NCBI GenBank assembly: GCA_036336885.1
Contig: JAYZFG010000015.1
Location: forward strand, 142,126-206,125
Source: Pseudomonadota bacterium
Lineage (GTDB): Bacteria; Pseudomonadota; Alphaproteobacteria; MPNO01; UBA2964
DNA length: 64,000 bases
Direction: 5' to 3'
The position numbers and the translations under genes were made by a program. Under the pieces are notes generated by a model, which had not been told where the DNA came from, ran no database searches, and worked only from the letters and a program-made list of their open reading frames with translations. Below are positions 1-64,000 of the stretch, piece by piece. How positions within the stretch are numbered: position 1 is the first letter of the stretch; every line of letters starts with the position of its first letter.

Positions 1-204
1 TGCCACTACCCCCTGAACATTTTCGGCCTCCTTGGTATCAATAGAAATAATCCGCGCATGTGCGTAAGGGCTGCGGACAATCCGCATATGGAGTTGATTC
101 GGAAAATTAATATCCGCAGCATATTTGCCCTTCCCTGCAATCAACGGAGGATCTTCAAGCCTAGTCAGCCGCTGACCGAGGAGATCTTTTTTCTGAATAG
201 TCAT
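1..204 (-). CDS. Xanthine dehydrogenase/CO dehydrogenase-family molybdopterin-binding large subunit. Only the N-terminal 68 codons are present; the gene runs off the left edge.
   Basis: Own reverse-strand translation from ATG at 204..202: MTIQKKDLLGQRLTRLEDPPLIAGKGKYAADINFPNQLHMRIVRSPYAHARIISIDTKEAENVQGVVA. The R.ED..L..G.G.Y..D and RSP.AHARI motifs match the N-termini of the full-length paralogs at 18256..20565 and 55253..57604. Not in the supplied ORF track. Confidence 0.8.
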   Translation of the reverse strand, partial: MTIQKKDLLGQRLTRLEDPPLIAGKGKYAADINFPNQLHMRIVRSPYAHARIISIDTKEAENVQGVVA

Positions 205-338
205 AGCTATTTGATAACGAATTTTTAGGCAATAAGCAAAGGAACACAAATCCATAAATCGGGTCTCGGGCTTGACTATGGTGTTTTTTCACCGTTGGCT
301 AAAGTCAATAGGTAAAACTTGTTTAGGGAATAACGCTC

Positions 339-1145
339 ATGGCTGATATTATAACCAAGACATTTAAATGTGATGGCGGACTGCCAGCTTTCATTGCCAA
401 ACCCGAAAATATAACTCACCCCCTGCCCGCTGTCGTAATCATGCACGAACGTTATGGACTAGTTCAACATACGCTAGATTTAGCAGAGCGGTTTGCTCAC
501 AGCGGGTTTGTATGCATAGCCCCGGACTGTTTTTTTCAGCATCCCGACCAAGAGGCCCTTCATGCTGGTGACGACCGCTATGACATTACAGATGATGAGG
601 CAGCAAAACATCTCAACACCTCGATAAATGTATTATTATCCATGGAAGAGGTGAACGATGATTGCATTGCTGTCAAAGGCGTTTGCCAGACGGGACGGCA
701 CCCTCTGATCATAGCCGCACGCAAAAAAATAGCGGCCGCCTTGGTATGGTATGGAGCAGCCCAGGACCGCGAATGGGATACCAGTGACCTTTACCATGAG
801 CCGCTAGACAAAGTGATTGAAAAGGTCGACTGCCCTGTACTTGGAATGTTTGGTGAAGCTGACCACATGATCTCCCTTGACCATGTCCGACGATTTAGAA
901 ACTGTCTTGAGAACAAGGGTAAAAGCCACGCAGTGCATGTTTTTCCAGATGCACCGCATGGATGGCTTAACGATACAATGCCGGGACGATACCGCCGGGG
1001 GCAAGCTGAACTTGCCTGGAATGTGCAGTTAAATTTTTTACGGGAAGTGTTGTCACCCACTTACGACCGAACACAAATATATTCCCACTACGAATGTGTA
1101 AGAAGCCAGGACTACGATTTCACGAAAAACATCAGGCAGGAATAA
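339..1145 (+). CDS. Dienelactone hydrolase family protein
   Basis: 268 aa. VVIMHERYGL near the N-terminus, GVCQTG nucleophile-type motif and C-terminal DAPHGW His motif are typical of the dienelactone hydrolase alpha/beta fold. Confidence 0.75.
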   Translation: MADIITKTFKCDGGLPAFIAKPENITHPLPAVVIMHERYGLVQHTLDLAERFAHSGFVCIAPDCFFQHPDQEALHAGDDRYDITDDEAAKHLNTSINVLLSMEEVNDDCIAVKGVCQTGRHPLIIAARKKIAAALVWYGAAQDREWDTSDLYHEPLDKVIEKVDCPVLGMFGEADHMISLDHVRRFRNCLENKGKSHAVHVFPDAPHGWLNDTMPGRYRRGQAELAWNVQLNFLREVLSPTYDRTQIYSHYECVRSQDYDFTKNIRQE

Positions 1146-1153
1146 CAGCAGTT

Positions 1154-2338
1154 TTAAACGCGATGACCAGAAGGCGGCAGTCCCATAAGTACCTGCCCGA
1201 CCGGCTCATAATTTGACACATGTGATTGGCCCTGAGCCAAGACTGTATGGATATCACGGAAACGACGTTCAAATGGATTGACCTCAAATATGGCGTTTGT
1301 TCCGCAAGCCTGGAAGGCAAAATTAGCGACTTCCTGCGCCTGGTTCATGGCATATGTTATAGCCAGCCGGAGACGAGCCCGAACGTCATACGAGGGCGGT
1401 TCACCTGAACATTGCACACTCCAGTATTCCTCAATCATTTCAATGAGGAATGCTCTACTCGACCGTAACTTTGCTTCATTGACTGAAACCTGCGACTGAA
1501 TGACGGCGTTTTCTCTTAAAACCGTCGTCATACCTCCTCCAACCTTTGTCTCCGCCAGCTTTTTGAAATCCTCAAGCATGGTACGTGCAACTCCAAGGGT
1601 AAGGCCGGAAAACATAATGCCATAGCTGGTCAATAAAGGAATGTTATAAAGTGGTCCCATTTCAACCCGGTCTGGTTGGCTATCCCGCCAGGTTGTATAT
1701 TCTGCAGGAACAAACAAGTCTGTTACCTTATAATTGTCGCTCCCAGTTCCTCGGAGTCCCATTACCTGCCATACATCAATCATTTCAGCACTTGATTTGG
1801 GAAAGAGCATGGTACGCATAACCGGCTTGCCGTCTTCGCCCTTCATTGGTTCACCCGCCTCATCGCAGACCCGACTGTGACCACCAAGCCAGGTAGCGTT
1901 GCGGCTGCCGCTGCCAAAACGCCACTCACCGGTCACCCGATAGCCACCGTCTACAGGTATCGCCATTGCTTTTTTCGGGGGTCCCCACGCTAAAATTGCA
2001 TCTCGAGGACCAAATATATCTTTGCAAACATCGTGTGATATGTAGCCTGAACCCCATGTACAACCGGTACCCTGCCCAACGCACCAGGCCGTGCTAGCAT
2101 CAGCTTGAGCCACAGCCTCTACAGCTTTCATTAACATCAATGGTGATGACTCACCCCCACCAATAGATCGCGGCAGCGCCATACGAAACATTTCTTTATC
2201 ATGCAACGCTTCCATAATGTCGGAAGGCACCTTGCCTTGTGTCTCGGTTTCATCTGCAGCGGCAGCAATCTTATCTTGCAAGCCTTGGGCTCGCGTGACC
2301 CAGTCAATGTTGATAGTATCCGAAACTGCCTGATCCAT
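1154..2338 (-). CDS. Acyl-CoA dehydrogenase-fold flavoprotein (possibly a flavin-dependent monooxygenase type)
   Basis: 394 aa. The N-terminal helical domain, middle beta domain (GGYRVTGEWRFGSGS) and C-terminal helical domain follow the ACAD-fold layout. Substrate unknown. Confidence 0.65.
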   Translation of the reverse strand: MDQAVSDTINIDWVTRAQGLQDKIAAAADETETQGKVPSDIMEALHDKEMFRMALPRSIGGGESSPLMLMKAVEAVAQADASTAWCVGQGTGCTWGSGYISHDVCKDIFGPRDAILAWGPPKKAMAIPVDGGYRVTGEWRFGSGSRNATWLGGHSRVCDEAGEPMKGEDGKPVMRTMLFPKSSAEMIDVWQVMGLRGTGSDNYKVTDLFVPAEYTTWRDSQPDRVEMGPLYNIPLLTSYGIMFSGLTLGVARTMLEDFKKLAETKVGGGMTTVLRENAVIQSQVSVNEAKLRSSRAFLIEMIEEYWSVQCSGEPPSYDVRARLRLAITYAMNQAQEVANFAFQACGTNAIFEVNPFERRFRDIHTVLAQGQSHVSNYEPVGQVLMGLPPSGHRV

Positions 2339-2425
2339 GAATATTTCCTGTTCAATGATGTGCCAGATGTACCTTTACATACATAATTTTACAAAGAGTA
2401 TTGGGTTCACGCCAGCCCTTCCGCC

Positions 2426-2953
2426 TTATATCTCCAAATCGATATCCAAGGCTTGGAAAATACGAGTATGCATATTGTAAGTACCAATCAAAACCGTTAG
2501 CCCTATAATTTCTTCCTCATTAAATTCTTCTGCAACCGCATCATAGACATCATCAGGCACCTGAATATCCAGTGACATAGAATCAGTGTATGCTAGAACA
2601 TTACGATCTCTCTCATCAAAAAGATCAGAATTTTTCCAATCTTCAAGCGCATCACACTGAGACACCGTTAGTCCCTCCGCTTCTGCTAACTCCGGGACAT
2701 GCTGGTTAATCACGTACTGAACTCTATTCAGGTGAGCGATACGAATAATCACCATCTCGCGTAGCCGACCATCTAAACCAAGATCCCAACGCACCATATT
2801 CAGATAATCAAACCATCCGCGCGCAGCGGGTGGATTGTGAAGCAACATCTTATATATATTCAGAAGTTTTCCACGACGACCAGCTTTTAACTTTTCAACA
2901 AAATCCGAGAATTCTGGTTTATTTTCTGCATCGACAAGAGAAACGCGCGCCAT
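2426..2953 (-). CDS. Carboxymuconolactone decarboxylase (AhpD-like fold) family protein without a CxxC motif
   Basis: 175 aa. REMVIIRIAHLNRVQYVINQH matches the CMD-family core helix. It has a single Cys, so it is not a redox AhpD. It lies 49 nt downstream of the Sec-peroxiredoxin gene on the same strand. Confidence 0.7.
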   Translation of the reverse strand: MARVSLVDAENKPEFSDFVEKLKAGRRGKLLNIYKMLLHNPPAARGWFDYLNMVRWDLGLDGRLREMVIIRIAHLNRVQYVINQHVPELAEAEGLTVSQCDALEDWKNSDLFDERDRNVLAYTDSMSLDIQVPDDVYDAVAEEFNEEEIIGLTVLIGTYNMHTRIFQALDIDLEI

Positions 2954-3002
2954 TTGACATCCTTAAATCCATTACGAGCCATTCTGGCGCGCATAGTTTT
3001 CC

Positions 3003-3488
3003 CTACTGTTGAGCTTCCGCTTTCCTTCTTTCGAAAAGCTGAACTAATTTTATAACGTCAGCGGCATCCATTCTAGCGAGCGGTCCAGCACTATAGCTAG
3101 AGGAAACAACTTTTCCATCATCGCCAAGCAAAAATTCAGAAGGCTGAATGATACCCCGGCGGTCTTCCCACCACGCATCAATTTGGCGTGCTTGATCGCG
3201 TGTCACTCCCTGACCAATAGGAAATGAGACTTCATCGGCCACCAACTTTGCTTCGTCCCCTGTATCAATACTTGCAGCAATGACTTTGATACCCTCTGCT
3301 TCAAGGGTAGATTTTTCCTTTTCAAAACCGACCAACTGCCGGCGGCAGTATGGTCACCAATGCCCGCGATAAAACAGGATCATCTGGTACTTCGCATCGA
3401 CCAGATCTGGTATTTTTGCGGTACCCCCATCAACCAAATTTAAGGTCATGTCGGGAAAGTCATCACCAATATCTAATTTTGTTGCCAT
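3003..3488 (-). CDS. Peroxiredoxin/redoxin-like (AhpC/TSA fold) selenoprotein with UGA-encoded Sec45 in a W-U-P-Y-C motif
   Basis: Track ORFs 3354..3641 and 3003..3335 are in the same frame, separated only by TGA at 3356..3354. The read-through gives ...MILFYRGHW-U-PYCRRQLVGFEKEK..., which is the WCPxC redox motif with Sec at the first Cys position. Start chosen at ATG 3488 (MATKLDIGDDFPDM). A hairpin follows directly, and selA/selB/tRNA-Sec are adjacent. Confidence 0.85.
3330..3355 (-). promoter_or_regulatory. SECIS-like mRNA hairpin immediately 3' of the in-frame UGA of the peroxiredoxin-like gene
   Basis: mRNA U-GACCA-U-ACUGCC-GCC-GGCAGU-UGGUC. This is a 5-bp lower stem, a bulged U, a 6-bp upper stem and a small G-containing apical loop, starting within the UGA codon. 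Confidence 0.6.
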
Positions 3489-3615
3489 TAATTTACTCCG
3501 TTTAAAAACAACCTCATTTTCTATCACCTTTCTAAAAATGCAATACCGACAATTGCTGAATTGAATAAATAGTCCTAATCTGACAATAGAATATCTTTGA
3601 AGGAGAAAAAATCGT

Positions 3616-4290
3616 ATGGATCCCCGTTTTGAACAATTCAAGGACTTGGACTGGGGCTCTATGAGCTACCCAGAAAAGAGAGAGGTTTGGCTCCAGATAT
3701 CCGATATCAGTGCCGAAGACTTTGACACGATGATGGCCGCGCAAAAAGCTCGTCAAGACCAAGTGCCGAAGATCGGCGAATTAGCGCCAGACTTCAAACT
3801 AGAGCGTCTAGACAGAACCAGAAGACGTACCGGAGAGTATGTAAAACTTTCAGACCTGAGAGGAAAGTCGGTAGCGCTATGTTTTGGTTCTTATACCTGA
3901 CCACCCTTTCGTGAACAGTCCGTGAGACTGAACGAAATTTACGAGGCAAATAAAGACAATATTGAATTTTTTCTGGTTTATGTACGTGAGGCACACCCTT
4001 CAGATGGCTGGCAGACACTTCAAAATCTTGAGCCTGAGATCTTTTATAAGGCCCCTAAGACAGCTGACGAACGTGCTGAAATCGGTCATGCCTGCCAGGT
4101 TGGTCTTGATCTCAGATACCCAATGCTCATCGATGGTCTCGATGACGAAACGGAAAAGAATTACGTGGCCGCACCAATCCGATTATTTGTCATCGGCCCG
4201 GATGGCAAAATTACTTATGCCGGGAAGGAAGGCCCACACTTATTTGACCCGGATGGCTGGGAGCAAGCTATCAAAGCACAATCCATATAA
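3616..4290 (+). CDS. Iodothyronine deiodinase-like (thioredoxin-fold) selenoprotein with UGA-encoded Sec95
   Basis: Track ORFs 3616..3900 and 3922..4290 share a frame and are joined through TGA 3898..3900. The read-through gives SVALCFGSYT-U-PPFREQSVRLNEIYEANKDNIEFFLVYVREAHPSDGW. This parallels the vertebrate deiodinase core FGS.TUP.F...(V/I)Y(I/V).EAH.SDGW, and later Y.A.P.RL..I...G.I.Y.G..GP. AAGGAG lies about 8 nt upstream of the ATG. Confidence 0.88.
3908..3936 (+). promoter_or_regulatory. SECIS-like mRNA hairpin 3' of the in-frame UGA of the deiodinase-like gene
   Basis: UUCGU-GAA-CAGUC-[CGUGA]-GACUG-A-ACGAA. Two 5-bp helices are separated by an internal loop. The apical loop contains GU and starts 23 nt after the U of UGA, within the usual bacterial SECIS spacing. 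Confidence 0.6.
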
Positions 4291-4308
4291 ATTAAATCAC
4301 TATGAAGC

Positions 4309-4340
4309 CCGGTGGGGACCTAGATGACAGCCCCCACCGG
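4309..4340 (+). promoter_or_regulatory. Hairpin sequestering the selA Shine-Dalgarno region, with the selA start codon in its loop
   Basis: CCGGTGGGG (4309..4317) is perfectly complementary to CCCCACCGG (4332..4340): 9 bp, 8 of them G:C. The 14-nt loop carries ATG 4324..4326, the 5' arm contains the SD-like GGTGGGG, and the 3' arm is selA codons 3-6. No U-tract follows, so it is not a canonical terminator. Confidence 0.5.
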
Positions 4341-5748
4341 AAATATCCTCTCACTAATACCCTCAGTAGATAAGCTTTTACGAACGACGGGTGCTAAAAG
4401 CCTCATCAATTCTTTTGGTCGCCAGTCTGTAACCAACATTGTACGTGAAGAACTTGCAACTCTCAGAGCAACTCTTTCGCATAACGGGGGAGAATCAGTC
4501 CGCGAGATCTCTATCCAACAAATTTTGCAAACTGTAGCCGAGCGACTTGAAAAAAATCTTAAACCATCACTGAAATCGGTTTTAAATTTGACCGGGACAG
4601 TGCTCCATACAAACCTGGGACGCGCGCCCCTCCCTAAAGAGGCAATTAAGGCAATGGCCGAGGTGGCCGAAGGTGCCAGCAACCTTGAATACAACCTTGA
4701 TTCGGGGAAGCGAGGAGACCGAGATACGCATCTTGAAGATATATTAATTAATCTCATTGGTTCAGAGGCGGTAACAATTGTTAATAATAATGCTGCGGCT
4801 GTTCTTCTCATTCTAAATTCCCTGGCTCTTCGTAAAGAGGTTCTCGTCTCTCGCGGTGAGTTGATTGAAATAGGTGGTGCTTTTCGTATCCCAGAGATAA
4901 TGAAACGTGCCGGAGTGAAACTTCGAGAAGTGGGAACGACTAACCGGACTCATTATCGTGACTTTGCCGAGTCAATTGATACAAAAACCGCAATGGTGAT
5001 GAAAGTCCACACCAGCAATTATGTGGTACAGGGATTTACTGCAGCTGTCCCAGAGCCAGAGTTGGCAGAAATAGCTCACTCAAATCAGCTGCCATTCGTA
5101 ACAGACCTTGGAAGCGGGACAATGATCAATTTGGAGAAATACGGACTGCCCCACGAACCAACTGTTCAGGAGGCCCTTGCCAACGGAGCTGACCTAGTGA
5201 GTTTCAGTGGTGACAAGTTACTCGGCGGCCCGCAAGCCGGCATAATTGCGGGGCGGGGCGACCTAATAAAGAAAATAAAAAGGAACCCCATGAAAAGGGC
5301 TATGCGGTGCGATAAAATGACTATTGCGGCCCTTACAACAATTTTACACCTATATTCCGATCCCGACAGCGTCGCTACGCGCATACCCGTTCTAAGATTG
5401 CTAACCCGGACACCAGAGGAGATTTTTAAAACCGCGGAGAGGCTGAACCCGATTATAAACAAAAGCCTGGGTGAAGATTTTTTAAGCGATATTCAACCAT
5501 GCAAGAGTCAGATCGGTAGTGGAGCCATGCCAACTGAAAGGCTAGAAAGTTTCGCCCTGGTAATAAAACCACACAAATCCAAATCGACAGGCACTATTTT
5601 AGCACGTCTGGCCTCTTCATTTCGTAAATTACCTGTGCCGGTGATTGGGCGCATCCAAGATAATGCCTTATGGTTGGATTTACGTTGTCTGGAAGCCAAT
5701 CATGAAAAATCTTTCATCAACCAAATAAAAACACTGTCAATAAATTGA
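4324..5748 (+). CDS. selA: L-seryl-tRNA(Sec) selenium transferase
   Basis: 474 aa. N-terminal LIPSVDKLL, the PLP-lysine region [16 protein letters not shown] and the overall length are typical of SelA. It is followed by selB and tRNA-Sec. Confidence 0.93.
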
Positions 5749-7658
5749 TCATTGCAACATCTGGACATATCGACCACGGCAAAACAATACTGGTAAAAGC
5801 ACTAACGGGTATCGATACGGATCGGCTTCCTGAAGAAAAAACTCGAGGTATTTCCATCGACCTAGGCTACGCATATCGCGAACTGGATCATGATAAAATT
5901 CTTGGTTTTGTCGATGTACCGGGTCACGAAAAATTTGTCCGGAATATGCTGGCGGGTGTTACTGGTATTGATTATGCCTTGCTAGTGATCGCCGCCGATG
6001 ATGGCCCTATGCCGCAAACGGAGGAACACCTCGCAATTCTTGACCTGCTTGGCGTTTCAGGAGGTGCTGTTGCGATAACCAAAATTGATCGTGTTGAGGC
6101 TAGTCGGTTAGAGGAAGTTATTACACTCACTGAGATTCTGCTTGATGATACCAGCCTTAGTGGGGCACCAATTTTTCCTGTCTCGGGCATCACCGGAGTT
6201 GGGGTCACTGAGTTATGGTCCCATTTGAAAACCCTAGCTTCTAATTTTACAAGCAGCCGGCGTGGCGGAAATTTTAGGCTCGCTATTGATCGGTGTTTTA
6301 CGGTACCTGGCGCCGGGTTGGTTGTTACAGGCAGTGTTTTTTCAGGTGATGTAAAAATCGGAGAGCGATTAACTCTATCACCAGCAGGCATACAGGTCAG
6401 GGTGCGGGGTATTCATGCCCAGAACCGAAATGCGGAAAGTGGAGAGGTGGGCCAGCGCTGTGCGATTAACATTACCGGGCCGGATATACAGAAAGGTCAG
6501 ATACATCGCGGCGATTGGTTATTAGATGAGGCAGTTCACGCCCCTACACGACGTTTTGACGCGCGTATTCGGTTACTTAAATCCGAGGCACGGCCTTTAA
6601 AACATTGGAGCCCCGTTCACCTGCATACAGGAACCGCTGACATCAGCGCGCGAGTAGCCTTACTTGATGGAAAATCTATTCTGCCCGGGGATACTGGGCG
6701 TGTACAGTTAGTCCTTGATGAATCTATTGGGGTTTTACATGGAGACCGCTTGATCCTTCGTGATCAATCGGCACGCCGGACTATAGCTGGTGGTGATGTT
6801 ATAGACCCCTTTGCTCCTGCGCGGGGCCGTTCTAGACCGGAGCGGCTAGCCGCCGTCTCTGCGATGGAAATTAAAGAACCTCAAGAAGCTTTAACATCTC
6901 TAATTCTAGCGGAACCGAACGGTACCAATTTATCGAATTTTTCTATCAGTCGAAATCTAACAGCTGACGATGCGGCCGCCGTCTGGTCCAATACCGATAT
7001 AGTTATTTCACACCAGGATAAACAAAAATTAGGGTTTTCTGAAAATCGTTGGGACGTTTTGTGCAAGAGTATTTTGATGGGACTAGAACAATGGCACAGG
7101 GAAAAGCCGGATCAGCTTGGACTTGCAGCGAACAATCTCAGGCTAAGCCTAAACCCTAGACCGCCTTTACCATTCTATAATGCCGCAATCGGATATTTAG
7201 CAACGAGCGGCAAGATCTTGCTTGCTAACCGGCAACTGCGCCTTCCCGGCCACCAAACCAGCATCAGTGCACAAGACAAAAAACTATGGGCCGAGGTCCG
7301 GCAAACTATGGAAAATGCCGGGCTAAGACCTTTATCACTAAATGAAGTTGCTGATGAAATGGACATCAAGGCAAATACATTGATTGCCTTTATGCGTCGT
7401 GCCGCTAAATCAGGCTTCGTCATTCAAATATCCAAAAATCGGTTTTTATTGCCAGAGGCAATAAATGAACTCGCCGAAATTGCAGAAATACTCGGCAAGG
7501 ATGGCAAAATAACAGCGGGTGACTTTCGCGATCGGTCTGTAATTGGGCGAAATATGGCTATAGAAGTGTTGGAGTTCTTCGATAAGGCGGGATTGACTAA
7601 ACGCACCGGCAATTCGCGGGAAATTGTCAAACCTGCAATAGAAGTTTTTGGAAGATAG
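5745..7658 (+). CDS. selB: Selenocysteine-specific translation elongation factor
   Basis: 637 aa. (M)[13 protein letters not shown]...[19 protein letters not shown]...DVPGHEKF closely parallels the E. coli SelB N-terminus, and the long C-terminal extension is consistent with the SECIS-binding winged-helix domains. The TTG start overlaps the selA stop (TTGA). Confidence 0.93.
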
Positions 7659-7700
7659 GATTTACGTGGCGTCATAAAGATTTTAAATATTAGAAATTGC

Positions 7701-7796
7701 GGAAGGGATTCGTGAGCCGGTGCTGCGCTCGGGCTTCAAACCCGTTGAGGGGCGTTAAACGTGCCTGGTGGGTTCAACTCCCACTCTCTTCCGCCA
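7701..7796 (+). tRNA. selC: tRNA-Sec (anticodon UCA)
   Basis: 96 nt. It has an 8-bp acceptor stem (GGAAGGGA / UCUCUUCC with one G:U), an anticodon loop CUUCAAA presenting UCA, and a long variable arm (about GAGGGGCG-UUAAA-CGUGCCUG). The T arm is GUGGG-UUCAACU-CCCAC, followed by discriminator G and an encoded CCA. It lies 42 nt downstream of selB on the same strand. Confidence 0.9.
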
Positions 7797-7919
7797 TCCC
7801 ATTTTTTTTAAATTTATGTATTGTGATTCACAAACAAAACACATAAATAACAGCCAAATTTTGTTTACTTCAACAATTAAACTTATTTGGTGGATTGATA
7901 AAATGAGAAGGACAAGCCA

Positions 7920-8600
7920 ATGGTCGTCAAAAATCCGCTAATGCAACTATTTGGAAAATCGCCGTTTACTCCCCTGCAAGAACATGTACGAGTTGTTATT
8001 CAATGTGCAAATGAGGTGCCTGTTCTTTTTAAAGCGGTCAAGAGTGGCAAAGCCGAGAAAGTAGAAGCCTCTCGTCAGCGAATTTATGAACTTGAAAACC
8101 AAGCCGATGAAATCAAGAATGAACTTCGTGCTCATCTCCCCAAAAGTATATTCATGCCTGTCGATCGACGGGATCTCTTGGAAATTTTAGACCTCCAGGA
8201 CTCCATTGCTGATACGGCCCAAGACATTGCAGGGATGATGGTCGCCAGACCCATGTCGTTACCAGACAGGGTTTATGAACCCATGATGGAACTAACCGAA
8301 CAATGTGTAGGTGTTTGCAATCATCTTGGTCAGATTATGGAAGAACTTGACAAACTTTTGGAAACTGGTTTTCGCGGGCCGGAAGCGGAGAAAGTTTTGT
8401 TAATGCTTGACCATCTCAACGAGAAAGAAACACAAACCGACATCCAAGCCGTGAAAGTTATGCAACTCTTATTTAAATCTGAAAATGAAATTGGTCCCGT
8501 ATCAACAATCATGTGGGATCGCGTTATTCACTGGATAGGAGACCTTGCAAACTATTCGGAAAGATCTGGAAACCGACACCGCCTACTGCTTGCCCGCTAA
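7920..8600 (+). CDS. DUF47/TIGR00153-type PhoU-like protein, the usual partner of PiT phosphate transporters
   Basis: 226 aa helical protein (…ENQADEIKNELRAHLPKSIFMPVDRRDLLEILDLQDSIAD…) directly upstream of a PiT gene. AGAAGGA lies 7 nt upstream of the ATG. Confidence 0.8.
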   Translation: MVVKNPLMQLFGKSPFTPLQEHVRVVIQCANEVPVLFKAVKSGKAEKVEASRQRIYELENQADEIKNELRAHLPKSIFMPVDRRDLLEILDLQDSIADTAQDIAGMMVARPMSLPDRVYEPMMELTEQCVGVCNHLGQIMEELDKLLETGFRGPEAEKVLLMLDHLNEKETQTDIQAVKVMQLLFKSENEIGPVSTIMWDRVIHWIGDLANYSERSGNRHRLLLAR

Positions 8601-8633
8601 TTAAAAGATATTTATTTGTAAAGTAATCACTTC

Positions 8634-9902
8634 ATGGAAATTATTGCGACTTACGGAGCCACCCTTTTAATTTTGGCTATAATTTTTGGGGTCTTTATGA
8701 CGTGGGGAATTGGCGCTAACGATGTTGCCAACGCCCTTGGTACCTCGGTCGGCTCAGGAGCGATTACTGTTCGCACCGCCATCATTGTTGCCGCCATATT
8801 TGAATTCGCCGGAGCGGCCCTTGCTGGCGGCAATGTTACGAGAACTATTCGAAAAGGCATAATTGACCCAGGTCAAATCGCCGACAGCCCGGAAACTTTA
8901 GTCTTTGGTATGTTAGCGGCTTTATTAGCTGCCGGGTGCTGGCTGGCTATCGCTTCAATTAAAGGTTGGCCGGTGTCTACTACTCACTCAATTGTTGGAG
9001 CCATCGTCGGGTTTGCTGTCGCCGGAATAGGCATCGAAGCCGTCAATTGGGGGAAAATTAGTCAAATCGCTGCTAGTTGGGTTGTATCGCCAGTTCTGGG
9101 AGGCGGGATTGCATTCCTGTTAATGCTAAGCATTCAGAGGTTAATAATGAATGCCGATAAACCATTCAACGCGGCGGTTCGTTGGGCACCTTATTATATT
9201 TTCTTGGTCGGGTTTGTAATATCTCTCGTTACGCTTTTTAAAGGCCTAAAGCATTTGAAGATTGATATTGATATTGGGACCAGCTTTTTTGTTGCCTCTA
9301 TCATTGGGATAATTGTCGCTCTTATGGGACGACATGCAGTTAACCGCGTCCAATTTGACGAAAAACTGGATAAGACTTCTCATATTGCTAGTGTGGAAAA
9401 GGTGTTCGGGCCAATGATCATTTTCACTGCTTGTGCCATGGCATTCGCTCATGGGTCGAATGACGTTGCCAATGGGGTAGGGCCATTAGCTGCTGTTTAC
9501 GGGCTAATCAAATCTGGCGGCGAAGTAACCCAAAAATTAGCGATGCCATTTTGGATTTTAGCGTTAGGGGGGGCAGGTATCGTCTTGGGCCTGGCTACGT
9601 TTGGTTACAAGGTCATGCGCACAATTGGAAAAAGAATTACGTCATTAACACCCACTAGCGGGTTTTGCGCCACTGTTGCAGCTGCCGTCACAGTCGTTCT
9701 TGCCTCGCGCACCGCTATGCCGGTGTCAACAACGCACATTGCCGTCGGCGCGGTTATGGGGGTTGGACTAGCACGTGGTTTTGCCGCCCTTAATATTCGC
9801 GTAATTGGAAATATCATTATGTCATGGGTAATCACATTACCTGCGGGCGGTATTCTCGCCGCACTCTTTTATTTTATGTTCAAGGGCATGTTCAGCCCTT
9901 AA
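8634..9902 (+). CDS. Inorganic phosphate transporter, PiT family
   Basis: 422 aa polytopic membrane protein with the duplicated GANDVANA / GSNDVANG signature of PiT/PHO4 transporters. Confidence 0.88.
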   Translation: MEIIATYGATLLILAIIFGVFMTWGIGANDVANALGTSVGSGAITVRTAIIVAAIFEFAGAALAGGNVTRTIRKGIIDPGQIADSPETLVFGMLAALLAAGCWLAIASIKGWPVSTTHSIVGAIVGFAVAGIGIEAVNWGKISQIAASWVVSPVLGGGIAFLLMLSIQRLIMNADKPFNAAVRWAPYYIFLVGFVISLVTLFKGLKHLKIDIDIGTSFFVASIIGIIVALMGRHAVNRVQFDEKLDKTSHIASVEKVFGPMIIFTACAMAFAHGSNDVANGVGPLAAVYGLIKSGGEVTQKLAMPFWILALGGAGIVLGLATFGYKVMRTIGKRITSLTPTSGFCATVAAAVTVVLASRTAMPVSTTHIAVGAVMGVGLARGFAALNIRVIGNIIMSWVITLPAGGILAALFYFMFKGMFSP

Positions 9903-9926
9903 CGAAATTTTCTTCAGGAATCCATA

Positions 9927-10835
9927 CTATTGCGACTTTTGGAGTATCGCGAGCCAAATACCAGCGACAACAAATGCCGCACCGATTAAATGATACCATT
10001 CGAGGGTCTCACCTAGCAGTAGAATAGCTAACCCTCCCGCAAAGATCGGATACAAGTTTCCAAAATAACCTGCTTGAGCACCCCCCGCCCGATAAGTGCC
10101 CTCATTCCAGGCTGTCGTACCAAAAAATCCCGCAAAAATACCAAGGTATAGGAAGAGTAAAATACTCTCCTTAGTGAATGGGGTTGGCTTAATAAGCTGG
10201 AACTCCCATATATAAAGCGGGGTCATGATAACCACACCTATTCCTGCCAGGGCAGTCATAAATGCCATTATATCGATATTTTCAGGTTTCCAACGCATCA
10301 AAAATGCTTGCAAAGCCCACAAAATCACAGCCACCAGAGCCCAAATATCGCCATCCTGAATACTCACCGTTTTGATGACGCCGATGTCTCCGCGAATGAT
10401 AAAGAGACTGGCTCCGGCTATTGAGAAAATTACACCCCACCACTGCCGCCCGGTAATCCGCGTTTTTAAAAATATTAAGCCAAGTAAAAGAACCAAAACC
10501 GGAAGGATTGACTGAATTAGAGTTGCCTGCAGCGCTGTCGTTTTCTGGAGTGCTATATAAAATGTACAATTAAATCCAACGATCGTCAGAAGCGAATAAA
10601 TCAGTAAGAATTTCCTACTCTCCCAGAGTTGGGTACGCTGATTCCAGGTTGAGTGACCAAAAAATATCAAAAAAAATACTAATGCTATTGCCCACCTAAA
10701 AAAATTCAGCGTCAGCGGTGGAATATCAGCTACAGCCGCCGCTCGGCCCACAATCGCATTACCGGCCCAGAACAACACACCAGCAGTCAAAAGGGCATAG
10801 CCAGAAATCAAGCGGCCTTTACTATTTGTATCCAC
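9927..10835 (-). CDS. DMT superfamily (EamA-type) transporter
   Basis: 302 aa, about 10 predicted TM helices arranged as two EamA-like halves. Confidence 0.75.
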   Translation of the reverse strand: MDTNSKGRLISGYALLTAGVLFWAGNAIVGRAAAVADIPPLTLNFFRWAIALVFFLIFFGHSTWNQRTQLWESRKFLLIYSLLTIVGFNCTFYIALQKTTALQATLIQSILPVLVLLLGLIFLKTRITGRQWWGVIFSIAGASLFIIRGDIGVIKTVSIQDGDIWALVAVILWALQAFLMRWKPENIDIMAFMTALAGIGVVIMTPLYIWEFQLIKPTPFTKESILLFLYLGIFAGFFGTTAWNEGTYRAGGAQAGYFGNLYPIFAGGLAILLLGETLEWYHLIGAAFVVAGIWLAILQKSQ

Positions 10836-10878
10836 GCTCGATGAATTCCTAATAATGGTAATTTCTTAACTTTCGAAC

Positions 10879-11967
10879 TTAATCCGCCCCAGCGCCTTCC
10901 AGCATATCAAGTGGAGCAGTATGCACCGTCCCATCGACCTCAATTCCGCAAATATTTTCACGAAAACCGGGCGGAGTTGGCCGACCATCAGGATCGGTTA
11001 ACCACAAACGCATTAGATGGCGTTTCTTCTCTTTTTCATCAAAATCTTCAAACGCTGTTCGAGTATGCAACATAACATGGTTATGTAAGAACTGAATGTC
11101 ACCGACCTCAAAGTCCATCGGCATATAGAGCTCTTTAGCGAGTTCTTGGAACATATCCAGAGCTTCAATATCACTTTTTGTAAATTGTGGTACCCCCGGC
11201 AATGATTGTGCCTTTCGGACATGAGCTCCGCCAGCCCGAATTGAGAGATATCCATCATGAAACGCAAAGATCGGCATGCAATAAAATGGATCCTCCCCTT
11301 CTTTCACCTCTCCATGTTTTGTGAAATAAAAAATTTTACATAACAACTCGGCAAGATCAGGACGCCGTTTCTGCATCTCATTATATATTGTAATTGAGCT
11401 TGCTATAAGACTTGCTCCCCCGCTCTTTGCTGGATGCAAGCAAAGCAAGCCAACATAGTCACATTGGTCACTATGGAAATTCATCTGTGCAGCGGTCTGA
11501 TACCCGCGCACCATTGGATCTTTATAATCCTTCCCAAGGTTTTTGACATGCCCTAACAAATGACCCATTGGATTTTGTGATACTGCTCGACCAAGATATG
11601 TCCCCATGCCAAAAAAGGCGGCCCCAACCTGCCAGCGGGTCATCTCTTCAACAGGCAACCCTCGTACCAGGACGAAACCGCGGCCTTCGGTCAATTCGTG
11701 ATAAAAATCTTCAAGTGCAGGCCCAACTTTAGGCAAGGGAAATGACTCACGTGTGATGTCTTTGATATCAATATTATCCCTTTCTAGGTCCCCCACACGG
11801 TCCATAAGCTCATTGATTTGGCGCTGAGAAAGAGAATAAATCCACTCATAGGATTTTTTAGCCATGTCCTCAGCATACCAAGCCGCCGGATCAGGAGCCT
11901 CCATTCCGGGCATCGACATTTGACGGGAACCATTGGCGATAGCGCCTCCATCAGGGATTGTAAACAT
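10879..11967 (-). CDS. TauD/TfdA-family Fe(II)/2-oxoglutarate dioxygenase
   Basis: 362 aa. NFHSDQCD (HxD iron ligands) and a distal LHNHVMLHTRTAF His/Arg region. Substrate unknown. Confidence 0.75.
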   Translation of the reverse strand: MFTIPDGGAIANGSRQMSMPGMEAPDPAAWYAEDMAKKSYEWIYSLSQRQINELMDRVGDLERDNIDIKDITRESFPLPKVGPALEDFYHELTEGRGFVLVRGLPVEEMTRWQVGAAFFGMGTYLGRAVSQNPMGHLLGHVKNLGKDYKDPMVRGYQTAAQMNFHSDQCDYVGLLCLHPAKSGGASLIASSITIYNEMQKRRPDLAELLCKIFYFTKHGEVKEGEDPFYCMPIFAFHDGYLSIRAGGAHVRKAQSLPGVPQFTKSDIEALDMFQELAKELYMPMDFEVGDIQFLHNHVMLHTRTAFEDFDEKEKKRHLMRLWLTDPDGRPTPPGFRENICGIEVDGTVHTAPLDMLEGAGAD

Positions 11968-12033
11968 GTCTGACCTCCTGTTTCAAAAGCGCGGAACAGC
12001 TAGTAGTGGTAAATCACCTGCCGATTATTAATA

Positions 12034-12453
12034 TCAAACATCTGGTTCAAATTGGTAAACATTTATCTCGTCAGAACGCCGTTCCCAGCACACCCTTACT
12101 GCCATACCCGGCTTAAGTGCCTCTTCATCAACATTTACCAACTGAGCTACTACTCTTCCACCTTCTTTAAGGTCAATGGAGCCAAGGATATAAGGGACAC
12201 GATCAGCAAAGCCGAAGGCTGGAACATGTACTTTGGTCCAGGCATAAATCGTTCCTTTTCCTGATACCTCGCGCCATTCATAATCCGCTTTACCGGTTTG
12301 AAGATTCACCGGGCGTGGCCAGAACTGTGGCTTATTTGTTTCAGGGTCAAACTGCAGAAACAACTTATTCTGATTTGCAGCATCCCACATAGGCTGGCTA
12401 ACCTGCGTTGGCATTGGAACAGGTGGCAAGGGATTTTGTTTGTCATCTGACAT
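12034..12453 (-). CDS. DUF35 OB-fold/zinc-ribbon protein, partner of SCP-x-type thiolases
   Basis: 139 aa. Its size and its position immediately downstream of, and abutting, a thiolase-like gene are the typical DUF35-thiolase pairing. Confidence 0.7.
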   Translation of the reverse strand: MSDDKQNPLPPVPMPTQVSQPMWDAANQNKLFLQFDPETNKPQFWPRPVNLQTGKADYEWREVSGKGTIYAWTKVHVPAFGFADRVPYILGSIDLKEGGRVVAQLVNVDEEALKPGMAVRVCWERRSDEINVYQFEPDV

Positions 12454-13644
12454 TTAAGAACCCTCCAAAATCATGCAGTTGCTACTACCCCAGTTACGAA
12501 AGTAAGGAATTACTCCGATACCAGTAACCAGTGCATTTTGAGCTTTTTCAACTTGGCGACCATTAGCCTCCCCCATCAATTGGCGGATCGCTTCTGTTAA
12601 ATTCACGCCGCCACCTCCAAGGCCCGGCTGGCCTGCCGAAATTTGGCCACCACCTGTGTTGACTGGAAATTTACCATTGGGGGACATATCGGTGCTAAGA
12701 ATAAAGTCCCCTCCTTCACCACGATTACAAAACCCGATCTGTTCCATCTGCAGCATGACCGCAATAAGGAAGTCGTCATAAGGGTGAAACATATCGATAT
12801 CATCAGGTCCCATCCCTGCCTTTCCAAAAACATCAGGTCCCACTGTTGCAAAACCAGTCTCCGTAATATCTGGGTTGGGGTCCGACGGCTCAAAATTGGT
12901 AATTTCCGAATAGGCAACAGGATAAACCAAATTTTTAAAACCCATCGACTTTGCGCGTTTGGTACTGGTGATCAACAAACCACTACCGCCATCACAACGC
13001 ATAACGCAATCCAACAATCTAATCGGCTCAGCGATCACGCGTGAATCCAAATAATCCTGTACCGTGATTGGTTTTCGAAACTGTTCGATTGCATTTTCAT
13101 TAACTAATGCGCCGTTACGCTGGGTAACCGCCAGTTGCCCCAATGCATTAAGGTCTAATCCATATTTCTGATCATAAGCATGACTGAGGAGGCCAAAGGC
13201 TACTGGTGGTCCCTGGAACCCCATTGGTTCCATAAATTCCTGGCGATACCCTCCTAATCTCCGGTGACCCACACCGGTAGTGCCTGTGCTATCAGACGCG
13301 AGACAAATTGCCACTTCACATTGCTCCGTGATAATTGCCGCTGCAGCACGCGCAATGTTGCCCATCGGCGAACACCCCCCGATATCGGTAAGCTGCGTCC
13401 AGCGCGGCTGTAACCCAAGATTATCCGCCATAGTGTTTGTATAAAAAGTATTCCCTGCCTCAGCGGTTGGCATATGCGTTGCCATGCCATCAATATCGGA
13501 ATTTTTAAGACCCGTTCGTTCCAGAAGTTGACCCATAACGTCGGCAGCAAACTCGTATGGCCTTTTACCGGACCGCCGCTGATTTTGAACCTCGCCATAG
13601 GCAATAATCGCCACCGGTTTATCACTAAGGAAATTATCTACCAC
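12454..13644 (-). CDS. Thiolase-like protein (SCP-x / nonspecific lipid-transfer type)
   Basis: 396 aa with thiolase-fold N and C halves (…GGCSPMGNIARAA…, …NTGGGQISAGQPGLGGGG…). Confidence 0.75.
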   Translation of the reverse strand: MVDNFLSDKPVAIIAYGEVQNQRRSGKRPYEFAADVMGQLLERTGLKNSDIDGMATHMPTAEAGNTFYTNTMADNLGLQPRWTQLTDIGGCSPMGNIARAAAAIITEQCEVAICLASDSTGTTGVGHRRLGGYRQEFMEPMGFQGPPVAFGLLSHAYDQKYGLDLNALGQLAVTQRNGALVNENAIEQFRKPITVQDYLDSRVIAEPIRLLDCVMRCDGGSGLLITSTKRAKSMGFKNLVYPVAYSEITNFEPSDPNPDITETGFATVGPDVFGKAGMGPDDIDMFHPYDDFLIAVMLQMEQIGFCNRGEGGDFILSTDMSPNGKFPVNTGGGQISAGQPGLGGGGVNLTEAIRQLMGEANGRQVEKAQNALVTGIGVIPYFRNWGSSNCMILEGS

Positions 13645-13740
13645 TCAAGCCTCCCACCTGTCCTTGTGAATTATTTTCTGATTATTCTAACGCCAGATCC
13701 TTGTGGGTCTACCGTGCATCTATCCCTATTATACTCGAAC

Positions 13741-14025
13741 TTACTTTTTTACACCCTTTGTATCGAAATCTTTTGCATTTTCAAACCGATGCTTCCACCA
13801 GGCATAAAGACATTGCCCGGTTGTTGGGGTCGTTACTCCGTGTAAAAGAAAAACGGCATTCACTTGCGCAGTAATCATTAGTGCCGGCAAATTATATCTT
13901 TGAGAGATATCACGATGCAGCCAAACACACGGGTTTAAGCTCTGGTATCTAACCCAAGTGGCTCCGGTAGCGATCAAAATTATTATAAGGACAATTACAA
14001 AAATTTTTAAAATTCGAGAGGCCAC
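13741..14025 (-). CDS. Hypothetical small membrane-anchored protein
   Basis: 94 aa with a GTG start and a single N-terminal hydrophobic helix (ILKIFVIVLIIILIATGATW). No recognisable family. Confidence 0.4.
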   Translation of the reverse strand: MASRILKIFVIVLIIILIATGATWVRYQSLNPCVWLHRDISQRYNLPALMITAQVNAVFLLHGVTTPTTGQCLYAWWKHRFENAKDFDTKGVKK

Positions 14026-14095
14026 GTTCTATACCTTGGAATCCTTCCTCGGACCGGGAAAAATATAAACTATCCAACTATCATAAACCAAAAAA

Positions 14096-14380
14096 TCAAT
14101 AATCCGTTTCTTTTTCTGGCTTAAAATGCTTGGGTCCCTCGTTATTTTCTTTGAAAAAACGGATCCCCGTAAGTTCCATATGGTCTAGAATCTGATTCGC
14201 CCAAGTTCGAAAATCATCCTCTAAGTAATACTCTTGTTTACGAGGTCGGTATTTAAAATTTTGGGAAAGAGCAAATCTGATGACCGATAATACATGCTGA
14301 CGACCCTCTTCTGCCAACCTAACATTACCACATGTCACGATAGCTAAACTCTTCTGAACTCCCTTCGAATTTTGCTCCAT
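14096..14380 (-). CDS. Hypothetical protein
   Basis: The ORF fills the gap in the minus-strand gene run. I prefer ATG 14380 (MEQNSKG…) over the TTG at 14428. No motif recognised. Confidence 0.4.
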   Translation of the reverse strand: MEQNSKGVQKSLAIVTCGNVRLAEEGRQHVLSVIRFALSQNFKYRPRKQEYYLEDDFRTWANQILDHMELTGIRFFKENNEGPKHFKPEKETDY

Positions 14381-14437
14381 AAAATTTGTCTTACCATAAG
14401 AACAAAACAAGAACAATATTCTATTCAATGGGCCTTT

Positions 14438-15058
14438 CTAATGATCAACTGGTAGACCGGGGTCTTCACCTTCAGGCAACTGCACATCAAATGCCGCCAG
14501 CAAGATAGCAGTGGATGAATAAGCCCCCATTAAGGCAATGATATCTATCATTGTACCAAGTTCAAAAGCCGCGCGGGCACGAGTAAATGTATCTGAATCA
14601 AGAGCATGCGTTTGAAAGAGTTGCCGACCCATTTCTATTAGCACCGCATGTGTTTCAGGTAACCCGTCGGTTGGGCGACGGTACCGTATAATATCAATAG
14701 TCTCTTCAGGAACACCAACGCGCCGCCCTTCTCTCTCATGGGCACACCACTCAAATTGCGCATCGTGCTCACGAGCGGTCGTAAGAATGGCAATCTCTCT
14801 TTCTTTTTCAGTATAGTCAGCACCATGGCGCAAATAGTGCGCAGCGGGTGCAGCCAATCCAGAAAGCTTTTTAGAATGTAACCGCAGACCCCCAGGGCCA
14901 TATAGTCCGGCTAGCGATTTCCCCGCTGCTGGATCAATTTTGACATGAGCATCATACACTTCACGTGCAGCGCTATCGAGATCATCCCGGTTGGGTAATG
15001 GTATACGCGATCGGCTTTCGGGTAAAACGTCGGGCGGAAAATCCTTGGTAGCGGTCAT
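14438..15058 (-). CDS. Carboxymuconolactone decarboxylase (AhpD-like fold) family protein
   Basis: 206 aa. …EKEREIAILTTAREHDAQFEWCAHEREG… matches the CMD-family core helix pair. Confidence 0.7.
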   Translation of the reverse strand: MTATKDFPPDVLPESRSRIPLPNRDDLDSAAREVYDAHVKIDPAAGKSLAGLYGPGGLRLHSKKLSGLAAPAAHYLRHGADYTEKEREIAILTTAREHDAQFEWCAHEREGRRVGVPEETIDIIRYRRPTDGLPETHAVLIEMGRQLFQTHALDSDTFTRARAAFELGTMIDIIALMGAYSSTAILLAAFDVQLPEGEDPGLPVDH

Positions 15059-15131
15059 CGGTCTCTCCTATAAAATAATCATAAAATCTCTGAATAAGGA
15101 CTCATCGAACGGGTTTGTCGTCGGCCAGGAT

Positions 15132-15863
15132 TTATAACTCCACGCCAGATGCCTTTAGGGCATCCCGGCCAATATTATCGAAATGCAACCAGCGCACCTG
15201 CATGGTTTCCTGTAACAAAGACAAAACCCTACTCTGCGTTTCCTTTGTATTAGCATGTTTAGCCAAAATTTTAAGGGTCATATCGCCATGCCCCCCCTCA
15301 GACAAATCGGCAGCCTCACCCGCCGACCAGTGTTCGAGTGCTTCATCGCTAAGGTTTAAAGGTTCCCACACACTTCTCTTGAGCGGCGCTACATTACCAA
15401 GGTCGGCAACCATCGGACCGCGCGCAGCTTCCAAACCCGCCACGGCTGCAAAGGCATCAAGCCAAGGCCACGCACGAGCGGCTCGATCCCAATAGGCGAG
15501 TGCCATCTTCGTGTAGACCGCACCTTGATACTGATAAATAAAATCCCGTTGGTGGCCAAGAGCGACAGCAAAATCAACCATGCTCTCATAATGGCCCGTG
15601 CCGATTGTGGGGTCGTGAACTTCCTCAACGTACATATTATCAATCATGTATTGCCGGGCATCAATCTCAGGGCAATTTCCAATTATATGACCAAACCAAC
15701 GCGGAAACTGGTCGGCAAAGACACAGTGTTCCAGCCCGAAGACCGCAGCACCTTCACGGGACATGTGATTATTAAGCCAGATATCAAATGAACTAAGTTT
15801 CTTCCAACGAGTTTCCCAAATGATTTGGGCCATTTCTTTCTCAAATTGTTCTGGCTCCTGCAT
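15132..15863 (-). CDS. Heme-oxygenase-like fold protein (TenA/PqqC/'iron-containing redox enzyme' type)
   Basis: 243 aa, all-helical, with several E/H-rich helices (MYVEEVHDP, HYESMVDF, EALEHW) as in heme-oxygenase-like proteins. Assignment within the superfamily is uncertain. Confidence 0.55.
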   Translation of the reverse strand: MQEPEQFEKEMAQIIWETRWKKLSSFDIWLNNHMSREGAAVFGLEHCVFADQFPRWFGHIIGNCPEIDARQYMIDNMYVEEVHDPTIGTGHYESMVDFAVALGHQRDFIYQYQGAVYTKMALAYWDRAARAWPWLDAFAAVAGLEAARGPMVADLGNVAPLKRSVWEPLNLSDEALEHWSAGEAADLSEGGHGDMTLKILAKHANTKETQSRVLSLLQETMQVRWLHFDNIGRDALKASGVEL

Positions 15864-16080
15864 AGGCTTTACTCCCTTTCGGCATTTTATAAATTTATTT
15901 TACAGCGTTACAATTTAACCTGTCAGTGTCATAGTGGGAATGATGAAATAAGTCGTCCAACGTTGGCGAACTAAAATTCAATCGTTATTTTTAAATTTAA
16001 CCTTTTCTCCTTAAACTTAAGGGCTTTAGCACCTCTAATCCGAAATCCGTAGTTGAATGAAATTTTACTGATATGGAATT

Positions 16081-17262
16081 ATGAAGATGAAAATTGGCTC
16101 CGATCGCATTCTTACTACCCACGTAGGAAGCTTACCTCGGCCGCTGGATCTATTTGATATGCTTATAGCGGAAGATCAAAACCAGCCACATGATTCAAAG
16201 GCACTCAATGAGCGCGTCGCGGACGCTGTTAAAAAAGTAATCGCCCAACAAGTCGACTGCGGCATCGATATTGTTTCAGACGGCGACATGGGGAAAATTT
16301 CATACACATTCTACGTGAGACACAGGCTATCTAATATTGCTCCAGGGGCACCGCCGGGTGCTGACATTCCGGAAGAAAATTCAAATTTGGATATTGTAGA
16401 ACATCCCGAATTTGAGGCCCGAATAAAAAAGAAGCGCGGCGGCTGGGGATTGCAATATGGGAGACCTTGGGTGGTGGGGCCCATTGAATATGTGAATAAA
16501 CAGCCACTTAAGCGCGACCTTCTCAACATTCAGTCAGCACAGAGGGCCTGCAATTCTACCGCAGGATTTATGACAGCAGCATCACCCGGCGTCTTAAGCA
16601 AGTTCGTACCAAACGATTACTATAAAGACGAAGACACCTATATCGCAGCGATGGCTGATGCGATGAAGGTCGAATATGAGGCGATTCATGCTTCTGGACT
16701 CATTCTTCAAATCGATTGCCCAGACCTGGGATCAGCCCGTCATAATCAGTATAAACATTTATCAGATGATGAGTTCTTGAAAATCGCATGGCGAAATATG
16801 GAAGCTGTCAATGCCGCTACTGCGAATATCCCGCCGGAAAAGATGCGATTGCACATATGCTGGGGAAATTACGAAGGGCCACACACACACGATTTTCCAC
16901 TAGCGAAGATCTTTCCTGTATTAATGGCCGCCCGACCAGCGGCAATCTTATTTGAAGGAGCTAATCCCCGCCACGAACATGAATGGGAGGATATACAGGA
17001 TATAGAAATTCCCGATCACAAGATTTTGATACCTGGTGTTGTCGATTCCACAAGTAATTTTGTTGAACATCCCAAACTCATCGCCCAGCGGCTCGGCAAT
17101 TGGGCCAAGGTCGTGGGACGTGATCGAATTATCGCCGGAACCGATTGCGGTTTTGGTACTTTTGCTCGACTCGAACCACAGGTAACTGCGGATATAGTAT
17201 GGTCAAAATTTAAGGCGATGTCAGAGGGAGCCGATATAGCAACAAAACGGCTATGGTCATAA
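16081..17262 (+). CDS. Cobalamin-independent methionine synthase II (MetE C-terminal domain-like) family protein
   Basis: 393 aa. N-terminal ILTTHVGSLPRP and a C-terminal …AGTDCGFG… Zn-ligand region are typical of the MetE-like/URO-D-like family. Confidence 0.75.
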   Translation: MKMKIGSDRILTTHVGSLPRPLDLFDMLIAEDQNQPHDSKALNERVADAVKKVIAQQVDCGIDIVSDGDMGKISYTFYVRHRLSNIAPGAPPGADIPEENSNLDIVEHPEFEARIKKKRGGWGLQYGRPWVVGPIEYVNKQPLKRDLLNIQSAQRACNSTAGFMTAASPGVLSKFVPNDYYKDEDTYIAAMADAMKVEYEAIHASGLILQIDCPDLGSARHNQYKHLSDDEFLKIAWRNMEAVNAATANIPPEKMRLHICWGNYEGPHTHDFPLAKIFPVLMAARPAAILFEGANPRHEHEWEDIQDIEIPDHKILIPGVVDSTSNFVEHPKLIAQRLGNWAKVVGRDRIIAGTDCGFGTFARLEPQVTADIVWSKFKAMSEGADIATKRLWS

Positions 17263-17263
17263 A

Positions 17264-18256
17264 TTAAATACTATAGAGGGTGCGTGGATTTAAATCTGTG
17301 ATCTTCTTGATATCAGCCGAATTGAATTCAGCGTCTTCAAGGGTCTTAAGCGGTTTCGGGTCACCAGGAGGAAAAGGTAAATCTGTCCCCAAAAGTAACC
17401 GATCGACACCAACCAACTCCCGCAAATAACGCAGTGCCTGCCCATTATGTAGAATGGTATCGTAATAAAATTGCTCAAGGTAAGCAGATGGTGGCTTCTC
17501 TGCCACTGTCCCTGTGATTTCATGCGGCGCAGCATTATACATACGATCAAATCGGCCAATGAGCCACGGTGTAGAGCCGCCACCATGGGATAGAACCAAA
17601 CGTAAATCAGGAAACCTGTCCATGACACCATTGGAAATTAAAGACCCAACAGTCAGCGTGGTATCATTAGTGTATGCGACCACCTGATTGAGAGCGAATT
17701 TCGTTGCTCTTTGTGGTGCGATGGGCTGCGCCGGATGCAAAAATACTGGGACATCCAGTTTCGTACAGGTCGACCAAAATTCGTCCAGATTACACTCACC
17801 TAGATTTTGATGATCAATGTGAGTTGCTACAATAGCCCCAACAGCACCAGCACCGATCGAACGTTCAAGCTCTCTCGAAGCCTTTCCAGCATCCTGCATG
17901 GGGCCCGAGGCCATCCATGAAAATATCTCTGAATGTTCTTCGCACAGGTTGGCTAGACACTCATTCAGTAACCGGTGCCAAGCAAGACCACTGTCAGATG
18001 GCATTTCATAACCGAAAATATCAGTCCACATCGATAGAATTTGGTGTTCAAGTCCGCCTCTGTCCATCTCACTTAAGCGAATATCTACATCGGTCAGTGC
18101 GTCAAAAAACGGCCGAATTTGAACCCCTGAGTCAAATCTACAACAATGGCAGCCGGGTTCTGACTCGACCAAATCAATTCCAAAATCTTGTCCACGGTCA
18201 GCAAGTGTCTCAACTACAGACTTGGGAACAAAGTGCGCATGAACATCAACAGCCAT
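17264..18256 (-). CDS. Amidohydrolase_2 (ACMSD/LigW-type) metal-dependent hydrolase, probably a non-oxidative decarboxylase
   Basis: 330 aa. VDVHAHFVP at the N-terminus, …LVLSHGGG… and …GTDLPFP… are typical of this family. The start overlaps the stop of the upstream Mo-hydroxylase gene (TAATG). Confidence 0.75.
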   Translation of the reverse strand: MAVDVHAHFVPKSVVETLADRGQDFGIDLVESEPGCHCCRFDSGVQIRPFFDALTDVDIRLSEMDRGGLEHQILSMWTDIFGYEMPSDSGLAWHRLLNECLANLCEEHSEIFSWMASGPMQDAGKASRELERSIGAGAVGAIVATHIDHQNLGECNLDEFWSTCTKLDVPVFLHPAQPIAPQRATKFALNQVVAYTNDTTLTVGSLISNGVMDRFPDLRLVLSHGGGSTPWLIGRFDRMYNAAPHEITGTVAEKPPSAYLEQFYYDTILHNGQALRYLRELVGVDRLLLGTDLPFPPGDPKPLKTLEDAEFNSADIKKITDLNPRTLYSI

Positions 18257-20565
18257 TAAGCACCTTTTTCTTTAAGAAGTTCATGAATACGCATCGGTGT
18301 TAAGGGTAAATCTGTTATTTTTATATCGTATTTACTTAAAGCATGCGCAACAGCGTTACCGACAGCTCCTGCCACTGCTACAATGCCTCCCTCGCCTGCC
18401 CCTTTAAATCCCATAGGATTCAATTTGGATGCATACTCCTCCAACGCTATCGTGGTTATTTGGGGTAGATCTGTGGCAAGAGGTAAAAGGTATTCGGCAA
18501 AATTCGTCGTCATAAGCTGACCGTCATTATCATAAATCATATGATCCAATAATGTGCCCCCCAACCCTTGAACAAGTCCGCCAACAGCTTGACCCTCGAC
18601 CATCACAGGGTTCAGTGCTCGGCCAATGTCTTCTATTAACGCATATTTGATCAAATCCAGTCCACCGGTCTCGATGTCTACTGAGACAAGGGCGGCGTGT
18701 GCCCCATAAGAGTAGGACACCTTTCCGTCATTGCTGTAGCTCCCGTCAGCCGATAGGGAGGTGTTGTCTCGCGCAATTGCAAATGCTGCCAGCTGAGACA
18801 GTGTAAACTGTTCGCCATTGTCCCGTTTAACAGTCCCTGAACCGTATTCGAGGTCGCTTGACGCAACATTCCAACGTAATGCTGCAAGCTCCAACGCCTT
18901 TAACTTTAATAACTTGGCAGCTTCCCTTACTGCATTTCCGCCCATTACTGTGCAACGACTATTAAATGTACCACCGCCAGCTCCCAAAAGATTTGTACTA
19001 CCGTGTTTGACGATAATTTTATCGATATTTGTCTCGAGAAATTCGGCACAAATCTGAGCCATGCCGGTCTCCAAACCCTGGCCTACGGAAGACGCACCAG
19101 TCCGCAATTCGATACTACCATCACGTAAGACAGTTATCCGCGCAGTCTCCGGGGGACCGCCCGCGCTACTCTCCACGAAAATAGCCACGCCAAGACCCAT
19201 CAGCTTACCGTTCTGATCAGTCCCTTGCCTCGTCTTCCAATGTTCATAATCGATGAGCTCCAATAATTTATTAAAAGCAGAACCATAATTTCCTTCATCA
19301 AAAGTTGCATCTGTATCACCCGGTATAAGTTCGCCAATCCGATACGGAAGTTCCTCCGGTTTTAATAAATTTTTCAAACGAAGAGCAGCCGGATCAATAC
19401 CAAGGTCTCGGGCCATCATATCGAAAATCCGCTCTCGACAAAAAGTTGCCTCAAATCGGCCTGGGCCTCGCATAGTCCCGACCGGTGTTTTGTTGGTGAC
19501 TAACGCCTTCATTTCAGCAAAAAACGCTGGCACTCGATAAGGCCCGGGCAAAAACTGGACCGCTTTCGAGGGTATGACCCCGCCATTCGTACGAATATAT
19601 GCGCCAAGATCACCAAGCACTTTACAGCGCATTCCAAGTATAGTGCCGTCAAGCGTCGCAGCAATCTCGAGATCACAAGTGATATCACGAGAATGGTTAC
19701 AGGCCATAAGATTCTCCCGACGATCCTCTATCCATTTTATTGGCTTGCCAACGCGTTTAGCGGCAATCAGTACTAGATAGTCTTCGGGATAAAGTTCACC
19801 GCGGGCACCAAAGCCACCACCAACATCCAGTTCTATCAATTCCACTTGTTCTTCTTTGAGACCAAATGCAGCAGCTAGATGACGTCTATTAAAAAATGTA
19901 ACTTTTGCAGCGCCGGTAAGGCGTAACGCACCGGATTGTGGAACATATTCTCCGATCAGACCCCTGGTTTCTAAAGGACATGCTCCGTGACGATTGGTGA
20001 CAAATTGTTCACGGCGTACATATGGAGCATTTTTAAAAGCCGCGTCGATATTTCCACGCTCTACCGTGTATTGTGCACCGATATTCTCGCCTGCAGCGTC
20101 GTGTAATAAATCATGACCTGCTTCTGCTTCTTTAACGCTGGTCACTGTCGGTAAAGCAATTAGATCAAGCGTTATCGCTGCGATAGCGTCCTCAGCCAAA
20201 TAACGACTCTCCGCAATAACAACGGCTACAGGCTCTCCTACATAACGTACTTTATCGATCGCCAGTGGTTTTTGAAGAAATCGTTCAAAGCCCTTGAATG
20301 GTGCCAATCGAAGTGGAATATCCGGTAACGGAAAATCGATATTCGAGGCACAAAATATATCCACTACACCCGGCATCGCTCTGGCACTTTCAAGACTAAT
20401 GGCTTTTATTCTTGCATGTGCCAGTGGACTACGCAGAATTGCCATATGCAATAAATCTGGCATCGCCACATCATCAACAAATTGCCCTCCGCCGGTCAAA
20501 AGCCGTCGATCTTCAATTCGCGGAACTGATTCACCAATATATCGAATTGGACTTGTCTGATTCAT
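18256..20565 (-). CDS. Xanthine dehydrogenase/aldehyde oxidase/CoxL-family molybdopterin-binding large subunit
   Basis: 769 aa. N-terminal GESVPRIEDRRLLTGGGQFVDD, RSPLAHARI, …GGGFG…, …VGTMRGPGRFEA… and C-terminal …GFKGAGEGG… are present. There is no N-terminal FeS domain. Confidence 0.88.
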   Translation of the reverse strand: MNQTSPIRYIGESVPRIEDRRLLTGGGQFVDDVAMPDLLHMAILRSPLAHARIKAISLESARAMPGVVDIFCASNIDFPLPDIPLRLAPFKGFERFLQKPLAIDKVRYVGEPVAVVIAESRYLAEDAIAAITLDLIALPTVTSVKEAEAGHDLLHDAAGENIGAQYTVERGNIDAAFKNAPYVRREQFVTNRHGACPLETRGLIGEYVPQSGALRLTGAAKVTFFNRRHLAAAFGLKEEQVELIELDVGGGFGARGELYPEDYLVLIAAKRVGKPIKWIEDRRENLMACNHSRDITCDLEIAATLDGTILGMRCKVLGDLGAYIRTNGGVIPSKAVQFLPGPYRVPAFFAEMKALVTNKTPVGTMRGPGRFEATFCRERIFDMMARDLGIDPAALRLKNLLKPEELPYRIGELIPGDTDATFDEGNYGSAFNKLLELIDYEHWKTRQGTDQNGKLMGLGVAIFVESSAGGPPETARITVLRDGSIELRTGASSVGQGLETGMAQICAEFLETNIDKIIVKHGSTNLLGAGGGTFNSRCTVMGGNAVREAAKLLKLKALELAALRWNVASSDLEYGSGTVKRDNGEQFTLSQLAAFAIARDNTSLSADGSYSNDGKVSYSYGAHAALVSVDIETGGLDLIKYALIEDIGRALNPVMVEGQAVGGLVQGLGGTLLDHMIYDNDGQLMTTNFAEYLLPLATDLPQITTIALEEYASKLNPMGFKGAGEGGIVAVAGAVGNAVAHALSKYDIKITDLPLTPMRIHELLKEKGA

Positions 20566-20720
20566 AAGCCAAACCTCTCACCATAATAATAAGGTACGGC
20601 AATGGTTATCAGCTGAGCAACGGTTCGATCGAGAAATTTTGTAAAAAACCATTCCCCGAATAACAAAAAAGAGACATTATCTCTTCATCAACTGGAAAAC
20701 TTTATGGATGAGACAGGGCA

Positions 20721-21530
20721 ATGGATCTTCAACTTAAGGGAAAAAAGGCAATTGTAACAGGTGGAAGTGAGGGCATTGGTAAAGCAATCGCGCTGGTTTT
20801 AGCTCAGGAGGGCGTTGATGTTGCAATATGTGCCCGGCGTAAAGGGCCTCTCGAAGATACTGCTGCAGACATTGCTAAAACTACCGGCCAAAACATTATT
20901 CCGATAACCGCAGACCTTACCGATACAGAACAAGCAAACGCTTTCATTGATGAGGCCGTTGGGTCTCTGGGTGGTGTTGACATTCTTGTTAATAATGCTG
21001 GCGCCGCCACGGGTGGTGTATTGGAGTATCTTTCCGACGAACAATGGGAAGACGCACTACAACTAAAATTTTTCGGATATGTCCGTTGCACACGTGCGGC
21101 CCTGCCTCATTTAAAAAAGAAAGGCGGCGGGCGTGTTGTCAATTTAATTGGGAATGACGGGATTAAGCATTCATATTGGGAAATTGCGCCGGGCGCTGCA
21201 AATGCTGCGGGACAAAATTTAACAATCTCACTGGCCGGACAATATGGAAAAGACAATATAAGTTTCGTTGCTGTAAATCCAGGCCCCGTCAGAACCGAGC
21301 GTTGGACCGGGCTCGTCAAGGGTATGTCTAGGGATATGAAAATTAGTTATGAAGAAGCCGACCAGCTTGCGCCACGCAGCATCCCGCTTGGCCGCATCGC
21401 AGAAACGGTGGAGGTTGCAAATCTTGTTGCATATCTCGCCTCGCCTCTGGCACATTTCGTTAATGGCACGATGATTGAGATTGACGGGGGGCAGCAAAAG
21501 CCAATGATGGATGCCTTCCGCGATGGATGA
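20721..21530 (+). CDS. Short-chain dehydrogenase/reductase fold protein with an atypical active-site region
   Basis: 269 aa. TGGSEGIGKAIA and VNNAG are present. The segment that should hold S...YxxxK reads NLIGNDG...APGAANAAGQN. Confidence 0.7.
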   Translation: MDLQLKGKKAIVTGGSEGIGKAIALVLAQEGVDVAICARRKGPLEDTAADIAKTTGQNIIPITADLTDTEQANAFIDEAVGSLGGVDILVNNAGAATGGVLEYLSDEQWEDALQLKFFGYVRCTRAALPHLKKKGGGRVVNLIGNDGIKHSYWEIAPGAANAAGQNLTISLAGQYGKDNISFVAVNPGPVRTERWTGLVKGMSRDMKISYEEADQLAPRSIPLGRIAETVEVANLVAYLASPLAHFVNGTMIEIDGGQQKPMMDAFRDG

Positions 21531-21536
21531 AAATAT

Positions 21537-23186
21537 TTAGAGCCCAGCAACTTTATCACGAGAAAAGTCATACCCTTCTTTTACAATAAATTCGAGGAGG
21601 TATGGCTTGCCGCCCTTAATTGTTGTCACAGCGTCTTTAATTGCCGGAATTATATCCTCCGGACTTTCAATACGACGGGATTGAACATTAAGACCTTCAG
21701 CGACCTTTGTATAATTTCCGCCAACATCCATGGAATTATATTTCTCGGTCGCCAAAATAAGAACATCGCGCTCGGCAGCCATTACACCGTTGTTAAAAAC
21801 AATTGTAAGTGTCGCGATGCCATTCCGCGACGCCGTTTCCAGGTCCATTCCGGTCATACCAATTGCTGCATCGCCCATCACATTAATGCAAATCTTATCG
21901 GGAGCCGCTAATTTTGCTCCCATATTAAGGCCGAGCCCATAGCCAAGCTGTGTTGACTTACCCCACCCAATATAAGAGCCAGGTGTTGTACTCTCCCAGC
22001 TCGACATCATTTGCTCACGGGGACTACCAGAGTCATGAGTTATAATAACGTTTTCCATGTTGAGGGTGTCCATCAGGTCTTGGATAACCCGATACTGGTT
22101 TATTGGTACTTCATCGGAAGTCCTGTGCTTAGACCATTCTCCGAGCCAATCGGATTTAACTGATTTAATTTCGTTCACCAAGGTTTGCCTCTTGCCTTCT
22201 ACTTCCTCGCCGCGCTGAACTTTAATTTCAGCGATTAAGGCTTCAGCAACCAACTTGGCATCACCAATCACAGCATGCTCGGCAAAATAGTCTTTATTTA
22301 TGTCGGATGGATCAATCGTAGAGTGAATAATTCGTTTTCCAGGTGGTACTTTTGGTCCAAAATTGGTAATCGTCAGGCTTGATCCAATCGCGAAAATAAC
22401 ATCGGCTCGATCCATAAAATGTGAGACCATTCGTGGGCGAGATCTTGTACTACTTCCCAAAGCAAGTGAATGATTTTCAGCAACTGCACTCTTACCCGGG
22501 TTCGTCATCATAACCGGCGCCGGAATGCTTTCCGCGAGTTCAGTTACCGCGGCACTGGCCTCCGCATAAAGGACTCCCTGCCCCGCCCACAGAATGGGGC
22601 TTTCGGCTTCTAGTAATATCTTTGCTGCTTCTTCAATAGCTTGGCGCTCAGGTGCTATTGGATAGGGGCGAACAGGGCTGTAGTCCAAATCATCGTTATA
22701 TTCCTGATCCCACACCTCCAGTGGAATCTCGAGGAGAACCGGCCCTCCTTTTCCCGTCCGCATCGCATGATATGCCTGTCGCATTAATCCCGGGATCACA
22801 TCAACAGAATGCGCGCGTGCCGCCCACTTTGTTACTGGTGCGAAGACATCTACTGCGCTGAAACTTGGATGTCTATATTGCCGAGCGGACCCTAGCCCAC
22901 CAGGTAAAATCAATATCGGTACATTTTCCGTATAGGCTTGGGCTATCCCAGGAAAGGCGTTTTCTATGCCAGGACCGGCCTGAGCCGCAAAAACACCATT
23001 GGCCTTTCCGCGCATCACTCGAGAATAACCATCGGCAATCCCTACACCGACACGTTCTTGCCTGCACAAAATTGGCCTAATTCCAACCTTCACGCATTCT
23101 TCAATAAGAGGATTTCTCGGATAGCAAGATAGAAACTCGGTTCCCTCTCTTTTTAAAATTTCTGCAACGAGGGCTGCACCATTCAT
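21537..23186 (-). CDS. Thiamine-diphosphate-dependent enzyme (acetolactate synthase/benzoylformate decarboxylase-like)
   Basis: 549 aa with three-domain TPP enzyme architecture and the ThDP-binding motif GDAAIGMTGMDLETASRNGIATLTIVFNNG. Confidence 0.8.
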   Translation of the reverse strand: MNGAALVAEILKREGTEFLSCYPRNPLIEECVKVGIRPILCRQERVGVGIADGYSRVMRGKANGVFAAQAGPGIENAFPGIAQAYTENVPILILPGGLGSARQYRHPSFSAVDVFAPVTKWAARAHSVDVIPGLMRQAYHAMRTGKGGPVLLEIPLEVWDQEYNDDLDYSPVRPYPIAPERQAIEEAAKILLEAESPILWAGQGVLYAEASAAVTELAESIPAPVMMTNPGKSAVAENHSLALGSSTRSRPRMVSHFMDRADVIFAIGSSLTITNFGPKVPPGKRIIHSTIDPSDINKDYFAEHAVIGDAKLVAEALIAEIKVQRGEEVEGKRQTLVNEIKSVKSDWLGEWSKHRTSDEVPINQYRVIQDLMDTLNMENVIITHDSGSPREQMMSSWESTTPGSYIGWGKSTQLGYGLGLNMGAKLAAPDKICINVMGDAAIGMTGMDLETASRNGIATLTIVFNNGVMAAERDVLILATEKYNSMDVGGNYTKVAEGLNVQSRRIESPEDIIPAIKDAVTTIKGGKPYLLEFIVKEGYDFSRDKVAGL

Positions 23187-23199
23187 AATTAAACCTTTC

Positions 23200-24435
23200 C
23201 TATTTCGAGGCGACTAACCCGTAATCGCGTTTTAACTGTTCAGTAATTGTCTCTTCAAAGGAAACATCATCAGAAAGGGTAAATCTAGTTGAACGTGCCC
23301 GATAACTCTTAGGGTCGAGCCCTGGTGGTGTTTTACCATCCCTAAAATCTTTCAAGCTTTGTAACAATAGTTTTCGAATTTGGATTATAGCCGTATCACT
23401 TGCGCCAAGATGCTCTATCGTACGATCCGCTATTGGACCCATGGATTCTTGAACACTAGCATCCTGAACTCCTAGGCCGACCATTCCCGTGTATGATTTG
23501 CCACTCGCTTGAAGCTCGCGATCAATGTTGTAATCGTTACTTTTATTATGAATGGGAATATCAGTTCCAGGAATATTTTCTACATGGATACCATTGTAAT
23601 TCTTGGTCCGTGCCAGGTCCTCATCAGTTAATGGTTTATCCGGCCAATAATCAACGCTGTAAAGCATCGTATTTTTATCATCAATTGGAACCCACATATG
23701 AGCGGCCTCGGGCTTGGTTGCAAAAATTTTATGAAACGGCATACACATTAGGTTTGAAGCCCATAACACTTCGCCTTTTTTCAATACCCGGCCGGTGCCT
23801 GCCATAAACCCAAAATCGGTCTGGACCACAGCATATTGTGACGGAACAATATTTCTGTTAGGTGGCGCATCACCGGTATGTAAAAAAGCCAGATGGCTGG
23901 TATCAAAACCACCCTCCAGACCCTGCAGCCAATTACATTCTTGAATGTGACGTGTCACATAGCGATGTGAAGCTGGAACCATAGCCCACTCTAATTCAGG
24001 AAATTCAGGCTGGAATTCAGGAGGCCCCATATAGGCCCAGACTATGCCTCCTTCTTCACAGCAAGGATATGCCTTAATTCTTACTTTCCGCTGCAGAGTG
24101 CTTCCCGCGGGCTCGCTTGGCAAATCTACACACTGACCATTAACATCAAACTTCCAGCCATGATAGACACAACGGAGACCACAATCCTCATTGCGTCCGA
24201 AAAACATTGAAGCCGTCCTATGAGGACAACGTTCATCAAGCAGCCCCGGCTTGCCCTCACTGTCACGAAAGGCCACGAGCTTTTCCCCCAACAAGCCAAC
24301 CCGAACCGGCGGGCAGTCTGGCTTCTCAATTTGATAAGAAAAGACTGCGGGTATCCAATAGCGTCTCATCAAATCACCCATTGGAGTCCCGGGACCGGTG
24401 CGAACTAATAGTTCATTATCTTCATGGGAAAGCAT
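23200..24435 (-). CDS. Rieske [2Fe-2S] non-heme-iron oxygenase alpha subunit
   Basis: 411 aa. Rieske motif CPHRTASMFFGRNEDCGLRCVYHGWKF, followed by a catalytic-domain His pair (…DTSHLAFLH…). No reductase or ferredoxin gene is nearby. Confidence 0.82.
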   Translation of the reverse strand: MLSHEDNELLVRTGPGTPMGDLMRRYWIPAVFSYQIEKPDCPPVRVGLLGEKLVAFRDSEGKPGLLDERCPHRTASMFFGRNEDCGLRCVYHGWKFDVNGQCVDLPSEPAGSTLQRKVRIKAYPCCEEGGIVWAYMGPPEFQPEFPELEWAMVPASHRYVTRHIQECNWLQGLEGGFDTSHLAFLHTGDAPPNRNIVPSQYAVVQTDFGFMAGTGRVLKKGEVLWASNLMCMPFHKIFATKPEAAHMWVPIDDKNTMLYSVDYWPDKPLTDEDLARTKNYNGIHVENIPGTDIPIHNKSNDYNIDRELQASGKSYTGMVGLGVQDASVQESMGPIADRTIEHLGASDTAIIQIRKLLLQSLKDFRDGKTPPGLDPKSYRARSTRFTLSDDVSFEETITEQLKRDYGLVASK

Positions 24436-24464
24436 CTAAAGATCTCCGCTTTCTAGACTGGGGT

Positions 24465-25418
24465 TCAGCCGACTCCCGATCCAGATCGTTTTAACCTCGG
24501 GTCAAATATGTCACGCATGCCATCACCCAAAAGGTTAATCCCTAAAACAGTAAAGAAAATACACAGGCCTGGGAAAAGAGCTAGCCACCAAGACGTACTA
24601 ATATAGGCGCGCCCATCGGCAAGCATACTACCCCAGGTTGGAATCTCCGGGGGCACTCCCAGCCCGAGAAAGCTAAGACTGGCCTCAGAAATAATGGCGG
24701 TGGCCATAGCAAAAGTTCCTATAACCATCGCCGCTTGCATCAGGTTAGGAAGAATATGTTTAACAATTATCCGAGTGTCACGTGCACCTAGAGATCGAGC
24801 AGCATCAACAAAGTCTCTTGTCCGCAAGGATAAGGCCTGACCCCGTGAGACACGGCAGTAGGGTATCCAGCGCTGTGCAACCAGTGCCGCGATTAATATC
24901 CACAACCCCTGACCAAAGAAGGCAAGAACAGCGATGGCAAGAAGAAGAGGTGGAAATGCCCATATCACCTCCACCAATTTCTGTATGAAGAAATCAGTGC
25001 GTCCGGCAAAATAACCCGAGATTGCTCCTAAACCAACGCCGATCACGCCCGAGATTATTACTACCGTTCCTGCAATAACCAATGAAATTCGCGCCCCGTA
25101 AAAGATTCGGCTTAAAATGTCTCGGCCAACATGATCCGTTCCAAGAAAATGGAGACCGTCCCACCATTGGGGTGCTTTTAAGGTATTGGTCAGGTTCTGC
25201 AAATTGGGATCGTAGGGTGAGATGAGCGGAGCAAAAACACCCATAAAAACCAGGAGAAACACCAGACTGCCGCCCATAATGATTTTTGGCTTTAACCAGG
25301 GCCTGATAGCCTTTCTAAAATCTGATACCTGAGTATCCGATGAAGAATTAACAGGATTTGTTGAGGGACTATTTGTCAAAGCGAATCCTCGGATCAATAA
25401 GCCCATAAAGAATATCAA
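24465..25418 (-). CDS. Peptide/opine/nickel-type ABC transporter permease (DppC/OppC-like)
   Basis: 317 aa with 6 TM helices and an EAA-type loop (…ARSLGARDTRIIVKHILPN…). The start is uncertain: the track ORF overlaps the upstream permease gene by 50 nt. Confidence 0.8.
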   Translation of the reverse strand: MIFFMGLLIRGFALTNSPSTNPVNSSSDTQVSDFRKAIRPWLKPKIIMGGSLVFLLVFMGVFAPLISPYDPNLQNLTNTLKAPQWWDGLHFLGTDHVGRDILSRIFYGARISLVIAGTVVIISGVIGVGLGAISGYFAGRTDFFIQKLVEVIWAFPPLLLAIAVLAFFGQGLWILIAALVAQRWIPYCRVSRGQALSLRTRDFVDAARSLGARDTRIIVKHILPNLMQAAMVIGTFAMATAIISEASLSFLGLGVPPEIPTWGSMLADGRAYISTSWWLALFPGLCIFFTVLGINLLGDGMRDIFDPRLKRSGSGVG

Positions 25419-26376
25419 TAATGAAGTTGATCATAACGAAGGCAAAGGTATAGCAAAGCACTGTCCCAGTAATCAGAGGGTAATCTCGTGCTGTTATCGC
25501 AGAGATCAATAATGAACCACCACCTGGCCAAGAAAAGACGGTCTCGACAATAATCGAGCCAGATAGCAAAGTCCCCAACTCAAGCCCAACGACGGTTATT
25601 ATCGGAATTAAAGCATTACGAACTGCGTGGTGCCATAATACCAAGCTTTCCTTGATACCCTTTGCCCGCGCTGTAGTGACATAATCTTCATGCATAACCT
25701 CTAACACCGATGAACGCGTGACGCGCATCATTATACCCATCATATTTGTACCGAGCGCCGTAGCGGGAAGGATTATATACTTCAGTCCGTCCCAGGCGGC
25801 GGTCCAGTTGCCATGTATTATACTATCGATAATGTAAAACCCCGTGATGGGATCGCTTGGAATACCGTAGGTCTCCCGCCCAGCAGACGGTAGCAAATTA
25901 AAGACGCCAGAAACTACAAGGATCAGCATAATACCAAACCAGAAATTCGGCATACTGATACCGAAGAAGCCCACAACCGATCCCAAATTATCAATCCAGG
26001 AATTTGGTTTAGCACCAGCCCAAACTCCAAGTGGTAATGCGACAATAATAGCAATTACGATAGAGAAGAAGGCAAGCTCGATTGTAGCTGGAAGTCGTTC
26101 AACAATGAGAAGAAGAACGGGGTCAGCATATCGGAATGACATGCCGAGATCCCCCTGCAATGCAGCGACCAGGAAACGCCAATATTGAACATAAACTGGT
26201 TGGTCTAGGCCCCAACGTTGTCTGGCTTCCTCAATATCTTCCTTCGATGCTTCATCGGATAGAAGAATATCGGCCGGATCGCCGGGTGCAGCCTGCACAA
26301 GCATAAACACCAGTAACGAGATCAACAGCATTACCGGCATCGTGCCAATCATCCGACGTATGATGTAACTAAACAT
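25369..26376 (-). CDS. Peptide/opine/nickel-type ABC transporter permease (DppB/OppB-like)
   Basis: 335 aa. N-terminal MFSYIIRRMIGTMPVMLLISLLVF and …TTARAKGIKESLVLWHHAVRNALIP… are typical of the DppB family. Confidence 0.85.
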   Translation of the reverse strand: MFSYIIRRMIGTMPVMLLISLLVFMLVQAAPGDPADILLSDEASKEDIEEARQRWGLDQPVYVQYWRFLVAALQGDLGMSFRYADPVLLLIVERLPATIELAFFSIVIAIIVALPLGVWAGAKPNSWIDNLGSVVGFFGISMPNFWFGIMLILVVSGVFNLLPSAGRETYGIPSDPITGFYIIDSIIHGNWTAAWDGLKYIILPATALGTNMMGIMMRVTRSSVLEVMHEDYVTTARAKGIKESLVLWHHAVRNALIPIITVVGLELGTLLSGSIIVETVFSWPGGGSLLISAITARDYPLITGTVLCYTFAFVMINFIIDILYGLIDPRIRFDK

Positions 26377-26447
26377 CTTTATTGCACTCCACAGGGAGAC
26401 AGGCGTAAGCCAGAGAAAAGTGCCTTGAATGACTGATATAGAACACG

Positions 26448-27335
26448 TCAGCTGTCCCCACAGGTTTGCACAAAGGCATGTATTAACTCATTAAACTCTT
26501 TTGGGTGTTCCCTATAAGAAAAATGTCCTGCCTGATTCAGAATATGGAACTTCGCATCTGAACGGTGTTTGGCTATCAAATCCCAAAGTGCCCAACCTTG
26601 TTCAATAGAGGCGGTGGGGTCGTTTTTTCCCCAAATGATTTGGGTGGGCCTCTTCAACCCTTCATCTCGCAACATGGCAAACATTTTGGACTTGTCCGCA
26701 GCCAGGCCAGGGGCAAACTGCTTTAGTCTTAATCCTTGCGTTTCCATTTTATCCCAGGCCAAATGATATTCTGGGCGACTAGCAACCTCACAACAGACGT
26801 CAAGCCAATCACTTGAGATGTGGTGTGGGCTATAAGAATAATGTTCAAATATCCAGTAGTGGCTATCACGTGATAGGCGTGGCTCCGGGGGATTACCTAG
26901 TACAATATTGTTTAGCTCAACACCGGGTGAACTGGTATTACTGTCCACAATTGTACAACTCCGAACCATCTCAGGGTAGTCGAGAGTAAGGCGGCAGACC
27001 AAATATCCTCCCCGAGAATGTCCCACAAGATCCGCTGGACCCAAATTGAGAGCACGGAGTGTATCTGCTGCGTGCTCGACAACGGCTGACATGCAGTAAT
27101 CTCCATCGGATTTTGGAATATCCGTAAAACCTTGACCAAGCTTATCAACAGCTATCACACGGTATCGTTCCGCGAGAGCGTTAAAATTAGTACTCCAATC
27201 CCACGCACTATCTGCAGCCGTCGGATGGCCAAAAGCTCCGCCGTGAAAAAGTACAAGCGCCTGACCCGAACCCTTTTCGTAGTAATGGGTTTTTACGCCC
27301 GAGGCATCGACAAACTTTCCATCTACCCTAAGCAT
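26448..27335 (-). CDS. Alpha/beta hydrolase (C-C hydrolase/BphD-like), copy 2 of a tandem pair
   Basis: 295 aa with HGG oxyanion motif, GHSRGG nucleophile elbow and C-terminal AGHF His. About half of the positions are identical by eye to the adjacent 27335..28222 product. Confidence 0.75.
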   Translation of the reverse strand: MLRVDGKFVDASGVKTHYYEKGSGQALVLFHGGAFGHPTAADSAWDWSTNFNALAERYRVIAVDKLGQGFTDIPKSDGDYCMSAVVEHAADTLRALNLGPADLVGHSRGGYLVCRLTLDYPEMVRSCTIVDSNTSSPGVELNNIVLGNPPEPRLSRDSHYWIFEHYSYSPHHISSDWLDVCCEVASRPEYHLAWDKMETQGLRLKQFAPGLAADKSKMFAMLRDEGLKRPTQIIWGKNDPTASIEQGWALWDLIAKHRSDAKFHILNQAGHFSYREHPKEFNELIHAFVQTCGDS

Positions 27336-28222
27336 TACTCAATAACACTTTTTACAAATCCGTCGAGTACGGTATTAAAATGATCAGCCTGTTCACGCAT
27401 GGAGAAGTGACCCGCACGATTAAGAATGTGCATGTAAGCCCGTCGTTCGGTTGACGCAATCAGGTCGTATAGTCTTTGCCCTTGCTCCAACAGAGCCGTT
27501 GGATCGTTATATCCCCACATGACCATGGTCGGACGCCTCATGCCGGTATCGCGAATACGAGCAAAAGTATCTGCACGATCTGCAGAAAGGCCAGGTAAAA
27601 ATTGTCGTGTTTTAAGTTTCTGCTTCTCCATTTTCGAAACAGCTTTTTTATGTTTGGCCTGCTTACCAACATCGACCAAGACATCTAGCCAGTCATCATC
27701 GATGTGTTCGTGAGCATAAGAATATCGTTCTAATACCCATCTTTGGCATTCACGACTTAGTGGCGGGTGCGGGGGATTAGCAAGAACCACCTCATTCATT
27801 CCAACACCCGGTGCTAATGTATTACTGTCTACACAGATGCAGGAAGCCACGAGTTCGGGCTGTTCGAGCGTTAACCGGGCGGTCACATAACCTCCACGTG
27901 AGTGACCAACGAGATGGCAGTCCTTAAGCCCCTTTTTATTGAGAAATCCTCCAAGGTGCTGGACCACAGCATGCATTGTATAATCGGCATCGCATTTTGG
28001 GTTACCGGTATAACCCTGACCAAGTTTATCTACCGCTACGACGTGATAATTCCTGGCCAAATAATCAAAGTTACGGCTCCACGTCCAGCTATTACCTGAT
28101 GCCTCCTTTGAGCCAAAATTACCGCCATGAACCAGAACGATCGTCGGTCCTCGGCCCTTTTCATAGAAGTGGGTTTTTACACCGTCGACGGTGATAAATT
28201 TTCCCTTTTTTGTCATTGGCAT
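27335..28222 (-). CDS. Alpha/beta hydrolase (C-C hydrolase/BphD-like), copy 1 of a tandem pair
   Basis: 295 aa with the same motifs (VHGG, GHSRGG, AGHF). Its stop overlaps the start of the paralog (TAATG). Confidence 0.75.
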   Translation of the reverse strand: MPMTKKGKFITVDGVKTHFYEKGRGPTIVLVHGGNFGSKEASGNSWTWSRNFDYLARNYHVVAVDKLGQGYTGNPKCDADYTMHAVVQHLGGFLNKKGLKDCHLVGHSRGGYVTARLTLEQPELVASCICVDSNTLAPGVGMNEVVLANPPHPPLSRECQRWVLERYSYAHEHIDDDWLDVLVDVGKQAKHKKAVSKMEKQKLKTRQFLPGLSADRADTFARIRDTGMRRPTMVMWGYNDPTALLEQGQRLYDLIASTERRAYMHILNRAGHFSMREQADHFNTVLDGFVKSVIE

Positions 28223-28250
28223 CGGAAAACCTCAAATAGGCCAGATATGA

Positions 28251-28275
28251 GGGCCCGCCCTAATCGGGCGGGCCC
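28251..28275 (-). terminator. GC-rich hairpin between the substrate-binding-protein gene and the downstream hydrolase genes (attenuator or mRNA-stabilising element)
   Basis: GGGCCCGCCC-TAATC-GGGCGGGCCC: a perfect 10-bp all-G:C stem, 27 nt after the SBP stop codon. There is no clear U-tract on the minus strand, so it is probably not a full terminator. Confidence 0.5.
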
Positions 28276-28301
28276 CTTATCCAACAACTCTTCTTACAAC
28301 A

Positions 28302-29834
28302 CTATTTTATACGGATATTCTCACCATAAATTCGGCCGTTAGCAGGCGGCGAGATACTCACATTGTTCGCGACACCATATGCTAACTTGTGACGCCACAT
28401 GAACACGGCAGGCACATCCTCAACAAGTATTGCAATTGCATCATTGATTAATTTTTGTCGTTTCTTAGGATTGAATTCCCTAGCAACTTCATCAAATAAT
28501 GCGTCATATTTTGGATTCGAGTACTTAATCCGTGGTGATACACCAGTCTTGAAATATTGTGCCAGTGCTGGCCCGGGATCGATGACTGAACCACGTCCTT
28601 GATAGAAGAAGGAGCGCTTACCCTTTCGAACGTTAGCCCACTGAGTGGACCATTCTGGAGTTAATAATTTTGCCCGGATACCCACTTTTGCAAGCATAGG
28701 AACAATAGCCTGCGAAATGATTTTATCATTCACATAACGCCCGACCGGTGTCGACATTTCTACATCGACACCATTTGGATACCCCGCTTCCTTTACAAGT
28801 TTTTTGGCCAAAGCCGGATCATATTTAAGATCAAATTTTTCTGAACGCGCGGCATCGTATCCGATCTGACCGGGGCCAATGGCACCCTTTAGTTTTCTCG
28901 CCATCCCCTGCAAAATAGTCTTAATTATCTGATCGCGGTTAATGGCATGAGCAACGGCCTTACGCAGCTTTTTATTAGCCCAAGGTTTAAATGATGGGTT
29001 CATCAACAGCATCATAATTTCAACTGAATCCGTGTAGGACAGTTTGGTATTTTTACCAGATTCAACTCTTTTCATGAGATGTGGCGGGATAAACTGTGCA
29101 ATTTGTATCTCACCATTCAACAACGCTGTAACCCGCTGCTCAACCTCGGTCATTTTCTTCCAGATCAAGATATCGGGATTATCTTTATTGCCAAACACGC
29201 TATTCTTGGCGCGACGGGTAATAACCTGCTCACCGATAACAACGCGATCTAGTTTATAAGGACCAAATCCATCTGGATATTTTCTGTCAGCTTTTCTTGG
29301 GCCATGTTTATCAAAAACTGCCTTACGAGTAATCGCATAGATATCACAAACATGCTGAAGTAGATGGGCAGTCGGGATTTTAGTGATTAATTTGACTGTA
29401 TGTTTGTCAACTGCGATCGCTTTTTTTAATGGTCGTACATTTTGTTTCTGCGAACTTTGTTTATCCGTTTTAATACGATTAATCGTATGCACAACATCAG
29501 CCGCTGTCAGGTTGGCACCAGAATGGCTTTTTACATCCTTGCGAAGTTTAAAAGTCCACTCATTCCGATCTTTCGGGTTAATACTCCAGCTTTTTGCCAA
29601 CATGGGTGAATAGCCCGCCTTCTTAAAATCGTAGCGGCATAAACAGCCGTAAACGTTACACCAGATCCCGTACATCTGAGCGGCGGAATCCTGATAAGGG
29701 TTCCAACCATAAATATTACCGGTGGCCCCTATAACCACTTTCTTTTGGGCCATCGCAGTCGTCGCCACCATAGACATCACTGCGGTGACCATCGCAGCCG
29801 TAATTGCAAATTTCAACTTTGATAACAAATTCAT
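28302..29834 (-). CDS. ABC transporter substrate-binding protein, family 5 (DppA/OppA-like)
   Basis: 510 aa with a signal peptide (…MVATTAMAQKK). Length and composition are typical of cluster-C peptide/opine binding proteins. Confidence 0.85.
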   Translation of the reverse strand: MNLLSKLKFAITAAMVTAVMSMVATTAMAQKKVVIGATGNIYGWNPYQDSAAQMYGIWCNVYGCLCRYDFKKAGYSPMLAKSWSINPKDRNEWTFKLRKDVKSHSGANLTAADVVHTINRIKTDKQSSQKQNVRPLKKAIAVDKHTVKLITKIPTAHLLQHVCDIYAITRKAVFDKHGPRKADRKYPDGFGPYKLDRVVIGEQVITRRAKNSVFGNKDNPDILIWKKMTEVEQRVTALLNGEIQIAQFIPPHLMKRVESGKNTKLSYTDSVEIMMLLMNPSFKPWANKKLRKAVAHAINRDQIIKTILQGMARKLKGAIGPGQIGYDAARSEKFDLKYDPALAKKLVKEAGYPNGVDVEMSTPVGRYVNDKIISQAIVPMLAKVGIRAKLLTPEWSTQWANVRKGKRSFFYQGRGSVIDPGPALAQYFKTGVSPRIKYSNPKYDALFDEVAREFNPKKRQKLINDAIAILVEDVPAVFMWRHKLAYGVANNVSISPPANGRIYGENIRIK

Positions 29835-29865
29835 CTCGTTTTCTTCCCCTCCCTTTGTAGTTTAG

Positions 29866-31212
29866 TTAGTCTTTCTCTTCTTGATCAAAATAACCATTCA
29901 TAATGGCCTCATGCCAAACCTTGGCAACCACCGGGCAGACACCCATTGGAAGGCCATCCTCTGTCCGCCAGTAGGAATGTACACCTGTGCCGAGCTGTAT
30001 GTAACGAAACCTAGGGGCCGGGTTAACCTTCGCATATCGTTCAGTTAAAAATTCATACGTCGGTACCGTATGGTCCCGACTAAAATCGCATATACCATGC
30101 AGCAAGTTAGGCACACGCTTCACACCCTCGCCTTCCAGCGGCACGCCATAGTCAAGATATTCTTTCACCAGGGCGTCGGTCTCCTCCTTATCAAAGCTTT
30201 GGTATTCTGCTGCTACTTCTGCCGCCTCGGTAAGACATGAGGGTGTGCGGTTATGATACCAGTTTTCGGCCTTGAACTGGGGAAAACGCTTGGAAGCGTC
30301 CCACTGCTCATAAAGTTCTTCCATAACCTGTGCCAATCGAAAAAGCGGCTTTTCCCCCTCTGCCAGGGCCAGCTCCGCACCCTTATATCGTGCTAATTCC
30401 CGCCAATCCCTTATTAATACATAGTTGAATGGAGTGGGCCAGTCATGCTTGGTCATCTCATTAAAAAATTGCCCGAAGGGTGAGTTTTCAATTCCAATCA
30501 AACCCCGGACATTCTCGACCCTCTGCATCGTAGTATGGACGAATGGCCCACCCGTTGAATGACCATGAACATAAATTGACCATTCATCTGGCGGAAAATG
30601 TCGAGCACAAATATTCAACATCGCATCAACAATAGCCTTTGGCCAGGCGCCCATACGAACATGAAAAAGTGTGCCCGGTTTGGAGACGGCATAACGACGC
30701 GATCCATAAATCTCTCTATGGCTGGCATCAACCTTTACATCATACTGATCTGACGTGATTGTCTCGCCCTTCAACCAAACAGGCGTACGAACAGTGCCAT
30801 CTTCATGAAATGTATCACCTGGCCAATTATGTTCTGGATCGTCAAAATAAAACCGACCGGGATATGTCATGTTGCAAACTTTGTAACCTCTTTTCCCACA
30901 AAAGGTTCTAGCCAAGCGCTCTATTGAACGCCAATCTGATGCGCCACCATGAAGCATTAAAATTCCCAGCTTTTTACCGTCAGGCCCAATCGCAATTTTT
31001 GAATCATCGATGGGTTCGTAGACAATGTTGCCAATGTCCCAATCCAATCCGTTTGAATGAATGCGGAAGACATCTTCAGTTTCCACATAGGGGATGTCTG
31101 GTTCGGATAGTAGACCATCCGAAATTTGGATTAGTTCATCCTTTTCGATCCGAACAGGGGGTTCCCATCCTCCAGAGGTACTACCCCCCGTTTTCACATC
31201 AGTGGCAGCCAA
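29866..31212 (-). CDS. Uncharacterised alpha/beta-hydrolase-like protein (GHSTGG nucleophile elbow)
   Basis: 448 aa. …LGILMLHGGASDW… and …YVHGHSTGGPFVHTT… are present. It is a distant paralog of the next gene. I recognise no characterised family. Confidence 0.5.
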   Translation of the reverse strand: MAATDVKTGGSTSGGWEPPVRIEKDELIQISDGLLSEPDIPYVETEDVFRIHSNGLDWDIGNIVYEPIDDSKIAIGPDGKKLGILMLHGGASDWRSIERLARTFCGKRGYKVCNMTYPGRFYFDDPEHNWPGDTFHEDGTVRTPVWLKGETITSDQYDVKVDASHREIYGSRRYAVSKPGTLFHVRMGAWPKAIVDAMLNICARHFPPDEWSIYVHGHSTGGPFVHTTMQRVENVRGLIGIENSPFGQFFNEMTKHDWPTPFNYVLIRDWRELARYKGAELALAEGEKPLFRLAQVMEELYEQWDASKRFPQFKAENWYHNRTPSCLTEAAEVAAEYQSFDKEETDALVKEYLDYGVPLEGEGVKRVPNLLHGICDFSRDHTVPTYEFLTERYAKVNPAPRFRYIQLGTGVHSYWRTEDGLPMGVCPVVAKVWHEAIMNGYFDQEEKD

Positions 31213-31328
31213 CTGCGCCTCCCTTTGACGCCTATATTGCCCCGTTATTGGAGCTTTTCTAACTTATTTGCCATAATGCTAGCATGGTAATTTAAGGGTG
31301 GCGAGTCTTGTGTAGAAAATTGTTAAAA

Positions 31329-32609
31329 CTAATTGTAGTAATTACTTTCGATCAATTTAAGCCAAATTCGGCCAACGGTTTTGCAGGTGTCGTGCAGAAT
31401 GTCATGGCGAAAATTCTCTAATCGGGCAACCCTGTACCTCTTACAATACCGCTCTGAAACTCGTCGAGCGGCATCAACCTTCCAAGGCTGTATCACCTGA
31501 TCAAGCGTTCCGTTCATTTCAAACACTGAGACATCACGCAATTGCGCGGCAGGATAAAGAGGCTCTAATGTCTTTTGCAAAAATTCGGCAAATCCTCCTT
31601 GGCGGTCTTTATCGGGTAAAAACTCCGATTGCCAGAGACGGGTGGTGTGCTCCGTTAAAGCGGCAATGTTGTAATGCATGAAAACATCTTCAATCGATTT
31701 AAAATTCGGAGCATGCATTGATTCCTGGAACCATTTTTCCCGTAAGTCATCACTGATATGCGCCGTGTAGAATAAAAAATCTGGGCGCCCCCGTTCTCTA
31801 ACCCGCAAACAAGAATCTTCATAAGGCCAGTCATGATTGTCGGTGCTCGCCCGACTATACAAATAAGCAGCAGGATTATTGGACATACCCCAACCGAGCG
31901 TCCCATCAGGGATAAGGTATCGACACAGCGCCCACAAAAATGGTCCGCCCGTGGAAAATCCCCAAAAAAGTAATAAAATATTTTCGCGTGGCTCCTTGTG
32001 ATTGTCGAGTGCGCGTTCCGCTCCTCGCCGATATCCTTCAACGATGGCATCCGGCGTTGCCGCAAGCATATGTTCGTAAAGCTCTGTTCCCTCAACCGGC
32101 AACCGGTAGGTATCACTCCCGGTTGGGCTTGCCTGGCCTTTAGAGGCATGAGTTGTGTAGCTGTCTTTTGACCAATATTCTGCCTGCTTGCGATCATATA
32201 CCGGCATGCGCTGTCCAAGCGGAATATTTATCCAGCTACCCCCTTCATCAAAGAAATTCCAGCGGCCAAGTCTCGGCACAATTGCTACGGTGACACCCCG
32301 GCTTGCAAGCCACGGAGCCATACCGGGCTTTTTTTCATATGTCTCAATGAAACCATTGCCGTTGTCTTTACCCCCTTCACCGCAAACCAGTATTATCTCT
32401 CGGCCGTTATGAAGTCTTGGAATATCAGGTTTGAAAGTAGTCAAGACCTGGGTGAATGATTTTCCGTAATGCTCAAAATCAATAAATTCAATAGATTTGG
32501 AATAGCCGGTTGTTTCAGGAAACGCATCACAATTTGTTATCGCGGTAACAGCCTCGGTTGGCAAAATACAGTTATCATCCGGTAATATAACTACATCCTT
32601 TTCACTCAT
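31329..32609 (-). CDS. Uncharacterised alpha/beta-hydrolase-like protein (GFSTGG nucleophile elbow)
   Basis: About 426 aa. …LLLFWGFSTGGPFLWAL… is present. Start moved to ATG 32609, which has GGAG 6 nt upstream; the track start is a GTG inside that SD. Confidence 0.5.
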   Translation of the reverse strand: MSEKDVVILPDDNCILPTEAVTAITNCDAFPETTGYSKSIEFIDFEHYGKSFTQVLTTFKPDIPRLHNGREIILVCGEGGKDNGNGFIETYEKKPGMAPWLASRGVTVAIVPRLGRWNFFDEGGSWINIPLGQRMPVYDRKQAEYWSKDSYTTHASKGQASPTGSDTYRLPVEGTELYEHMLAATPDAIVEGYRRGAERALDNHKEPRENILLLFWGFSTGGPFLWALCRYLIPDGTLGWGMSNNPAAYLYSRASTDNHDWPYEDSCLRVRERGRPDFLFYTAHISDDLREKWFQESMHAPNFKSIEDVFMHYNIAALTEHTTRLWQSEFLPDKDRQGGFAEFLQKTLEPLYPAAQLRDVSVFEMNGTLDQVIQPWKVDAARRVSERYCKRYRVARLENFRHDILHDTCKTVGRIWLKLIESNYYN

Positions 32610-32709
32610 TATTAACTCCACGGTTTGATATGAATGTCCAACAGGCCATTTTGTTTTTTCCCTAAAAGCATTAGGCTTCCTGCATTAAGTATAATATGGA
32701 GAAAGCGTC

Positions 32710-34098
32710 ATGGCACCAGACACAACCCAACCTTTTTCAAAGGACAGGTATGACCCAACATCTTCAGGATTAATCACGTGGCATGATGCCATACCGAGTT
32801 TTCTGGACGGCCGTGATACCCCACGCGCTTACCTGGAACGCTGCCTGGAGACTATTTCTTCACGTGAACCAAATGTAATGGCTTTTGTGGCAATGGACAG
32901 GGAAGTCGCACGCAAAGCTGCAGATAAAGCTACGATACGTTACCAAAACAACAACCCCCTTTCCATAGTTGATGGGATGCCATTCGTCGTTAAAGACCTA
33001 TACGAGGTAAAAGGTATGACCACGGAGCTCGGTAGCCCAGCGATGCGAGGCTATGGTGGTGACAAGGATTGTGCACATGCAAGAGCCTTACGGGAGGGTG
33101 GTGCAGTTATACTAGCAAAAACAGTAACGACCGAGTTTGGATCAAGAGATGCCGGACCGACGAGAAATCCTTTCGATATTACGCGCACACCGGGTGGGTC
33201 TTCCAGCGGCACTTCCGCTGCTGTTGGCGCTGGGATGGTTCCCGCTGGCAGCGGAAGTCAGGTGAGAGGGTCAATCTTGCGACCAGCAGGATATTGTGGC
33301 AATTTTGCACTTAAACCAACCTTTGGTGCATTGAACAGGTTGGGCGGCCATTCGATGGCACCATCACAATCAGTACTTGGTGTCCACGCCGGTTCATTGG
33401 ACGATGTTTGGAATACAGCATTTTTTATTTCATCCACAGCTGGCGGCGACCCCGGTCATCCGGGGCTTTATGGAAAGACCTCGTTAAGTTCCGCAAAGAA
33501 GCCCCACCGCCTTGTCCGCCTAGACACCCTGGGCTGGGAAGACACGGAGGATGAAACCAAAGAAAAATTTGAAGATTTCATTGGGTTGTTATCGGATAAA
33601 GGTACCGAAATTATAACACGCAAAGATGATTCCTCCGTTGAAGCACTCGAAAAGACCCTCCATACCATCCCGAATTTTTTACGTGATTTATTTTGTTGGG
33701 AGATGCAGTGGCCTGGCAAAACGCAACGCGACAAGGGTGAACATTTAATCTCATCCGGTATTTTAGACCGGATAGCGCACGGCGAAACAATGAAGATTGA
33801 AGACTACAGACATTGTTTGGAATTACGGCAAATATTGCGCGACCAATTTGAAACCTTACGGGGATTGGGCGACGCTTTCATCCTGCTATCCGCGCAGGGG
33901 CCGGCACCCAAGGCAGCCACGGGTACTGGCAATCCTATCTATGGCGATGTTACATCATGTCTGGGGGCGCCAGGCTACAATTTACCCTTGCTCGAAGACC
34001 GGGGAATGCCCATGGGCATACAACTAATGGGATTTCCTCACGATGATTTTGAAATAGGTCTTATTGGCAAATGGCTAAGTAATGAGTTTTTAGAATAA
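32710..34098 (+). CDS. Amidase-signature (AS) family amidase
   Basis: 462 aa. GGSSSGTSAAVGAGM signature plus an upstream catalytic Lys region (PFVVKDLYEVKGM). Confidence 0.85.
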   Translation: MAPDTTQPFSKDRYDPTSSGLITWHDAIPSFLDGRDTPRAYLERCLETISSREPNVMAFVAMDREVARKAADKATIRYQNNNPLSIVDGMPFVVKDLYEVKGMTTELGSPAMRGYGGDKDCAHARALREGGAVILAKTVTTEFGSRDAGPTRNPFDITRTPGGSSSGTSAAVGAGMVPAGSGSQVRGSILRPAGYCGNFALKPTFGALNRLGGHSMAPSQSVLGVHAGSLDDVWNTAFFISSTAGGDPGHPGLYGKTSLSSAKKPHRLVRLDTLGWEDTEDETKEKFEDFIGLLSDKGTEIITRKDDSSVEALEKTLHTIPNFLRDLFCWEMQWPGKTQRDKGEHLISSGILDRIAHGETMKIEDYRHCLELRQILRDQFETLRGLGDAFILLSAQGPAPKAATGTGNPIYGDVTSCLGAPGYNLPLLEDRGMPMGIQLMGFPHDDFEIGLIGKWLSNEFLE

Positions 34099-34148
34099 AT
34101 TGACCTTTGATTAATCTATGAAAGTATTTGGAGGAAGTGTTTATACCC

Positions 34149-34553
34149 TCATTCTACCGGGACCCTCCAAGAGGAAGTGGCGTGCTCCTTACTTGTGACA
34201 TCCAAAACAACACCATTGGGATCACGGTATTTTCTTTCGAATTCCGGGCCATCTCCAACGTTTTGAATTTGGCCATGATATTTTCCTCCCGCTTCTTCCA
34301 CAGCTTCACTTGCTATCGGCACGTCATCCACCAGAAAGCCCATGTGATGCAAACCAATATAATCGGGTCCACGTTCATCGGGTGCATTGTCATTTGACCG
34401 TAAATGCAAGATAGCGAGAGAAACCACCCCATCAGACAACATGATCGCAACTTTTGATTGTCTCACCCTCTCCATTTTAAATGCTCTTTCATAAAACTGG
34501 GCTGTGGTTTCCAAATCTTTAGCGCTGATGGCGATATGTCGCAACTTAGCCAT
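34149..34553 (-). CDS. VOC (glyoxalase/bleomycin-resistance/dioxygenase) family protein
   Basis: 134 aa from ATG 34553 (MAKLRHIAISAKDLETTAQFYERAF…), with AAAGGAGGAAG upstream. The longer track ORF overlaps the ABC ATPase gene. Confidence 0.75.
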   Translation of the reverse strand: MAKLRHIAISAKDLETTAQFYERAFKMERVRQSKVAIMLSDGVVSLAILHLRSNDNAPDERGPDYIGLHHMGFLVDDVPIASEAVEEAGGKYHGQIQNVGDGPEFERKYRDPNGVVLDVTSKEHATSSWRVPVE

Positions 34554-34588
34554 TAAACTTCCTCCTTTTAGATAAATTACTAATCTTC

Positions 34589-35572
34589 TTAATTTGGTTT
34601 TACTGTCGCACCTGGACCAAAAACGTGGCATGCCACTCCATGATCTCCGTCTTGGACGAGAGGCGGTTCTTCCTCGGAACAAATCTTCTGTGCAAATGGG
34701 CAGCGAGGATGAAAACTACATCCCGACGGCGGATTTATTGGGCTGGGGACGTCACCCTGTAATACGGTACGCTCTACCTTTCTCGTCGGATCTGGAACTG
34801 GCGCTGCGGAGAGCAATGCACGCGTATAGGGATGTTGGCCATCAGAATAAATCTTGTCAGCAGATGCTATTTCAACAATTTTACCCAGATACATCACAGC
34901 CACCCGATCGCTGACATGTTCTACAACACGTAAATCATGAGAGATAAAGAAATAGGTCAGCTCAAACTCGTCCTGAAGATCTTGCAGTAAATTCAGGATT
35001 TGTGCCTGAATGGAAACGTCCAACGCTGATACAGCTTCATCAGCCACGATGAATTTAGCATTAAGTGCGAGGGCTCGGGCGACCCCTATTCGCTGACGCT
35101 GGCCACCGGAAAATTCATGAGGATAACGATCATATTGTTCTTCCCGAAGGCCAACTTTTTCAAGCAAGCCCATCACATGGTCTTTTAGATCCGCACCAGT
35201 AGCAAGACCGTGTATCTGCAACCCTTCTCCGATTATTTCACCGACCCGCATACGAGGGTTTAAAGAAGCGTAAGGGTCTTGAAAAATTATTTGCATTTTG
35301 CGACGCATTTCTCTCATGCGCTCAAAGTTCATTGCCGTTATTTCCTCCCCCTCGAAAACAATTTCACCCGAGGTAGGCTCAATCAGCCGTAGGAGACATC
35401 GACCCAAGGTTGACTTTCCACAACCCGATTCACCGACCAATCCTAAGGTTTCTCCGTCCTCCACCGAAAGAGAAACACCATCCACCGCTTTTACATCCCC
35501 GGTTTTCCGTCCAAAAAAACCGGTGGAAATTGGGAAATGCTTTACAAGATTATTAATTTCAAGAAGTGCCAT
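34589..35572 (-). CDS. Peptide-type ABC transporter ATP-binding protein (DppF/OppF-like)
   Basis: 327 aa. Walker A GESGCGKST, signature FSGGQRQR, Walker B FIVADEAVSALD and the C-terminal oligopeptide-type extension. Confidence 0.88.
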   Translation of the reverse strand: MALLEINNLVKHFPISTGFFGRKTGDVKAVDGVSLSVEDGETLGLVGESGCGKSTLGRCLLRLIEPTSGEIVFEGEEITAMNFERMREMRRKMQIIFQDPYASLNPRMRVGEIIGEGLQIHGLATGADLKDHVMGLLEKVGLREEQYDRYPHEFSGGQRQRIGVARALALNAKFIVADEAVSALDVSIQAQILNLLQDLQDEFELTYFFISHDLRVVEHVSDRVAVMYLGKIVEIASADKIYSDGQHPYTRALLSAAPVPDPTRKVERTVLQGDVPSPINPPSGCSFHPRCPFAQKICSEEEPPLVQDGDHGVACHVFGPGATVKPN

Positions 35573-35583
35573 CTAAATTCTCC

Positions 35584-36570
35584 CTATGCCGCACTTGCTG
35601 TCAACGGCACCTTAAGGCAGGACACCCAGTGACCCACCTCAATCTCAACCAAGTCTGGCTGAGTTCTGCCACAACTGTCCTCTGCCAGCGAGCATCTATC
35701 GCGAAACCTGCAGCCAGAAGGCCAATGTAAGGGGCTTGGTACAATACCTGGTATTGCCTCTAAACGTTTTTTGCTTTTATCGGTCACTCCTGGAACAGAG
35801 TTCATCAAACCAACCGTATAAGGGTGTGCAGGATGTGCAAAAATAATTTCAGGTTTAGCACGTTCCACTATTTTACCGGCATACATGACAGCGACCTCAT
35901 CCGCCTGTTCTGCCACTACGCCAAGGTCATGGGTAATCAACAAAACAGACATGCCGAGTTGCTCCTGTAACTCTTTAATCAACTCAAGAATTTGGGCTTG
36001 AATGGTAACGTCAAGTGCTGTGGTTGGTTCATCCGCCATCAAAAGGCTAGGATTACAGCTCAAGGCCATAGCAATCATGACCCGTTGACGCATACCACCA
36101 CTTAGTTGATGCGGATACTCATCTATACGTTTGTCCGGCTCAGCTATTTTAACAAGTTGCAACATTTCTATTGCCCTGTCGCGAGCCTCTTTCTTGCTTA
36201 CCCCCTGATGCAACCTAACAGACTCAGCTATTTGGTCGCCGATACTGAATACCGGATTAAGAGAGGTCATGGGCTCCTGGAAGATCATCGAGATTTCATT
36301 GCCCCGAATATCGCGCATTTGCTGGTCCGAAAATTCGGCAAGATTCTGTCCACGATAAAGTATCTCACCACCAACTACCCTACCAACCCCCTTGGACAGA
36401 AGGTGCATAACTGAAAGTGCCGTCACGCTTTTACCGCAGCCAGACTCGCCAACAAGACCCATTGTTTTGCCTTCTTCGATGTCAAAGGTGACACCATCGA
36501 CTGCCCGCACTTCTCCGTCACTTGTAAAAAATGAAGTCTTTAAATCCCGAATTTGTAATAATGCCGCCAT
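35584..36570 (-). CDS. Peptide-type ABC transporter ATP-binding protein (DppD/OppD-like)
   Basis: 328 aa. Walker A GESGCGKSV, signature LSGGMRQR and Walker B LLMADEPTTALD. Confidence 0.88.
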   Translation of the reverse strand: MAALLQIRDLKTSFFTSDGEVRAVDGVTFDIEEGKTMGLVGESGCGKSVTALSVMHLLSKGVGRVVGGEILYRGQNLAEFSDQQMRDIRGNEISMIFQEPMTSLNPVFSIGDQIAESVRLHQGVSKKEARDRAIEMLQLVKIAEPDKRIDEYPHQLSGGMRQRVMIAMALSCNPSLLMADEPTTALDVTIQAQILELIKELQEQLGMSVLLITHDLGVVAEQADEVAVMYAGKIVERAKPEIIFAHPAHPYTVGLMNSVPGVTDKSKKRLEAIPGIVPSPLHWPSGCRFRDRCSLAEDSCGRTQPDLVEIEVGHWVSCLKVPLTASAA

Positions 36571-36778
36571 GTCGATCCCTGTTATTGAGCATAATCAACA
36601 TAATTTTTATTCTTAAATTTGATTATTCCATCAAATGTTACCGGTTGTCACACCCTAGGTTAAATTTCTCTGGAACTTTCTTCCAAAATTTCAATCAAAT
36701 GCCCCCACGACACCCAAAACAAATGATGCTAAAATATCACTTATTAGTATAAAACAATATTATTTATAGGGTTTTCTG

Positions 36779-38107
36779 ATGCCAGATTCCTTGCAAAGAA
36801 CCACCAACGATTTAAATCCATACTGGATGCCTTTCACCGCCAATCGGCAATTCAAGGCATCCCCTCGCATGTTAGTCAGCGCCAAAGGTATGTATTACAA
36901 CACAGGTGATGGGCGAAAGGTCTTAGATGGGGCTGCTGGCATGTGGTGCGTCAATGCAGGTCATGGGGCTGAAACTATCACCGCCGCCATTCGCGAACAG
37001 GCAGGTCAAATGGACTACGCAACCGCTTTTCAAATGGGTCATCCATTGGCGTTTGAATTAGCGAGCCGTTTGACCGCTATTTTGCCACAAAATTTAGAAC
37101 ATGTGTTTTTTGCAAATTCCGGATCCGAAGCCGTCGACACTGCCCTAAAAATTGCTCTCGCTTATCACCGCGCGCGCGGTGAGGGGAGCCGTACCCGATT
37201 TATTGGACGAGAACGCGGGTATCACGGTGTAGGGTTTGGAGGCACTGCAGTTGGCGGGATCGTCAACAACAGAAAACAATTTGGCAACATGTTAGGCGGC
37301 ATCGATCATTTGCCACATACTCATAATCTCGAAAAAAATGCTTTTAGTCGGGGTCAACCTCAATGGGGGGCGGAACTTGCTGAAGATCTGGAAAGGATTA
37401 TAGACCTCCACGATGCCTCTAATATTGCTGCTGTCATAGTAGAACCAATGGCAGGGTCCACTGGAGTCCTTGTGCCGCCTGTAAATTATCTCGACCGCTT
37501 GCGCACCATCTGTGATCGACATGGTATTTTGTTAATTTTTGATGAAGTTATTACGGGGTTTGGCCGCACAGGCGCCTCATTTGGGGCAGAGAGGTTCTCG
37601 GTTCAACCTGACCTTATGACCATGGCTAAGGGCTTAACCAATGGCGCTGTTCCCATGTCGGCAATAGCCACGACAGCCTCGATTTATAATACCATGATGG
37701 ACGGCCCGTCAGACATAATTGAGCTTTTTCACGGTTATACTTACTCAGGACACCCTCTGGCATGTGCCGCAGCAATAGCGACACTTGATGTTTATAAAAA
37801 TGAAGGATTGTTTAAACGTGCTACAGAACTAGCGCCCTATTGGGAAGAGGCCATACACTCACTCAAGAATGCAAAAAATGTCATTGATATCCGCAACATC
37901 GGCCTCGTTGCCGGGGTAGAACTGGCTCCACCCGACAATGATGCCAATCCACGCAGCTATAATTGTTTTATAGGTTGTTTTGAGGAAGGCCTACTCTTGC
38001 GCCAGACAGGAAATACCATGGCCTTGGCTCCCCCATTAATAATCAAAGAAAAAGAAATCGACCGTATTATCGATATCCTCGAAAAAGTTATCAACAATCT
38101 GGACTAA
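36779..38107 (+). CDS. Class III (omega) aminotransferase, beta-alanine/omega-amino acid:pyruvate type
   Basis: 442 aa. N-terminal YWMPFTANRQFK, …FDEVITGFGRTG… and the PLP-lysine context LMTMAKGLTNG. Confidence 0.82.
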   Translation: MPDSLQRTTNDLNPYWMPFTANRQFKASPRMLVSAKGMYYNTGDGRKVLDGAAGMWCVNAGHGAETITAAIREQAGQMDYATAFQMGHPLAFELASRLTAILPQNLEHVFFANSGSEAVDTALKIALAYHRARGEGSRTRFIGRERGYHGVGFGGTAVGGIVNNRKQFGNMLGGIDHLPHTHNLEKNAFSRGQPQWGAELAEDLERIIDLHDASNIAAVIVEPMAGSTGVLVPPVNYLDRLRTICDRHGILLIFDEVITGFGRTGASFGAERFSVQPDLMTMAKGLTNGAVPMSAIATTASIYNTMMDGPSDIIELFHGYTYSGHPLACAAAIATLDVYKNEGLFKRATELAPYWEEAIHSLKNAKNVIDIRNIGLVAGVELAPPDNDANPRSYNCFIGCFEEGLLLRQTGNTMALAPPLIIKEKEIDRIIDILEKVINNLD

Positions 38108-38145
38108 TTAGATTAAAGCACGGAAAATTCGGAGGAAAGACCATC

Positions 38146-39807
38146 ATGAGCTTAGCCGCACTGAGCCCGGATTTAATCTTGACCAACGGAACAATTCTTA
38201 CGACGGACCAAAATAATACTCAGGCTGAAGCGGTTGCGGTTTGGAATGGTCGAATTGGCGCCGTGGGTTCAAAGCGTGATGTAGATTCACTTGCTGACAG
38301 TCGAACCCAAATGATAGATCTGAAAGGTCGTTGTGTTCTCCCTGGCCTTACCGACCCACACGTCCATTTTGCAGATGGGGGAGCGTCGATGATGCACCGA
38401 CTGGATTGCCGTGATTTTTATTCTAATGTGCGATCCATTCCACAAATTGTTGAAAAAATTTCAGAGCAGGCCAAATCCCAAGCACCCGGAACCTGGGTCA
38501 TCGCCCATGGCAGCCCAATGCAGGATTTCAGAATGCCAGAAGGCCGGTTTCCAAATCGGCATGAACTTGATGCAGCAGCACCCAATAATCCTGTTTCCAT
38601 TAATTTTGGGGCTCATATAACAATCGCAAACTCAAAAGCACTTGAACTTGCAAACATAAATAAAAGTACCGAAGCGCCAGCCGGCGGTGCGATCGAACTC
38701 GATGAAAGTGGTGAACTTACGGGAAAACTTGTAGAACGTGCTCAATATATAGTGCGATCAGTCATCCCGGAATATAGTTACGATCAAATGAAGAAGGGTA
38801 TTCTTTTTGCTTCCGACCGGTGTCTTGCTCGCGGCATCACTAACATACATGACATTGTCACAAATCATGAATCCATCCGAGCCTATCAAGAACTCGCACA
38901 ATCAGGAGAGTTACCCATCAGGGTAAGTTTGCTTATTCGTGTTATCGAAGCCGCTATCCAAAAAGAAAGCTTACTGAATCTCGGTATCAAAACAGGCTTT
39001 GGAGATGACTGGTTGCGTATTGGTGGGGTCAAAATGTCTATCGATGGGGGTATTACAGGCCATGTTGCTAAATTTTATGAACCCTACGTGGACGACCCCT
39101 GTCACGAAGGACTAATCAGGATCGAACAGGATGAGTTGGATGAAACGGTAAATGCTTACCACAAAGCGGGCCATCGTATCTGTATTCACGCAATCGGTGA
39201 CGTTGCAATGGATATGGCGCTGCGGTCATTGGACAATGTATTAAAAAATGACCCACGTGCAGATCACCGCCATCGCATAGAACATCTCGGCAACTGGTTG
39301 GTGAACGACGAACGCCTGGAAATAATCAAGCGTAATGGGATTTTGCCCGTACCAAATATTCCATTCATGCATTATATTTGGGAATCATTACTTGCATGTA
39401 TCGGCGAAGAGCGTTTAGAGGAAAGCTTTAATATCCGAACGATGCTTGACGCCGGCCTTCAGATTACTTCGGGGTCGGATGGTCCGGCCTATTGGCCCTT
39501 GGATTCCCTTCGAGATCTGGGGACAGCGGTCTCCCGACAAACTTGGACGGGGAAAACCATTGGTATTGATCAGGCTATCACGGTCAATGACGCAATTCGA
39601 ATGTTTACGATCAACGCTGCATATAATGCTTTTGAAGAAAAAATTAAGGGGTCCATTGAAATAGGTAAAATTGCAGATTTTGCAATTTTGGCGAAAAATC
39701 CACACGAGGTAGAGCCTACTAAAATAAAGGATATTCCTGTAGATATGACTGTTGTCGATGGGCAATTGGTATACTTTCGCGAAGGAGCGGATGGCCTCGG
39801 CGTCTAA
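38146..39807 (+). CDS. Amidohydrolase_3-type metal-dependent hydrolase
   Basis: 553 aa. …LPGLTDPHVHF… metal-binding HxH and a C-terminal …GKIADFAIL… motif typical of this TIM-barrel amidohydrolase family. Confidence 0.75.
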   Translation: MSLAALSPDLILTNGTILTTDQNNTQAEAVAVWNGRIGAVGSKRDVDSLADSRTQMIDLKGRCVLPGLTDPHVHFADGGASMMHRLDCRDFYSNVRSIPQIVEKISEQAKSQAPGTWVIAHGSPMQDFRMPEGRFPNRHELDAAAPNNPVSINFGAHITIANSKALELANINKSTEAPAGGAIELDESGELTGKLVERAQYIVRSVIPEYSYDQMKKGILFASDRCLARGITNIHDIVTNHESIRAYQELAQSGELPIRVSLLIRVIEAAIQKESLLNLGIKTGFGDDWLRIGGVKMSIDGGITGHVAKFYEPYVDDPCHEGLIRIEQDELDETVNAYHKAGHRICIHAIGDVAMDMALRSLDNVLKNDPRADHRHRIEHLGNWLVNDERLEIIKRNGILPVPNIPFMHYIWESLLACIGEERLEESFNIRTMLDAGLQITSGSDGPAYWPLDSLRDLGTAVSRQTWTGKTIGIDQAITVNDAIRMFTINAAYNAFEEKIKGSIEIGKIADFAILAKNPHEVEPTKIKDIPVDMTVVDGQLVYFREGADGLGV

Positions 39808-39904
39808 ATCACTTTGATTGAGGAAGTTCAACGGATCATTTATTAAAGTGGTAATAGAGACTTTCGATTTCTTTTGTTCAAGGAAATATTGAAAACAATT
39901 TGTC

Positions 39905-41170
39905 ATGAGAACTATCCCGCAAAAGGACGCAAGAAATCGTTTAGCAGCCTTTATCAATGAGGACCGTCTTTGGTCTCGGCACCTAAAAATGGCCGAGTTT
40001 GGTTCAATTCCAAAAAATGGCGTAAATCGCCAAGCGCTATCTAATGCTGATATCGCCGCTCGCGAAACGTTAATCAGCTGGGCTAAACCGCATGGGTTCG
40101 GCGTCACTCAAGATAAAATTGGAAATCTCTTTATCCGACGATTTGGGAAAGACGCAAAGGCCAGCCCTGTAATGACAGGCAGTCATATGGATAGTCAGCC
40201 CTGCGGAGGCCGCTTTGACGGAATTTATGGTGTTTTAGCGGGCTTGGAAGCGCTAGAAGCACTTGAGGGTGCCGGAATAAGAACGTCGAGACCGATTGAC
40301 GTTGTGGCCTGGACCAATGAGGAAGGAAGTCGATTTGATCCGGGTTGTATGGGCTCAATGGTATATACAGGTGTCGCCGAAGTTGCGGATTTTGAATCCA
40401 CTAAAGATGCAGAGGGGATCTTATTTTCGGATGCCCTTGCAAAAACGTTAAAGGCCACATCAGTTGATGGCGAACGCCCGCTTACCGAGCCTGTAAGCGC
40501 TTATATCGAAACGCATATTGAACAAGGGCCCATCCTTGAAAACACAGGGAATATTATTGGGGCCGTAAACGGGATCCAGGGGTCTCGCCGGTTTAGCATA
40601 GAAATCACTGGTGAGTCTGCCCATGCCGGCACTACTCCAATAGCATTGAGACGTGATGCTCTTCAATCTGCCTTGCGCTGTTTGACATCATTAAACAAGG
40701 TTATGAAGGATCCAGACGACATACTCAGGTATACAGTGGGTAAATTGGTAATTACACCCAATTCGCCAAATGCCGTAGCCAGCAGTGCAAAATTTTCAAT
40801 TGATCTTAGGCATCCAAACGAAAGTGTTTTGCAGGAAAAGTGTGAACAAATTAGTGAGATCTGCAATAAAGCGGCACCACCTTGTGACGCTAAAGTGTCA
40901 CAGACCTTTGATAAGAAACCTACAACATTTACACCCGAAATTGTGGCCGCAATTGAGCAAATAGCAAGTGACTTAGGTTACCCAAACACTATACTACCTT
41001 CTGGCGCATTTCATGACGCTGGTATAATGGCCTCATACTGTCCCTCAGCCATGATCTTTGTGCCCTGTGCCGGTGGTATTAGTCACAATGAAGCAGAATA
41101 TGCCTCAGCGTCAGATTTAGCGGCCGGCGCCAAAGTACTCGCTGCGTGTCTCTCTGGTTTAGCAGAGTAA
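39905..41170 (+). CDS. M20-family amidohydrolase of the allantoate amidohydrolase / N-carbamoyl-amino-acid hydrolase group
   Basis: 421 aa. …MTGSHMDSQPCGGRFDGIYGVLAGLEALEAL… and …WTNEEGSRF… are hallmark motifs of AllC/carbamoylase enzymes. It lies directly upstream of the oxalurate-branch genes. Confidence 0.75.
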   Translation: MRTIPQKDARNRLAAFINEDRLWSRHLKMAEFGSIPKNGVNRQALSNADIAARETLISWAKPHGFGVTQDKIGNLFIRRFGKDAKASPVMTGSHMDSQPCGGRFDGIYGVLAGLEALEALEGAGIRTSRPIDVVAWTNEEGSRFDPGCMGSMVYTGVAEVADFESTKDAEGILFSDALAKTLKATSVDGERPLTEPVSAYIETHIEQGPILENTGNIIGAVNGIQGSRRFSIEITGESAHAGTTPIALRRDALQSALRCLTSLNKVMKDPDDILRYTVGKLVITPNSPNAVASSAKFSIDLRHPNESVLQEKCEQISEICNKAAPPCDAKVSQTFDKKPTTFTPEIVAAIEQIASDLGYPNTILPSGAFHDAGIMASYCPSAMIFVPCAGGISHNEAEYASASDLAAGAKVLAACLSGLAE

Positions 41171-41188
41171 GAATTTAACGGGGGAAAT

Positions 41189-41377
41189 ATGACATCCAGA
41201 ATAGAAAACGGCAAAAAACATTTATTGGGGGACCCAATAGTTGTCTTAAATATTGGATTGGAAAACTTTTCGCATGAACTTGCAGAATGCGATACTCCTG
41301 TAATCCAATTAGATTGGAAACCATCAGCGGGAGGCAATCCAGAGCTCGCTAATTTGCTATCCAAGTTGGGTATCTAA
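41189..41377 (+). CDS. Small conserved-looking ORF (62 aa) preceding the DUF1116 gene
   Basis: GGGGGA SD lies 4 nt upstream of the ATG. It is tightly packed between neighbours (18 nt and 17 nt gaps) on the same strand. No family recognised. Confidence 0.45.
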   Translation: MTSRIENGKKHLLGDPIVVLNIGLENFSHELAECDTPVIQLDWKPSAGGNPELANLLSKLGI

Positions 41378-41394
41378 ATCAAGGCTAAAACCGA

Positions 41395-42645
41395 ATGGAA
41401 CTCATCGAACAAGCAAACCAAGAAGCAATTAAACGTATTTTGAGTGCTGATCCAGTTCTCGTTGACGTTGTATATGCGAAAGACATAGTCCCAAACTTAA
41501 CTGATAAAATGATCCTTCACGCTGGACCACCCATCAGCTGGGATCGCATGTGTGGTCCCATGCAGGGTGCTATAGCGGGAATTACCGTATTCGAAGGCTG
41601 GGCCAAGAACCTAAAAGAGGCGGCCAAATTAGCCGCTGAAGGTGTAATTACATTCGATCCCAACCATCACCATGACGCGGTGGGTCCTATGACAGGGATT
41701 ACCACAATCAGCCAGCCTATGCTCGTTGTTGAAAACCGTACATTTGGTAATAGAGCTTATTGTGCGATTAATGAAGGTTTGGGGAAGGTAATGCGGTTTG
41801 GGGGCAATGATGCAGAAGTACTCCAGAGACTTTCATGGATACGTGATATCCTTGGACCTTCGATGGGCAAAGCATTAAGGGAAATGGGTGGCTTGGAACT
41901 CAAGCCTCTCATTGCGCGAGGCCTGTCGATGGGCGATGAAATGCATCAACGGAATGTAGCATGTTCAGGGTTGATACTTCGTGCCATTGCAGGAGTAATG
42001 GCCAAAACGGCCGATGATATTAAATCACTGTCTGACTCTCTCGACTTTATAAGTTCTAACGATCAGTTTCACCTCAATATCGCCATGGCGATGGGTAAGT
42101 CCATGATGGATCCAGTTTATGACATTGAAGGATCTTCCGTTGTTACTGCCATGGCACGTAATGGTACTGACTTTGGTATTCGCGTTAGTGGCACGGGGAA
42201 TGAATGGTTTACCGCCCCCGTAGAGATGCCGGAAGGCCTTTATTTTGCTGGATTTACCGAGGCGGATGCAAATCCCGATATGGGGGATTCCACAATAATC
42301 GAGACAATCGGGCTTGGTGGCTTCGCAATGGGTGCTGCGCCTGCAGTCGCGGGCTTTGTCGGCGCGGGCGCCGCATCCGAAGCCGAAGATTATACGCGGC
42401 TTATGGGAGAAATTTGTGTCGACGAAAACCCTGAGTGGACGATACCTGGCTTAAACTATCTCGGGGTCCCAACTGGTATTGATATTCGTCTTGTGGTGGA
42501 TACGGGTATCTCTCCGACCATTAACACGGGCATAGCCCACAAGGAACCAGGTGTTGGGCAAGTAGGTGCAGGTATAGTGCGCGCACCATTGACCTGTTTC
42601 GAGAATGCTCTTCGTCGTCTTGCTGAAAACCTGGGTATTTCATAA
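41395..42645 (+). CDS. DUF1116 protein, YlbE/AllG-like (proposed oxamate carbamoyltransferase subunit)
   Basis: 416 aa. …ILHAGPPISWDRMCGPMQGAIAGITVFEGWA… is present. It sits with FdrA-, carbamate kinase- and DUF2877-type genes, as in the E. coli fdrA-ylbE-ylbF-ybcF group. Confidence 0.75.
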   Translation: MELIEQANQEAIKRILSADPVLVDVVYAKDIVPNLTDKMILHAGPPISWDRMCGPMQGAIAGITVFEGWAKNLKEAAKLAAEGVITFDPNHHHDAVGPMTGITTISQPMLVVENRTFGNRAYCAINEGLGKVMRFGGNDAEVLQRLSWIRDILGPSMGKALREMGGLELKPLIARGLSMGDEMHQRNVACSGLILRAIAGVMAKTADDIKSLSDSLDFISSNDQFHLNIAMAMGKSMMDPVYDIEGSSVVTAMARNGTDFGIRVSGTGNEWFTAPVEMPEGLYFAGFTEADANPDMGDSTIIETIGLGGFAMGAAPAVAGFVGAGAASEAEDYTRLMGEICVDENPEWTIPGLNYLGVPTGIDIRLVVDTGISPTINTGIAHKEPGVGQVGAGIVRAPLTCFENALRRLAENLGIS

Positions 42646-44135
42646 TGGCCTACACACTCAATAAGGTCTATCAGGGGTTTTACCAAGATTCCGTGGCTCT
42701 AATGCGCTTATCGCGAGAACTGAAAGAGAGAGTGGGTGTGAAGGAGGCTGCTTTAATGATGGGCTCCCCTTCAAACAAACAAATTCTCGAAGATGCTGGT
42801 CTGCTGACAGATACTGGAAAAGCAGCAGCAGGAGGTGACCTCATCCTCTCAATCCAGGCAACTGACGTGGATACCGCAAATGCAGTTCTAACTGTCGCCG
42901 AATTAAAAATTAAGGGGAAAGACAACTTTAGCACCGCTGAAAGGGACTGGCGGCCGAAATCTATTCGTGCAGCAGTCAGAGCCGAACCCAGCGCTAATTT
43001 TGCACTTATATCGGTGCCAGGGGAATTTGCAGCGGCTGAAGCTCGTAAAGCTCTCATGCACGACCTAAACGTAATGATGTTTAGTGACAATGTTCCGTTG
43101 GAGGAAGAGGTTCAGCTAAAACAATTGGCAGGAAAAAAAGATCTTTTAATGATGGGGCCAGACTGTGGCACTGCGATACTTGATGGGATCCCCATCGCCT
43201 TTGCTAATAAAGTTAAAAATGGCGATATTGGTGTCATAGGGGCTTCGGGTACAGGCATACAAGAAGTAACGTCTCTTATCTCCAATCATGGGGGAGGTAT
43301 CTCGCAGGCCATCGGTGTAGGAGGCAGAGACCTAAGTGACGAGATTGGAGGTCTCACAACACTTGCTGCTATCGACCGGCTGGATAACGACGAAGGAACA
43401 AAACAAGTCATTCTAATTTCCAAACCCCCGGGGGAAAGGGTTCTTACCTCGGTTTTGGATCGTATTGGACAGTCAAAGAAACCTTTTACTGTGTGTTTTA
43501 TCGGAGCAACTGGTCTTCAACTCCCTCCTAATGCCACCGCCGTGCGCACCTTAGAAGAAACAGCACAAACCGCACTGGGTGGAATTAAATTTTATCATTC
43601 TGAAAGAATTGATCTAAAAGTTTGCAAAGGTCGAACCCAAATTAGAGGACTTTTTTCTGGCGGCACCTTAGCGGCCGAATCCCAGCTAATTTTACTTGAT
43701 GCAGGGCAAGCAGTGTCATCAAATGCCAAAGTTCCGGGAGCGCAAGATATATCGGAAGCTAAAAATATTCATAAAATTATTGACTTAGGTGACGACCAAT
43801 ACACTCAGGGTCGCCCGCATCCAATGATTGATCCAGAAGTCCGGAGTGAATTATTACTGCAAGCACATCAAGACAGTAATGTTGGAGTTATTTTAGTCGA
43901 TGTAGTAATTGGATTTGGTGCCCACTCGGACCCCGCGGGCAACCTAGTTAATATGCTGACAGAAATTTCTGTTGATACTTCGCCAATTATCGTCGCTTCA
44001 GTTACAGGTACAGAAGAGGACCCTCAAATCAGATCAAAGCAAGTCAAAACACTGAAGTCCGTTGGAGTCGTTGTTGCCGAATCAAATGCAGAGGCCACTC
44101 GAATAGCACTAAAACTACTGGGTATAAATAGCTAA
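42645..44135 (+). CDS. FdrA/AllF-like protein (succinyl-CoA synthetase alpha-like fold)
   Basis: 496 aa. The N-terminus …VYQGFYQDSVALMRLSRELKERVGVKEAALMMGSPSNKQILEDAGLL parallels E. coli FdrA (…KKGCFQDSVSLMIISRKL…VMMGTPANKALL…). The start overlaps the upstream stop (TAATG). Confidence 0.8.
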   Translation: MAYTLNKVYQGFYQDSVALMRLSRELKERVGVKEAALMMGSPSNKQILEDAGLLTDTGKAAAGGDLILSIQATDVDTANAVLTVAELKIKGKDNFSTAERDWRPKSIRAAVRAEPSANFALISVPGEFAAAEARKALMHDLNVMMFSDNVPLEEEVQLKQLAGKKDLLMMGPDCGTAILDGIPIAFANKVKNGDIGVIGASGTGIQEVTSLISNHGGGISQAIGVGGRDLSDEIGGLTTLAAIDRLDNDEGTKQVILISKPPGERVLTSVLDRIGQSKKPFTVCFIGATGLQLPPNATAVRTLEETAQTALGGIKFYHSERIDLKVCKGRTQIRGLFSGGTLAAESQLILLDAGQAVSSNAKVPGAQDISEAKNIHKIIDLGDDQYTQGRPHPMIDPEVRSELLLQAHQDSNVGVILVDVVIGFGAHSDPAGNLVNMLTEISVDTSPIIVASVTGTEEDPQIRSKQVKTLKSVGVVVAESNAEATRIALKLLGINS

Positions 44136-44147
44136 AAAGGAAACGGT

Positions 44148-45116
44148 GTGCCAAAAAGCGAAACCATTCCAGAAAAACTTCTCATCGCCATCGGCGGAAA
44201 TGCGACCCATCCCGAAGACATAGCGGGTACATCGGAGGAACAAAAAGACATAGCAGCAAACACTGCTCGGGTCTTACTTCCAATTACCCAATCGGTAAGA
44301 CAATTAATCATAACCCACGGTAACGGGCCTGTGGTTGGAAAGATTTTAATGCGCCAAGCCATGACGCGTGACCGCATAGCTCCGATGCCGCTTGATATTT
44401 GCGTTGCTCATAGTCAGGGAGGGATAGCATATCTTTTAATGCAGGCAATGGAGAACTCATTGCGAGAGGTGAATAATGACCGACACGTTGCATGTCTTCT
44501 TACCCAGGTTGAAGTCGATGAAGACGACCCGGCGTTTAGCAACCCGACTAAACCAGTTGGTCCATTCTTTAGTCAAAAGGATGCCCAAGCTGTTGAAGAA
44601 GAGCTAGGCTGGTTAATGGTTGAAGACGCAGGACGCGGATGGCGTCACGTGGTACCTTCACCTATTCCAAGGCATATTTGTGATATTTCTTTGGTTGAAG
44701 GCCTCGCCAAGCGGGGTACAATTGTCATTGCAGGAGGTGGCGGTGGAATTCCGGTAATTCGGGGTGCAAAAGGTGTGCGCCGAGGCGTTTCAGGCGTCGT
44801 TGACAAAGACCTTACATCCGCCTTAATGGCGAACGTTCTTAAGATTGATACGTTTACAATTTTGACTTCAACACCCAAAGTTGCGATAAATTTTGGGCGA
44901 CCTGACCAAGAATTTCTAGACCGCGTCACTTTAACAGAAATTAAGGCTTTAAATTCGGAGGGTCATTTTTTGCCCGGAAGCATGGGGCCCAAAATCGACG
45001 CAGCTATACAATTTCTTGAAGGCGGCGGAAAACACGTCGTAATAGCTGACTTAGAAGATGCGATGAGAGCTCTTAACGGGGAAACTGGTACCCATATATT
45101 CCATGAGAATACTTAA
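44148..45116 (+). CDS. arcC: Carbamate kinase
   Basis: 322 aa with a GTG start. LLIAIGGNA and ITHGNGPVVG motifs plus a C-terminal …AGGGGGIPV… region. Confidence 0.88.
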   Translation: MPKSETIPEKLLIAIGGNATHPEDIAGTSEEQKDIAANTARVLLPITQSVRQLIITHGNGPVVGKILMRQAMTRDRIAPMPLDICVAHSQGGIAYLLMQAMENSLREVNNDRHVACLLTQVEVDEDDPAFSNPTKPVGPFFSQKDAQAVEEELGWLMVEDAGRGWRHVVPSPIPRHICDISLVEGLAKRGTIVIAGGGGGIPVIRGAKGVRRGVSGVVDKDLTSALMANVLKIDTFTILTSTPKVAINFGRPDQEFLDRVTLTEIKALNSEGHFLPGSMGPKIDAAIQFLEGGGKHVVIADLEDAMRALNGETGTHIFHENT

Positions 45117-45993
45117 CGTCACTGAAATGGACGAATTTGAGCTTCGTGTTGCAGGAAAAATAGCTTTCGAAAACATTCAAACACCCTGCACCGGAAGGGT
45201 AGCTGCCCTGTTTAAACGTAGTATTTATGTTGCGATGGGAAATAATTGGATTTGTCTTGGAACGAATTCGTTACCACTAGGCCCACTGAATATACAGACT
45301 AATTTACCCCAAACGATGGACTGGCAGGCAAGTGGTGTTAAGGTTAATGACAAGGTACGAATTTCTATCAATAAAATGTTAATAAGTGATTTGTTAACAT
45401 TCTCAAGTCACAATCTTAAAGTTTGGGTCCCAGAAAGGCGACCACCTCTGCACCCATCGACCTTAACAGCTGGATTAGAAACTTTGGTAACTGTCGCACA
45501 GGAGTTTTTTCCAATAAACGGGCTTGTCCATTTCGTTATAAAATCTAATGAAAAGCCGACAGCATTAAACATTGCTGAACCAGCAATAACTGATTTATTG
45601 GATATATTTACGCTTAAGAACTTAAATCGACCTGTAGACAGGTTAATTGGGCTTGGTCCAGGCTTAACACCATCTGGAGATGATTTCCTTATTGGAATGT
45701 TAATTACCCTTGATTTATTGGGTGAAAAAAAATTGTTAAATTTATTAGTACAAGAAATAAATAAGGTAGCGTCAAAAACCAATGAAATTAGCCAAATTCA
45801 CCTTAAAGCTGCCGCACGAGGAATAGGAGCGGCGGCACTCCATGCAACCATTAATAACATTACAACCAATAACAAAGGTGAACTTCATGATTCCCTAAAA
45901 AAATTAGACGCTATAGGTCATTGTTCGGGCTGGGATGCCCTCACCGGAGCTATTGTTGCATTCCGGGCTTGGTTAAATAATATTCCTAAATAG
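45103..45993 (+). CDS. DUF2877 protein, YlbF/AllH-like
   Basis: 296 aa. The assignment rests mainly on size and its position after carbamate kinase in an FdrA/DUF1116 cluster. …GLGPGLTPSGDDFLIGML… is the motif I associate with this family. Confidence 0.6.
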   Translation: MRILNVTEMDEFELRVAGKIAFENIQTPCTGRVAALFKRSIYVAMGNNWICLGTNSLPLGPLNIQTNLPQTMDWQASGVKVNDKVRISINKMLISDLLTFSSHNLKVWVPERRPPLHPSTLTAGLETLVTVAQEFFPINGLVHFVIKSNEKPTALNIAEPAITDLLDIFTLKNLNRPVDRLIGLGPGLTPSGDDFLIGMLITLDLLGEKKLLNLLVQEINKVASKTNEISQIHLKAAARGIGAAALHATINNITTNNKGELHDSLKKLDAIGHCSGWDALTGAIVAFRAWLNNIPK

Positions 45994-47578
45994 CCTCTGC
46001 AACAGCTGCACCGTCACAGCGAGGATCTGATGCACCTTCAACAAGTTGAGTCTTGTGCCGGACAATAGCGCCAGCATGTCCCATCATTTCTTCAAAACTT
46101 CCCACTACTTCTATATCGTGACCCAAGTCACGCAAGTTTCCAATCATTGGTTCCGCAAATCGATTTTCGATCCGCAGTTTAGCCGTGTTCTCCCCCCAGG
46201 TTCTCCCCAATAACCAGCGCGGAGCCGCTATTGCATCTCCTAATTTCTGCCCAAATTGAACATAACGTGTAAAAAACTCTGCTTGAGTTTGCGGCTGCCC
46301 TTCGCCTCCCATAGTGCCATAAACCATATATCGGCCATCATTTAATTTTGCCATTGCGGGATGAATTGTGTGAAATGGCCGGCGATATGGTATTAACGAA
46401 TTGTTTTGTTGACTATTTAAACTGAAACTTGTTCCACGATTTTGCCACACCACCCCGGTACCAGGGAGCACAACACCAGACCCAAACTCCCAATAAATAC
46501 TTTGAATTAAACTAACCGCGCATCCCTCACTGTCTACGGCACCAAGCCAAACAGTGTCGCCCGGGGGGCCAGATGCCGGCCAAGATAATGCATTTTTAGG
46601 ATCAATGTGCCGAGCAATTTCATCCAGAGTGTCGCCTAATAGGTAATCCGCAGGGTTAATACTCATATACTGGGGGTCACCAACGTATTGATCCCGCACT
46701 TTAAAAGCCTGTTTAGTGGCCTCAACAATGGTGTGAACATACTCTAAACTTTCTGCCTCCATGATCGGCACTCGATCGATCAATCCCAGGATTATCAATG
46801 AAGCAAGTCCCTGGGTCGGTGGAGGCGTAGAGTAAACGGTACCACTCTTTAATGTGATGGACAGCGGCTCAACCGTGAGAGCCCTGTGACGACTTAGATC
46901 CTCAGCAAGTATAGGACTGTCAAACTTATTCAGGTCACTCGCTAGCGATTGAGCGATGTCCCCGCGATAAAAATCATCGAGGCCTGCCAAGGTTAAATGT
47001 TCAAAAGTGTTTGCGAGAGCCGAAAATTTTAATTTTTGTCCTACACCCGGAACGATACCATTGTTTAAGAATGTATCCGAGAACCCGGGAATATTGCAAA
47101 GTTCATCTGACTTTTCATCTAAATTCCGGTGCAGCGTTTCGGAAACTGGCACCCCCTCTCGAGCATGATGAATTGCATCCTCAAATAAACGTGAAAGTGG
47201 CAAAATACCGCCGCGGCGCTTACTTTCTTTCAACGCCATCTGCCAGCCCGACACAGCTCCAGCCACGGTGAGCGCAGCCAGCGGCCCGCGGGATGGAATA
47301 CTGTCGAATCCTCGTTCACGGTAAAAATTTATACTTGCCTGGCCGGCAGCCGGACCACCGGCATCAATAGAAATTGGCTTGCCGCCGTTACCTATTAGAA
47401 TAAAATTGTCACCGCCAAGCGCATTCATATGAGGGTAAACAACTGTAATTGCAGCGGCAGCGGCAATCATAGCTTCAATAGCATTCCCTCCCTCCCTTAG
47501 GATTCGCGCCCCGGCTTCCGCAGCCAGGTAATGCGGAGCTACAATCATGCCGCCAGACTTTGTGCAAGCATATTTCAT
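45986..47578 (-). CDS. Gamma-glutamyltransferase-family Ntn hydrolase without a signal peptide, a candidate oxamate amidohydrolase (HpxW-like)
   Basis: About 530 aa. The N-terminal …MIVAPHYLAAEAGARILREGGNAIEAMIAAAAA… fold signature is present. It appears cytoplasmic (no signal peptide seen). ATG 47578 is preferred over the TTG at 47593. Context is the urate/oxalurate genes. Confidence 0.65.
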   Translation of the reverse strand: MKYACTKSGGMIVAPHYLAAEAGARILREGGNAIEAMIAAAAAITVVYPHMNALGGDNFILIGNGGKPISIDAGGPAAGQASINFYRERGFDSIPSRGPLAALTVAGAVSGWQMALKESKRRGGILPLSRLFEDAIHHAREGVPVSETLHRNLDEKSDELCNIPGFSDTFLNNGIVPGVGQKLKFSALANTFEHLTLAGLDDFYRGDIAQSLASDLNKFDSPILAEDLSRHRALTVEPLSITLKSGTVYSTPPPTQGLASLIILGLIDRVPIMEAESLEYVHTIVEATKQAFKVRDQYVGDPQYMSINPADYLLGDTLDEIARHIDPKNALSWPASGPPGDTVWLGAVDSEGCAVSLIQSIYWEFGSGVVLPGTGVVWQNRGTSFSLNSQQNNSLIPYRRPFHTIHPAMAKLNDGRYMVYGTMGGEGQPQTQAEFFTRYVQFGQKLGDAIAAPRWLLGRTWGENTAKLRIENRFAEPMIGNLRDLGHDIEVVGSFEEMMGHAGAIVRHKTQLVEGASDPRCDGAAVAEAI

Positions 47579-47589
47579 TTGGTGATTGA

Positions 47590-48084
47590 TCAACGGTTAT
47601 TTGCAATCGGTTCCACAAAACTCAATTCTGTGTCCCACGGGAAAAATATCCACGTATCCTGACTGACTTCCGTTACAAAGCTATCCACCATTGGTCTACC
47701 TTCAGGCTTCGCATACACTGTGGCAAAATGTGCTTCGGGGAGCATCTCTCTAACAGACTTAGCCGTGCGTCCGGTGTCTACTAAATCATCAATGAGAAGA
47801 ACGCCTTCCCCCGATCCCTCTATGCCTTTGATTATATCCACACCACCTTGGCTTTGATGCTCATATGAGGAAACACACACAGTATCGATCATCCGAATTT
47901 CAAGCTCTCGTGCGATTATGGCTGACGGAACTAGCCCTCCCCTAGTGATAGCGACAACAGATTGCCAGGGCCCCATATCAGCAAGACGCCAGGCGAGAGC
48001 TTTTGCATCGCGATGTAGTTGTTCCCATGAAACTGGGAATGATTTTTGATAACGATCAGTAGTATCTTCCATATTAACTTTCAT
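47590..48084 (-). CDS. gpt: Xanthine-guanine phosphoribosyltransferase
   Basis: 164 aa. …[31 protein letters not shown]…[17 protein letters not shown]…[14 protein letters not shown]…[10 protein letters not shown] aligns nearly position for position with E. coli Gpt. Confidence 0.9.
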
Positions 48085-48166
48085 TTTTTGATGTTATTTA
48101 ATTTATTCTCGATAACGGGCTTTCCCCTTTGTCGTTTTTAACTCAAATTTTTTATAATATCTGAAT

Positions 48167-49366
48167 TTATTTTTCTGGCATACCAGCCGCAATCCACTGA
48201 CCGATTGCTAGACGTTCGTCCCTCGTCATCTGGGTGACATTGCCAAGCGGCATCGTGTTGGTCGCGACCGCCGTTTTTTGGATTTGTGACGCATATTTTC
48301 TAATTTCAGATTTCGTCTCCAACTTTATATTCATCGGTGGTTTTTGAATTCCTTGATACGTTGGTTTAGCAGCATGGCAAGCAGTGCAGCGTGTCTTTAC
48401 AATCGCATGCACTTCAGAAAAGGTTACTTTACGAACATGTTCTCTATTTACCCCACCAATGAAGCCGGGCACTGAAACATATCCCGCCAACATTATCATC
48501 GCAGCTATCGCTAAGGGCACAGGCCAAATCGACCCGGACCCAGCATTACGTAAATTGAACCAATGTCTGACTAGAGCCCCGATCACGAACAATGCAATCA
48601 ATATCGCCCAACTATTTTCATGCCCAAAAGTCATAGGGTAATGACTACTAATCATGACGAAGACGACAGGTAATGTAAGATAATTATTATGAACCGATCT
48701 CTGTTTGGCACGGAGCCCATACGATGGATCAGGTTCTTCACCCTTCTTGCGCGCACTCACCACGAGATGCTGGCCAGGAATTATTCTAATCCAAACATTA
48801 AGGACCATAATCAAACCGATAAGGGCGCCTACATGGATGTAAGCTGCCCGGCCTGAAAGCAGCTGGCTTAATCCATAACTGACCCCACAAAGCCCAATAA
48901 ATCCAACTGCAGCAGAAAACTTTGTATATTTATTACCCCACTCTGACATGTATACGCCATCATAGAGAAACCAGCCCATTACCAGTGTCGCAACGCCAAT
49001 CCCTACGGCCTCCATCTTGGTAATATTTGCAACATCCGGGTCGATTAAAAAAGCGGAAGACCCCAAATAATAAACAACTGCCAGAAGCAAAACTCCCGTG
49101 ACGCCCGTCCACCAGGCCTCCCATTTAAACCAATGTAAATGTCTTGGCATAATTTTAGGGGCCACCATGATCTTATCGACCCTATAAAATCCGCCGCTAT
49201 GAACCATCCAAAGCTGTCCTTCTACCTCCTCATCCGGCACGGTCGGTTCTTCAAGGTGAGAATCGAGCCACATGAAATAGAACGACGATCCAATCCAAGC
49301 GATCCCCACAATTATATGGGCCCATCGTAATATCAACGCCAACCAATCAAGAACAATGGCCTCCAT
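48167..49366 (-). CDS. puuD: Membrane-bound urate hydroxylase with a C-terminal cytochrome c domain
   Basis: 399 aa. N-terminal …LRWAHIIVGIAWIGSSFYFMWLD…, multiple TM helices and a C-terminal CTACH heme-c motif. Confidence 0.85.
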   Translation of the reverse strand: MEAIVLDWLALILRWAHIIVGIAWIGSSFYFMWLDSHLEEPTVPDEEVEGQLWMVHSGGFYRVDKIMVAPKIMPRHLHWFKWEAWWTGVTGVLLLAVVYYLGSSAFLIDPDVANITKMEAVGIGVATLVMGWFLYDGVYMSEWGNKYTKFSAAVGFIGLCGVSYGLSQLLSGRAAYIHVGALIGLIMVLNVWIRIIPGQHLVVSARKKGEEPDPSYGLRAKQRSVHNNYLTLPVVFVMISSHYPMTFGHENSWAILIALFVIGALVRHWFNLRNAGSGSIWPVPLAIAAMIMLAGYVSVPGFIGGVNREHVRKVTFSEVHAIVKTRCTACHAAKPTYQGIQKPPMNIKLETKSEIRKYASQIQKTAVATNTMPLGNVTQMTRDERLAIGQWIAAGMPEK

Positions 49367-49371
49367 TAGCG

Positions 49372-49881
49372 TTACTCCGTCACCGTTGTCAGGATCCGTA
49401 ATGTCACTATACGTCCAATATTTTTAATAGCCTCATCTATCTGCATTTCACGACTGTCTTTAAGTCTTTCTGAAAATGCAGCTAATATTGAATCTTTATC
49501 ATGGTCCAAAACTGCAATTATAAATGGAAACCCAAATTTAACCTTATATGCCTCGTTGAGTTCCACGAAGCGCTCATATTCCATATCTGACAACTGGTCT
49601 AATCCTGCGCTCGATTGTTCATTCTGCGAATAGTTGGTCAAATCACCGGCTCTGGCCGCCTTGCCCGCAAGATCGGGATGAGCACGAATCAAAGCAAGCT
49701 TCTCTTTTTCTTCAGCCCCATCCATTGTCGAAATAAGGGCTGTAATGAGCTCTTGGCGAGAACAAAATGGCCGAAATCCGGCGGTACGCTTAACGAGCCA
49801 CGGTGAATTTTCAAATACATCGCCAAGAGCATTGATAAAATCACTCTCTGAGCCACGATTTAATCGCTCGATAGACACCAT
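49372..49881 (-). CDS. uraD: 2-oxo-4-hydroxy-4-carboxy-5-ureidoimidazoline (OHCU) decarboxylase
   Basis: 169 aa. …ALGDVFENSPWLV… and …LIRAHPDLAGK… are characteristic of this family. Confidence 0.85.
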   Translation of the reverse strand: MVSIERLNRGSESDFINALGDVFENSPWLVKRTAGFRPFCSRQELITALISTMDGAEEKEKLALIRAHPDLAGKAARAGDLTNYSQNEQSSAGLDQLSDMEYERFVELNEAYKVKFGFPFIIAVLDHDKDSILAAFSERLKDSREMQIDEAIKNIGRIVTLRILTTVTE

Positions 49882-49915
49882 TTTACTTATCTTACTCTAT
49901 ACCTTTCTATTAATA

Positions 49916-51157
49916 CTACTGGCCAGCAGATCTATATTGGGCCAGCGCAGCGTCAACACCACCACCCTCTGATACAGAAACATTATATTGACGTAATGTT
50001 GCTTCCAGGGCCGCCAGACATGTTAAAATATTGTGCTTTCGACAATTATAGCCCATCGCACCAATCCGCCATATTTTCCCATGTAGTGGGCCAAAAGATG
50101 TACCAATTTCAATTCCAAAATCATTTAGCATATCTGCCCGAGCTGCTTCACCGTCAATATTACTGGGAATATAAACGCCTGTAGCGTTGGGCATCTTATA
50201 TTTCTTATCCCCAAAAACCTTAAGCCCAAGACCTTCCAGGCCGGCAACCATAGCTTGGCTTGCTAATGCATGCCGATTGAAAATATTAGATAAACCCTCT
50301 TTAAGAACAATACGCGCGCATTCCCGTGCGGCGTAAAGCATAGAGGTTGCCTCCGTATGGTGATTCAGACGAATATCAGACCAGTAATCCATCAACATAC
50401 CGAGATCGAAATAGTTAGATGCAACCATTAGGCCTCCAGCCGAAACAAACCCGTCAGGTCTGATGCCTTTTTCGATATGCTTTCTTTTATTAACAAGATC
50501 GGCAACCCTGTCATTAAACGTGATCGGTGCAATACCGGGCGGACCCGCTAGACATTTTTGCAACCCAGCCGAAACGCAGTCTATTTTCCAGTCATCAACA
50601 GGCAAATCCATACCAACCAGGCTCGCCGTTGCATCAACAAAAGATATGGCCTCATAGCGTGCACATATCTCGCCCACTTCCTCCAAGGGTTGCGCGATAG
50701 TCGTTGAGGTGTCGCCCTGACATAAAGCAACAATCTTCGGTCGGACACGTTTCACCGCATCCTCTATTTGTTGTGGATCAAAAGCCTTACCCCATTCCGC
50801 CTCAATAATTTCAACATCGGCAGCACATCTTTGAGCTATTTCAGTAAGAAGATGTCCAAACCTGCCAAATACCGGCACCAATACCTTGTCTCCAGGCTCG
50901 ATTACGGAAACCATAAAGGTTTCAATTGCTGAACGAGCGGTTCCGTCAATTAAAATTGTCCATCTGTTATCGGTTTGGAATACCTGCCTATAGAGAACCA
51001 TTACTTCATTCATATACTCTGTAAATGCTGGATCAAACTGACCTAATAACGGCATCGACATCGCATTTAAAACCCTAGGATCCACGTTAACGGGGCCAGG
51101 ACCCATCATCAGGCGTGGCGGCGGGTTTAACTCTTCAAAAGTTTCGTTAGCGGTCAT
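49916..51157 (-). CDS. Class V aminotransferase (alanine/serine-glyoxylate type), a candidate (S)-ureidoglycine-glyoxylate transaminase (PucG-like)
   Basis: About 413 aa. …LMMGPGPVNV… and the PLP-lysine context SAGLQKCLAGPPG are present. Start moved to ATG 51157, which has GAGGA 5 nt upstream. It sits between uraD and puuE. Confidence 0.7.
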   Translation of the reverse strand: MTANETFEELNPPPRLMMGPGPVNVDPRVLNAMSMPLLGQFDPAFTEYMNEVMVLYRQVFQTDNRWTILIDGTARSAIETFMVSVIEPGDKVLVPVFGRFGHLLTEIAQRCAADVEIIEAEWGKAFDPQQIEDAVKRVRPKIVALCQGDTSTTIAQPLEEVGEICARYEAISFVDATASLVGMDLPVDDWKIDCVSAGLQKCLAGPPGIAPITFNDRVADLVNKRKHIEKGIRPDGFVSAGGLMVASNYFDLGMLMDYWSDIRLNHHTEATSMLYAARECARIVLKEGLSNIFNRHALASQAMVAGLEGLGLKVFGDKKYKMPNATGVYIPSNIDGEAARADMLNDFGIEIGTSFGPLHGKIWRIGAMGYNCRKHNILTCLAALEATLRQYNVSVSEGGGVDAALAQYRSAGQ

Positions 51158-51190
51158 TATCATCCTCAAATAACTATCTAGAACCGAAGA

Positions 51191-52102
51191 TTATGCCGGA
51201 TGTACAGCATGCCAATGGCGTGCAATATCTGAACGACGACAAATCCATACGTCATCGTGTAACGCGACATGGTCTATAAATCTTTGTAACGCCATAAAAC
51301 GGCCGGGTCGACCCACTAGCCTACAATGCAAACCTATCGACATCATTTTAGGAAAATCTGTACCTTCCGCGTAAAGACAATCAAATGTATCACGAAGATA
51401 GGAAAAAAATTGATCGCCAGAATTAAAACCCTGACTGGTCGCAAAACGCATATCATTTGCTTCCAAGGTATAAGGTACAACTAAGTGTGGTTTCTCGTAT
51501 TTCCTGTCCCAATAAGGTAAGTCATCCGCATAACTATCAGCATCATAAAGAAATCCTCCCTCTTCTACTACCAGGTCACGTGTTACTGGGCTGGTGCGAC
51601 CGGTATACCAGCCTTCGGGGCGCGTCCCCGTCAGGGTGGTATGAATTTCCACAGCTTTCAATAAATGGGCACGTTCAATCTCTTTATCAACAAACTGGTA
51701 GTCAATCCAGCGCAAGCCATGACTGGCAATTTCCCAATCTTGTTCGAGCATTGCGGTAACAACTTCCGGGTTTCTTTCCAAGGCCGTAGCCACTCCGAAA
51801 ACAGTCAACGGTAATTTGAGCGAAGAAAAAAGACGATATAAACGCCAGAATCCAGTGCGACTGCCGTACTCATAAATACTTTCCATACTCATGTGCCGTG
51901 CCCCCTGGTGGGGTTCGGCACCAATAATTTCGGAAAGAAATGATTCAGATGACTCATCGCCGTGGAGAATACAATTTTCCCCTCCCTCCTCATAATTGAT
52001 TACAAATTGCACTGCAATTCGAGCACGACCAGGCCATTTTGGATCTAACCCTTGCCGCCCGTATCCAACCAAGTCACGGGGATAGGAATCACTATTTGCC
52101 AT
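51191..52102 (-). CDS. puuE: Allantoinase, polysaccharide-deacetylase type
   Basis: 303 aa. YPRDLVGYGR…WPGRARIAVQFVINYEEGGE matches the PuuE N-terminus. Confidence 0.85.
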   Translation of the reverse strand: MANSDSYPRDLVGYGRQGLDPKWPGRARIAVQFVINYEEGGENCILHGDESSESFLSEIIGAEPHQGARHMSMESIYEYGSRTGFWRLYRLFSSLKLPLTVFGVATALERNPEVVTAMLEQDWEIASHGLRWIDYQFVDKEIERAHLLKAVEIHTTLTGTRPEGWYTGRTSPVTRDLVVEEGGFLYDADSYADDLPYWDRKYEKPHLVVPYTLEANDMRFATSQGFNSGDQFFSYLRDTFDCLYAEGTDFPKMMSIGLHCRLVGRPGRFMALQRFIDHVALHDDVWICRRSDIARHWHAVHPA

Positions 52103-52215
52103 TTACTTATTCCATTCTTTATATAGTTAGATAATCATAGCGAAGCTTGTTGCCGCGGAAAACTTTAAAGGGCAAACAAGGAATTTTATGGAACCAATTT
52201 ACAGGGGATCTGCTT

Positions 52216-52569
52216 ATGCCAGGCCTAACCACCCACATTCTTGATACCGCCAATGGTGTCCCAGCCGCGGGAGTAACGGTTGAGATTGTAAAGGTCACCG
52301 ATGATAGGAGAATTAAATTGAGAACCATTAAAACCAATAGCGATGGTCGCACCGATGCACCAATTCTATCTGGTGACCAATGTGTCCCCGGGGCTTATGA
52401 GATGATTTTCCATATTGGCGATTATTTTCGTAATCGCGAAGAGAATCCGGATCCATCAATTTTTTTAGACAAAGTACCAGTACGCTTTAGTATCGCTTCA
52501 GAAGAAGAGCATTACCACGTGCCTTTGCTTACAAGCCCCTGGGGTTACTCAACCTATCGTGGCAGTTAG
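52216..52569 (+). CDS. uraH: 5-hydroxyisourate hydrolase (transthyretin-like)
   Basis: 117 aa from ATG 52216 (MPGLTTHILDTANGVPAAG…), with the C-terminal YSTYRGS signature that distinguishes HIUases. Confidence 0.88.
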   Translation: MPGLTTHILDTANGVPAAGVTVEIVKVTDDRRIKLRTIKTNSDGRTDAPILSGDQCVPGAYEMIFHIGDYFRNREENPDPSIFLDKVPVRFSIASEEEHYHVPLLTSPWGYSTYRGS

Positions 52570-52583
52570 ATTTAATTATCGAT

Positions 52584-53969
52584 TTAAAGTTTTATCCCTG
52601 CAGAACTTATAATTTCTTGTACTCGACGGCGTTGCTCATCGGAAATAACCAGCCTCTCTGCAAAGTCACGACCAGTGGGCTTAGTCGCGTCTATGCCAAC
52701 TTTTGTTACTGTATGGTTTTTCGGGTCAGATGTTGGATCAAGGATTGCGCCCATTGCCCCATGTATATAGGTGACATCTTGATCGGCACGAGTGCGAGTA
52801 ATCACTGCCCACATGACATCTGAAAGGTCAAATATATCTACATCCTCGTCCACAACGATTACTGATTTTACATAAAACTCTGTCCCGAGGGCAGCCATGA
52901 TTGCTTGCTTTGGCTGCCCTTCAGCAGTCTTCTTCATCTGAATGATCGCCATCAAAGCACCAACAGTACAAAGGGGAACATGAACAGAACTTACATTGGG
53001 TAAGTTGCGTCGTAAGGCATTTAAAATTTCTGCCTCGCGACTGATAGAAGAAACGAGTATATGATCGCCAGCAGTGCCAGAAGCTACACTGTGGAAAATT
53101 GCATCACTACGCATTTGAATTCGCTTGGCCACAAACACATTTTCTGTAGAGCGGTAGGAAGCATAGCCAGTAAACTCACCAAACGGCCCTTCTGGTTCAT
53201 GTGTATCTGCTAGAATTTCACCTTCTATGACTATTTCGGCTCCAAATGGTATGAACAAATCATTCGTCCTGCAGGTCGCAACCTTATAGGGTTCGCCAAA
53301 CAATGCGCCAATAATTTCGTATTTTCTGACATTTGGCGGATAATGGTAAGCCATCGACCCCATATAATGTATAGGATGTATTCCAATCGTAATGGCCGCC
53401 GGAAGAGATTCACCTTTTGCCTCCGCCCGACGATGAAATTCATACATCCTTCTGCGGGAATGCAATGACAAGCCGAGGCGGTCTTTACCTTTTAACATTA
53501 ACCTATGAAACCCTACTGTATCAGTTTCACCATCAGGGTCACGTGCCGTAATTTGCCCTGCAGTGATATACGGCGCCGCGTCAACATCAAAGTGCAGCGG
53601 GATAGGCAATCGGGTCAGATCAACATCGTCACCCTCTAGCACCATATCCTGCCATGGTGCGTCCCCTACCACTTCAACGGGCTGGTAATTTTGACATCTT
53701 TCTCGATAGGCCAATGGCAAATCATCCGGTTTCACACCAACTGCAGCTGCTAATAAACGCCGGTTGCCTGCTGTGTTTGTGACAACTTGATTATTGAAAC
53801 CCTCAACATTTTCAAAAAGCAAAACAGGGCTTTTTCCATGGCGCTCAAATTCAAAAACAGATGACGTAATATCTAGTTCCTGACGGACTGGTTCTGAAAC
53901 ACGAACAAAATCTTCGGGAAACTCTGTTTCCACCATATCTAGAAAACCACGCAAACTTTGATCGGTCAT
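52584..53969 (-). CDS. UbiD-family (prenyl-FMN-dependent) decarboxylase
   Basis: 461 aa. N-terminal LRGFLDMVE…VLLFENVEGF…NRRLLAAAVG pattern and overall length. No UbiX-like gene is in the window. Confidence 0.8.
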   Translation of the reverse strand: MTDQSLRGFLDMVETEFPEDFVRVSEPVRQELDITSSVFEFERHGKSPVLLFENVEGFNNQVVTNTAGNRRLLAAAVGVKPDDLPLAYRERCQNYQPVEVVGDAPWQDMVLEGDDVDLTRLPIPLHFDVDAAPYITAGQITARDPDGETDTVGFHRLMLKGKDRLGLSLHSRRRMYEFHRRAEAKGESLPAAITIGIHPIHYMGSMAYHYPPNVRKYEIIGALFGEPYKVATCRTNDLFIPFGAEIVIEGEILADTHEPEGPFGEFTGYASYRSTENVFVAKRIQMRSDAIFHSVASGTAGDHILVSSISREAEILNALRRNLPNVSSVHVPLCTVGALMAIIQMKKTAEGQPKQAIMAALGTEFYVKSVIVVDEDVDIFDLSDVMWAVITRTRADQDVTYIHGAMGAILDPTSDPKNHTVTKVGIDATKPTGRDFAERLVISDEQRRRVQEIISSAGIKL

Positions 53970-54059
53970 AATAAACTCATCGATTTTTCAAAATTTATTT
54001 CTATGGACATTACCGGAGCCACAAGCAACTGTCATGGTTTTAGAAAAAAGTTTACAGAA

Positions 54060-55256
54060 TTAATTTAGTAACCCCGAAGCCTCTAAAAACGGTTCAATAG
54101 GTGGGCGATAGATTCCGGCACCCAAACCACCATAAACACCATTCTTATCCGCAATTCCCAACTCAAGAATTGGTGTCAAACGGTTCTCCACAATAGCCCG
54201 CACGGATAACCCAACCCTTGCGCAACTCTTTGGCATTCCAGGATGCGTAACCATGAGTAATTTTTCCGGTAGAGTAAAGATATCGTCCGGCGTGAACCCC
54301 TTATGAAGTTCCTGCATGTCGGGACAAAAACTTTGAGCCATGGCACCTAACCCTAGTCCCTCCGTTATAGCGCTGTCGCCAAATGCACCAACACAAGTCT
54401 CAACTGTATGTGGATCACGAATTTTACCTAATGGCGGAGCAGCAGCACAGGTAAACCACCTACCGGGAAATGCCGCAATTTGAAACCCAAATGCATTACC
54501 GTTACCCCCAAATGCTGTAATGATTCCGCTTCCATCGGTACCCACAGCAGAAGATACAATTAGTTTGGACGCTGCCATCCAAAAGTTCAGGTGAAAGAAG
54601 GGCCACTTTTTGATAAACGCATATACCCCCGACTCGGAGAACTCATCACCGAGACAATCCAGTATTATAGACGTTAAAATTTTGTGCGATTCCAGGTGAC
54701 GTAAGTGGCCATCATCGCCTTGAATTAATGCCTCATCAATAATAGGCAACCATTCGACGGGTCTCATAACAGGCACATTTACTATTGCCTCACCCACTTC
54801 ATGATTTAGGTATTTTAGGAAATCGATAGCATCCTGGTTTTTATAACCATAACGCGGCACAGGGTCAGCACCAGTTCCACCTCCATTTAGGGGCGCCCAG
54901 GTACGATGATCCGTATTATTCAGGTCACAAAACTCTGTCAGCTTCATTGAGGATGAAACTACTGCGGCCATCGGAGTGACAACGTTAAGATCCTGAGCTG
55001 CCTGAAAATTTATTTCACCGGCATCTATCATCTCATCGGCTTCCTCAAGTGTAGCCGCCCAACCTTCAAAAACACAGGCGACTGCCGCTGAATTTAAAAT
55101 TGGTTTTACAAGATTATTGATCGAGTTAGCAGGTGGGCCACAGTGAAGTAAAGTCCGATCAACTAGACCAAATGCCTCTTTTGCGGTGGCAACACGTTGC
55201 CAAGCAGGAACTACCGATACCATCTTTTCAATAGCTAAATTATCTGCTGAATTCAT
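54060..55256 (-). CDS. Divergent DUF1116-family protein, paralog of 41395..42645
   Basis: 398 aa. …LLHCGPPANSINNLVKPILNSAAVACVFEGWAATLEEADEMIDAGEINF…VVTPM… aligns by eye with …ILHAGPPISWDRMCGPMQGAIAGITVFEGWAKNLKEAAKLAAEGVITF…AVGPM… of the AllG-like protein. Confidence 0.65.
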   Translation of the reverse strand: MNSADNLAIEKMVSVVPAWQRVATAKEAFGLVDRTLLHCGPPANSINNLVKPILNSAAVACVFEGWAATLEEADEMIDAGEINFQAAQDLNVVTPMAAVVSSSMKLTEFCDLNNTDHRTWAPLNGGGTGADPVPRYGYKNQDAIDFLKYLNHEVGEAIVNVPVMRPVEWLPIIDEALIQGDDGHLRHLESHKILTSIILDCLGDEFSESGVYAFIKKWPFFHLNFWMAASKLIVSSAVGTDGSGIITAFGGNGNAFGFQIAAFPGRWFTCAAAPPLGKIRDPHTVETCVGAFGDSAITEGLGLGAMAQSFCPDMQELHKGFTPDDIFTLPEKLLMVTHPGMPKSCARVGLSVRAIVENRLTPILELGIADKNGVYGGLGAGIYRPPIEPFLEASGLLN

Positions 55257-57604
55257 AGCCCACCCCGTGCTTTCTGAATAAGGCCATACAGTCTGGCCGG
55301 ATCTATTGGCAACCGATCAACAACTAAACCTATATCCTTAAAAGAATCATTAATAGCATTTACAATTGCAGCTGGCGGGCCAATTGCCCCACCCTCACCC
55401 AGCCCTTTCTGCCCAAAGTAAGAAAATGGCGAGGGAGTTTCCATGTGCTCAATTCTAACTTGGGGCATCTCACAGGCACTTGGCAAAAGATATTCAGCCA
55501 AGGTATTGGCCATTGGCTGCCCTGATTCGTCGTATGGCATTTCCTCAAATAATGCCGTACCTACCCCCTGTGCGGCCCCACCAAAAACTTGCCCGTCAAC
55601 CACCATCGGATTAATCATTAACCCTCCATCTTCAACAATAACATAATCAAGAATTTCGACCGCACCAACTTCTGGGTCCACCGCAACAACGCACGCATGG
55701 ACGGCATAAGAAAAAGTACCGCTATCCGGTTCAGGTCGGTAACCCTGGGTAAGTTCTAAAGCATCTGATGCCAATTCTGGGGACAAATCCTGCGGAGCCC
55801 TATACCAGGTCCAGGCAATATCCCTAATCGAGATTGCTCCAGCAGCGGAGTGAACTGCGCCAGCTGAAAGGGAGACGTCTTTAACGCTTGCCTGCAAAAG
55901 ATGTGCCCCTAATCTCAAAACACGATTGGCCAAGACCTTGCAAGCCTCCGCCACCGCACCACCCGCCATCACCGCACAACGGGATCCCCAAGTTCCTGTT
56001 GAGTAGGGCGTAAGAGAGGTATCTCCGTGTATAATTTTTATATCATCTGTATTGATCGTTAAAACTTCCGATGCAACCTGCGCCAGAGTTGTCTCGAGAC
56101 TTTGGCCATGTGATTGAACGCCCACTCTCACCTCCAATCCCCCATCGGGAGTGATCCGTGTAGTGGCCTGTTCAAACCCGGGTACCATTGGGATACCCCA
56201 ACCGGAATATACGGAGGTCCCGTGCGCCGCTTGTTCACAAAAAATAGAAAAGCCGACACCAATCCGTTTACCGTTATCTTCAATTTTGTCCTGTCGATTC
56301 CTTACCGCTGGAAGATCGATCGCTTCGGCTGCCCTTTTTATGCAATCAGGGTAATCACCAGAATCAAACAATTTATTTGTAACATTATTGAAAGGCATTT
56401 GACTTGGAGCCGGTACATTTCTAATTCGCATCTCGTGTGGTTCAATGCCGAGCTCGCGTGCTAAAGGATCGATCAACGTTTCTAGAGCAAAACAGACACC
56501 CGTTCGGGCCACGCCGCGATATGGCAGGATTGGTGGCTTGTTAGTTGCAGATGACCAAGTCCTGCAGCGAAAACCACTAAAATCATATGGACCCGGTAAA
56601 ATACTCGCAATTTGCGCCGCCTCAAGGCAGGCAGAAAAAGGGTAGGCTGAATATGCACCAGCATCCACGGTAGCCTCGCATTCAACCGCGAGGAGTTTTC
56701 CATCTGACGAGGCGTAAGCGGTTATTTCATAATAGTGCTCCCGACAGTTAGTATTGGCACTCAGCTGTTCCCGACGATCTTCTATCCAACAAACGGGTTT
56801 ATCGATTTGCATAGCGATCCAAGATAGAGCGACCTCTTCTGCTAGGAGAATCCCCTTGTATCCAAAGCCACCGCCGACATCAGGAGCGATTACCCGAACT
56901 TTTCCTTCATCGAGACCCAGACAATTGGCAAGTCCAGTCCTAACGATATGAGGCATTTGCGTGGAACTAGTGAGTGTCAGAAGTTCAAGTCGACGATCCC
57001 ACTCTGCAACAACACCACGGCCTTCTATAGGTGCCATTGACTGTCGCGCCGTTCTAAAACTACGCGTAACAGAAGCTGCTGCTTGACTTTTAAGTGCCTC
57101 TAAATTTCCATCCGCTTCAATAAAAGTTTCAAGAAAAATATTATCGCTCCAATGCTCATGAATTAATGGGGAGCCGTTATTTTTTGCCTCTAGCATATCA
57201 GAAACTACTGGCAGGTGTTCTATCTCCAATTCTACGCGATTAACTAAATCTTCTGCCTCACCACGCGTATTAGCTACACAAGCGGCAACCAACTCTCCCA
57301 CATAGCGCACTTTTTCGCTGGCAAAAATTGGTTGGAGGGAAGACTTAAACCCCTTCAGACCAGAGTCCGCCTGGATTGGAGAAACGCCAACCAGATCTTT
57401 TGCATCAAAAACATTATTTTCCTGCCCAACGGGCTTAGTAACACGAACATTTTTACCATGAGCAATAGGACTTCGAACAAATGCAACCTCCCGCATTCCA
57501 AACCGCTTGATATCTGCAACGAATTCGCCTCGCCCTCTTAAATAGCGTTCATCTTCTTTCCGAATTACCGACTTGCCGATGCCGCCATTCAAAATTGGTT
57601 TCAT
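55253..57604 (-). CDS. Xanthine dehydrogenase/aldehyde oxidase/CoxL-family molybdopterin-binding large subunit
   Basis: About 783 aa from ATG 57604 (MKPILNGGIGKSVIRKEDERYLRGRGEFVAD…). …VRSPIAHGK…, …GGGFGYKG…, …PYRGVARTG… and C-terminal …GQKGLGEGG… are present. The stop overlaps the DUF1116 paralog start (ATGA). No FeS domain. Confidence 0.85.
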   Translation of the reverse strand: MKPILNGGIGKSVIRKEDERYLRGRGEFVADIKRFGMREVAFVRSPIAHGKNVRVTKPVGQENNVFDAKDLVGVSPIQADSGLKGFKSSLQPIFASEKVRYVGELVAACVANTRGEAEDLVNRVELEIEHLPVVSDMLEAKNNGSPLIHEHWSDNIFLETFIEADGNLEALKSQAAASVTRSFRTARQSMAPIEGRGVVAEWDRRLELLTLTSSTQMPHIVRTGLANCLGLDEGKVRVIAPDVGGGFGYKGILLAEEVALSWIAMQIDKPVCWIEDRREQLSANTNCREHYYEITAYASSDGKLLAVECEATVDAGAYSAYPFSACLEAAQIASILPGPYDFSGFRCRTWSSATNKPPILPYRGVARTGVCFALETLIDPLARELGIEPHEMRIRNVPAPSQMPFNNVTNKLFDSGDYPDCIKRAAEAIDLPAVRNRQDKIEDNGKRIGVGFSIFCEQAAHGTSVYSGWGIPMVPGFEQATTRITPDGGLEVRVGVQSHGQSLETTLAQVASEVLTINTDDIKIIHGDTSLTPYSTGTWGSRCAVMAGGAVAEACKVLANRVLRLGAHLLQASVKDVSLSAGAVHSAAGAISIRDIAWTWYRAPQDLSPELASDALELTQGYRPEPDSGTFSYAVHACVVAVDPEVGAVEILDYVIVEDGGLMINPMVVDGQVFGGAAQGVGTALFEEMPYDESGQPMANTLAEYLLPSACEMPQVRIEHMETPSPFSYFGQKGLGEGGAIGPPAAIVNAINDSFKDIGLVVDRLPIDPARLYGLIQKARGGL

Positions 57605-57715
57605 GGGACCCCTAAATTTTTTATCGCTGTTGATCAGTAGAGCTCTCGGGTTCATTATCAGCATACAAGAACTCTTTGTCATCATCGATAAACGAAACAC
57701 TGTTTGGGAGCTAAC

Positions 57716-58966
57716 ATGGAAAAGAAATTTGATACCATAATTTCCGGCGGTCGAGTTATAGACCCGGCAAACAAATTAGATGGAAAACTTGATGTAGGAA
57801 TAAAAGACAATAAAATTTCAGCTGTTGAAAAAAAATTAAAAGATAAAAATGCTGAAATGATAGATGCAACGGGTAAGCTGGTTATCCCCGGGATGATTGA
57901 CACCCATGCACACGTTTTTGAACATGTAAGTGGTAGGTTTGGCCTAAATCCAGATCTCGTCGGAGTACGCTCCGGAGTGACAACCGTAATTGATCAAGGT
58001 GGACCGAGCTGCATGACTTTTCCCGGCTTTCGCAACTTCATCTCCGATCCGGCAAAGACAAACGTATTAGCATTTATTTCAATTTATACAGTAGGGGGGT
58101 TAGAGGGACATTACTATCCATACCTATATGGCCCGGGGGGAATTGATGTTGAAGCCTGCGCTAAGGCAGCGGGAGCGAATAAAGATATAGTCAAGGGCAT
58201 CAAAGCCCATGCAGAACCCGGTGGTATTTCACGTTGGGGTTTGGAAACTCTGAAAATGGCAAAAGACGCGTCTCGCGAAGCCGACATTCCTGTATACATT
58301 CACCTGGGAGAGCTTTGGCCAACAGAGGGAGGCATCGACGTCGATATGGATGCTCGACTGCCCGAGATCGTCGCGCTTATTGAGGAAGGCGACATTCTCG
58401 CGCATCCGTTTACAAGGCACCCCGGAGGTTTTGTTAACAAAGAGGGTAAATTACACCCCATCGTTAACGAAGCTATCGACAAGGGAGTTCTTATCGATAT
58501 TGGCCACGGTTCGCATTTTAGCTTCGATATGGCCCGTGCGGTCCTTGATGCAAACGTATTACCGACAACTGTTGGTGCTGACATGCATGGGTATAATACT
58601 CATGTGCCGGCAGAGGCAGGTACTCCTGATGAGCATCCAGACGACGAGATGCATCTTTTTGCGGGTCAGGCGCGCTTTAGTATGTGTCACGCTATGACGG
58701 AGCTTATAGCCATGGGTGTCAGCATGGAAGACACGATACCTATGGTCTCAACCCATTGTGCAGAGATGATCGGTATGGAAGATGAACTTGGAACTCTCGG
58801 TATTGGTCGTATAGCAGACATATCGGTACTTCACGACGAAACCGGTGAATGGGTATTGCAAGATAATAGCGATGTTGAATTAAAGACAACCAGAAGGTTG
58901 CGTCCAGCATTCTGCCTTCGCCAAGGCGAGTATTTCGATGCTGACGCACCTATACTCCCGGTTTGA
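57716..58966 (+). CDS. Amidohydrolase-superfamily metallohydrolase (dihydroorotase/deacetylase-like)
   Basis: About 416 aa from ATG 57716 (MEKKFDTIISGGRVIDP…GIKDNKISAV…IPGMIDTHAHVF), with HxH metal ligands and downstream His/Asp ligands. A 9-nt gap separates it from the next gene. Confidence 0.75.
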   Translation: MEKKFDTIISGGRVIDPANKLDGKLDVGIKDNKISAVEKKLKDKNAEMIDATGKLVIPGMIDTHAHVFEHVSGRFGLNPDLVGVRSGVTTVIDQGGPSCMTFPGFRNFISDPAKTNVLAFISIYTVGGLEGHYYPYLYGPGGIDVEACAKAAGANKDIVKGIKAHAEPGGISRWGLETLKMAKDASREADIPVYIHLGELWPTEGGIDVDMDARLPEIVALIEEGDILAHPFTRHPGGFVNKEGKLHPIVNEAIDKGVLIDIGHGSHFSFDMARAVLDANVLPTTVGADMHGYNTHVPAEAGTPDEHPDDEMHLFAGQARFSMCHAMTELIAMGVSMEDTIPMVSTHCAEMIGMEDELGTLGIGRIADISVLHDETGEWVLQDNSDVELKTTRRLRPAFCLRQGEYFDADAPILPV

Positions 58967-58975
58967 GAAAATCGT

Positions 58976-59938
58976 TTGAAAATAAGTCTTGTAACCCCAG
59001 CAGGAAAAAAATCCCGTACGGGTAATAGGACTACCGCTGTCCGCTGGGCCCGAATTCTCCGTAACCTTGGTCATCGGGTGGCCATTGCGGAACAAGATGA
59101 CGGAGCAGAAGCCGATATTATGGTGGCGGTTCATGCTTGGAGATCTTATCATTCGATAAAATCATTCTCGGTCAGTCACCCAAACCGACCTTTAGTGGTT
59201 TTATTGGCTGGTACAGATATTTATAGCTTTCAACATACGCATCCCAACGAAACGCTAGATTCGATGAACCGCGCAACCGCACTAGTGTGCCTGCATAGAC
59301 TGGTTGAGCGGGAAATACCGCAGAAATATGTCAAAAAACTGAACGTTATTTATCAATCGGCAAAGCCTCTTCTTTCACCTTCAAACCCAAACAAAAAGAC
59401 CTTTGATATTTGTGTCATTGGTCACTTAAGGGATGAAAAAGATCCACTTCGTGCAGCCTATGCATCGCGTTTAGCTCCACGAGATTCAAAAATCCGGATC
59501 ATCCACTTAGGTAAAGCTCATAACCAAAAATGGCTCAATTCCATGAGGGCAGAGGAGGACGCAAATCCACGCTTTATTTCGCTTGGAGATGTTCCAGCTT
59601 GGCGTGTACGCCGTCAATTTTCTACAAGCCGTGCTATGGTTATAAGCTCTATAATGGAGGGGGGAGCAAATGTTGTTTCCGAAGCAGTCGTTGCTGGCCT
59701 ACCAATAATCGCCTCAGAAATAGACGGAAATATTGGACTACTAGGCCCGGATTATAAAGGTTATTATCCAGCAAAAGACACAAAAGCTCTCGCGAGCCTA
59801 TTAAACAAGTTGGAAGAGGAACCAGGGTTTCTAAGACATCTGGCTGGGCAAATAAAAAAGAGACAGAATTTGTTCAGACCCTCACGGGAACATCAAGCGT
59901 GGGACCATCTAATCAATCACCTTAGACCTTCACTGTAA
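58976..59938 (+). CDS. GT-B glycosyltransferase resembling the SenB selenosugar-synthase family
   Basis: 320 aa with a TTG start. The N-terminus KISLVTPAGKKSRTGNRTTAVRWARILRNLGHRV matches my recollection of the SenB-family N-terminal signature (…TP…S..GN..TA.RWA..LR.LGH.V). The C-terminal GT1-type motif EGGANVVSEAVVAGLPIIAS is present. Its 3' end overlaps the selD fusion gene. Family membership needs an HMM check. Confidence 0.6.
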   Translation: MKISLVTPAGKKSRTGNRTTAVRWARILRNLGHRVAIAEQDDGAEADIMVAVHAWRSYHSIKSFSVSHPNRPLVVLLAGTDIYSFQHTHPNETLDSMNRATALVCLHRLVEREIPQKYVKKLNVIYQSAKPLLSPSNPNKKTFDICVIGHLRDEKDPLRAAYASRLAPRDSKIRIIHLGKAHNQKWLNSMRAEEDANPRFISLGDVPAWRVRRQFSTSRAMVISSIMEGGANVVSEAVVAGLPIIASEIDGNIGLLGPDYKGYYPAKDTKALASLLNKLEEEPGFLRHLAGQIKKRQNLFRPSREHQAWDHLINHLRPSL

Positions 59939-62189
59939 TAGGCTCGAGCCTTTCTGATTGTTCTAAAACCTCGCCGATAATCATGGCACGAGCATACCCT
60001 AATTCTTTTAAAGCCACTACACATGCATCGGCTTTATCTGCTGGAACACTAGCAAGAAGACCGCCCGCTGTCTGAGGATCAAATATCAGGGGATAACGTG
60101 GATCTGTTCCAGCCTCCTCTATATTGGCTACGGCCCTACGCAACCTGACATTCTGCGGTTGAAGAGAAGACACGATACCTGCTTTTACCGTATCTATTGC
60201 GCCGTCCATCACAGGTATAGCATCCAGTTCAATAATAACATCAACTGCCGATGCGCGAACCATCTCAACTAAGTGCCCCAACAAACCAAAACCCGTGATA
60301 TCAGTTGCAGCCTGGGACCCATGATCGATAAGACATTGCGCACCTTTATAATTGGACATAACCATGTGATCGAGCGCCGCTCCTATCCACCGACCTTTTG
60401 CCTTGTGCCGCATGTCCGCCGCGAAGAGTGTTCCAGTCCCTATTGGTTTGGTAATAAGCAACTTATCTCCGGCCTGCATCCCACCCTTGCGCATAATTTT
60501 GTCTTTATCGATAAGCCCGTTAATTGCGAACCCAAGGCTTAGCTCGGGACCTTCACTTGTGTGACCACCAACCAAAGAACAATTTGTATCATTCAAAATT
60601 TCCATCGCTCCCATCATCATTTGGGTCAAGGTATCTTCTACTTTTTCTTCTATACCAAAGGGGACGGTTGCCACAGCCAATGCGGTTTGCGGCTCGCCAC
60701 CCATTGCAAAGATATCGCCCAAGCTATGATTAGCGGAGATTTTACCAAATACATAGGGGTCATCGACCATGGACCGAAAATAATCAACTGTATGTACCAT
60801 TACTTTACCTGGCGGCACCTCGATTACTGCGGCATCATCCGGCTCGTGCAATCCAATCAATACGTCTTGCCGTGGCACCGGTTCTAAGCTTCCTAAAGCA
60901 CGCGACAATACAGTCGCGCCAACCTTGGCCCCACAACCCCCACAGCGCATAGCAATAGCAGAGATCTCCTTTACCAATTCTGTACTTGCTAATCCTTCAG
61001 GGAGATCCGTTTCAGAACCTTCCTCCATATCTGGTAATTCATTAAACTTCTTCATAAACTGGAGGTCGATCCAGTTCTTCCACTTCCAAACTTTAGGCCC
61101 CCGGAGTGTGAAATTGCCCCGAGACGCTACGGCGTATTTATCCCCAGTCGAAATCAAACTAAGGAAGTGCCTCTGTGGATGAAACCGTTTTGGGACCCTT
61201 CCGAGCAAGACCCTCCTCAAATTACGCTCGAGTGGTTTTCCCTGTCTTACCGCAAATACACCTGACTTTGGACGAGGATGATTAACCATCGAAGCAATAT
61301 CCCCGGCTGCGAAGACGTCAGGGTGTGACGTAGATTGGAGTGTATCACCCACGGTAATAAATCCATTTTCATCGACGTCCAATCCGGCATCTGTTGGCCA
61401 ACTCGGCGCAGCAGCAGCCGTAACCCATAATATTTCATCCGCCTCAATTTTTTTTCCAGACTGAGTTTCTACAACGCCTGGAAACACCTTAACGATTTCA
61501 TCACTTGCATGGACGAAAACCTCGCGCTCTTGCAAAACCTTTTTAAAATGAGCGCGCACCCAAGCATTATGGCTTGGCATAATTTCGGTAGAGCTGCTGA
61601 ATAGATGGTAAGAAATTTTATCAACTTTGTTGCCCTCTTTCTCCAATAGTTGCTGCAAACGAAATTGAATTGCGAGAAGAACTTCAACACCTCCTGCCCC
61701 TGCTCCAACGACAGCGATGGTCAATGCACCATTGTGGTGTATGACGCGATCTATTAGTGAATCCCAACGATCCAGAAACAAATTGATGGGCTTAACAGGC
61801 ACAACGTTTTCCGTTGCCCCAGAAACGAGGGATGTATTTGGTGTTGACCCAGTATTAATAGAAATGAGGTTATATAGAACAGGTGGTCTATTATCGCATA
61901 AGACCTTCTTCCCTGTCATATCTAATCCTGTAACGGTGCTATGATAGAAACGAGCCCCTGCAAATCTCGCTAAAGCGCCGAGATCTATGTGCGCCTCGTC
62001 ATAAGTATAATGGCCAGCAACATACCCCGGTAACATTCCGGAGTAAGGTGTGTGTGCGTCACGGCAAATCAACGTTAATCTAACACCTGGTAACGGCTTC
62101 ATTCCAAATCTTTTCAGCACAGCAACATGGCTATGGCCCCCGCCAATTAAAACCAGGTCCTTTACAGTGGGAGTTTCAGATTTTTGCAT
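59922..62189 (-). CDS. selD: Fusion protein: FAD/NAD(P)-dependent pyridine-nucleotide-disulfide oxidoreductase domain + selenide,water dikinase (Cys-type SelD)
   Basis: 755 aa. Residues about 1-370 carry two Rossmann motifs (VLIGGGHSHV, AVVGAGAGGVE) and …FAAGDIA…. Residues about 400-755 are SelD (…MRCGGCGAKVG… with Cys and Lys at the E. coli Cys17/Lys20 positions, plus AIR-synthase-like domains). There is no in-frame TGA. Confidence 0.88.
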   Translation of the reverse strand: MQKSETPTVKDLVLIGGGHSHVAVLKRFGMKPLPGVRLTLICRDAHTPYSGMLPGYVAGHYTYDEAHIDLGALARFAGARFYHSTVTGLDMTGKKVLCDNRPPVLYNLISINTGSTPNTSLVSGATENVVPVKPINLFLDRWDSLIDRVIHHNGALTIAVVGAGAGGVEVLLAIQFRLQQLLEKEGNKVDKISYHLFSSSTEIMPSHNAWVRAHFKKVLQEREVFVHASDEIVKVFPGVVETQSGKKIEADEILWVTAAAAPSWPTDAGLDVDENGFITVGDTLQSTSHPDVFAAGDIASMVNHPRPKSGVFAVRQGKPLERNLRRVLLGRVPKRFHPQRHFLSLISTGDKYAVASRGNFTLRGPKVWKWKNWIDLQFMKKFNELPDMEEGSETDLPEGLASTELVKEISAIAMRCGGCGAKVGATVLSRALGSLEPVPRQDVLIGLHEPDDAAVIEVPPGKVMVHTVDYFRSMVDDPYVFGKISANHSLGDIFAMGGEPQTALAVATVPFGIEEKVEDTLTQMMMGAMEILNDTNCSLVGGHTSEGPELSLGFAINGLIDKDKIMRKGGMQAGDKLLITKPIGTGTLFAADMRHKAKGRWIGAALDHMVMSNYKGAQCLIDHGSQAATDITGFGLLGHLVEMVRASAVDVIIELDAIPVMDGAIDTVKAGIVSSLQPQNVRLRRAVANIEEAGTDPRYPLIFDPQTAGGLLASVPADKADACVVALKELGYARAMIIGEVLEQSERLEPITVKV

Positions 62190-62205
62190 AACCTTTTCTG
62201 TCGAA

Positions 62206-63681
62206 TTAATGTTGCTTCAAACTCGTTTGCAGCCGTAATCGGCTTCGAATAGACCTCGAAATGACATCGATACAAATATTTAGCAAGGCAGTAATAGCAA
62301 TTAGAAATATGGCCCGGTCAAACCGTAGGTCAGCAAAAGCACTGTCAACATAGAAACCTAGCGTCGCTATTCCAAGTATACCTAGAATAGCAGTCTCTCG
62401 CATAATGACTTCCCAACGATAGAACAAAAGGGCAAGCATTGGACTGTAAACACGTGGTAATACCTCGTAAATATAACGATTAAAGCCTTTTACTGCATCT
62501 AACCGGAGTTGAACCGTTTCAGTATAGCGACCAATCAAGTGGCCTATAATCGCACCATTATGAAGCGTCAGAGCCACAATTGCAGGTAACATCGATGGCC
62601 CCCAAAGCTGAAGAAGAATAAAAGCTAGAATATATTCAGGCGTGGACCGCGCTATGACGAGAAATATATGGCCAAAAAAGCGTGAGAATTTTCCTAGTAA
62701 TAACGGCGATATAAGTGGAAAAAGTATAATGGTCAAAAACCCGGTTGCAACTAAAGCGATCATGGTCAGTTGTAACGTCGCAATTGTGCCCGGTATCGCT
62801 TGGTCAACAACCATCAGGTGAAGCCAATCCGACAAACCCTCAAAACTACCACCACTTCTTATCGGATAAGGTATTATATCCTCTGTCAAAAATCGCACGA
62901 TATTGGAAAAGGAAAACTGAACTCCCCACGGCAAAATAATAATAGCGCCTATGATATAGATTGGCAGCAACGGTCGTTTAATCCAGAAACGCATGGTGGC
63001 AATCACAAGGTAGAAAAGAAATAATAATGCAGCGACCTCTGAATACTGACCCTCTTTAAATGCCGTTTCCAAGTGAAACCCCAGCGTCGGCAAACCAATG
63101 AAACCGAGAACTGCACTTGATCGGATTCCACATTCTAATCGGTACATTGCATAAGATCGAAAATGGGCCCACACATCGGGCAATTGCACAAAAATAAAAG
63201 CAGAAAGACGGCTCGTTCCAAAGGGTATTGATTTGAGTGGAGCAGGGTTTGCTTCTTCCAGAATCTCTGCGTAAACCTTGGCAATGATGCCTGCATAGGG
63301 AATAGCAATCGCCAGGACACCTGTCAGTGGCGACAACCCAAACATTTGTAAAAAAATAAGCGCCCAAAATAATTCATGTACTGCACGAATAACAGCGCAC
63401 AGTGTTCGAATAATCCGGCTAAAGAAAAGTAACGCTAAGAACAAACCCATCAGATTTGCTAGAGTTACACCAAGAAATGCAAAAGCCAGTGTATAGGCTA
63501 TGGCTTGTATAACACTATCAGTAGCATAAAAGTCTGGGCTAACAAGTCCGGCTAGAAGGCGTCCGAACTCATCCCAAGGATCAACCGTAGTGATTGCAAC
63601 GTCAGAGAATACCAGGCAAATAAAGCCGATCCCGACAAAAATTTTAGTTGTTTTTGCTAGTGGTGATGGCTCCGACCGCAA
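62206..63681 (-). CDS. ABC transporter permease with two tandem PhnE-like domains
   Basis: 491 aa, about 12 TM helices arranged as two repeated halves that each end in …LG(F/I)(I/L)G(L/I)(P/A)TLGF(H/Y)… . A 16-nt gap separates it from selD and a 2-nt gap from the ATPase gene. Confidence 0.7.
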   Translation of the reverse strand: MRSEPSPLAKTTKIFVGIGFICLVFSDVAITTVDPWDEFGRLLAGLVSPDFYATDSVIQAIAYTLAFAFLGVTLANLMGLFLALLFFSRIIRTLCAVIRAVHELFWALIFLQMFGLSPLTGVLAIAIPYAGIIAKVYAEILEEANPAPLKSIPFGTSRLSAFIFVQLPDVWAHFRSYAMYRLECGIRSSAVLGFIGLPTLGFHLETAFKEGQYSEVAALLFLFYLVIATMRFWIKRPLLPIYIIGAIIILPWGVQFSFSNIVRFLTEDIIPYPIRSGGSFEGLSDWLHLMVVDQAIPGTIATLQLTMIALVATGFLTIILFPLISPLLLGKFSRFFGHIFLVIARSTPEYILAFILLQLWGPSMLPAIVALTLHNGAIIGHLIGRYTETVQLRLDAVKGFNRYIYEVLPRVYSPMLALLFYRWEVIMRETAILGILGIATLGFYVDSAFADLRFDRAIFLIAITALLNICIDVISRSIRSRLRLQTSLKQH

Positions 63682-63683
63682 GG

Positions 63684-64000
63684 TTATTCATCCTTATTGC
63701 GATACAAATGATCAAGATCACTTGGCTTCATTCCGCTGGCATCCTCGTCAAGGACCAGCAATCCATCCCTAATTCCTATTAACCTGTCAGAAAATTCGAT
63801 GGCCAGTTCTCGATCATGCATGGCTAATACAACGGTTGGCTTATTTGAGGTTATAGAATTGAGAATTTCCCGTGCCTGATGTTCATCTACGGCAGAAACA
63901 GGCTCGTCAGCAATTAAAATTTCGCCGGTATGAAAAAGGGCACGGCCTACGGCGGTTCTCTGTTGTTGGCCACCAGATAATTCGCCCACGCTACTGTGAA
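63684..64000 (-). CDS. ABC transporter ATP-binding protein (PhnC-like), C-terminal part only; the gene continues past the right edge
   Basis: …LSGGQQQRTAVGRALFHTGEILIADEPVSAVD… gives the ABC signature and Walker B. The reading frame stays open to position 64000. Confidence 0.8.
   Translation of the reverse strand, partial: HSSVGELSGGQQQRTAVGRALFHTGEILIADEPVSAVDEHQAREILNSITSNKPTVVLAMHDRELAIEFSDRLIGIRDGLLVLDEDASGMKPSDLDHLYRNKDE

Follow-up and report, generated by a model that had tools for sequence, protein, structure and literature searches.

A predicted deiodinase-like selenoprotein encoded immediately upstream of selA and selB in an alphaproteobacterial genome

In only a handful of enzymes is selenium all but indispensable, and the deiodinases belong to this group. 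In the animal enzymes Dio1-3, the replacement of selenocysteine (Sec) by cysteine decreases the activity about 1000-fold (PMC11592359; the residue roles in the proton relay and the substrate site that are used below come from the same source). A prokaryotic deiodinase-like selenoprotein family, together with its SECIS element, was published in 2005 (Zhang, Fomenko & Gladyshev, Genome Biol 6:R37, PMC1088965), reappeared in the GOS analysis of 2008, and is included in reviews of 2022 and 2026 (PMC9312934, PMC13188914). The authors of the family proposed a general redox role for it (PMC1088965), and the literature that we searched yielded no report of a tested function or of biochemical data for a bacterial member. 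As to the genes for Sec insertion, the selAB operon of E. coli carries in its 5'UTR a SECIS-like element that is bound by SelB (Thanbichler & Bock 2002, as summarised in PMC13449736).

Here we argue that a locus in a 64-kb window of DNA from a marine, Rhodospirillaceae-like alphaproteobacterium (the window being the whole stretch of 64,000 nucleotides that was analysed; Table 1) belongs with this family. Given the publications of 2005, 2008, 2022 and 2026, the locus adds one more member to a selenoprotein family that is already known from prediction and does not represent a novel type of gene; the original prediction, made from the letters of the window, had mentioned that marine metagenomes had yielded predicted proteins of this sort, and the family had indeed been published in 2005 (PMC1088965). 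The locus shares with the described members the PF00837 domain, an in-frame UGA at the position of the deiodinase Sec, a bacterial-type SECIS directly downstream, the occurrence of both Sec and Cys forms, and the marine bacterial origin, and differs from them in nothing essential. The review tables list the family motif as 'UxxC' (PMC9312934, PMC13188914), whereas all 81 bacterial sequences examined here (the set built on the best 80 of at least 582 matches) have U-P-P-F/Y. The readable parts of the family papers make no mention of four features described below, namely, the selA-selB-selC linkage in one alphaproteobacterial clade, the conserved UxxC redoxin partner gene, the conserved Cys160, and the membrane-anchored acidobacterial forms.

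Table 1. Features of the deiodinase-like locus (positions in the window)
Feature	Position	Strand	Basis
CMD/AhpD-like gene	2426..2953	-	PF02627; downstream of redoxin gene
UxxC redoxin selenoprotein gene (predicted), AhpC/TSA family, motif HW-U-PYC	3003..3488	-	in-frame TGA 3354-3356; PF00578
Putative redoxin SECIS hairpin	3329..3356	-	starts at the UGA itself; bulged U; 3-nt loop GCC
Motif TGCAA-N7-CAATTGC	3539..3558	.	alignment of 10 intergenic regions; 127-nt divergent region
Shine-Dalgarno-like AAGGAG, 10 nt 5' of the ATG of the deiodinase-like gene	3600..3605	+	read from sequence
Deiodinase-like selenoprotein gene (predicted), Sec95	3616..4290	+	one frame; PF00837; Dio2/Dio3 best PDB and fold matches
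UGA predicted to be read as selenocysteine (Sec95) in FGSYT-U-PPFR	3898..3900	+	TGA conservation; Cys homologues; Dio alignment
Putative SECIS hairpin	3907..3937	+	fold and covariation; loop CGUGA 3921-3925 (G3922, U3923)
Hairpin CCGGUGGGG / CCCCACCGG over the selA start	4309..4340	+	fold; compensatory pairs
selA, selenocysteine synthase	4324..5748	+	PF03841 E 2.7e-158, plus Se-cys_synth_N
selB, Sec-specific elongation factor, TTG start	5745..7658	+	GTP_EFTU, Beta-barrel_SelB and SelB winged-helix domains
tRNA-Sec (selC), anticodon UCA	7701..7796	+	ARAGORN; Rfam RF01852 66.4 bits

The deiodinase-like gene forms a single reading frame of 224 codons, the sole internal stop of which is the TGA within FGSYT*PPFR. 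ORF calling splits it into ORFs 3616..3900 and 3922..4290, which share a common frame, just as the original prediction had stated; the motifs FFLVYVREAHPSDGW and YVAAPIRLFVIGPDGKITYAGKEGP that it had singled out are both present in the read-through translation, and a third one, Y.A.P.RL, was only partly right as a deiodinase motif, its Pro being specific to the bacterial family, with Phe in its place in mouse Dio2 and Dio3. The splitting of the gene by standard ORF calling, together with the truncation at the UGA of most database entries of the family, which cover only the C-terminal ~125 residues, would fit a reading in which the TGA is a true stop, what remains is either a pseudogene or a pair of unconnected short ORFs, and the hairpin that follows has formed by chance. 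Against such a reading stands the conservation of the TGA itself, which occupies the homologous codon in every one of 80 related loci (the best 80 of at least 582 matches in GTDB genomes) that span Alphaproteobacteria, Dehalococcoidia, Acidobacteriota, Planctomycetota, Myxococcota and other groups, while the homologues P0079, P0081 and P0091 have Cys in place of Sec (FGSYTCPPFR). In the alignment with the mouse Dio3 and Dio2 crystal constructs, the TGA falls on the residue that was changed from Sec to Cys, that is, on the catalytic Sec, as had been claimed. Furthermore, the substitutions counted by codon position (403/169/1759 downstream of the TGA vs 335/223/1470 upstream) are dominated by third positions on both sides, so that coding-type conservation persists after the TGA. 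Finally, the match of the read-through product to PF00837 (T4_deiodinase; E 5.8e-22, 78.6 bits with a cut-off of 27, U written as C) is one stretch that runs across the TGA, with residues 32-212 aligned to positions 54-226 of the 237 in the profile, and a split at this point would sever the catalytic motif of a thioredoxin fold.

The hairpin downstream of the UGA folds into a lower helix (3907-3912/3932-3937) and an upper helix (3916-3920/3926-3930), in line with the two-helix hairpin with a GU-containing loop that had been described at this place. Its single-sequence fold (-11.9 kcal/mol, z = -2.1, 4 of 200 shuffles as good) is, taken alone, only modestly better than chance, and a z-score of just -2.1 is what the true-stop reading could still invoke. 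Across 55 homologous loci, however, the upper helix is 98% paired and shows compensatory changes in three of its five pairs (pair 25-33, for instance, occurs as GC in 28 loci, UA in 12 and AU in 9); the covariation score was reached by none of 500 shuffles, and slid controls pair at 15-45%. The lower helix is paired in just 80% and lacks compensatory changes. Other phyla employ a SECIS variant with a GGU loop, so that covariation is seen in two architectures. The covariance-model scan that had been proposed as a check returned no match to a SECIS family of Rfam (whole window at gathering thresholds; 3280-4360 at E up to 10), and the case for the SECIS rests on the covariation counts made here, which back the hairpin. 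With this covariation, and with the Sec machinery adjoining the gene, the true-stop or pseudogene reading is effectively refuted. The sequences indicate that the UGA is decoded as Sec95, a step in which the SECIS hairpin assists, and a single selenoprotein of 224 residues, belonging to the prokaryotic deiodinase-like family, is thus predicted from 3616..4290.

Among proteins of solved structure, the best relatives in a PDB sequence search are Dio3 (4tr3, E 1e-12) and Dio2 (9h48). As a structure model, we used the AF2 model of the orthologue P0002, which is 66% identical and has W at the Sec position (pLDDT 84.4). This model has a thioredoxin fold with a deiodinase-type insertion, and Foldseek places Dio2 9h48 at rank 1 (E 7.6e-13, TM 0.79) and Dio3 4tr3 at rank 2, with ~24-26% identity in the alignments; the Pfam, PDB and Foldseek searches all point to Dio2/Dio3 and so bear out the claimed homology. 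Unlike Dio1-3, which have an N-terminal single-pass membrane anchor, this member begins with a soluble extension that is predicted to form two helices: the maximum 15-residue Kyte-Doolittle mean over the N-terminal 94 residues is 0.61, with no hydrophobic segment, in agreement with the lack of a transmembrane helix noted earlier for this protein. The acidobacterial homologues do possess an N-terminal membrane helix (15-residue Kyte-Doolittle mean of 2.1-3.0). There is good support for a soluble, cytoplasmic enzyme that combines the thioredoxin fold with a deiodinase-type insertion. The NCBIfam model NF038285 ('deiodinase family protein') scores 161.5 bits, below its curated 250, with only positions 174-340 of 347 matched; by this coverage, it appears to describe longer forms, possibly those fused to EF-hands.

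In addition to the fold and the insertion, the protein shares with Dio1-3 the FGSxTUPPF and Y-x-x-EAHPSDGW motifs, as well as the ED-R, D173, Y183, R189-L and G-P positions. Five of the six residues of the proposed Dio proton relay are kept (S92, T94, Y122, E125 and H127); the equivalents of Dio2 Ser127, Thr129, Tyr157, Glu160 and His162 are 100% conserved in the 81 bacterial sequences. The alignments give good support for a retained deiodinase catalytic core that would consist of Ser92, Thr94, Sec95, Tyr122, Glu125, His127 and Trp132. In contrast, the sixth relay residue, Dio2 His182 (Dio3 His219), is replaced by Pro147, with 95% Pro across the bacterial family; the substrate clamp (Dio3 Arg275/Dio2 Lys241) falls on a variable position, E205 here; and Dio2 Phe224 corresponds to the invariant Pro187. 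Conversely, Dio1-3 lack two conserved residues of the bacterial protein, Arg99 and Cys160, the latter being 99% conserved in the 81 sequences. The SECIS, too, is located differently, within the coding region here and in the 3'UTR in Dio1-3.

The same stretch of the protein also yields weaker Pfam matches, to AhpC-TSA (PF00578, 43 bits with a cut-off of 26) and to Redoxin (30.3 bits), of which the former overlaps the PF00837 match and scores far lower (43 vs 78.6 bits); in Foldseek, the P0002 model retrieves ResA/TlpA-type redoxins and peroxiredoxins close behind Dio2 and Dio3. With the atypical 2-Cys peroxiredoxins and TlpA/ResA oxidoreductases, the protein has in common the fold, with the nucleophile at the start of a predicted helix (96-112), a conserved Arg and Pro ahead of the strand that bears a G-K-I turn, and a second conserved Cys that could be the resolving residue if its presumed topological equivalence holds; the S-x-x-U spacing, moreover, is close to the T/S-x-x-C of peroxiredoxins. 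Pro187 and Arg189, both invariant, lie in a PxR-LFVI-x3-G-K-I segment that we take to resemble the segments of redoxins and peroxiredoxins that carry the cis-Pro and the Arg, and Pro187 looks like the cis-Pro of thiol-disulfide oxidoreductases.

It can hence be envisaged that the same selenoprotein is a peroxidase or a thiol/selenol-disulfide oxidoreductase, with Sec95 reducing a peroxide or a disulfide and not a carbon-halogen bond, as part of an antioxidant module to which the UxxC redoxin and the AhpD-like protein encoded alongside would also belong. Besides the significant redoxin-type Pfam scores, the structural neighbours and the presumed likeness around Pro187 and Arg189, this possibility gains from the conservation of Cys160 at a resolving-Cys-like position, from the AhpC/TSA-family selenoprotein and the CMD/AhpD-like protein next door, which lend the flanking operon an antioxidant flavour, and from the redox function proposed by Zhang et al. 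2005 (PMC1088965). However, a comparison with PxxxT/SxxC finds S-x-x-U and Arg189 but no Pro at -7 (Leu88 instead), there is neither CxxC nor UxxC, position +3 being F/Y in 81 of 81 sequences, and the deiodinase insertion with its EAHPSDGW, which peroxiredoxins and TlpA-type redoxins lack, is almost invariant across phyla. The near-invariance of this insertion argues for a chemical step shared with deiodinases, and we give the peroxidase or oxidoreductase reading appreciable but minority odds.

For a deiodinase-like enzyme, a three-step mechanism can be proposed, its chances being somewhat short of even. The selenolate of Sec95 would attack the electrophilic atom of a small substrate; Cys160 would resolve the Se-X intermediate in the manner of atypical 2-Cys peroxiredoxins, with a selenenylsulfide as the product; and a redoxin would reduce the selenenylsulfide, the best candidate being the neighbouring UxxC selenoprotein and the alternative, thioredoxin. 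The substrate is probably not an iodothyronine, since the thyronine-contacting residues are not conserved. Our leading guess, held with low confidence, is the reductive removal of carbon-bound iodine or bromine from a phenolic compound, with peroxide as the main alternative substrate. To our knowledge, the only characterised members of PF00837 are deiodinases, and the best 80 of at least 582 matches are all Sec forms; we count both, along with the loss of Dio activity upon the change of Sec to Cys, as hints of dehalogenation. The sole new hint of a halogenated phenolic, which remains a speculation, is the presence of an orthologue of the dehalogenase NpRdhA (4ras, E 3e-199) 1.4-5 kb from the gene in six loci of one subclade; this is the synteny of a single clade, which descent alone could explain. 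The 64-kb window contains no RdhA homologue, and an RdhA-like neighbour in the locus L031 was not counted as a dehalogenase, being a 361-residue Fe-S protein of the QueG/RdhA superfamily.

The candidate redox partner is encoded 127 nt from the deiodinase-like gene, divergently on the opposite strand. Its product matches PF00578 with E 1.3e-20 (U written as C), its TGA is conserved in 21 related loci, and its SECIS hairpin (-16.5 kcal/mol, inside a -20.3 kcal/mol structure of a longer stretch) recurs in most orthologues. Of the 24 closest loci (among the best 80 of at least 582), 20 have the redoxin gene beside the deiodinase-like gene, the two being arranged divergently or in tandem, and this also holds where selAB is absent. 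This conserved second selenoprotein gene weakens the earlier suggestion that the deiodinase-like protein is the main client of the local Sec machinery. The conserved motif in the divergent region is possibly an operator, and the CMD/AhpD-like protein has neither CxxC nor CxxU and matches YciW-related and peroxidase-related families of NCBIfam only weakly. Across the window, only these two selenoprotein genes have an in-frame TGA, the other candidates having proved to be ordinary adjacent genes or short tails. Clustering of ORFs within 4.5 kb in the 80 loci (best 80 of at least 582) revealed no family-wide gene partner; the neighbours are clade-level only (selA/selB, UxxC redoxin, CMD, ACAD, DLH), with small groups of EamA, TauD, ECH and LysR. 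The largest neighbour 'cluster' consisted of antisense shadow ORFs of the deiodinase-like gene itself.

On its other side, the deiodinase-like gene is directly followed by the Sec-decoding genes selA, selB and tRNA-Sec; the selB TTG start overlaps the selA stop (TTGA), and no selD was found among the ~29 ORFs scanned with Pfam within the 64-kb window. The 33-nt distance to selA on the same strand, as originally given, is confirmed, and the gap has no terminator-like site. Since, in addition, 15 of the 16 closest loci (among the best 80 of at least 582) share the dio-selA-selB order, co-transcription of the deiodinase-like gene with selA-selB appears well supported. The adjacency to selA is the trait of one clade and not of the family, most members of which, in the same best-80 set, are located away from selA.

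The selA start is enclosed in a hairpin (-19.3 kcal/mol, z = -2.6), with the AUG (4324-4326) in the loop and a purine-rich ribosome-binding stretch in the 5' arm; the hairpin is found in 12 related loci, with compensatory changes in 6 of 10 pairs, and probably limits or regulates selA translation. As a hairpin that a selAB mRNA forms around the start of selA translation, it resembles the SECIS-like element of E. coli. The latter, however, lies 3 nt upstream of the SD, whereas the present hairpin encloses both AUG and SD, is located within a polycistronic mRNA after a selenoprotein gene, and has a loop of no conserved SECIS type, that is, without a conserved G-U beyond the AUG itself. One could imagine that the deiodinase-like gene serves also, or instead, as a Sec-sensing leader for selAB, in which passage of the UGA would set the number of ribosomes that reach the gene end and open the hairpin over the selA ribosome-binding site. 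The conserved gene order with its short terminator-free gap, the covarying hairpin with the SD-like purines in the stem, and the E. coli precedent for control of selAB by RNA structure (PMC13449736) are compatible with this, but the hairpin starts ~19 nt past the stop codon, by our estimate probably out of reach of a terminating ribosome; the loop lacks a SECIS-type G-U outside the AUG; and the resulting feedback would be positive, with less Sec leading to less SelA. As most family members are not beside selA and the protein-level constraint is strong, the enzyme function seems to be primary, and a leader role is quite improbable.

Taken together, these data are best explained by a Sec95-containing deiodinase-like selenoprotein linked to the sel genes, a reading to which, taken as a whole, we assign a probability of about 0.75. 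A wider scenario, which we consider unlikely, is that the deiodinase-like protein and the UxxC selenoredoxin make up a dedicated two-selenoprotein dehalogenation system that would reductively strip the iodine or bromine off halogenated phenolics occurring naturally in seawater (or in soil, for the membrane-anchored acidobacterial forms), would in this clade have its expression coupled both physically and translationally to selA-selB via the hairpin over the selA start, and would represent the prokaryotic ancestor of animal thyroid-hormone deiodination.

Bacterial relatives of deiodinases have been known from sequence for ~twenty years. The present locus is a clean, complete example, with the gene, SECIS, selA, selB, selC and a candidate redox partner within 5 kb, compact enough for cloning in one piece, expression and assay. 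Should the protein dehalogenate natural iodo- or bromo-aromatics, it would provide an oxygen-tolerant, cobalamin-independent route in marine and soil halogen cycling, and the origin of animal deiodinases would be explained; if it is a peroxidase, deiodination would have evolved from peroxiredoxin chemistry with few changes.

The two ORFs called on the 5' side of selA lie in one common frame, as predicted, and translation across them yields 224 codons with one internal stop, the TGA, in the context ...LCFGSYT-stop-PPFREQ... Written with Cys at this stop, the protein scores 78.6 bits (cut-off 27, E 5.8e-22) against Pfam PF00837 (T4_deiodinase) in a single stretch, residues 32-212, that crosses the TGA; the AhpC-TSA and Redoxin matches overlap this one and are weaker. 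Among solved structures, the nearest in sequence are those of mouse Dio3 (4tr3, E 1e-12) and mouse Dio2 (9h48), and the residue changed from Sec to Cys in these two constructs falls opposite the stop, so that the proposed identity as a deiodinase homologue is borne out.

Features of the deiodinase-like locus (positions count within the window; those of the NpRdhA orthologues, defined in the text, belong to the related locus named)
Feature	Position	Strand	Remarks
CMD/AhpD-like protein gene	2426..2953	-	after redoxin gene
AhpC/TSA-family redoxin gene	3003..3488	-	in-frame TGA 3354-3356, motif HW-U-PYC
Redoxin SECIS	3329-3356	-	strong hairpin, begins at UGA
TGCAA-N7-CAATTGC element	3539-3558		in divergent intergenic region 3489-3615
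AAGGAG	10 nt 5' of deiodinase-like ATG	+	direct sequence reading
Deiodinase-like gene	3616..4290	+	ORFs 3616..3900 and 3922..4290; TGA 3898-3900 (Sec95)
SECIS lower helix	3907-3912/3932-3937	+	single-sequence RNA fold
SECIS upper helix	3916-3920/3926-3930	+	single-sequence RNA fold
SECIS apical loop CGUGA	3921-3925	+	single-sequence RNA fold
selA hairpin	4309-4317/4332-4340	+	9 bp, GC-rich; 33-nt gap and first selA codons; -19.3 kcal/mol
selA	4324..5748	+
selB	5745..7658	+	TTG start overlaps selA stop (TTGA, 5745-5748)
tRNA-Sec	7701..7796	+	gap to selB 7659-7700
EamA/TauD genes	9927..11967	-
NpRdhA orthologue, L017	10325-12517	-
NpRdhA orthologue, L018	11400-12662	-
NpRdhA orthologue, L019	8746-10938	-
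NpRdhA orthologue, L020	8035-10230	-
NpRdhA orthologue, L023	7776-9971	-
NpRdhA orthologue, L024	8037-10232	-

Relatives were sought in one genome per GTDB species, and the best 80 of at least 582 stretches (L001-L080) were kept; they come from marine Rhodospirillaceae-like and other Alphaproteobacteria, Dehalococcoidia and other Chloroflexota, Acidobacteriota, Planctomycetota, Myxococcota, Opitutales and Armatimonadetes MAGs. TGA occupies the homologous codon in all of these best 80, within a near-invariant FGSYT-TGA-PPFR, and protein conservation persists 3' of it. Cys homologues with FGSYTCPPFR also exist (protein database entries P0079, P0081 and P0091). Most database entries are fragments of ~125 residues that begin right after the TGA, and two full-length ones show W at the Sec position, having been translated with TGA decoded as Trp. 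In a comparison of nine close relatives, the substitutions at codon positions 1/2/3 number 403/169/1759 downstream of the TGA and 335/223/1470 upstream, with synonymous to non-synonymous codon changes at ~2.5:1 on both sides. Given the invariant TGA and the coding-type changes downstream of it, the three refutations of read-through that the original prediction named and that can be sought in silico all fail to apply.

The hairpin that follows the TGA had been taken for a bacterial SECIS element. By itself, the window fold (-11.9 kcal/mol, z = -2.1) is weak evidence, and Rfam SECIS models gave zero matches to the window; the case becomes much stronger with 55 homologous sequences aligned without gaps. 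In these, 98% of the upper-helix cells are paired, and compensatory changes occur in three of the five pairs of this helix (one pair reads GC 28, UA 12, AU 9, GU 3, UG 3); the observed covariation score was reached by 0 of 500 shuffles, and sliding the partners by 1-3 columns lowers pairing to 15-45%. The bases that covary sit at position 1 of a Ser/Thr/Ala codon and position 3 of an Arg codon, a pattern explained by RNA pairing, not by protein sequence. The lower helix, 80% paired with zero compensatory changes, is less convincing. Within the first 43 nt after the TGA, this one protein family shows two SECIS architectures, each backed by compensatory changes. Specifically, a CGUGN loop begins 24 nt from the U of UGA in the window and in L001-L050 (Alphaproteobacteria and others); in Acidobacteriota, Dehalococcoidia, Planctomycetota and one armatimonadete (the L051-L080 set) a GGU loop lies at nt 21-23, the hairpin being ~4 nt nearer the UGA, with GC/CG flips in three of four pairs.

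The redoxin gene, which starts 127 nt away and is divergent in the window, encodes a second selenoprotein. The original suggestion that the deiodinase-like gene may be the main client of the local Sec machinery is weakened, since with this neighbor it is not the sole client; no further credible in-frame-TGA gene was found across the 64-kb window. Conservation of the redoxin TGA extends to 21 related loci. Of the 24 closest loci, 20 have the redoxin gene beside the deiodinase-like one, either divergently (L001-L009, L012-L016, L021) or in tandem just upstream (L017, L020, L023, L024), also where selAB are not nearby. The two genes thus look like a conserved pair that outlasted an inversion. The UxxC redoxin is a candidate reductant, and the two proteins are possibly enzyme and reductant. 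The TGCAA-N7-CAATTGC element between both genes, possibly an operator, is common to at least 10 related loci. The CMD/AhpD-like protein has a single Cys and lacks both motifs, CxxC and CxxU, that typify redox-active members of the AhpD-like (seleno)proteins.

On the other side, selA follows at the predicted distance of 33 nt on the same strand, and no terminator-like site was found in this gap, in line with the co-transcription considered possible earlier. The overlap of the selB start with the selA stop suggests translational coupling. The tRNA-Sec gene lies 42 nt after selB, whereas in some other Alphaproteobacteria it is nested in selB (PMC8124441). The selA AUG sits in the loop of a hairpin whose 5' arm holds a purine-rich, SD-like ribosome-binding stretch; 12 related loci share this hairpin, with 6 of 10 pairs showing compensatory changes, and it may throttle or regulate selA translation. 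In E. coli, SelB binds a SECIS-like element in the selAB 5'UTR, through which selAB are controlled (PMC13449736). Of the 16 closest loci (62-96% protein identity), 15 preserve the order deiodinase-like gene-selA-selB. L001, a Rhodospirillaceae MAG contig, has 93.7% DNA identity to the window (G+C 46%) across 10.3 kb. In L020 and L024, selAB lie ~3 kb upstream, in the two planctomycete loci within 6 kb on the opposite strand, and most of the remaining loci among the best 80 of at least 582 have no selA within 6 kb of the gene. Hence, the linkage is clade-specific.

Comparison of 81 bacterial Sec forms with the Dio2/Dio3 catalytic cores, using residue roles from the Dio2 structure paper (PMC11592359), showed conservation of S92, T94, U95, Y122, E125, H127 and W132, which correspond to Dio2 Ser127, Thr129, Sec130, Tyr157, Glu160, His162 and Trp167. 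In contrast, the proton-relay His182 is replaced by Pro in 95% (P147), the substrate-clamp Lys241 (Dio3 Arg275) corresponds to a variable position (E205), and the substrate-site Phe224 to an invariant Pro (P187). The bacterial family thus keeps the deiodinase catalytic machinery but not the thyronine pocket. Conserved in the bacterial family only are Arg99, Asn137, Cys160 (99%) and Pro169. As anticipated, the N-terminus of the window protein is free of hydrophobic segments (maximum KD15 0.61) and carries a conserved extension of two predicted helices instead; the AF2 model used is that of P0002, an orthologue 66% identical to this protein (mean pLDDT 84.4). In acidobacterial Sec forms (L063, L067, L068, L070, L071, L074, L079, L080), a hydrophobic helix is present at the N-terminus (KD15 2.1-3.0; the start codon is uncertain for some), the same topology as in animal deiodinases, and the planctomycete members L072 and L073 have signal peptides. 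The family therefore spans cytoplasmic, anchored and exported forms. Longer members of ~355-380 residues (P0080, P0083, P0087-P0090, P0092-P0095), from Planctomycetes wherever a name is given, contain EF-hand calcium-binding domains as fusion partners and may be the forms covered by the 347-position NCBIfam model NF038285.

What does the enzyme act on? The literature searched yielded no experimental work on any bacterial member, and no neighbor gene is conserved across the 80 loci. Our leading guess, with a probability of roughly 35-40%, is dehalogenation of a non-thyronine halogenated aromatic: the deiodinase-specific insertion and the relay residues are near-invariant, and Sec is strongly retained, in 80 of the 80 best hits of at least 582, while a Sargasso Sea survey had listed 4 Sec-containing and 6 Cys-containing deiodinase-like sequences (PMC1088965). 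Also on the side of dehalogenation, Sec-to-Cys replacement cuts Dio activity roughly 1000-fold (PMC11592359). A close rival is a peroxidase or redoxin role, with peroxide reduced instead, to which Pro187 and Arg189, the conserved Cys160 and the antioxidant flavor of the flanking operon point, as do structural neighbors: in a Foldseek search of the PDB with the P0002 model, ResA/TlpA-type redoxins and peroxiredoxins rank after Dio2 (best, E 7.6e-13, TM 0.79 on target) and Dio3. A catalytic cycle running through Sec95, Cys160 and the redoxin is tentatively proposed, at somewhat less than even odds. In the subclade L017-L020, L023 and L024, a close orthologue of the cobalamin-dependent reductive dehalogenase of Nitratireductor pacificus (NpRdhA; PDB 4ras, E 3e-199; TIGR02486, 152.6 bits) lies 1.4-5 kb downstream; the window has none. 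This proximity is a lead, not evidence, because it is possibly one inherited arrangement. In several lineages (the window, L014, L034, L035, L041-L043, L046, L047), genes for EamA-family transporters and TauD-family dioxygenases are repeatedly found a few kb or less from the deiodinase-like gene, perhaps by chance, since both families are very common in such genomes.

The deiodinase-like family has been in print since 2005, together with its Sec/Cys pairs and bacterial SECIS (PMC1088965; 4 sequences, SECIS in Fig. 7); it was recounted in GOS with 22 sequences (PMC2398784) and listed in 2022 and 2026 reviews (PMC9312934, PMC13188914). NCBI has a model named 'deiodinase family protein', and a search of 1.84 billion cluster representatives gave 1718 relatives with E <=0.001, and 466 with E <=1e-10. 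The review tables give its redox motif as UxxC (PMC9312934, PMC13188914), whereas all 81 sequences here read U-P-P-F/Y, without Cys at +3; a second Cys is conserved 65 residues downstream of Sec, as Cys160. The deiodinase-like gene is, then, a correct re-discovery, a fresh member of a known predicted family, to which this locus adds a tidy genomic context and a few extra leads.

Follow-up and report, generated by a model that had tools for sequence, protein, structure and literature searches.

The selenium genes at the end of the window (the whole 64-kb stretch of DNA that was analysed) form an already known cassette whose position is unusual; a new selenium pathway is not demonstrated. Two modules lie back to back here; we consider it moderately probable that a rearrangement joined them and that the selenosugar is used by a SenA/OvsA-type enzyme whose gene lies elsewhere in the genome, as it does in Marinobacter. 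The selenium module comprises the following genes:

58976..59938, plus strand: senB, 320 aa, TTG start; predicted selenosugar synthase, a GT-B Se-glycosyltransferase
59922..62189, minus strand: fusion protein, 755 aa; FAD/NAD(P) oxidoreductase (Ndh-like, TIGR03169) and Cys-type SelD; predicted senC equivalent
62206..63681, minus strand: duplicated PhnE-type ABC permease, 491 aa, with two BPD_transp_1 stretches; putative selenate importer
63684..64000, minus strand: 3' part of a PhnC-type ABC ATPase gene (ORF 63684-63989) that continues past the window edge

The open reading frames and distances are as given in the sequence-only reading: 2 nt between the PhnC and PhnE genes, 16 nt between PhnE and the fusion gene, 9 nt between the amidohydrolase gene (see below) and senB, and a convergent 17-nt overlap of the 3' ends of the fusion gene and senB. 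The glycosyltransferase (N-terminus MKISLVTPAGKKSRTGNRTTAVRWARILRNLGHRV), for which that reading had suggested membership in the SenB family and proposed a model search, scored 388.9 bits against the curated SenB model TIGR04348 (cut-off 300). The crystallised SenB of V. paradoxus aligns with it over the full length (E = 8e-44), and the equivalents of all catalytic residues of that enzyme (PMC10891094), N20, T23, H58, R61, T85, D86, R155, K158, E231 and E239, are kept. Judged by these matches, the window protein is a genuine member of the SenB family. The senB ORF is unbroken in all eight SenB-linked loci, its dN/dS is 0.135 (window versus L007), and the divergence of SenB relative to SelD is 2.58 in the window clade and 2.65 in SenA-linked lineages. 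Because the catalytic residues are retained, dN/dS is low and the relative rate resembles that of SenA-linked lineages, senB is predicted to be functional and under purifying selection, without relaxation.

The 755-aa protein, as proposed, fuses a reductase to a Cys-type SelD: it contains the Pfam domains Pyr_redox_2, AIRS and AIRS_C, passes both TIGR03169 (501.5 bits, cut-off 310) and the selD model TIGR00476 (295.4 bits, cut-off 125), and carries the Cys-type SelD active site RCGGCGAK with a CxxC motif. The permease narrowly missed the cut-off of the PhnE model TIGR01097 (216.3 versus 216.7 bits) and is kept alongside the cassette in 39 loci. In the overlapping contig L001, the whole 221-aa PhnC-type ATPase is followed, beyond the window edge, by a 292-aa binding protein. 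With 379.9 bits it exceeds the cut-off (250) of TIGR04553, the model for putative selenate ABC substrate-binding proteins, which agrees with the earlier assignment of the ABC system to the putative selenate importer type.

The window also encodes predicted selenocysteine machinery:

about 3488-3003, minus strand: candidate selenoprotein gene with an in-frame TGA, peroxiredoxin-like GHW-U-PYC
3616-4290, plus strand: candidate selenoprotein gene with an in-frame TGA, deiodinase/thioredoxin-like FGSYT-U-PPF
4324..7796, plus strand: selA (Pfam SelA, 527 bits), selB (SelB domains) and tRNA-Sec (ARAGORN tRNA-SeC, 7701-7796)

The two candidate selenoprotein genes diverge from each other and span 3003..4290. 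The selA/selB/tRNA-Sec system, 50 kb away, very probably draws on the SelD of the fusion as well; since the organism decodes selenocysteine, selenium import and SelD have a second client besides SenB.

Fusions of Ndh and SelD have been known since 2008 and account for about 40% of marine Cys-type SelDs (PMC2398784). The window fusion shares their domain order and CxxC active-site motif, with no difference detected; the marine fusions presumably provide selenophosphate for general purposes (Zhang and Gladyshev 2008, PMC2398784). Convergent fusion selD and senB genes, whether or not PhnCDE accompany them, were found in 53 of the examined loci, including those of Vreelandella utahensis and Marinobacter. 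Fusion and importer are usual on this SenB branch, published ovoselenol producers included, and are not distinctive. The overall interpretation of the sequence-only reading thus stands for SenB, the Cys-type SelD fusion and the importer. It does not stand for the distinctiveness of the cassette, for the selenium genes as a SenB-only set, given that selenocysteine is decoded too, or for the amidohydrolase as the partner of the cassette. The last point emerges from the second module:

52584..53969, minus strand: UbiD-family decarboxylase, in the same catabolic module as the next two genes
54060..55256, minus strand: AllG-like (PF06545) paralogue, overlapping the Mo-hydroxylase gene by 4 nt
55253..57604, minus strand: Mo-hydroxylase large (molybdopterin-binding) subunit (MoL), CoxL/quinoline-oxidoreductase-like, divergent from the amidohydrolase gene
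57716..58966, plus strand: amidohydrolase/deacetylase-family metallohydrolase of the PRK09237 type, upstream of senB

The amidohydrolase ORF covers 57704-58966 on the plus strand, with a likely start at M5 (57716) that agrees with 416-aa homologues; if MoL starts at M33 (57604), in agreement with 783-aa orthologues, the spacer between the two genes is 111 nt, as previously given. The protein passes NF006689 (399.5 bits, cut-off 371), a family whose name includes 'deacetylase', and its HxH metal motif aligns with that of solved relatives of the PRK09237/EF_0837/Atu3266 type (PDB 8JE0, 2OGJ, 8WZY, 2ICS), for none of which a selenosugar or GlcNAc is known as substrate. The NagA model gave only 41.7 bits against a cut-off of 225.65. 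What sets the window enzyme apart from these relatives is its place in a catabolic module with Mo-hydroxylase and UbiD (elsewhere LigB). MoL contains Ald_Xan_dh_C, MoCoBD_1 and MoCoBD_2 domains, and its closest solved relative is the large subunit of quinoline 2-oxidoreductase (E = 2.4e-145); compared with all NCBIfam equivalogs, including models of Se-dependent XDH, it reached no cut-off.

The AllG-like/MoL pair is kept in L004-L009, L087, L088 and L094, and UbiD is 84-93% identical in L004, L087, L088 and L094, whether senB is present or not. Amidohydrolase orthologues of 71-77% identity keep divergent MoL, AllG-like and UbiD partners where senB was not seen. In L088, amidohydrolase (71% identical), UbiD (84%), AllG-like protein (59%) and MoL (73%) are all represented, with neither senB nor selD within 13 kb. 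MoL is likewise divergent in L091, L092 and L094 (amidohydrolase 74-77% identical), where LigB lies 10 nt downstream, and AllHFG are downstream in L095 (71%); no senB or selD was seen at these four loci either. The LigB dioxygenase of several senB-less relatives occupies the slot held here by senB. A more distant homologue (L090, 60% identical) is part of an amidohydrolase-MoL-CoxM-CoxS operon with a full three-subunit Mo-hydroxylase. Because orthologues are paired with Mo-hydroxylase, AllG-like protein and UbiD where senB and selD were unseen, the amidohydrolase, on this comparative evidence, is evolutionarily part of the divergent Mo-hydroxylase module and is not the cassette's own partner, as had been supposed. 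The amidohydrolase-senB pairing is kept in eight loci, and the amidohydrolase module is also found where senB was not seen.

As the sequence-only reading noted, the 64-kb window contains no gene for an NHISS (DinB_2 plus FGE-sulfatase), that is, an enzyme of the EgtB/SenA/OvsA type. Neither Pfam domain occurs among the substantial window ORFs scanned, and the best genuine tblastn match of 50 NHISS cores to the window has E = 0.018; a lower E-value (1e-4) was rejected as a 26-residue antisense match inside senB, derived from an over-extended ORF call. Nor was an NHISS found within 10 kb on either side in eight related loci, so that the window and these loci together cover -58 kb to +10 kb around senB. 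Among the 120 closest relatives of the L010 SenA (at least 61% identical), none lies on the long contigs of the clade (4,149,033, 827,729, 113,421 and 93,555 bp), whereas SenA matches pair, by the length of their contigs, with more distant SenB matches; this search would overlook OvsA- or EgtB-type enzymes that have diverged.

Two known systems frame this absence. In the ovoselenol (ovs) system of Marinobacter, ovsA and ovsM are located elsewhere on the chromosome from the cluster of senB, fusion selD and PhnCDE (PMC11030361), which shares with the window the importer, SenB and the convergent FAD-oxidoreductase::SelD with its CGGCGAK motif; NHISS genes are likewise absent within 10 kb on either side in the Marinobacter loci L064, L072, L075, L078, L079, L084 and L086. 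However, the SenB of Marinobacter is only 47-53% identical to that of the window, its importer is upstream of and divergent from senB, whereas the window senB follows a catabolic amidohydrolase gene, and its partner ovsA has been reported, whereas that of the window was not located. The senABC selenoneine clusters of Variovorax paradoxus and of marine alphaproteobacterial loci (L010, L012, L015 and others) share the SenB family with its catalytic residues and the linkage to selD and a selenate importer. The loci of the nearest relatives of the window SenB (66% identity) encode a SenA above the NF041186 cut-off, and egtD is present at several loci of this SenB branch; by contrast, the window and the clade loci lack both senA and egtD, and the window SelD is an Ndh fusion, not a stand-alone SenC.

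In the scenario that we favour, the first module is the standard marine selenosugar cassette of PhnCDE-like importer, Ndh-like::SelD fusion and SenB. The importer would take up selenate or selenite, the Ndh-like flavoprotein domain may reduce the imported selenium, the Cys-type SelD would make selenophosphate, and SenB would move selenium from it onto a UDP-sugar, yielding a 1-seleno-sugar. The second module would be an N-heterocycle or aromatic catabolic unit (MoL, AllG-like protein, UbiD and the divergently transcribed amidohydrolase) at the border of a purine/urate/allantoin island. An ancestral rearrangement, possibly one deletion, would have put senB directly behind the amidohydrolase gene, in the LigB slot, and taken the usual divergent senA away from the 5' side of senB. 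In eight SenB-linked loci, among them the divergent L093, the two genes point the same way and lie 8-32 nt apart; no separate promoter or terminator was predicted in this gap, which leaves little space for one, and senB is probably now transcribed from the amidohydrolase promoter. The amidohydrolase would work in the catabolic pathway and not on the selenosugar, which would most likely be consumed by a remote SenA/OvsA-type enzyme. Against this scenario counts that no SenA or OvsA was located for the lineage in the searches made. Moreover, if a deletion running from LigB to senA created the junction, the lineage may no longer have a senA.

Loss of SenA from the lineage, with the selenosugar or its diselenide as a redox-active or selenium-storing end product, or as substrate of an acceptor that is neither an NHISS nor connected with the catabolic genes nearby, is an unlikely alternative. 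It would account for the negative searches and for senB long retained under normal constraint, and L028 and L036, which have only NHISS fragments beside an intact senB, suggest that in other lineages, too, SenA may decay while SenB is kept; every characterised SenB, however, feeds an NHISS, Marinobacter shows a remote partner to be normal, and the 120 best matches would not include a divergent enzyme. That senB is itself a decaying remnant, as the absence of an adjacent senA might suggest, is highly improbable given its intact ORF in all eight loci, its retained catalytic residues, its dN/dS and its unaccelerated rate relative to SelD.

We regard as improbable a dedicated tailoring role of the amidohydrolase, for instance as a de-N-acetylase, in converting the SenB product into a new selenosugar-derived metabolite. 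The conserved short gap, the monophyly of the SenB-linked amidohydrolases and the 'deacetylase' in the family name would fit such a role, but the orthologues in the same module with LigB, UbiD or AllHFG downstream, the homologue sharing an operon with a full Mo-hydroxylase and the NagA score argue against it, as does the restriction of this amidohydrolase to the window clade's seven among 80 reference-genome SenB loci. [quoted passage not shown] A selD beside a purine-island Mo-hydroxylase, with genes for a purine-catabolic amidohydrolase, carbamate kinase and M20 peptidase close by, resembles SDMH neighbourhoods (Haft and Self 2008, PMC2276186; C. difficile, PMC11448449); the MoL linkage is kept in at least eight loci, and other Mo-hydroxylase genes occur near sen clusters in L030, L031, L034 and L035. 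Yet these MoLs are only 27-30% identical, the marker genes yqeB and yqeC, as well as any XdhC-type gene, are absent among the window ORFs scanned, and the CoxL/Qor-like window hydroxylase fails the Se-dependent XDH/hydroxylase models (197 versus 830 bits and 190 versus 1102). Moreover, orthologous MoL modules occur where nearby sen genes were unseen, a role in cofactor maturation is not known for any SenB, and, with two MoL genes in 64 kb, a Mo-hydroxylase near senB is unsurprising by itself. In contrast to SDMH neighbourhoods, selD is already explained here, since the organism uses both selenocysteine and SenB.

The SenB clade of the window is a terminal one that branches from within SenA-linked SenBs; the SenA of its sister L010 passes NF041186 (481 bits, cut-off 420). 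The amidohydrolase-senB-MoL arrangement has been inherited in at least eight lineages, and the amidohydrolase-senB adjacency is old and maintained, since it is also present in L093, whose amidohydrolase and SenB are just 76% and 64% identical, respectively. The amidohydrolases linked to SenB group together as a separate clade (91.5% bootstrap), which is also expected under functional coupling. Cassette genes place L093 at conflicting positions, so that it may represent a second independent juxtaposition. The old adjacency, this clade and the conflicting positions were all counted against the scenario of two rearranged modules with a remote partner. V157 of the V. paradoxus SenB is Glu in the window protein, as in 63 of the 84 branch sequences.

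An ORF check recovered every feature that the sequence-only reading had claimed for the selenosugar locus, at the following positions:

57704-58966, plus strand: amidohydrolase ORF, likely start at 57716
58976-59938, plus strand: senB (TIGR04348)
59922-62189, minus strand: fusion gene, 755 aa, FAD oxidoreductase (TIGR03169) and SelD (TIGR00476)
62206-63681, minus strand: PhnE-type double permease, 491 aa
63684-63989, minus strand: 3' part of the ABC ATPase gene, with the rest of the operon visible on the contig L001

The spacings were also as claimed (gaps of 9, 16 and 2 nt, and a convergent overlap of 17 nt), and the 111-nt spacer to the divergent Mo-hydroxylase gene is correct if that gene begins at the Met matching 783-aa orthologues. 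On L001, which overlaps the window and encodes a permease and a fusion protein with 98-100% amino acid identity to those of the window, the operon runs on with a full ATPase and a binding protein (TIGR04553, 379.9 bits against 250). TIGR04553 is the family of the 'putative selenate ABC transporter substrate-binding protein', the substrate specificity being putative for all such importers.

Judged by its sequence, the glycosyltransferase, previously described as SenB-like, belongs unambiguously to the SenB family and is predicted to be a bona fide selenosugar synthase. The HMM check gave 388.9 bits for TIGR04348 (cut-off 300), with GT4 models far below (runner-up 108.8 bits, cut-off 400), and residues 4-318 align to the SenB of V. 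paradoxus (8JJQ/8FBX; E ~1e-43, 35-36% identity). The equivalents of the residues important by mutagenesis or structure, N20, T23, H58, R61, T85, D86, R155, K158, E231 and E239 (PMC10891094), are all retained. K158, N20/T23/E231, E239, the SeP-pocket residues H58/R61/T85/R155 and the EGGAxV motif are kept both here and in the SenB of L093, a more divergent locus of the same arrangement. The motif reads EGGANV in the window protein and likewise in 83 of the 84 branch members; the V157 position is occupied by Glu, as in 63 of the 84.

The reductase::SelD fusion of the Cys type was borne out as well: TIGR03169 matches residues 11-382 (501.5 bits against 310) and is followed at residues 414-719 by SelD (TIGR00476, 295.4 bits against 125) with the active-site loop CGGCGAK, and on the 'fusion_not_SelD' model the protein scores 473, below the required 700. 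In a single SenB-alignment scan of GTDB species representatives, which yielded 80 loci of 93-47% identity, 53 of the loci examined have a fusion of this kind convergent with senB, and 39 have a PhnE-type permease with it. The fusion-bearing loci include Vreelandella (Halomonas) utahensis and Marinobacter, which are published ovoselenol producers (PMC11030361). Reductase::SelD fusions were described in 2008, always with CxxC, as making up some 40% of the Cys-type SelDs of ocean metagenomes (PMC2398784); according to the selenoneine preprint, a putative selenate transporter adjoins many sen clusters. Thus, the import, reduction and phosphorylation part is the norm for this SenB branch. By its gene content, the locus is a genuine senB/selD/importer cassette of an already described type.

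The cassette varies among loci. In L027, L037 and L070, a TIGR03169-type oxidoreductase lies beside senB without a SelD domain match (the L037 gene reaches the contig end), and in L028, L030, L031 and L034, selD is absent within 10 kb despite the presence of senB and the importer; therefore, the fusion has been split or lost repeatedly. Sizeable ORFs lacking Pfam and NCBIfam matches are found at 29866-31212 and 31329-32621 of the window (minus strand; 448 and 430 aa), and at L001 117-527, L004 10997-11896 and L005 10924-11811; among the unmatched ORFs are variable inserts of 295-299 aa between senB and selD in L004, L005 and L006.

A second client of SelD is encoded in the same window. Positions 3003-7796 hold a complete selenocysteine island, with two divergent selenoprotein candidates followed by selA, selB and tRNA-Sec:

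about 3488-3003, minus strand: candidate selenoprotein, peroxiredoxin-like, in-frame TGA at 3356-3354 (GHW-U-PYC)
3616-4290, plus strand: candidate selenoprotein, deiodinase/thioredoxin-like, in-frame TGA at 3898-3900 (FGSYT-U-PPF)
4324-5748: selA, selenocysteine machinery
5745-7658: selB, selenocysteine machinery
7701-7796: tRNA-Sec, selenocysteine machinery

SelD and the importer are therefore needed regardless of SenB.

The absence of an EgtB/OvoA-like gene from the 64 kb was upheld. Searched with 50 SenA/OvsA-type proteins from related loci, the window gave no genuine tblastn match for an enzyme of the SenA/OvsA/EgtB type (NHISS; best E = 0.018), and Pfam scans of its substantial ORFs detected no DinB_2, FGE-sulfatase or EgtD. 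Nor was an NHISS present within ±10 kb of senB in the window's own SenB clade (L004-L009, L014) or in L093, and neither the ovsA NHISS nor the ovsM methyltransferase occurs in the window or in the clade loci. Matches at 58933-59469 (minus strand) were rejected as an artefact of over-extended ORF calls, in which divergent senA genes run antisense into senB; with trimmed NHISS cores they vanish, except for one 26-residue antisense match of the same origin. In L013, L062 and L076, which do have an NHISS, the cluster 'c13' found upstream of senB was dismissed as a spurious antisense ORF rich in Arg and Ala.

Among the 80 loci, senB lacks an adjoining NHISS in three sets: Marinobacter, with ovsA reported at another chromosomal site (PMC11030361); two contig-edge loci; and the window clade. 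L093, outside this set, also lacks one and has the same arrangement as the window clade. In the SenB tree, the window clade is terminal and nested within SenA-linked SenBs, and its sister L010 encodes a SenA (NF041186, 481 bits against 420), so the SenA-less state is derived. A remote search with the L010 SenA as query covered the best 120 relatives, all at least 61% identical, a range outside which more divergent enzymes of the OvsA or EgtB type would fall. The long contigs of the clade (4,149,033, 827,729, 113,421 and 93,555 bp) carry none of these 120, many of which sit on contigs of the same size as those with SenB matches of 66% identity or less. This suggests that the long contigs of the clade may carry no close SenA. 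Beside an intact senB, L028 (about 9578-9880) and L036 (about 9706-9933) have no more than short stretches of an NHISS, with 113 and 76 aligned residues, which may represent independent decay of senA with senB retained.

The amidohydrolase belongs to the NF006689 family (PRK09237 amidohydrolase/deacetylase-family metallohydrolase; 399.5 bits against 371), and its DTHAHV aligns with DFHGHV of 8JE0, the metal-binding HxH motif. The protein is far from NagA, with TIGR00221 matching an N-terminal stretch only (41.7 bits against 225.65). No literature was found on this arrangement, on the UbiD/Mo/amidohydrolase/extradiol module or on PDB 8JE0. Homologues sampled down the identity gradient have the following neighbourhoods (percentages are identities to the window proteins):

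L088: amidohydrolase 71%; divergent layout as in the window, with UbiD 84%, AllG-like 59%, Mo-hydroxylase 73%; second UbiD downstream
L091, L092, L094: amidohydrolase 74-77%; same divergent Mo-hydroxylase; LigB class III extradiol dioxygenase 10 nt downstream
L091 2463-3464, L092 2214-3215, L094 9259-10215: LigB-type dioxygenase
L095: amidohydrolase 71%; AllH-AllF-AllG downstream
L090: amidohydrolase 60%; operon amidohydrolase-MoL-CoxM-CoxS/CoxG (MoL, Mo-hydroxylase large subunit)
L089: amidohydrolase 64%; amidase, hydantoinase and peptide-ABC context

Neither senB nor selD was detected within 13 kb in L088, and LigB in L091, L092 and L094 occupies the exact slot of the window senB. The stable partner of the amidohydrolase is the Mo-hydroxylase, and the gene behind the amidohydrolase varies. 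Neither the window nor any SenB-linked locus has a LigB homologue; the ring-cleavage step of the catabolic module may therefore be missing here or encoded elsewhere. A purine/urate/allantoin island in the left flank (41395-52569) encodes a carbamate kinase together with AllG-, AllF- and AllH-like proteins (oxamate branch), gamma-glutamyltranspeptidase, phosphoribosyltransferase, class V aminotransferase, membrane PuuD-type urate oxidase, OHCU decarboxylase, HIU hydrolase and PuuE allantoinase (538 bits against 425), which fits a catabolic role of the amidohydrolase.

The sequence-only reading was thus confirmed as an observation, and its interpretation was supported only in part. The amidohydrolase-senB pair is indeed kept in eight lineages, but the amidohydrolase stays with the Mo-hydroxylase in loci where no sen genes are seen. 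The proposed pathway, running from import through reduction, phosphorylation and glycosylation to deacetylation, drew on an adjacency that, in the light of the comparative data, is probably better explained as an inherited juxtaposition than as a shared selenosugar pathway. An ancestral rearrangement would have placed the sen cassette directly behind the 3' end of a catabolic amidohydrolase gene, parting it from its senA. The comparison shows that most special-looking features are either standard for marine SenB cassettes (fusion, importer) or borrowed from the catabolic operon (the amidohydrolase link). As the case illustrates, genes that remain closely adjacent (9 nt, eight lineages) may owe this to the inherited fusion of two modules and not to a shared pathway.

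L093 has the order amidohydrolase-8 nt-senB-convergent fusion selD-ABC, although its amidohydrolase is just 76% and its SenB 64% identical to those of the window, so the arrangement is old. Less probably, the two genes came together a second time and independently in L093, in which case functional coupling of the amidohydrolase and senB would be the more plausible. The trees conflict. In the concatenated cassette tree, L093 falls outside a 99%-supported group of SenA-linked lineages and the window clade, and SelD is incompatible with L093 as sister of the window clade (0 of 300 replicates). In the amidohydrolase tree, L093 groups with the window clade to the exclusion of the LigB-linked orthologues (91.5% bootstrap), and the SenB and PhnE trees are compatible with the sister position. 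The junction spacers of L093 and the window clade cannot be aligned. In the SenA-linked L024, PhnE (13234-14706) is 87% identical to the window PhnE and nests in the clade (87.7% bootstrap with the window), but SenB is only 57% identical, a mismatch that points to recombination or transfer between sen cassettes. The conflict is best explained by one fusion event, after which homologous cassettes recombined with one another.

senB in the window clade is under purifying selection, with no relaxation. In the comparison of the window with L007, senB has a dN/dS of 0.135, compared with 0.093 for the amidohydrolase, 0.067 for MoL, 0.069 for SelD and 0.133 for the AllG-like gene, and the divergence of SenB relative to SelD is 2.58 across the clade against 2.65 in SenA-linked lineages. 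By this dN/dS, the unaccelerated divergence and catalytic residues that are intact even in L093, senB is still functional, and its interpretation as a relic was rejected on the dN/dS and divergence data. A sigma-70/terminator scan of 57.4-60.3 kb predicted no promoter or terminator in the amidohydrolase-senB gap, and the counts were within about two standard deviations of those in shuffles.

To our knowledge, bacterial selenosugars have only two fates, selenoneine and ovoselenol. An unlikely reading for this marine alphaproteobacterial lineage is that the rearrangement deleted senA for good. SenB would nevertheless have stayed under full purifying selection, co-transcribed with an amidohydrolase of heterocycle catabolism and next to the associated Mo-hydroxylase, and the selenosugar would have a third, NHISS-independent fate (processing by the amidohydrolase or selenium donation to the Mo-hydroxylase). 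A SenB lineage truly without SenA/OvsA would imply a third selenometabolite or a new route of selenium delivery. If these genomes encode no NHISS at all, the selenosugar would have such a third fate.

That the sen cassette is the selenium source for the Mo-hydroxylase, so that Se would enter a Mo-centre aerobically and without YqeB/YqeC for the first time, has a low probability. The two lie side by side, but the Mo-hydroxylase, which is CoxL/quinoline-oxidoreductase-like, scores far below the Se-dependent XDH/hydroxylase models (TIGR03311, 197.1 against 830; TIGR03313, 190.2 against 1102), no yqeB, yqeC or xdhC-type gene was found among the substantial window ORFs, and orthologous Mo-hydroxylase modules occur without sen genes seen nearby. 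Proximity to senB alone carries little weight because MoL genes are dense here, a second one being located at 18256-20565.

For the MoL of the 54060-57604 pair, the whole 64 kb contains neither a CoxM (FAD) nor a CoxS (2Fe-2S) gene. It overlaps an AllG-like (PF06545) paralogue by 4 nt, and the pair is kept in about ten loci (L004-L009, L087, L088, L094); the 63% identical MoL of L090 has ordinary CoxM and CoxS-CoxG partners. At 17264-20565, an Amidohydro_2 (ACMSD-type) gene comes immediately after the second lone MoL (769 aa), with no small or medium subunit genes nearby. In L030, L031 and L034 (Rhodospirillaceae/Rhodospirillales MAGs), another MoL (29-30% identical), UbiD (32-33%) and an acyl-CoA ligase adjoin senA-senB, upstream of senA, which could be chance in genomes with many genes of these kinds or a recurring neighbourhood.
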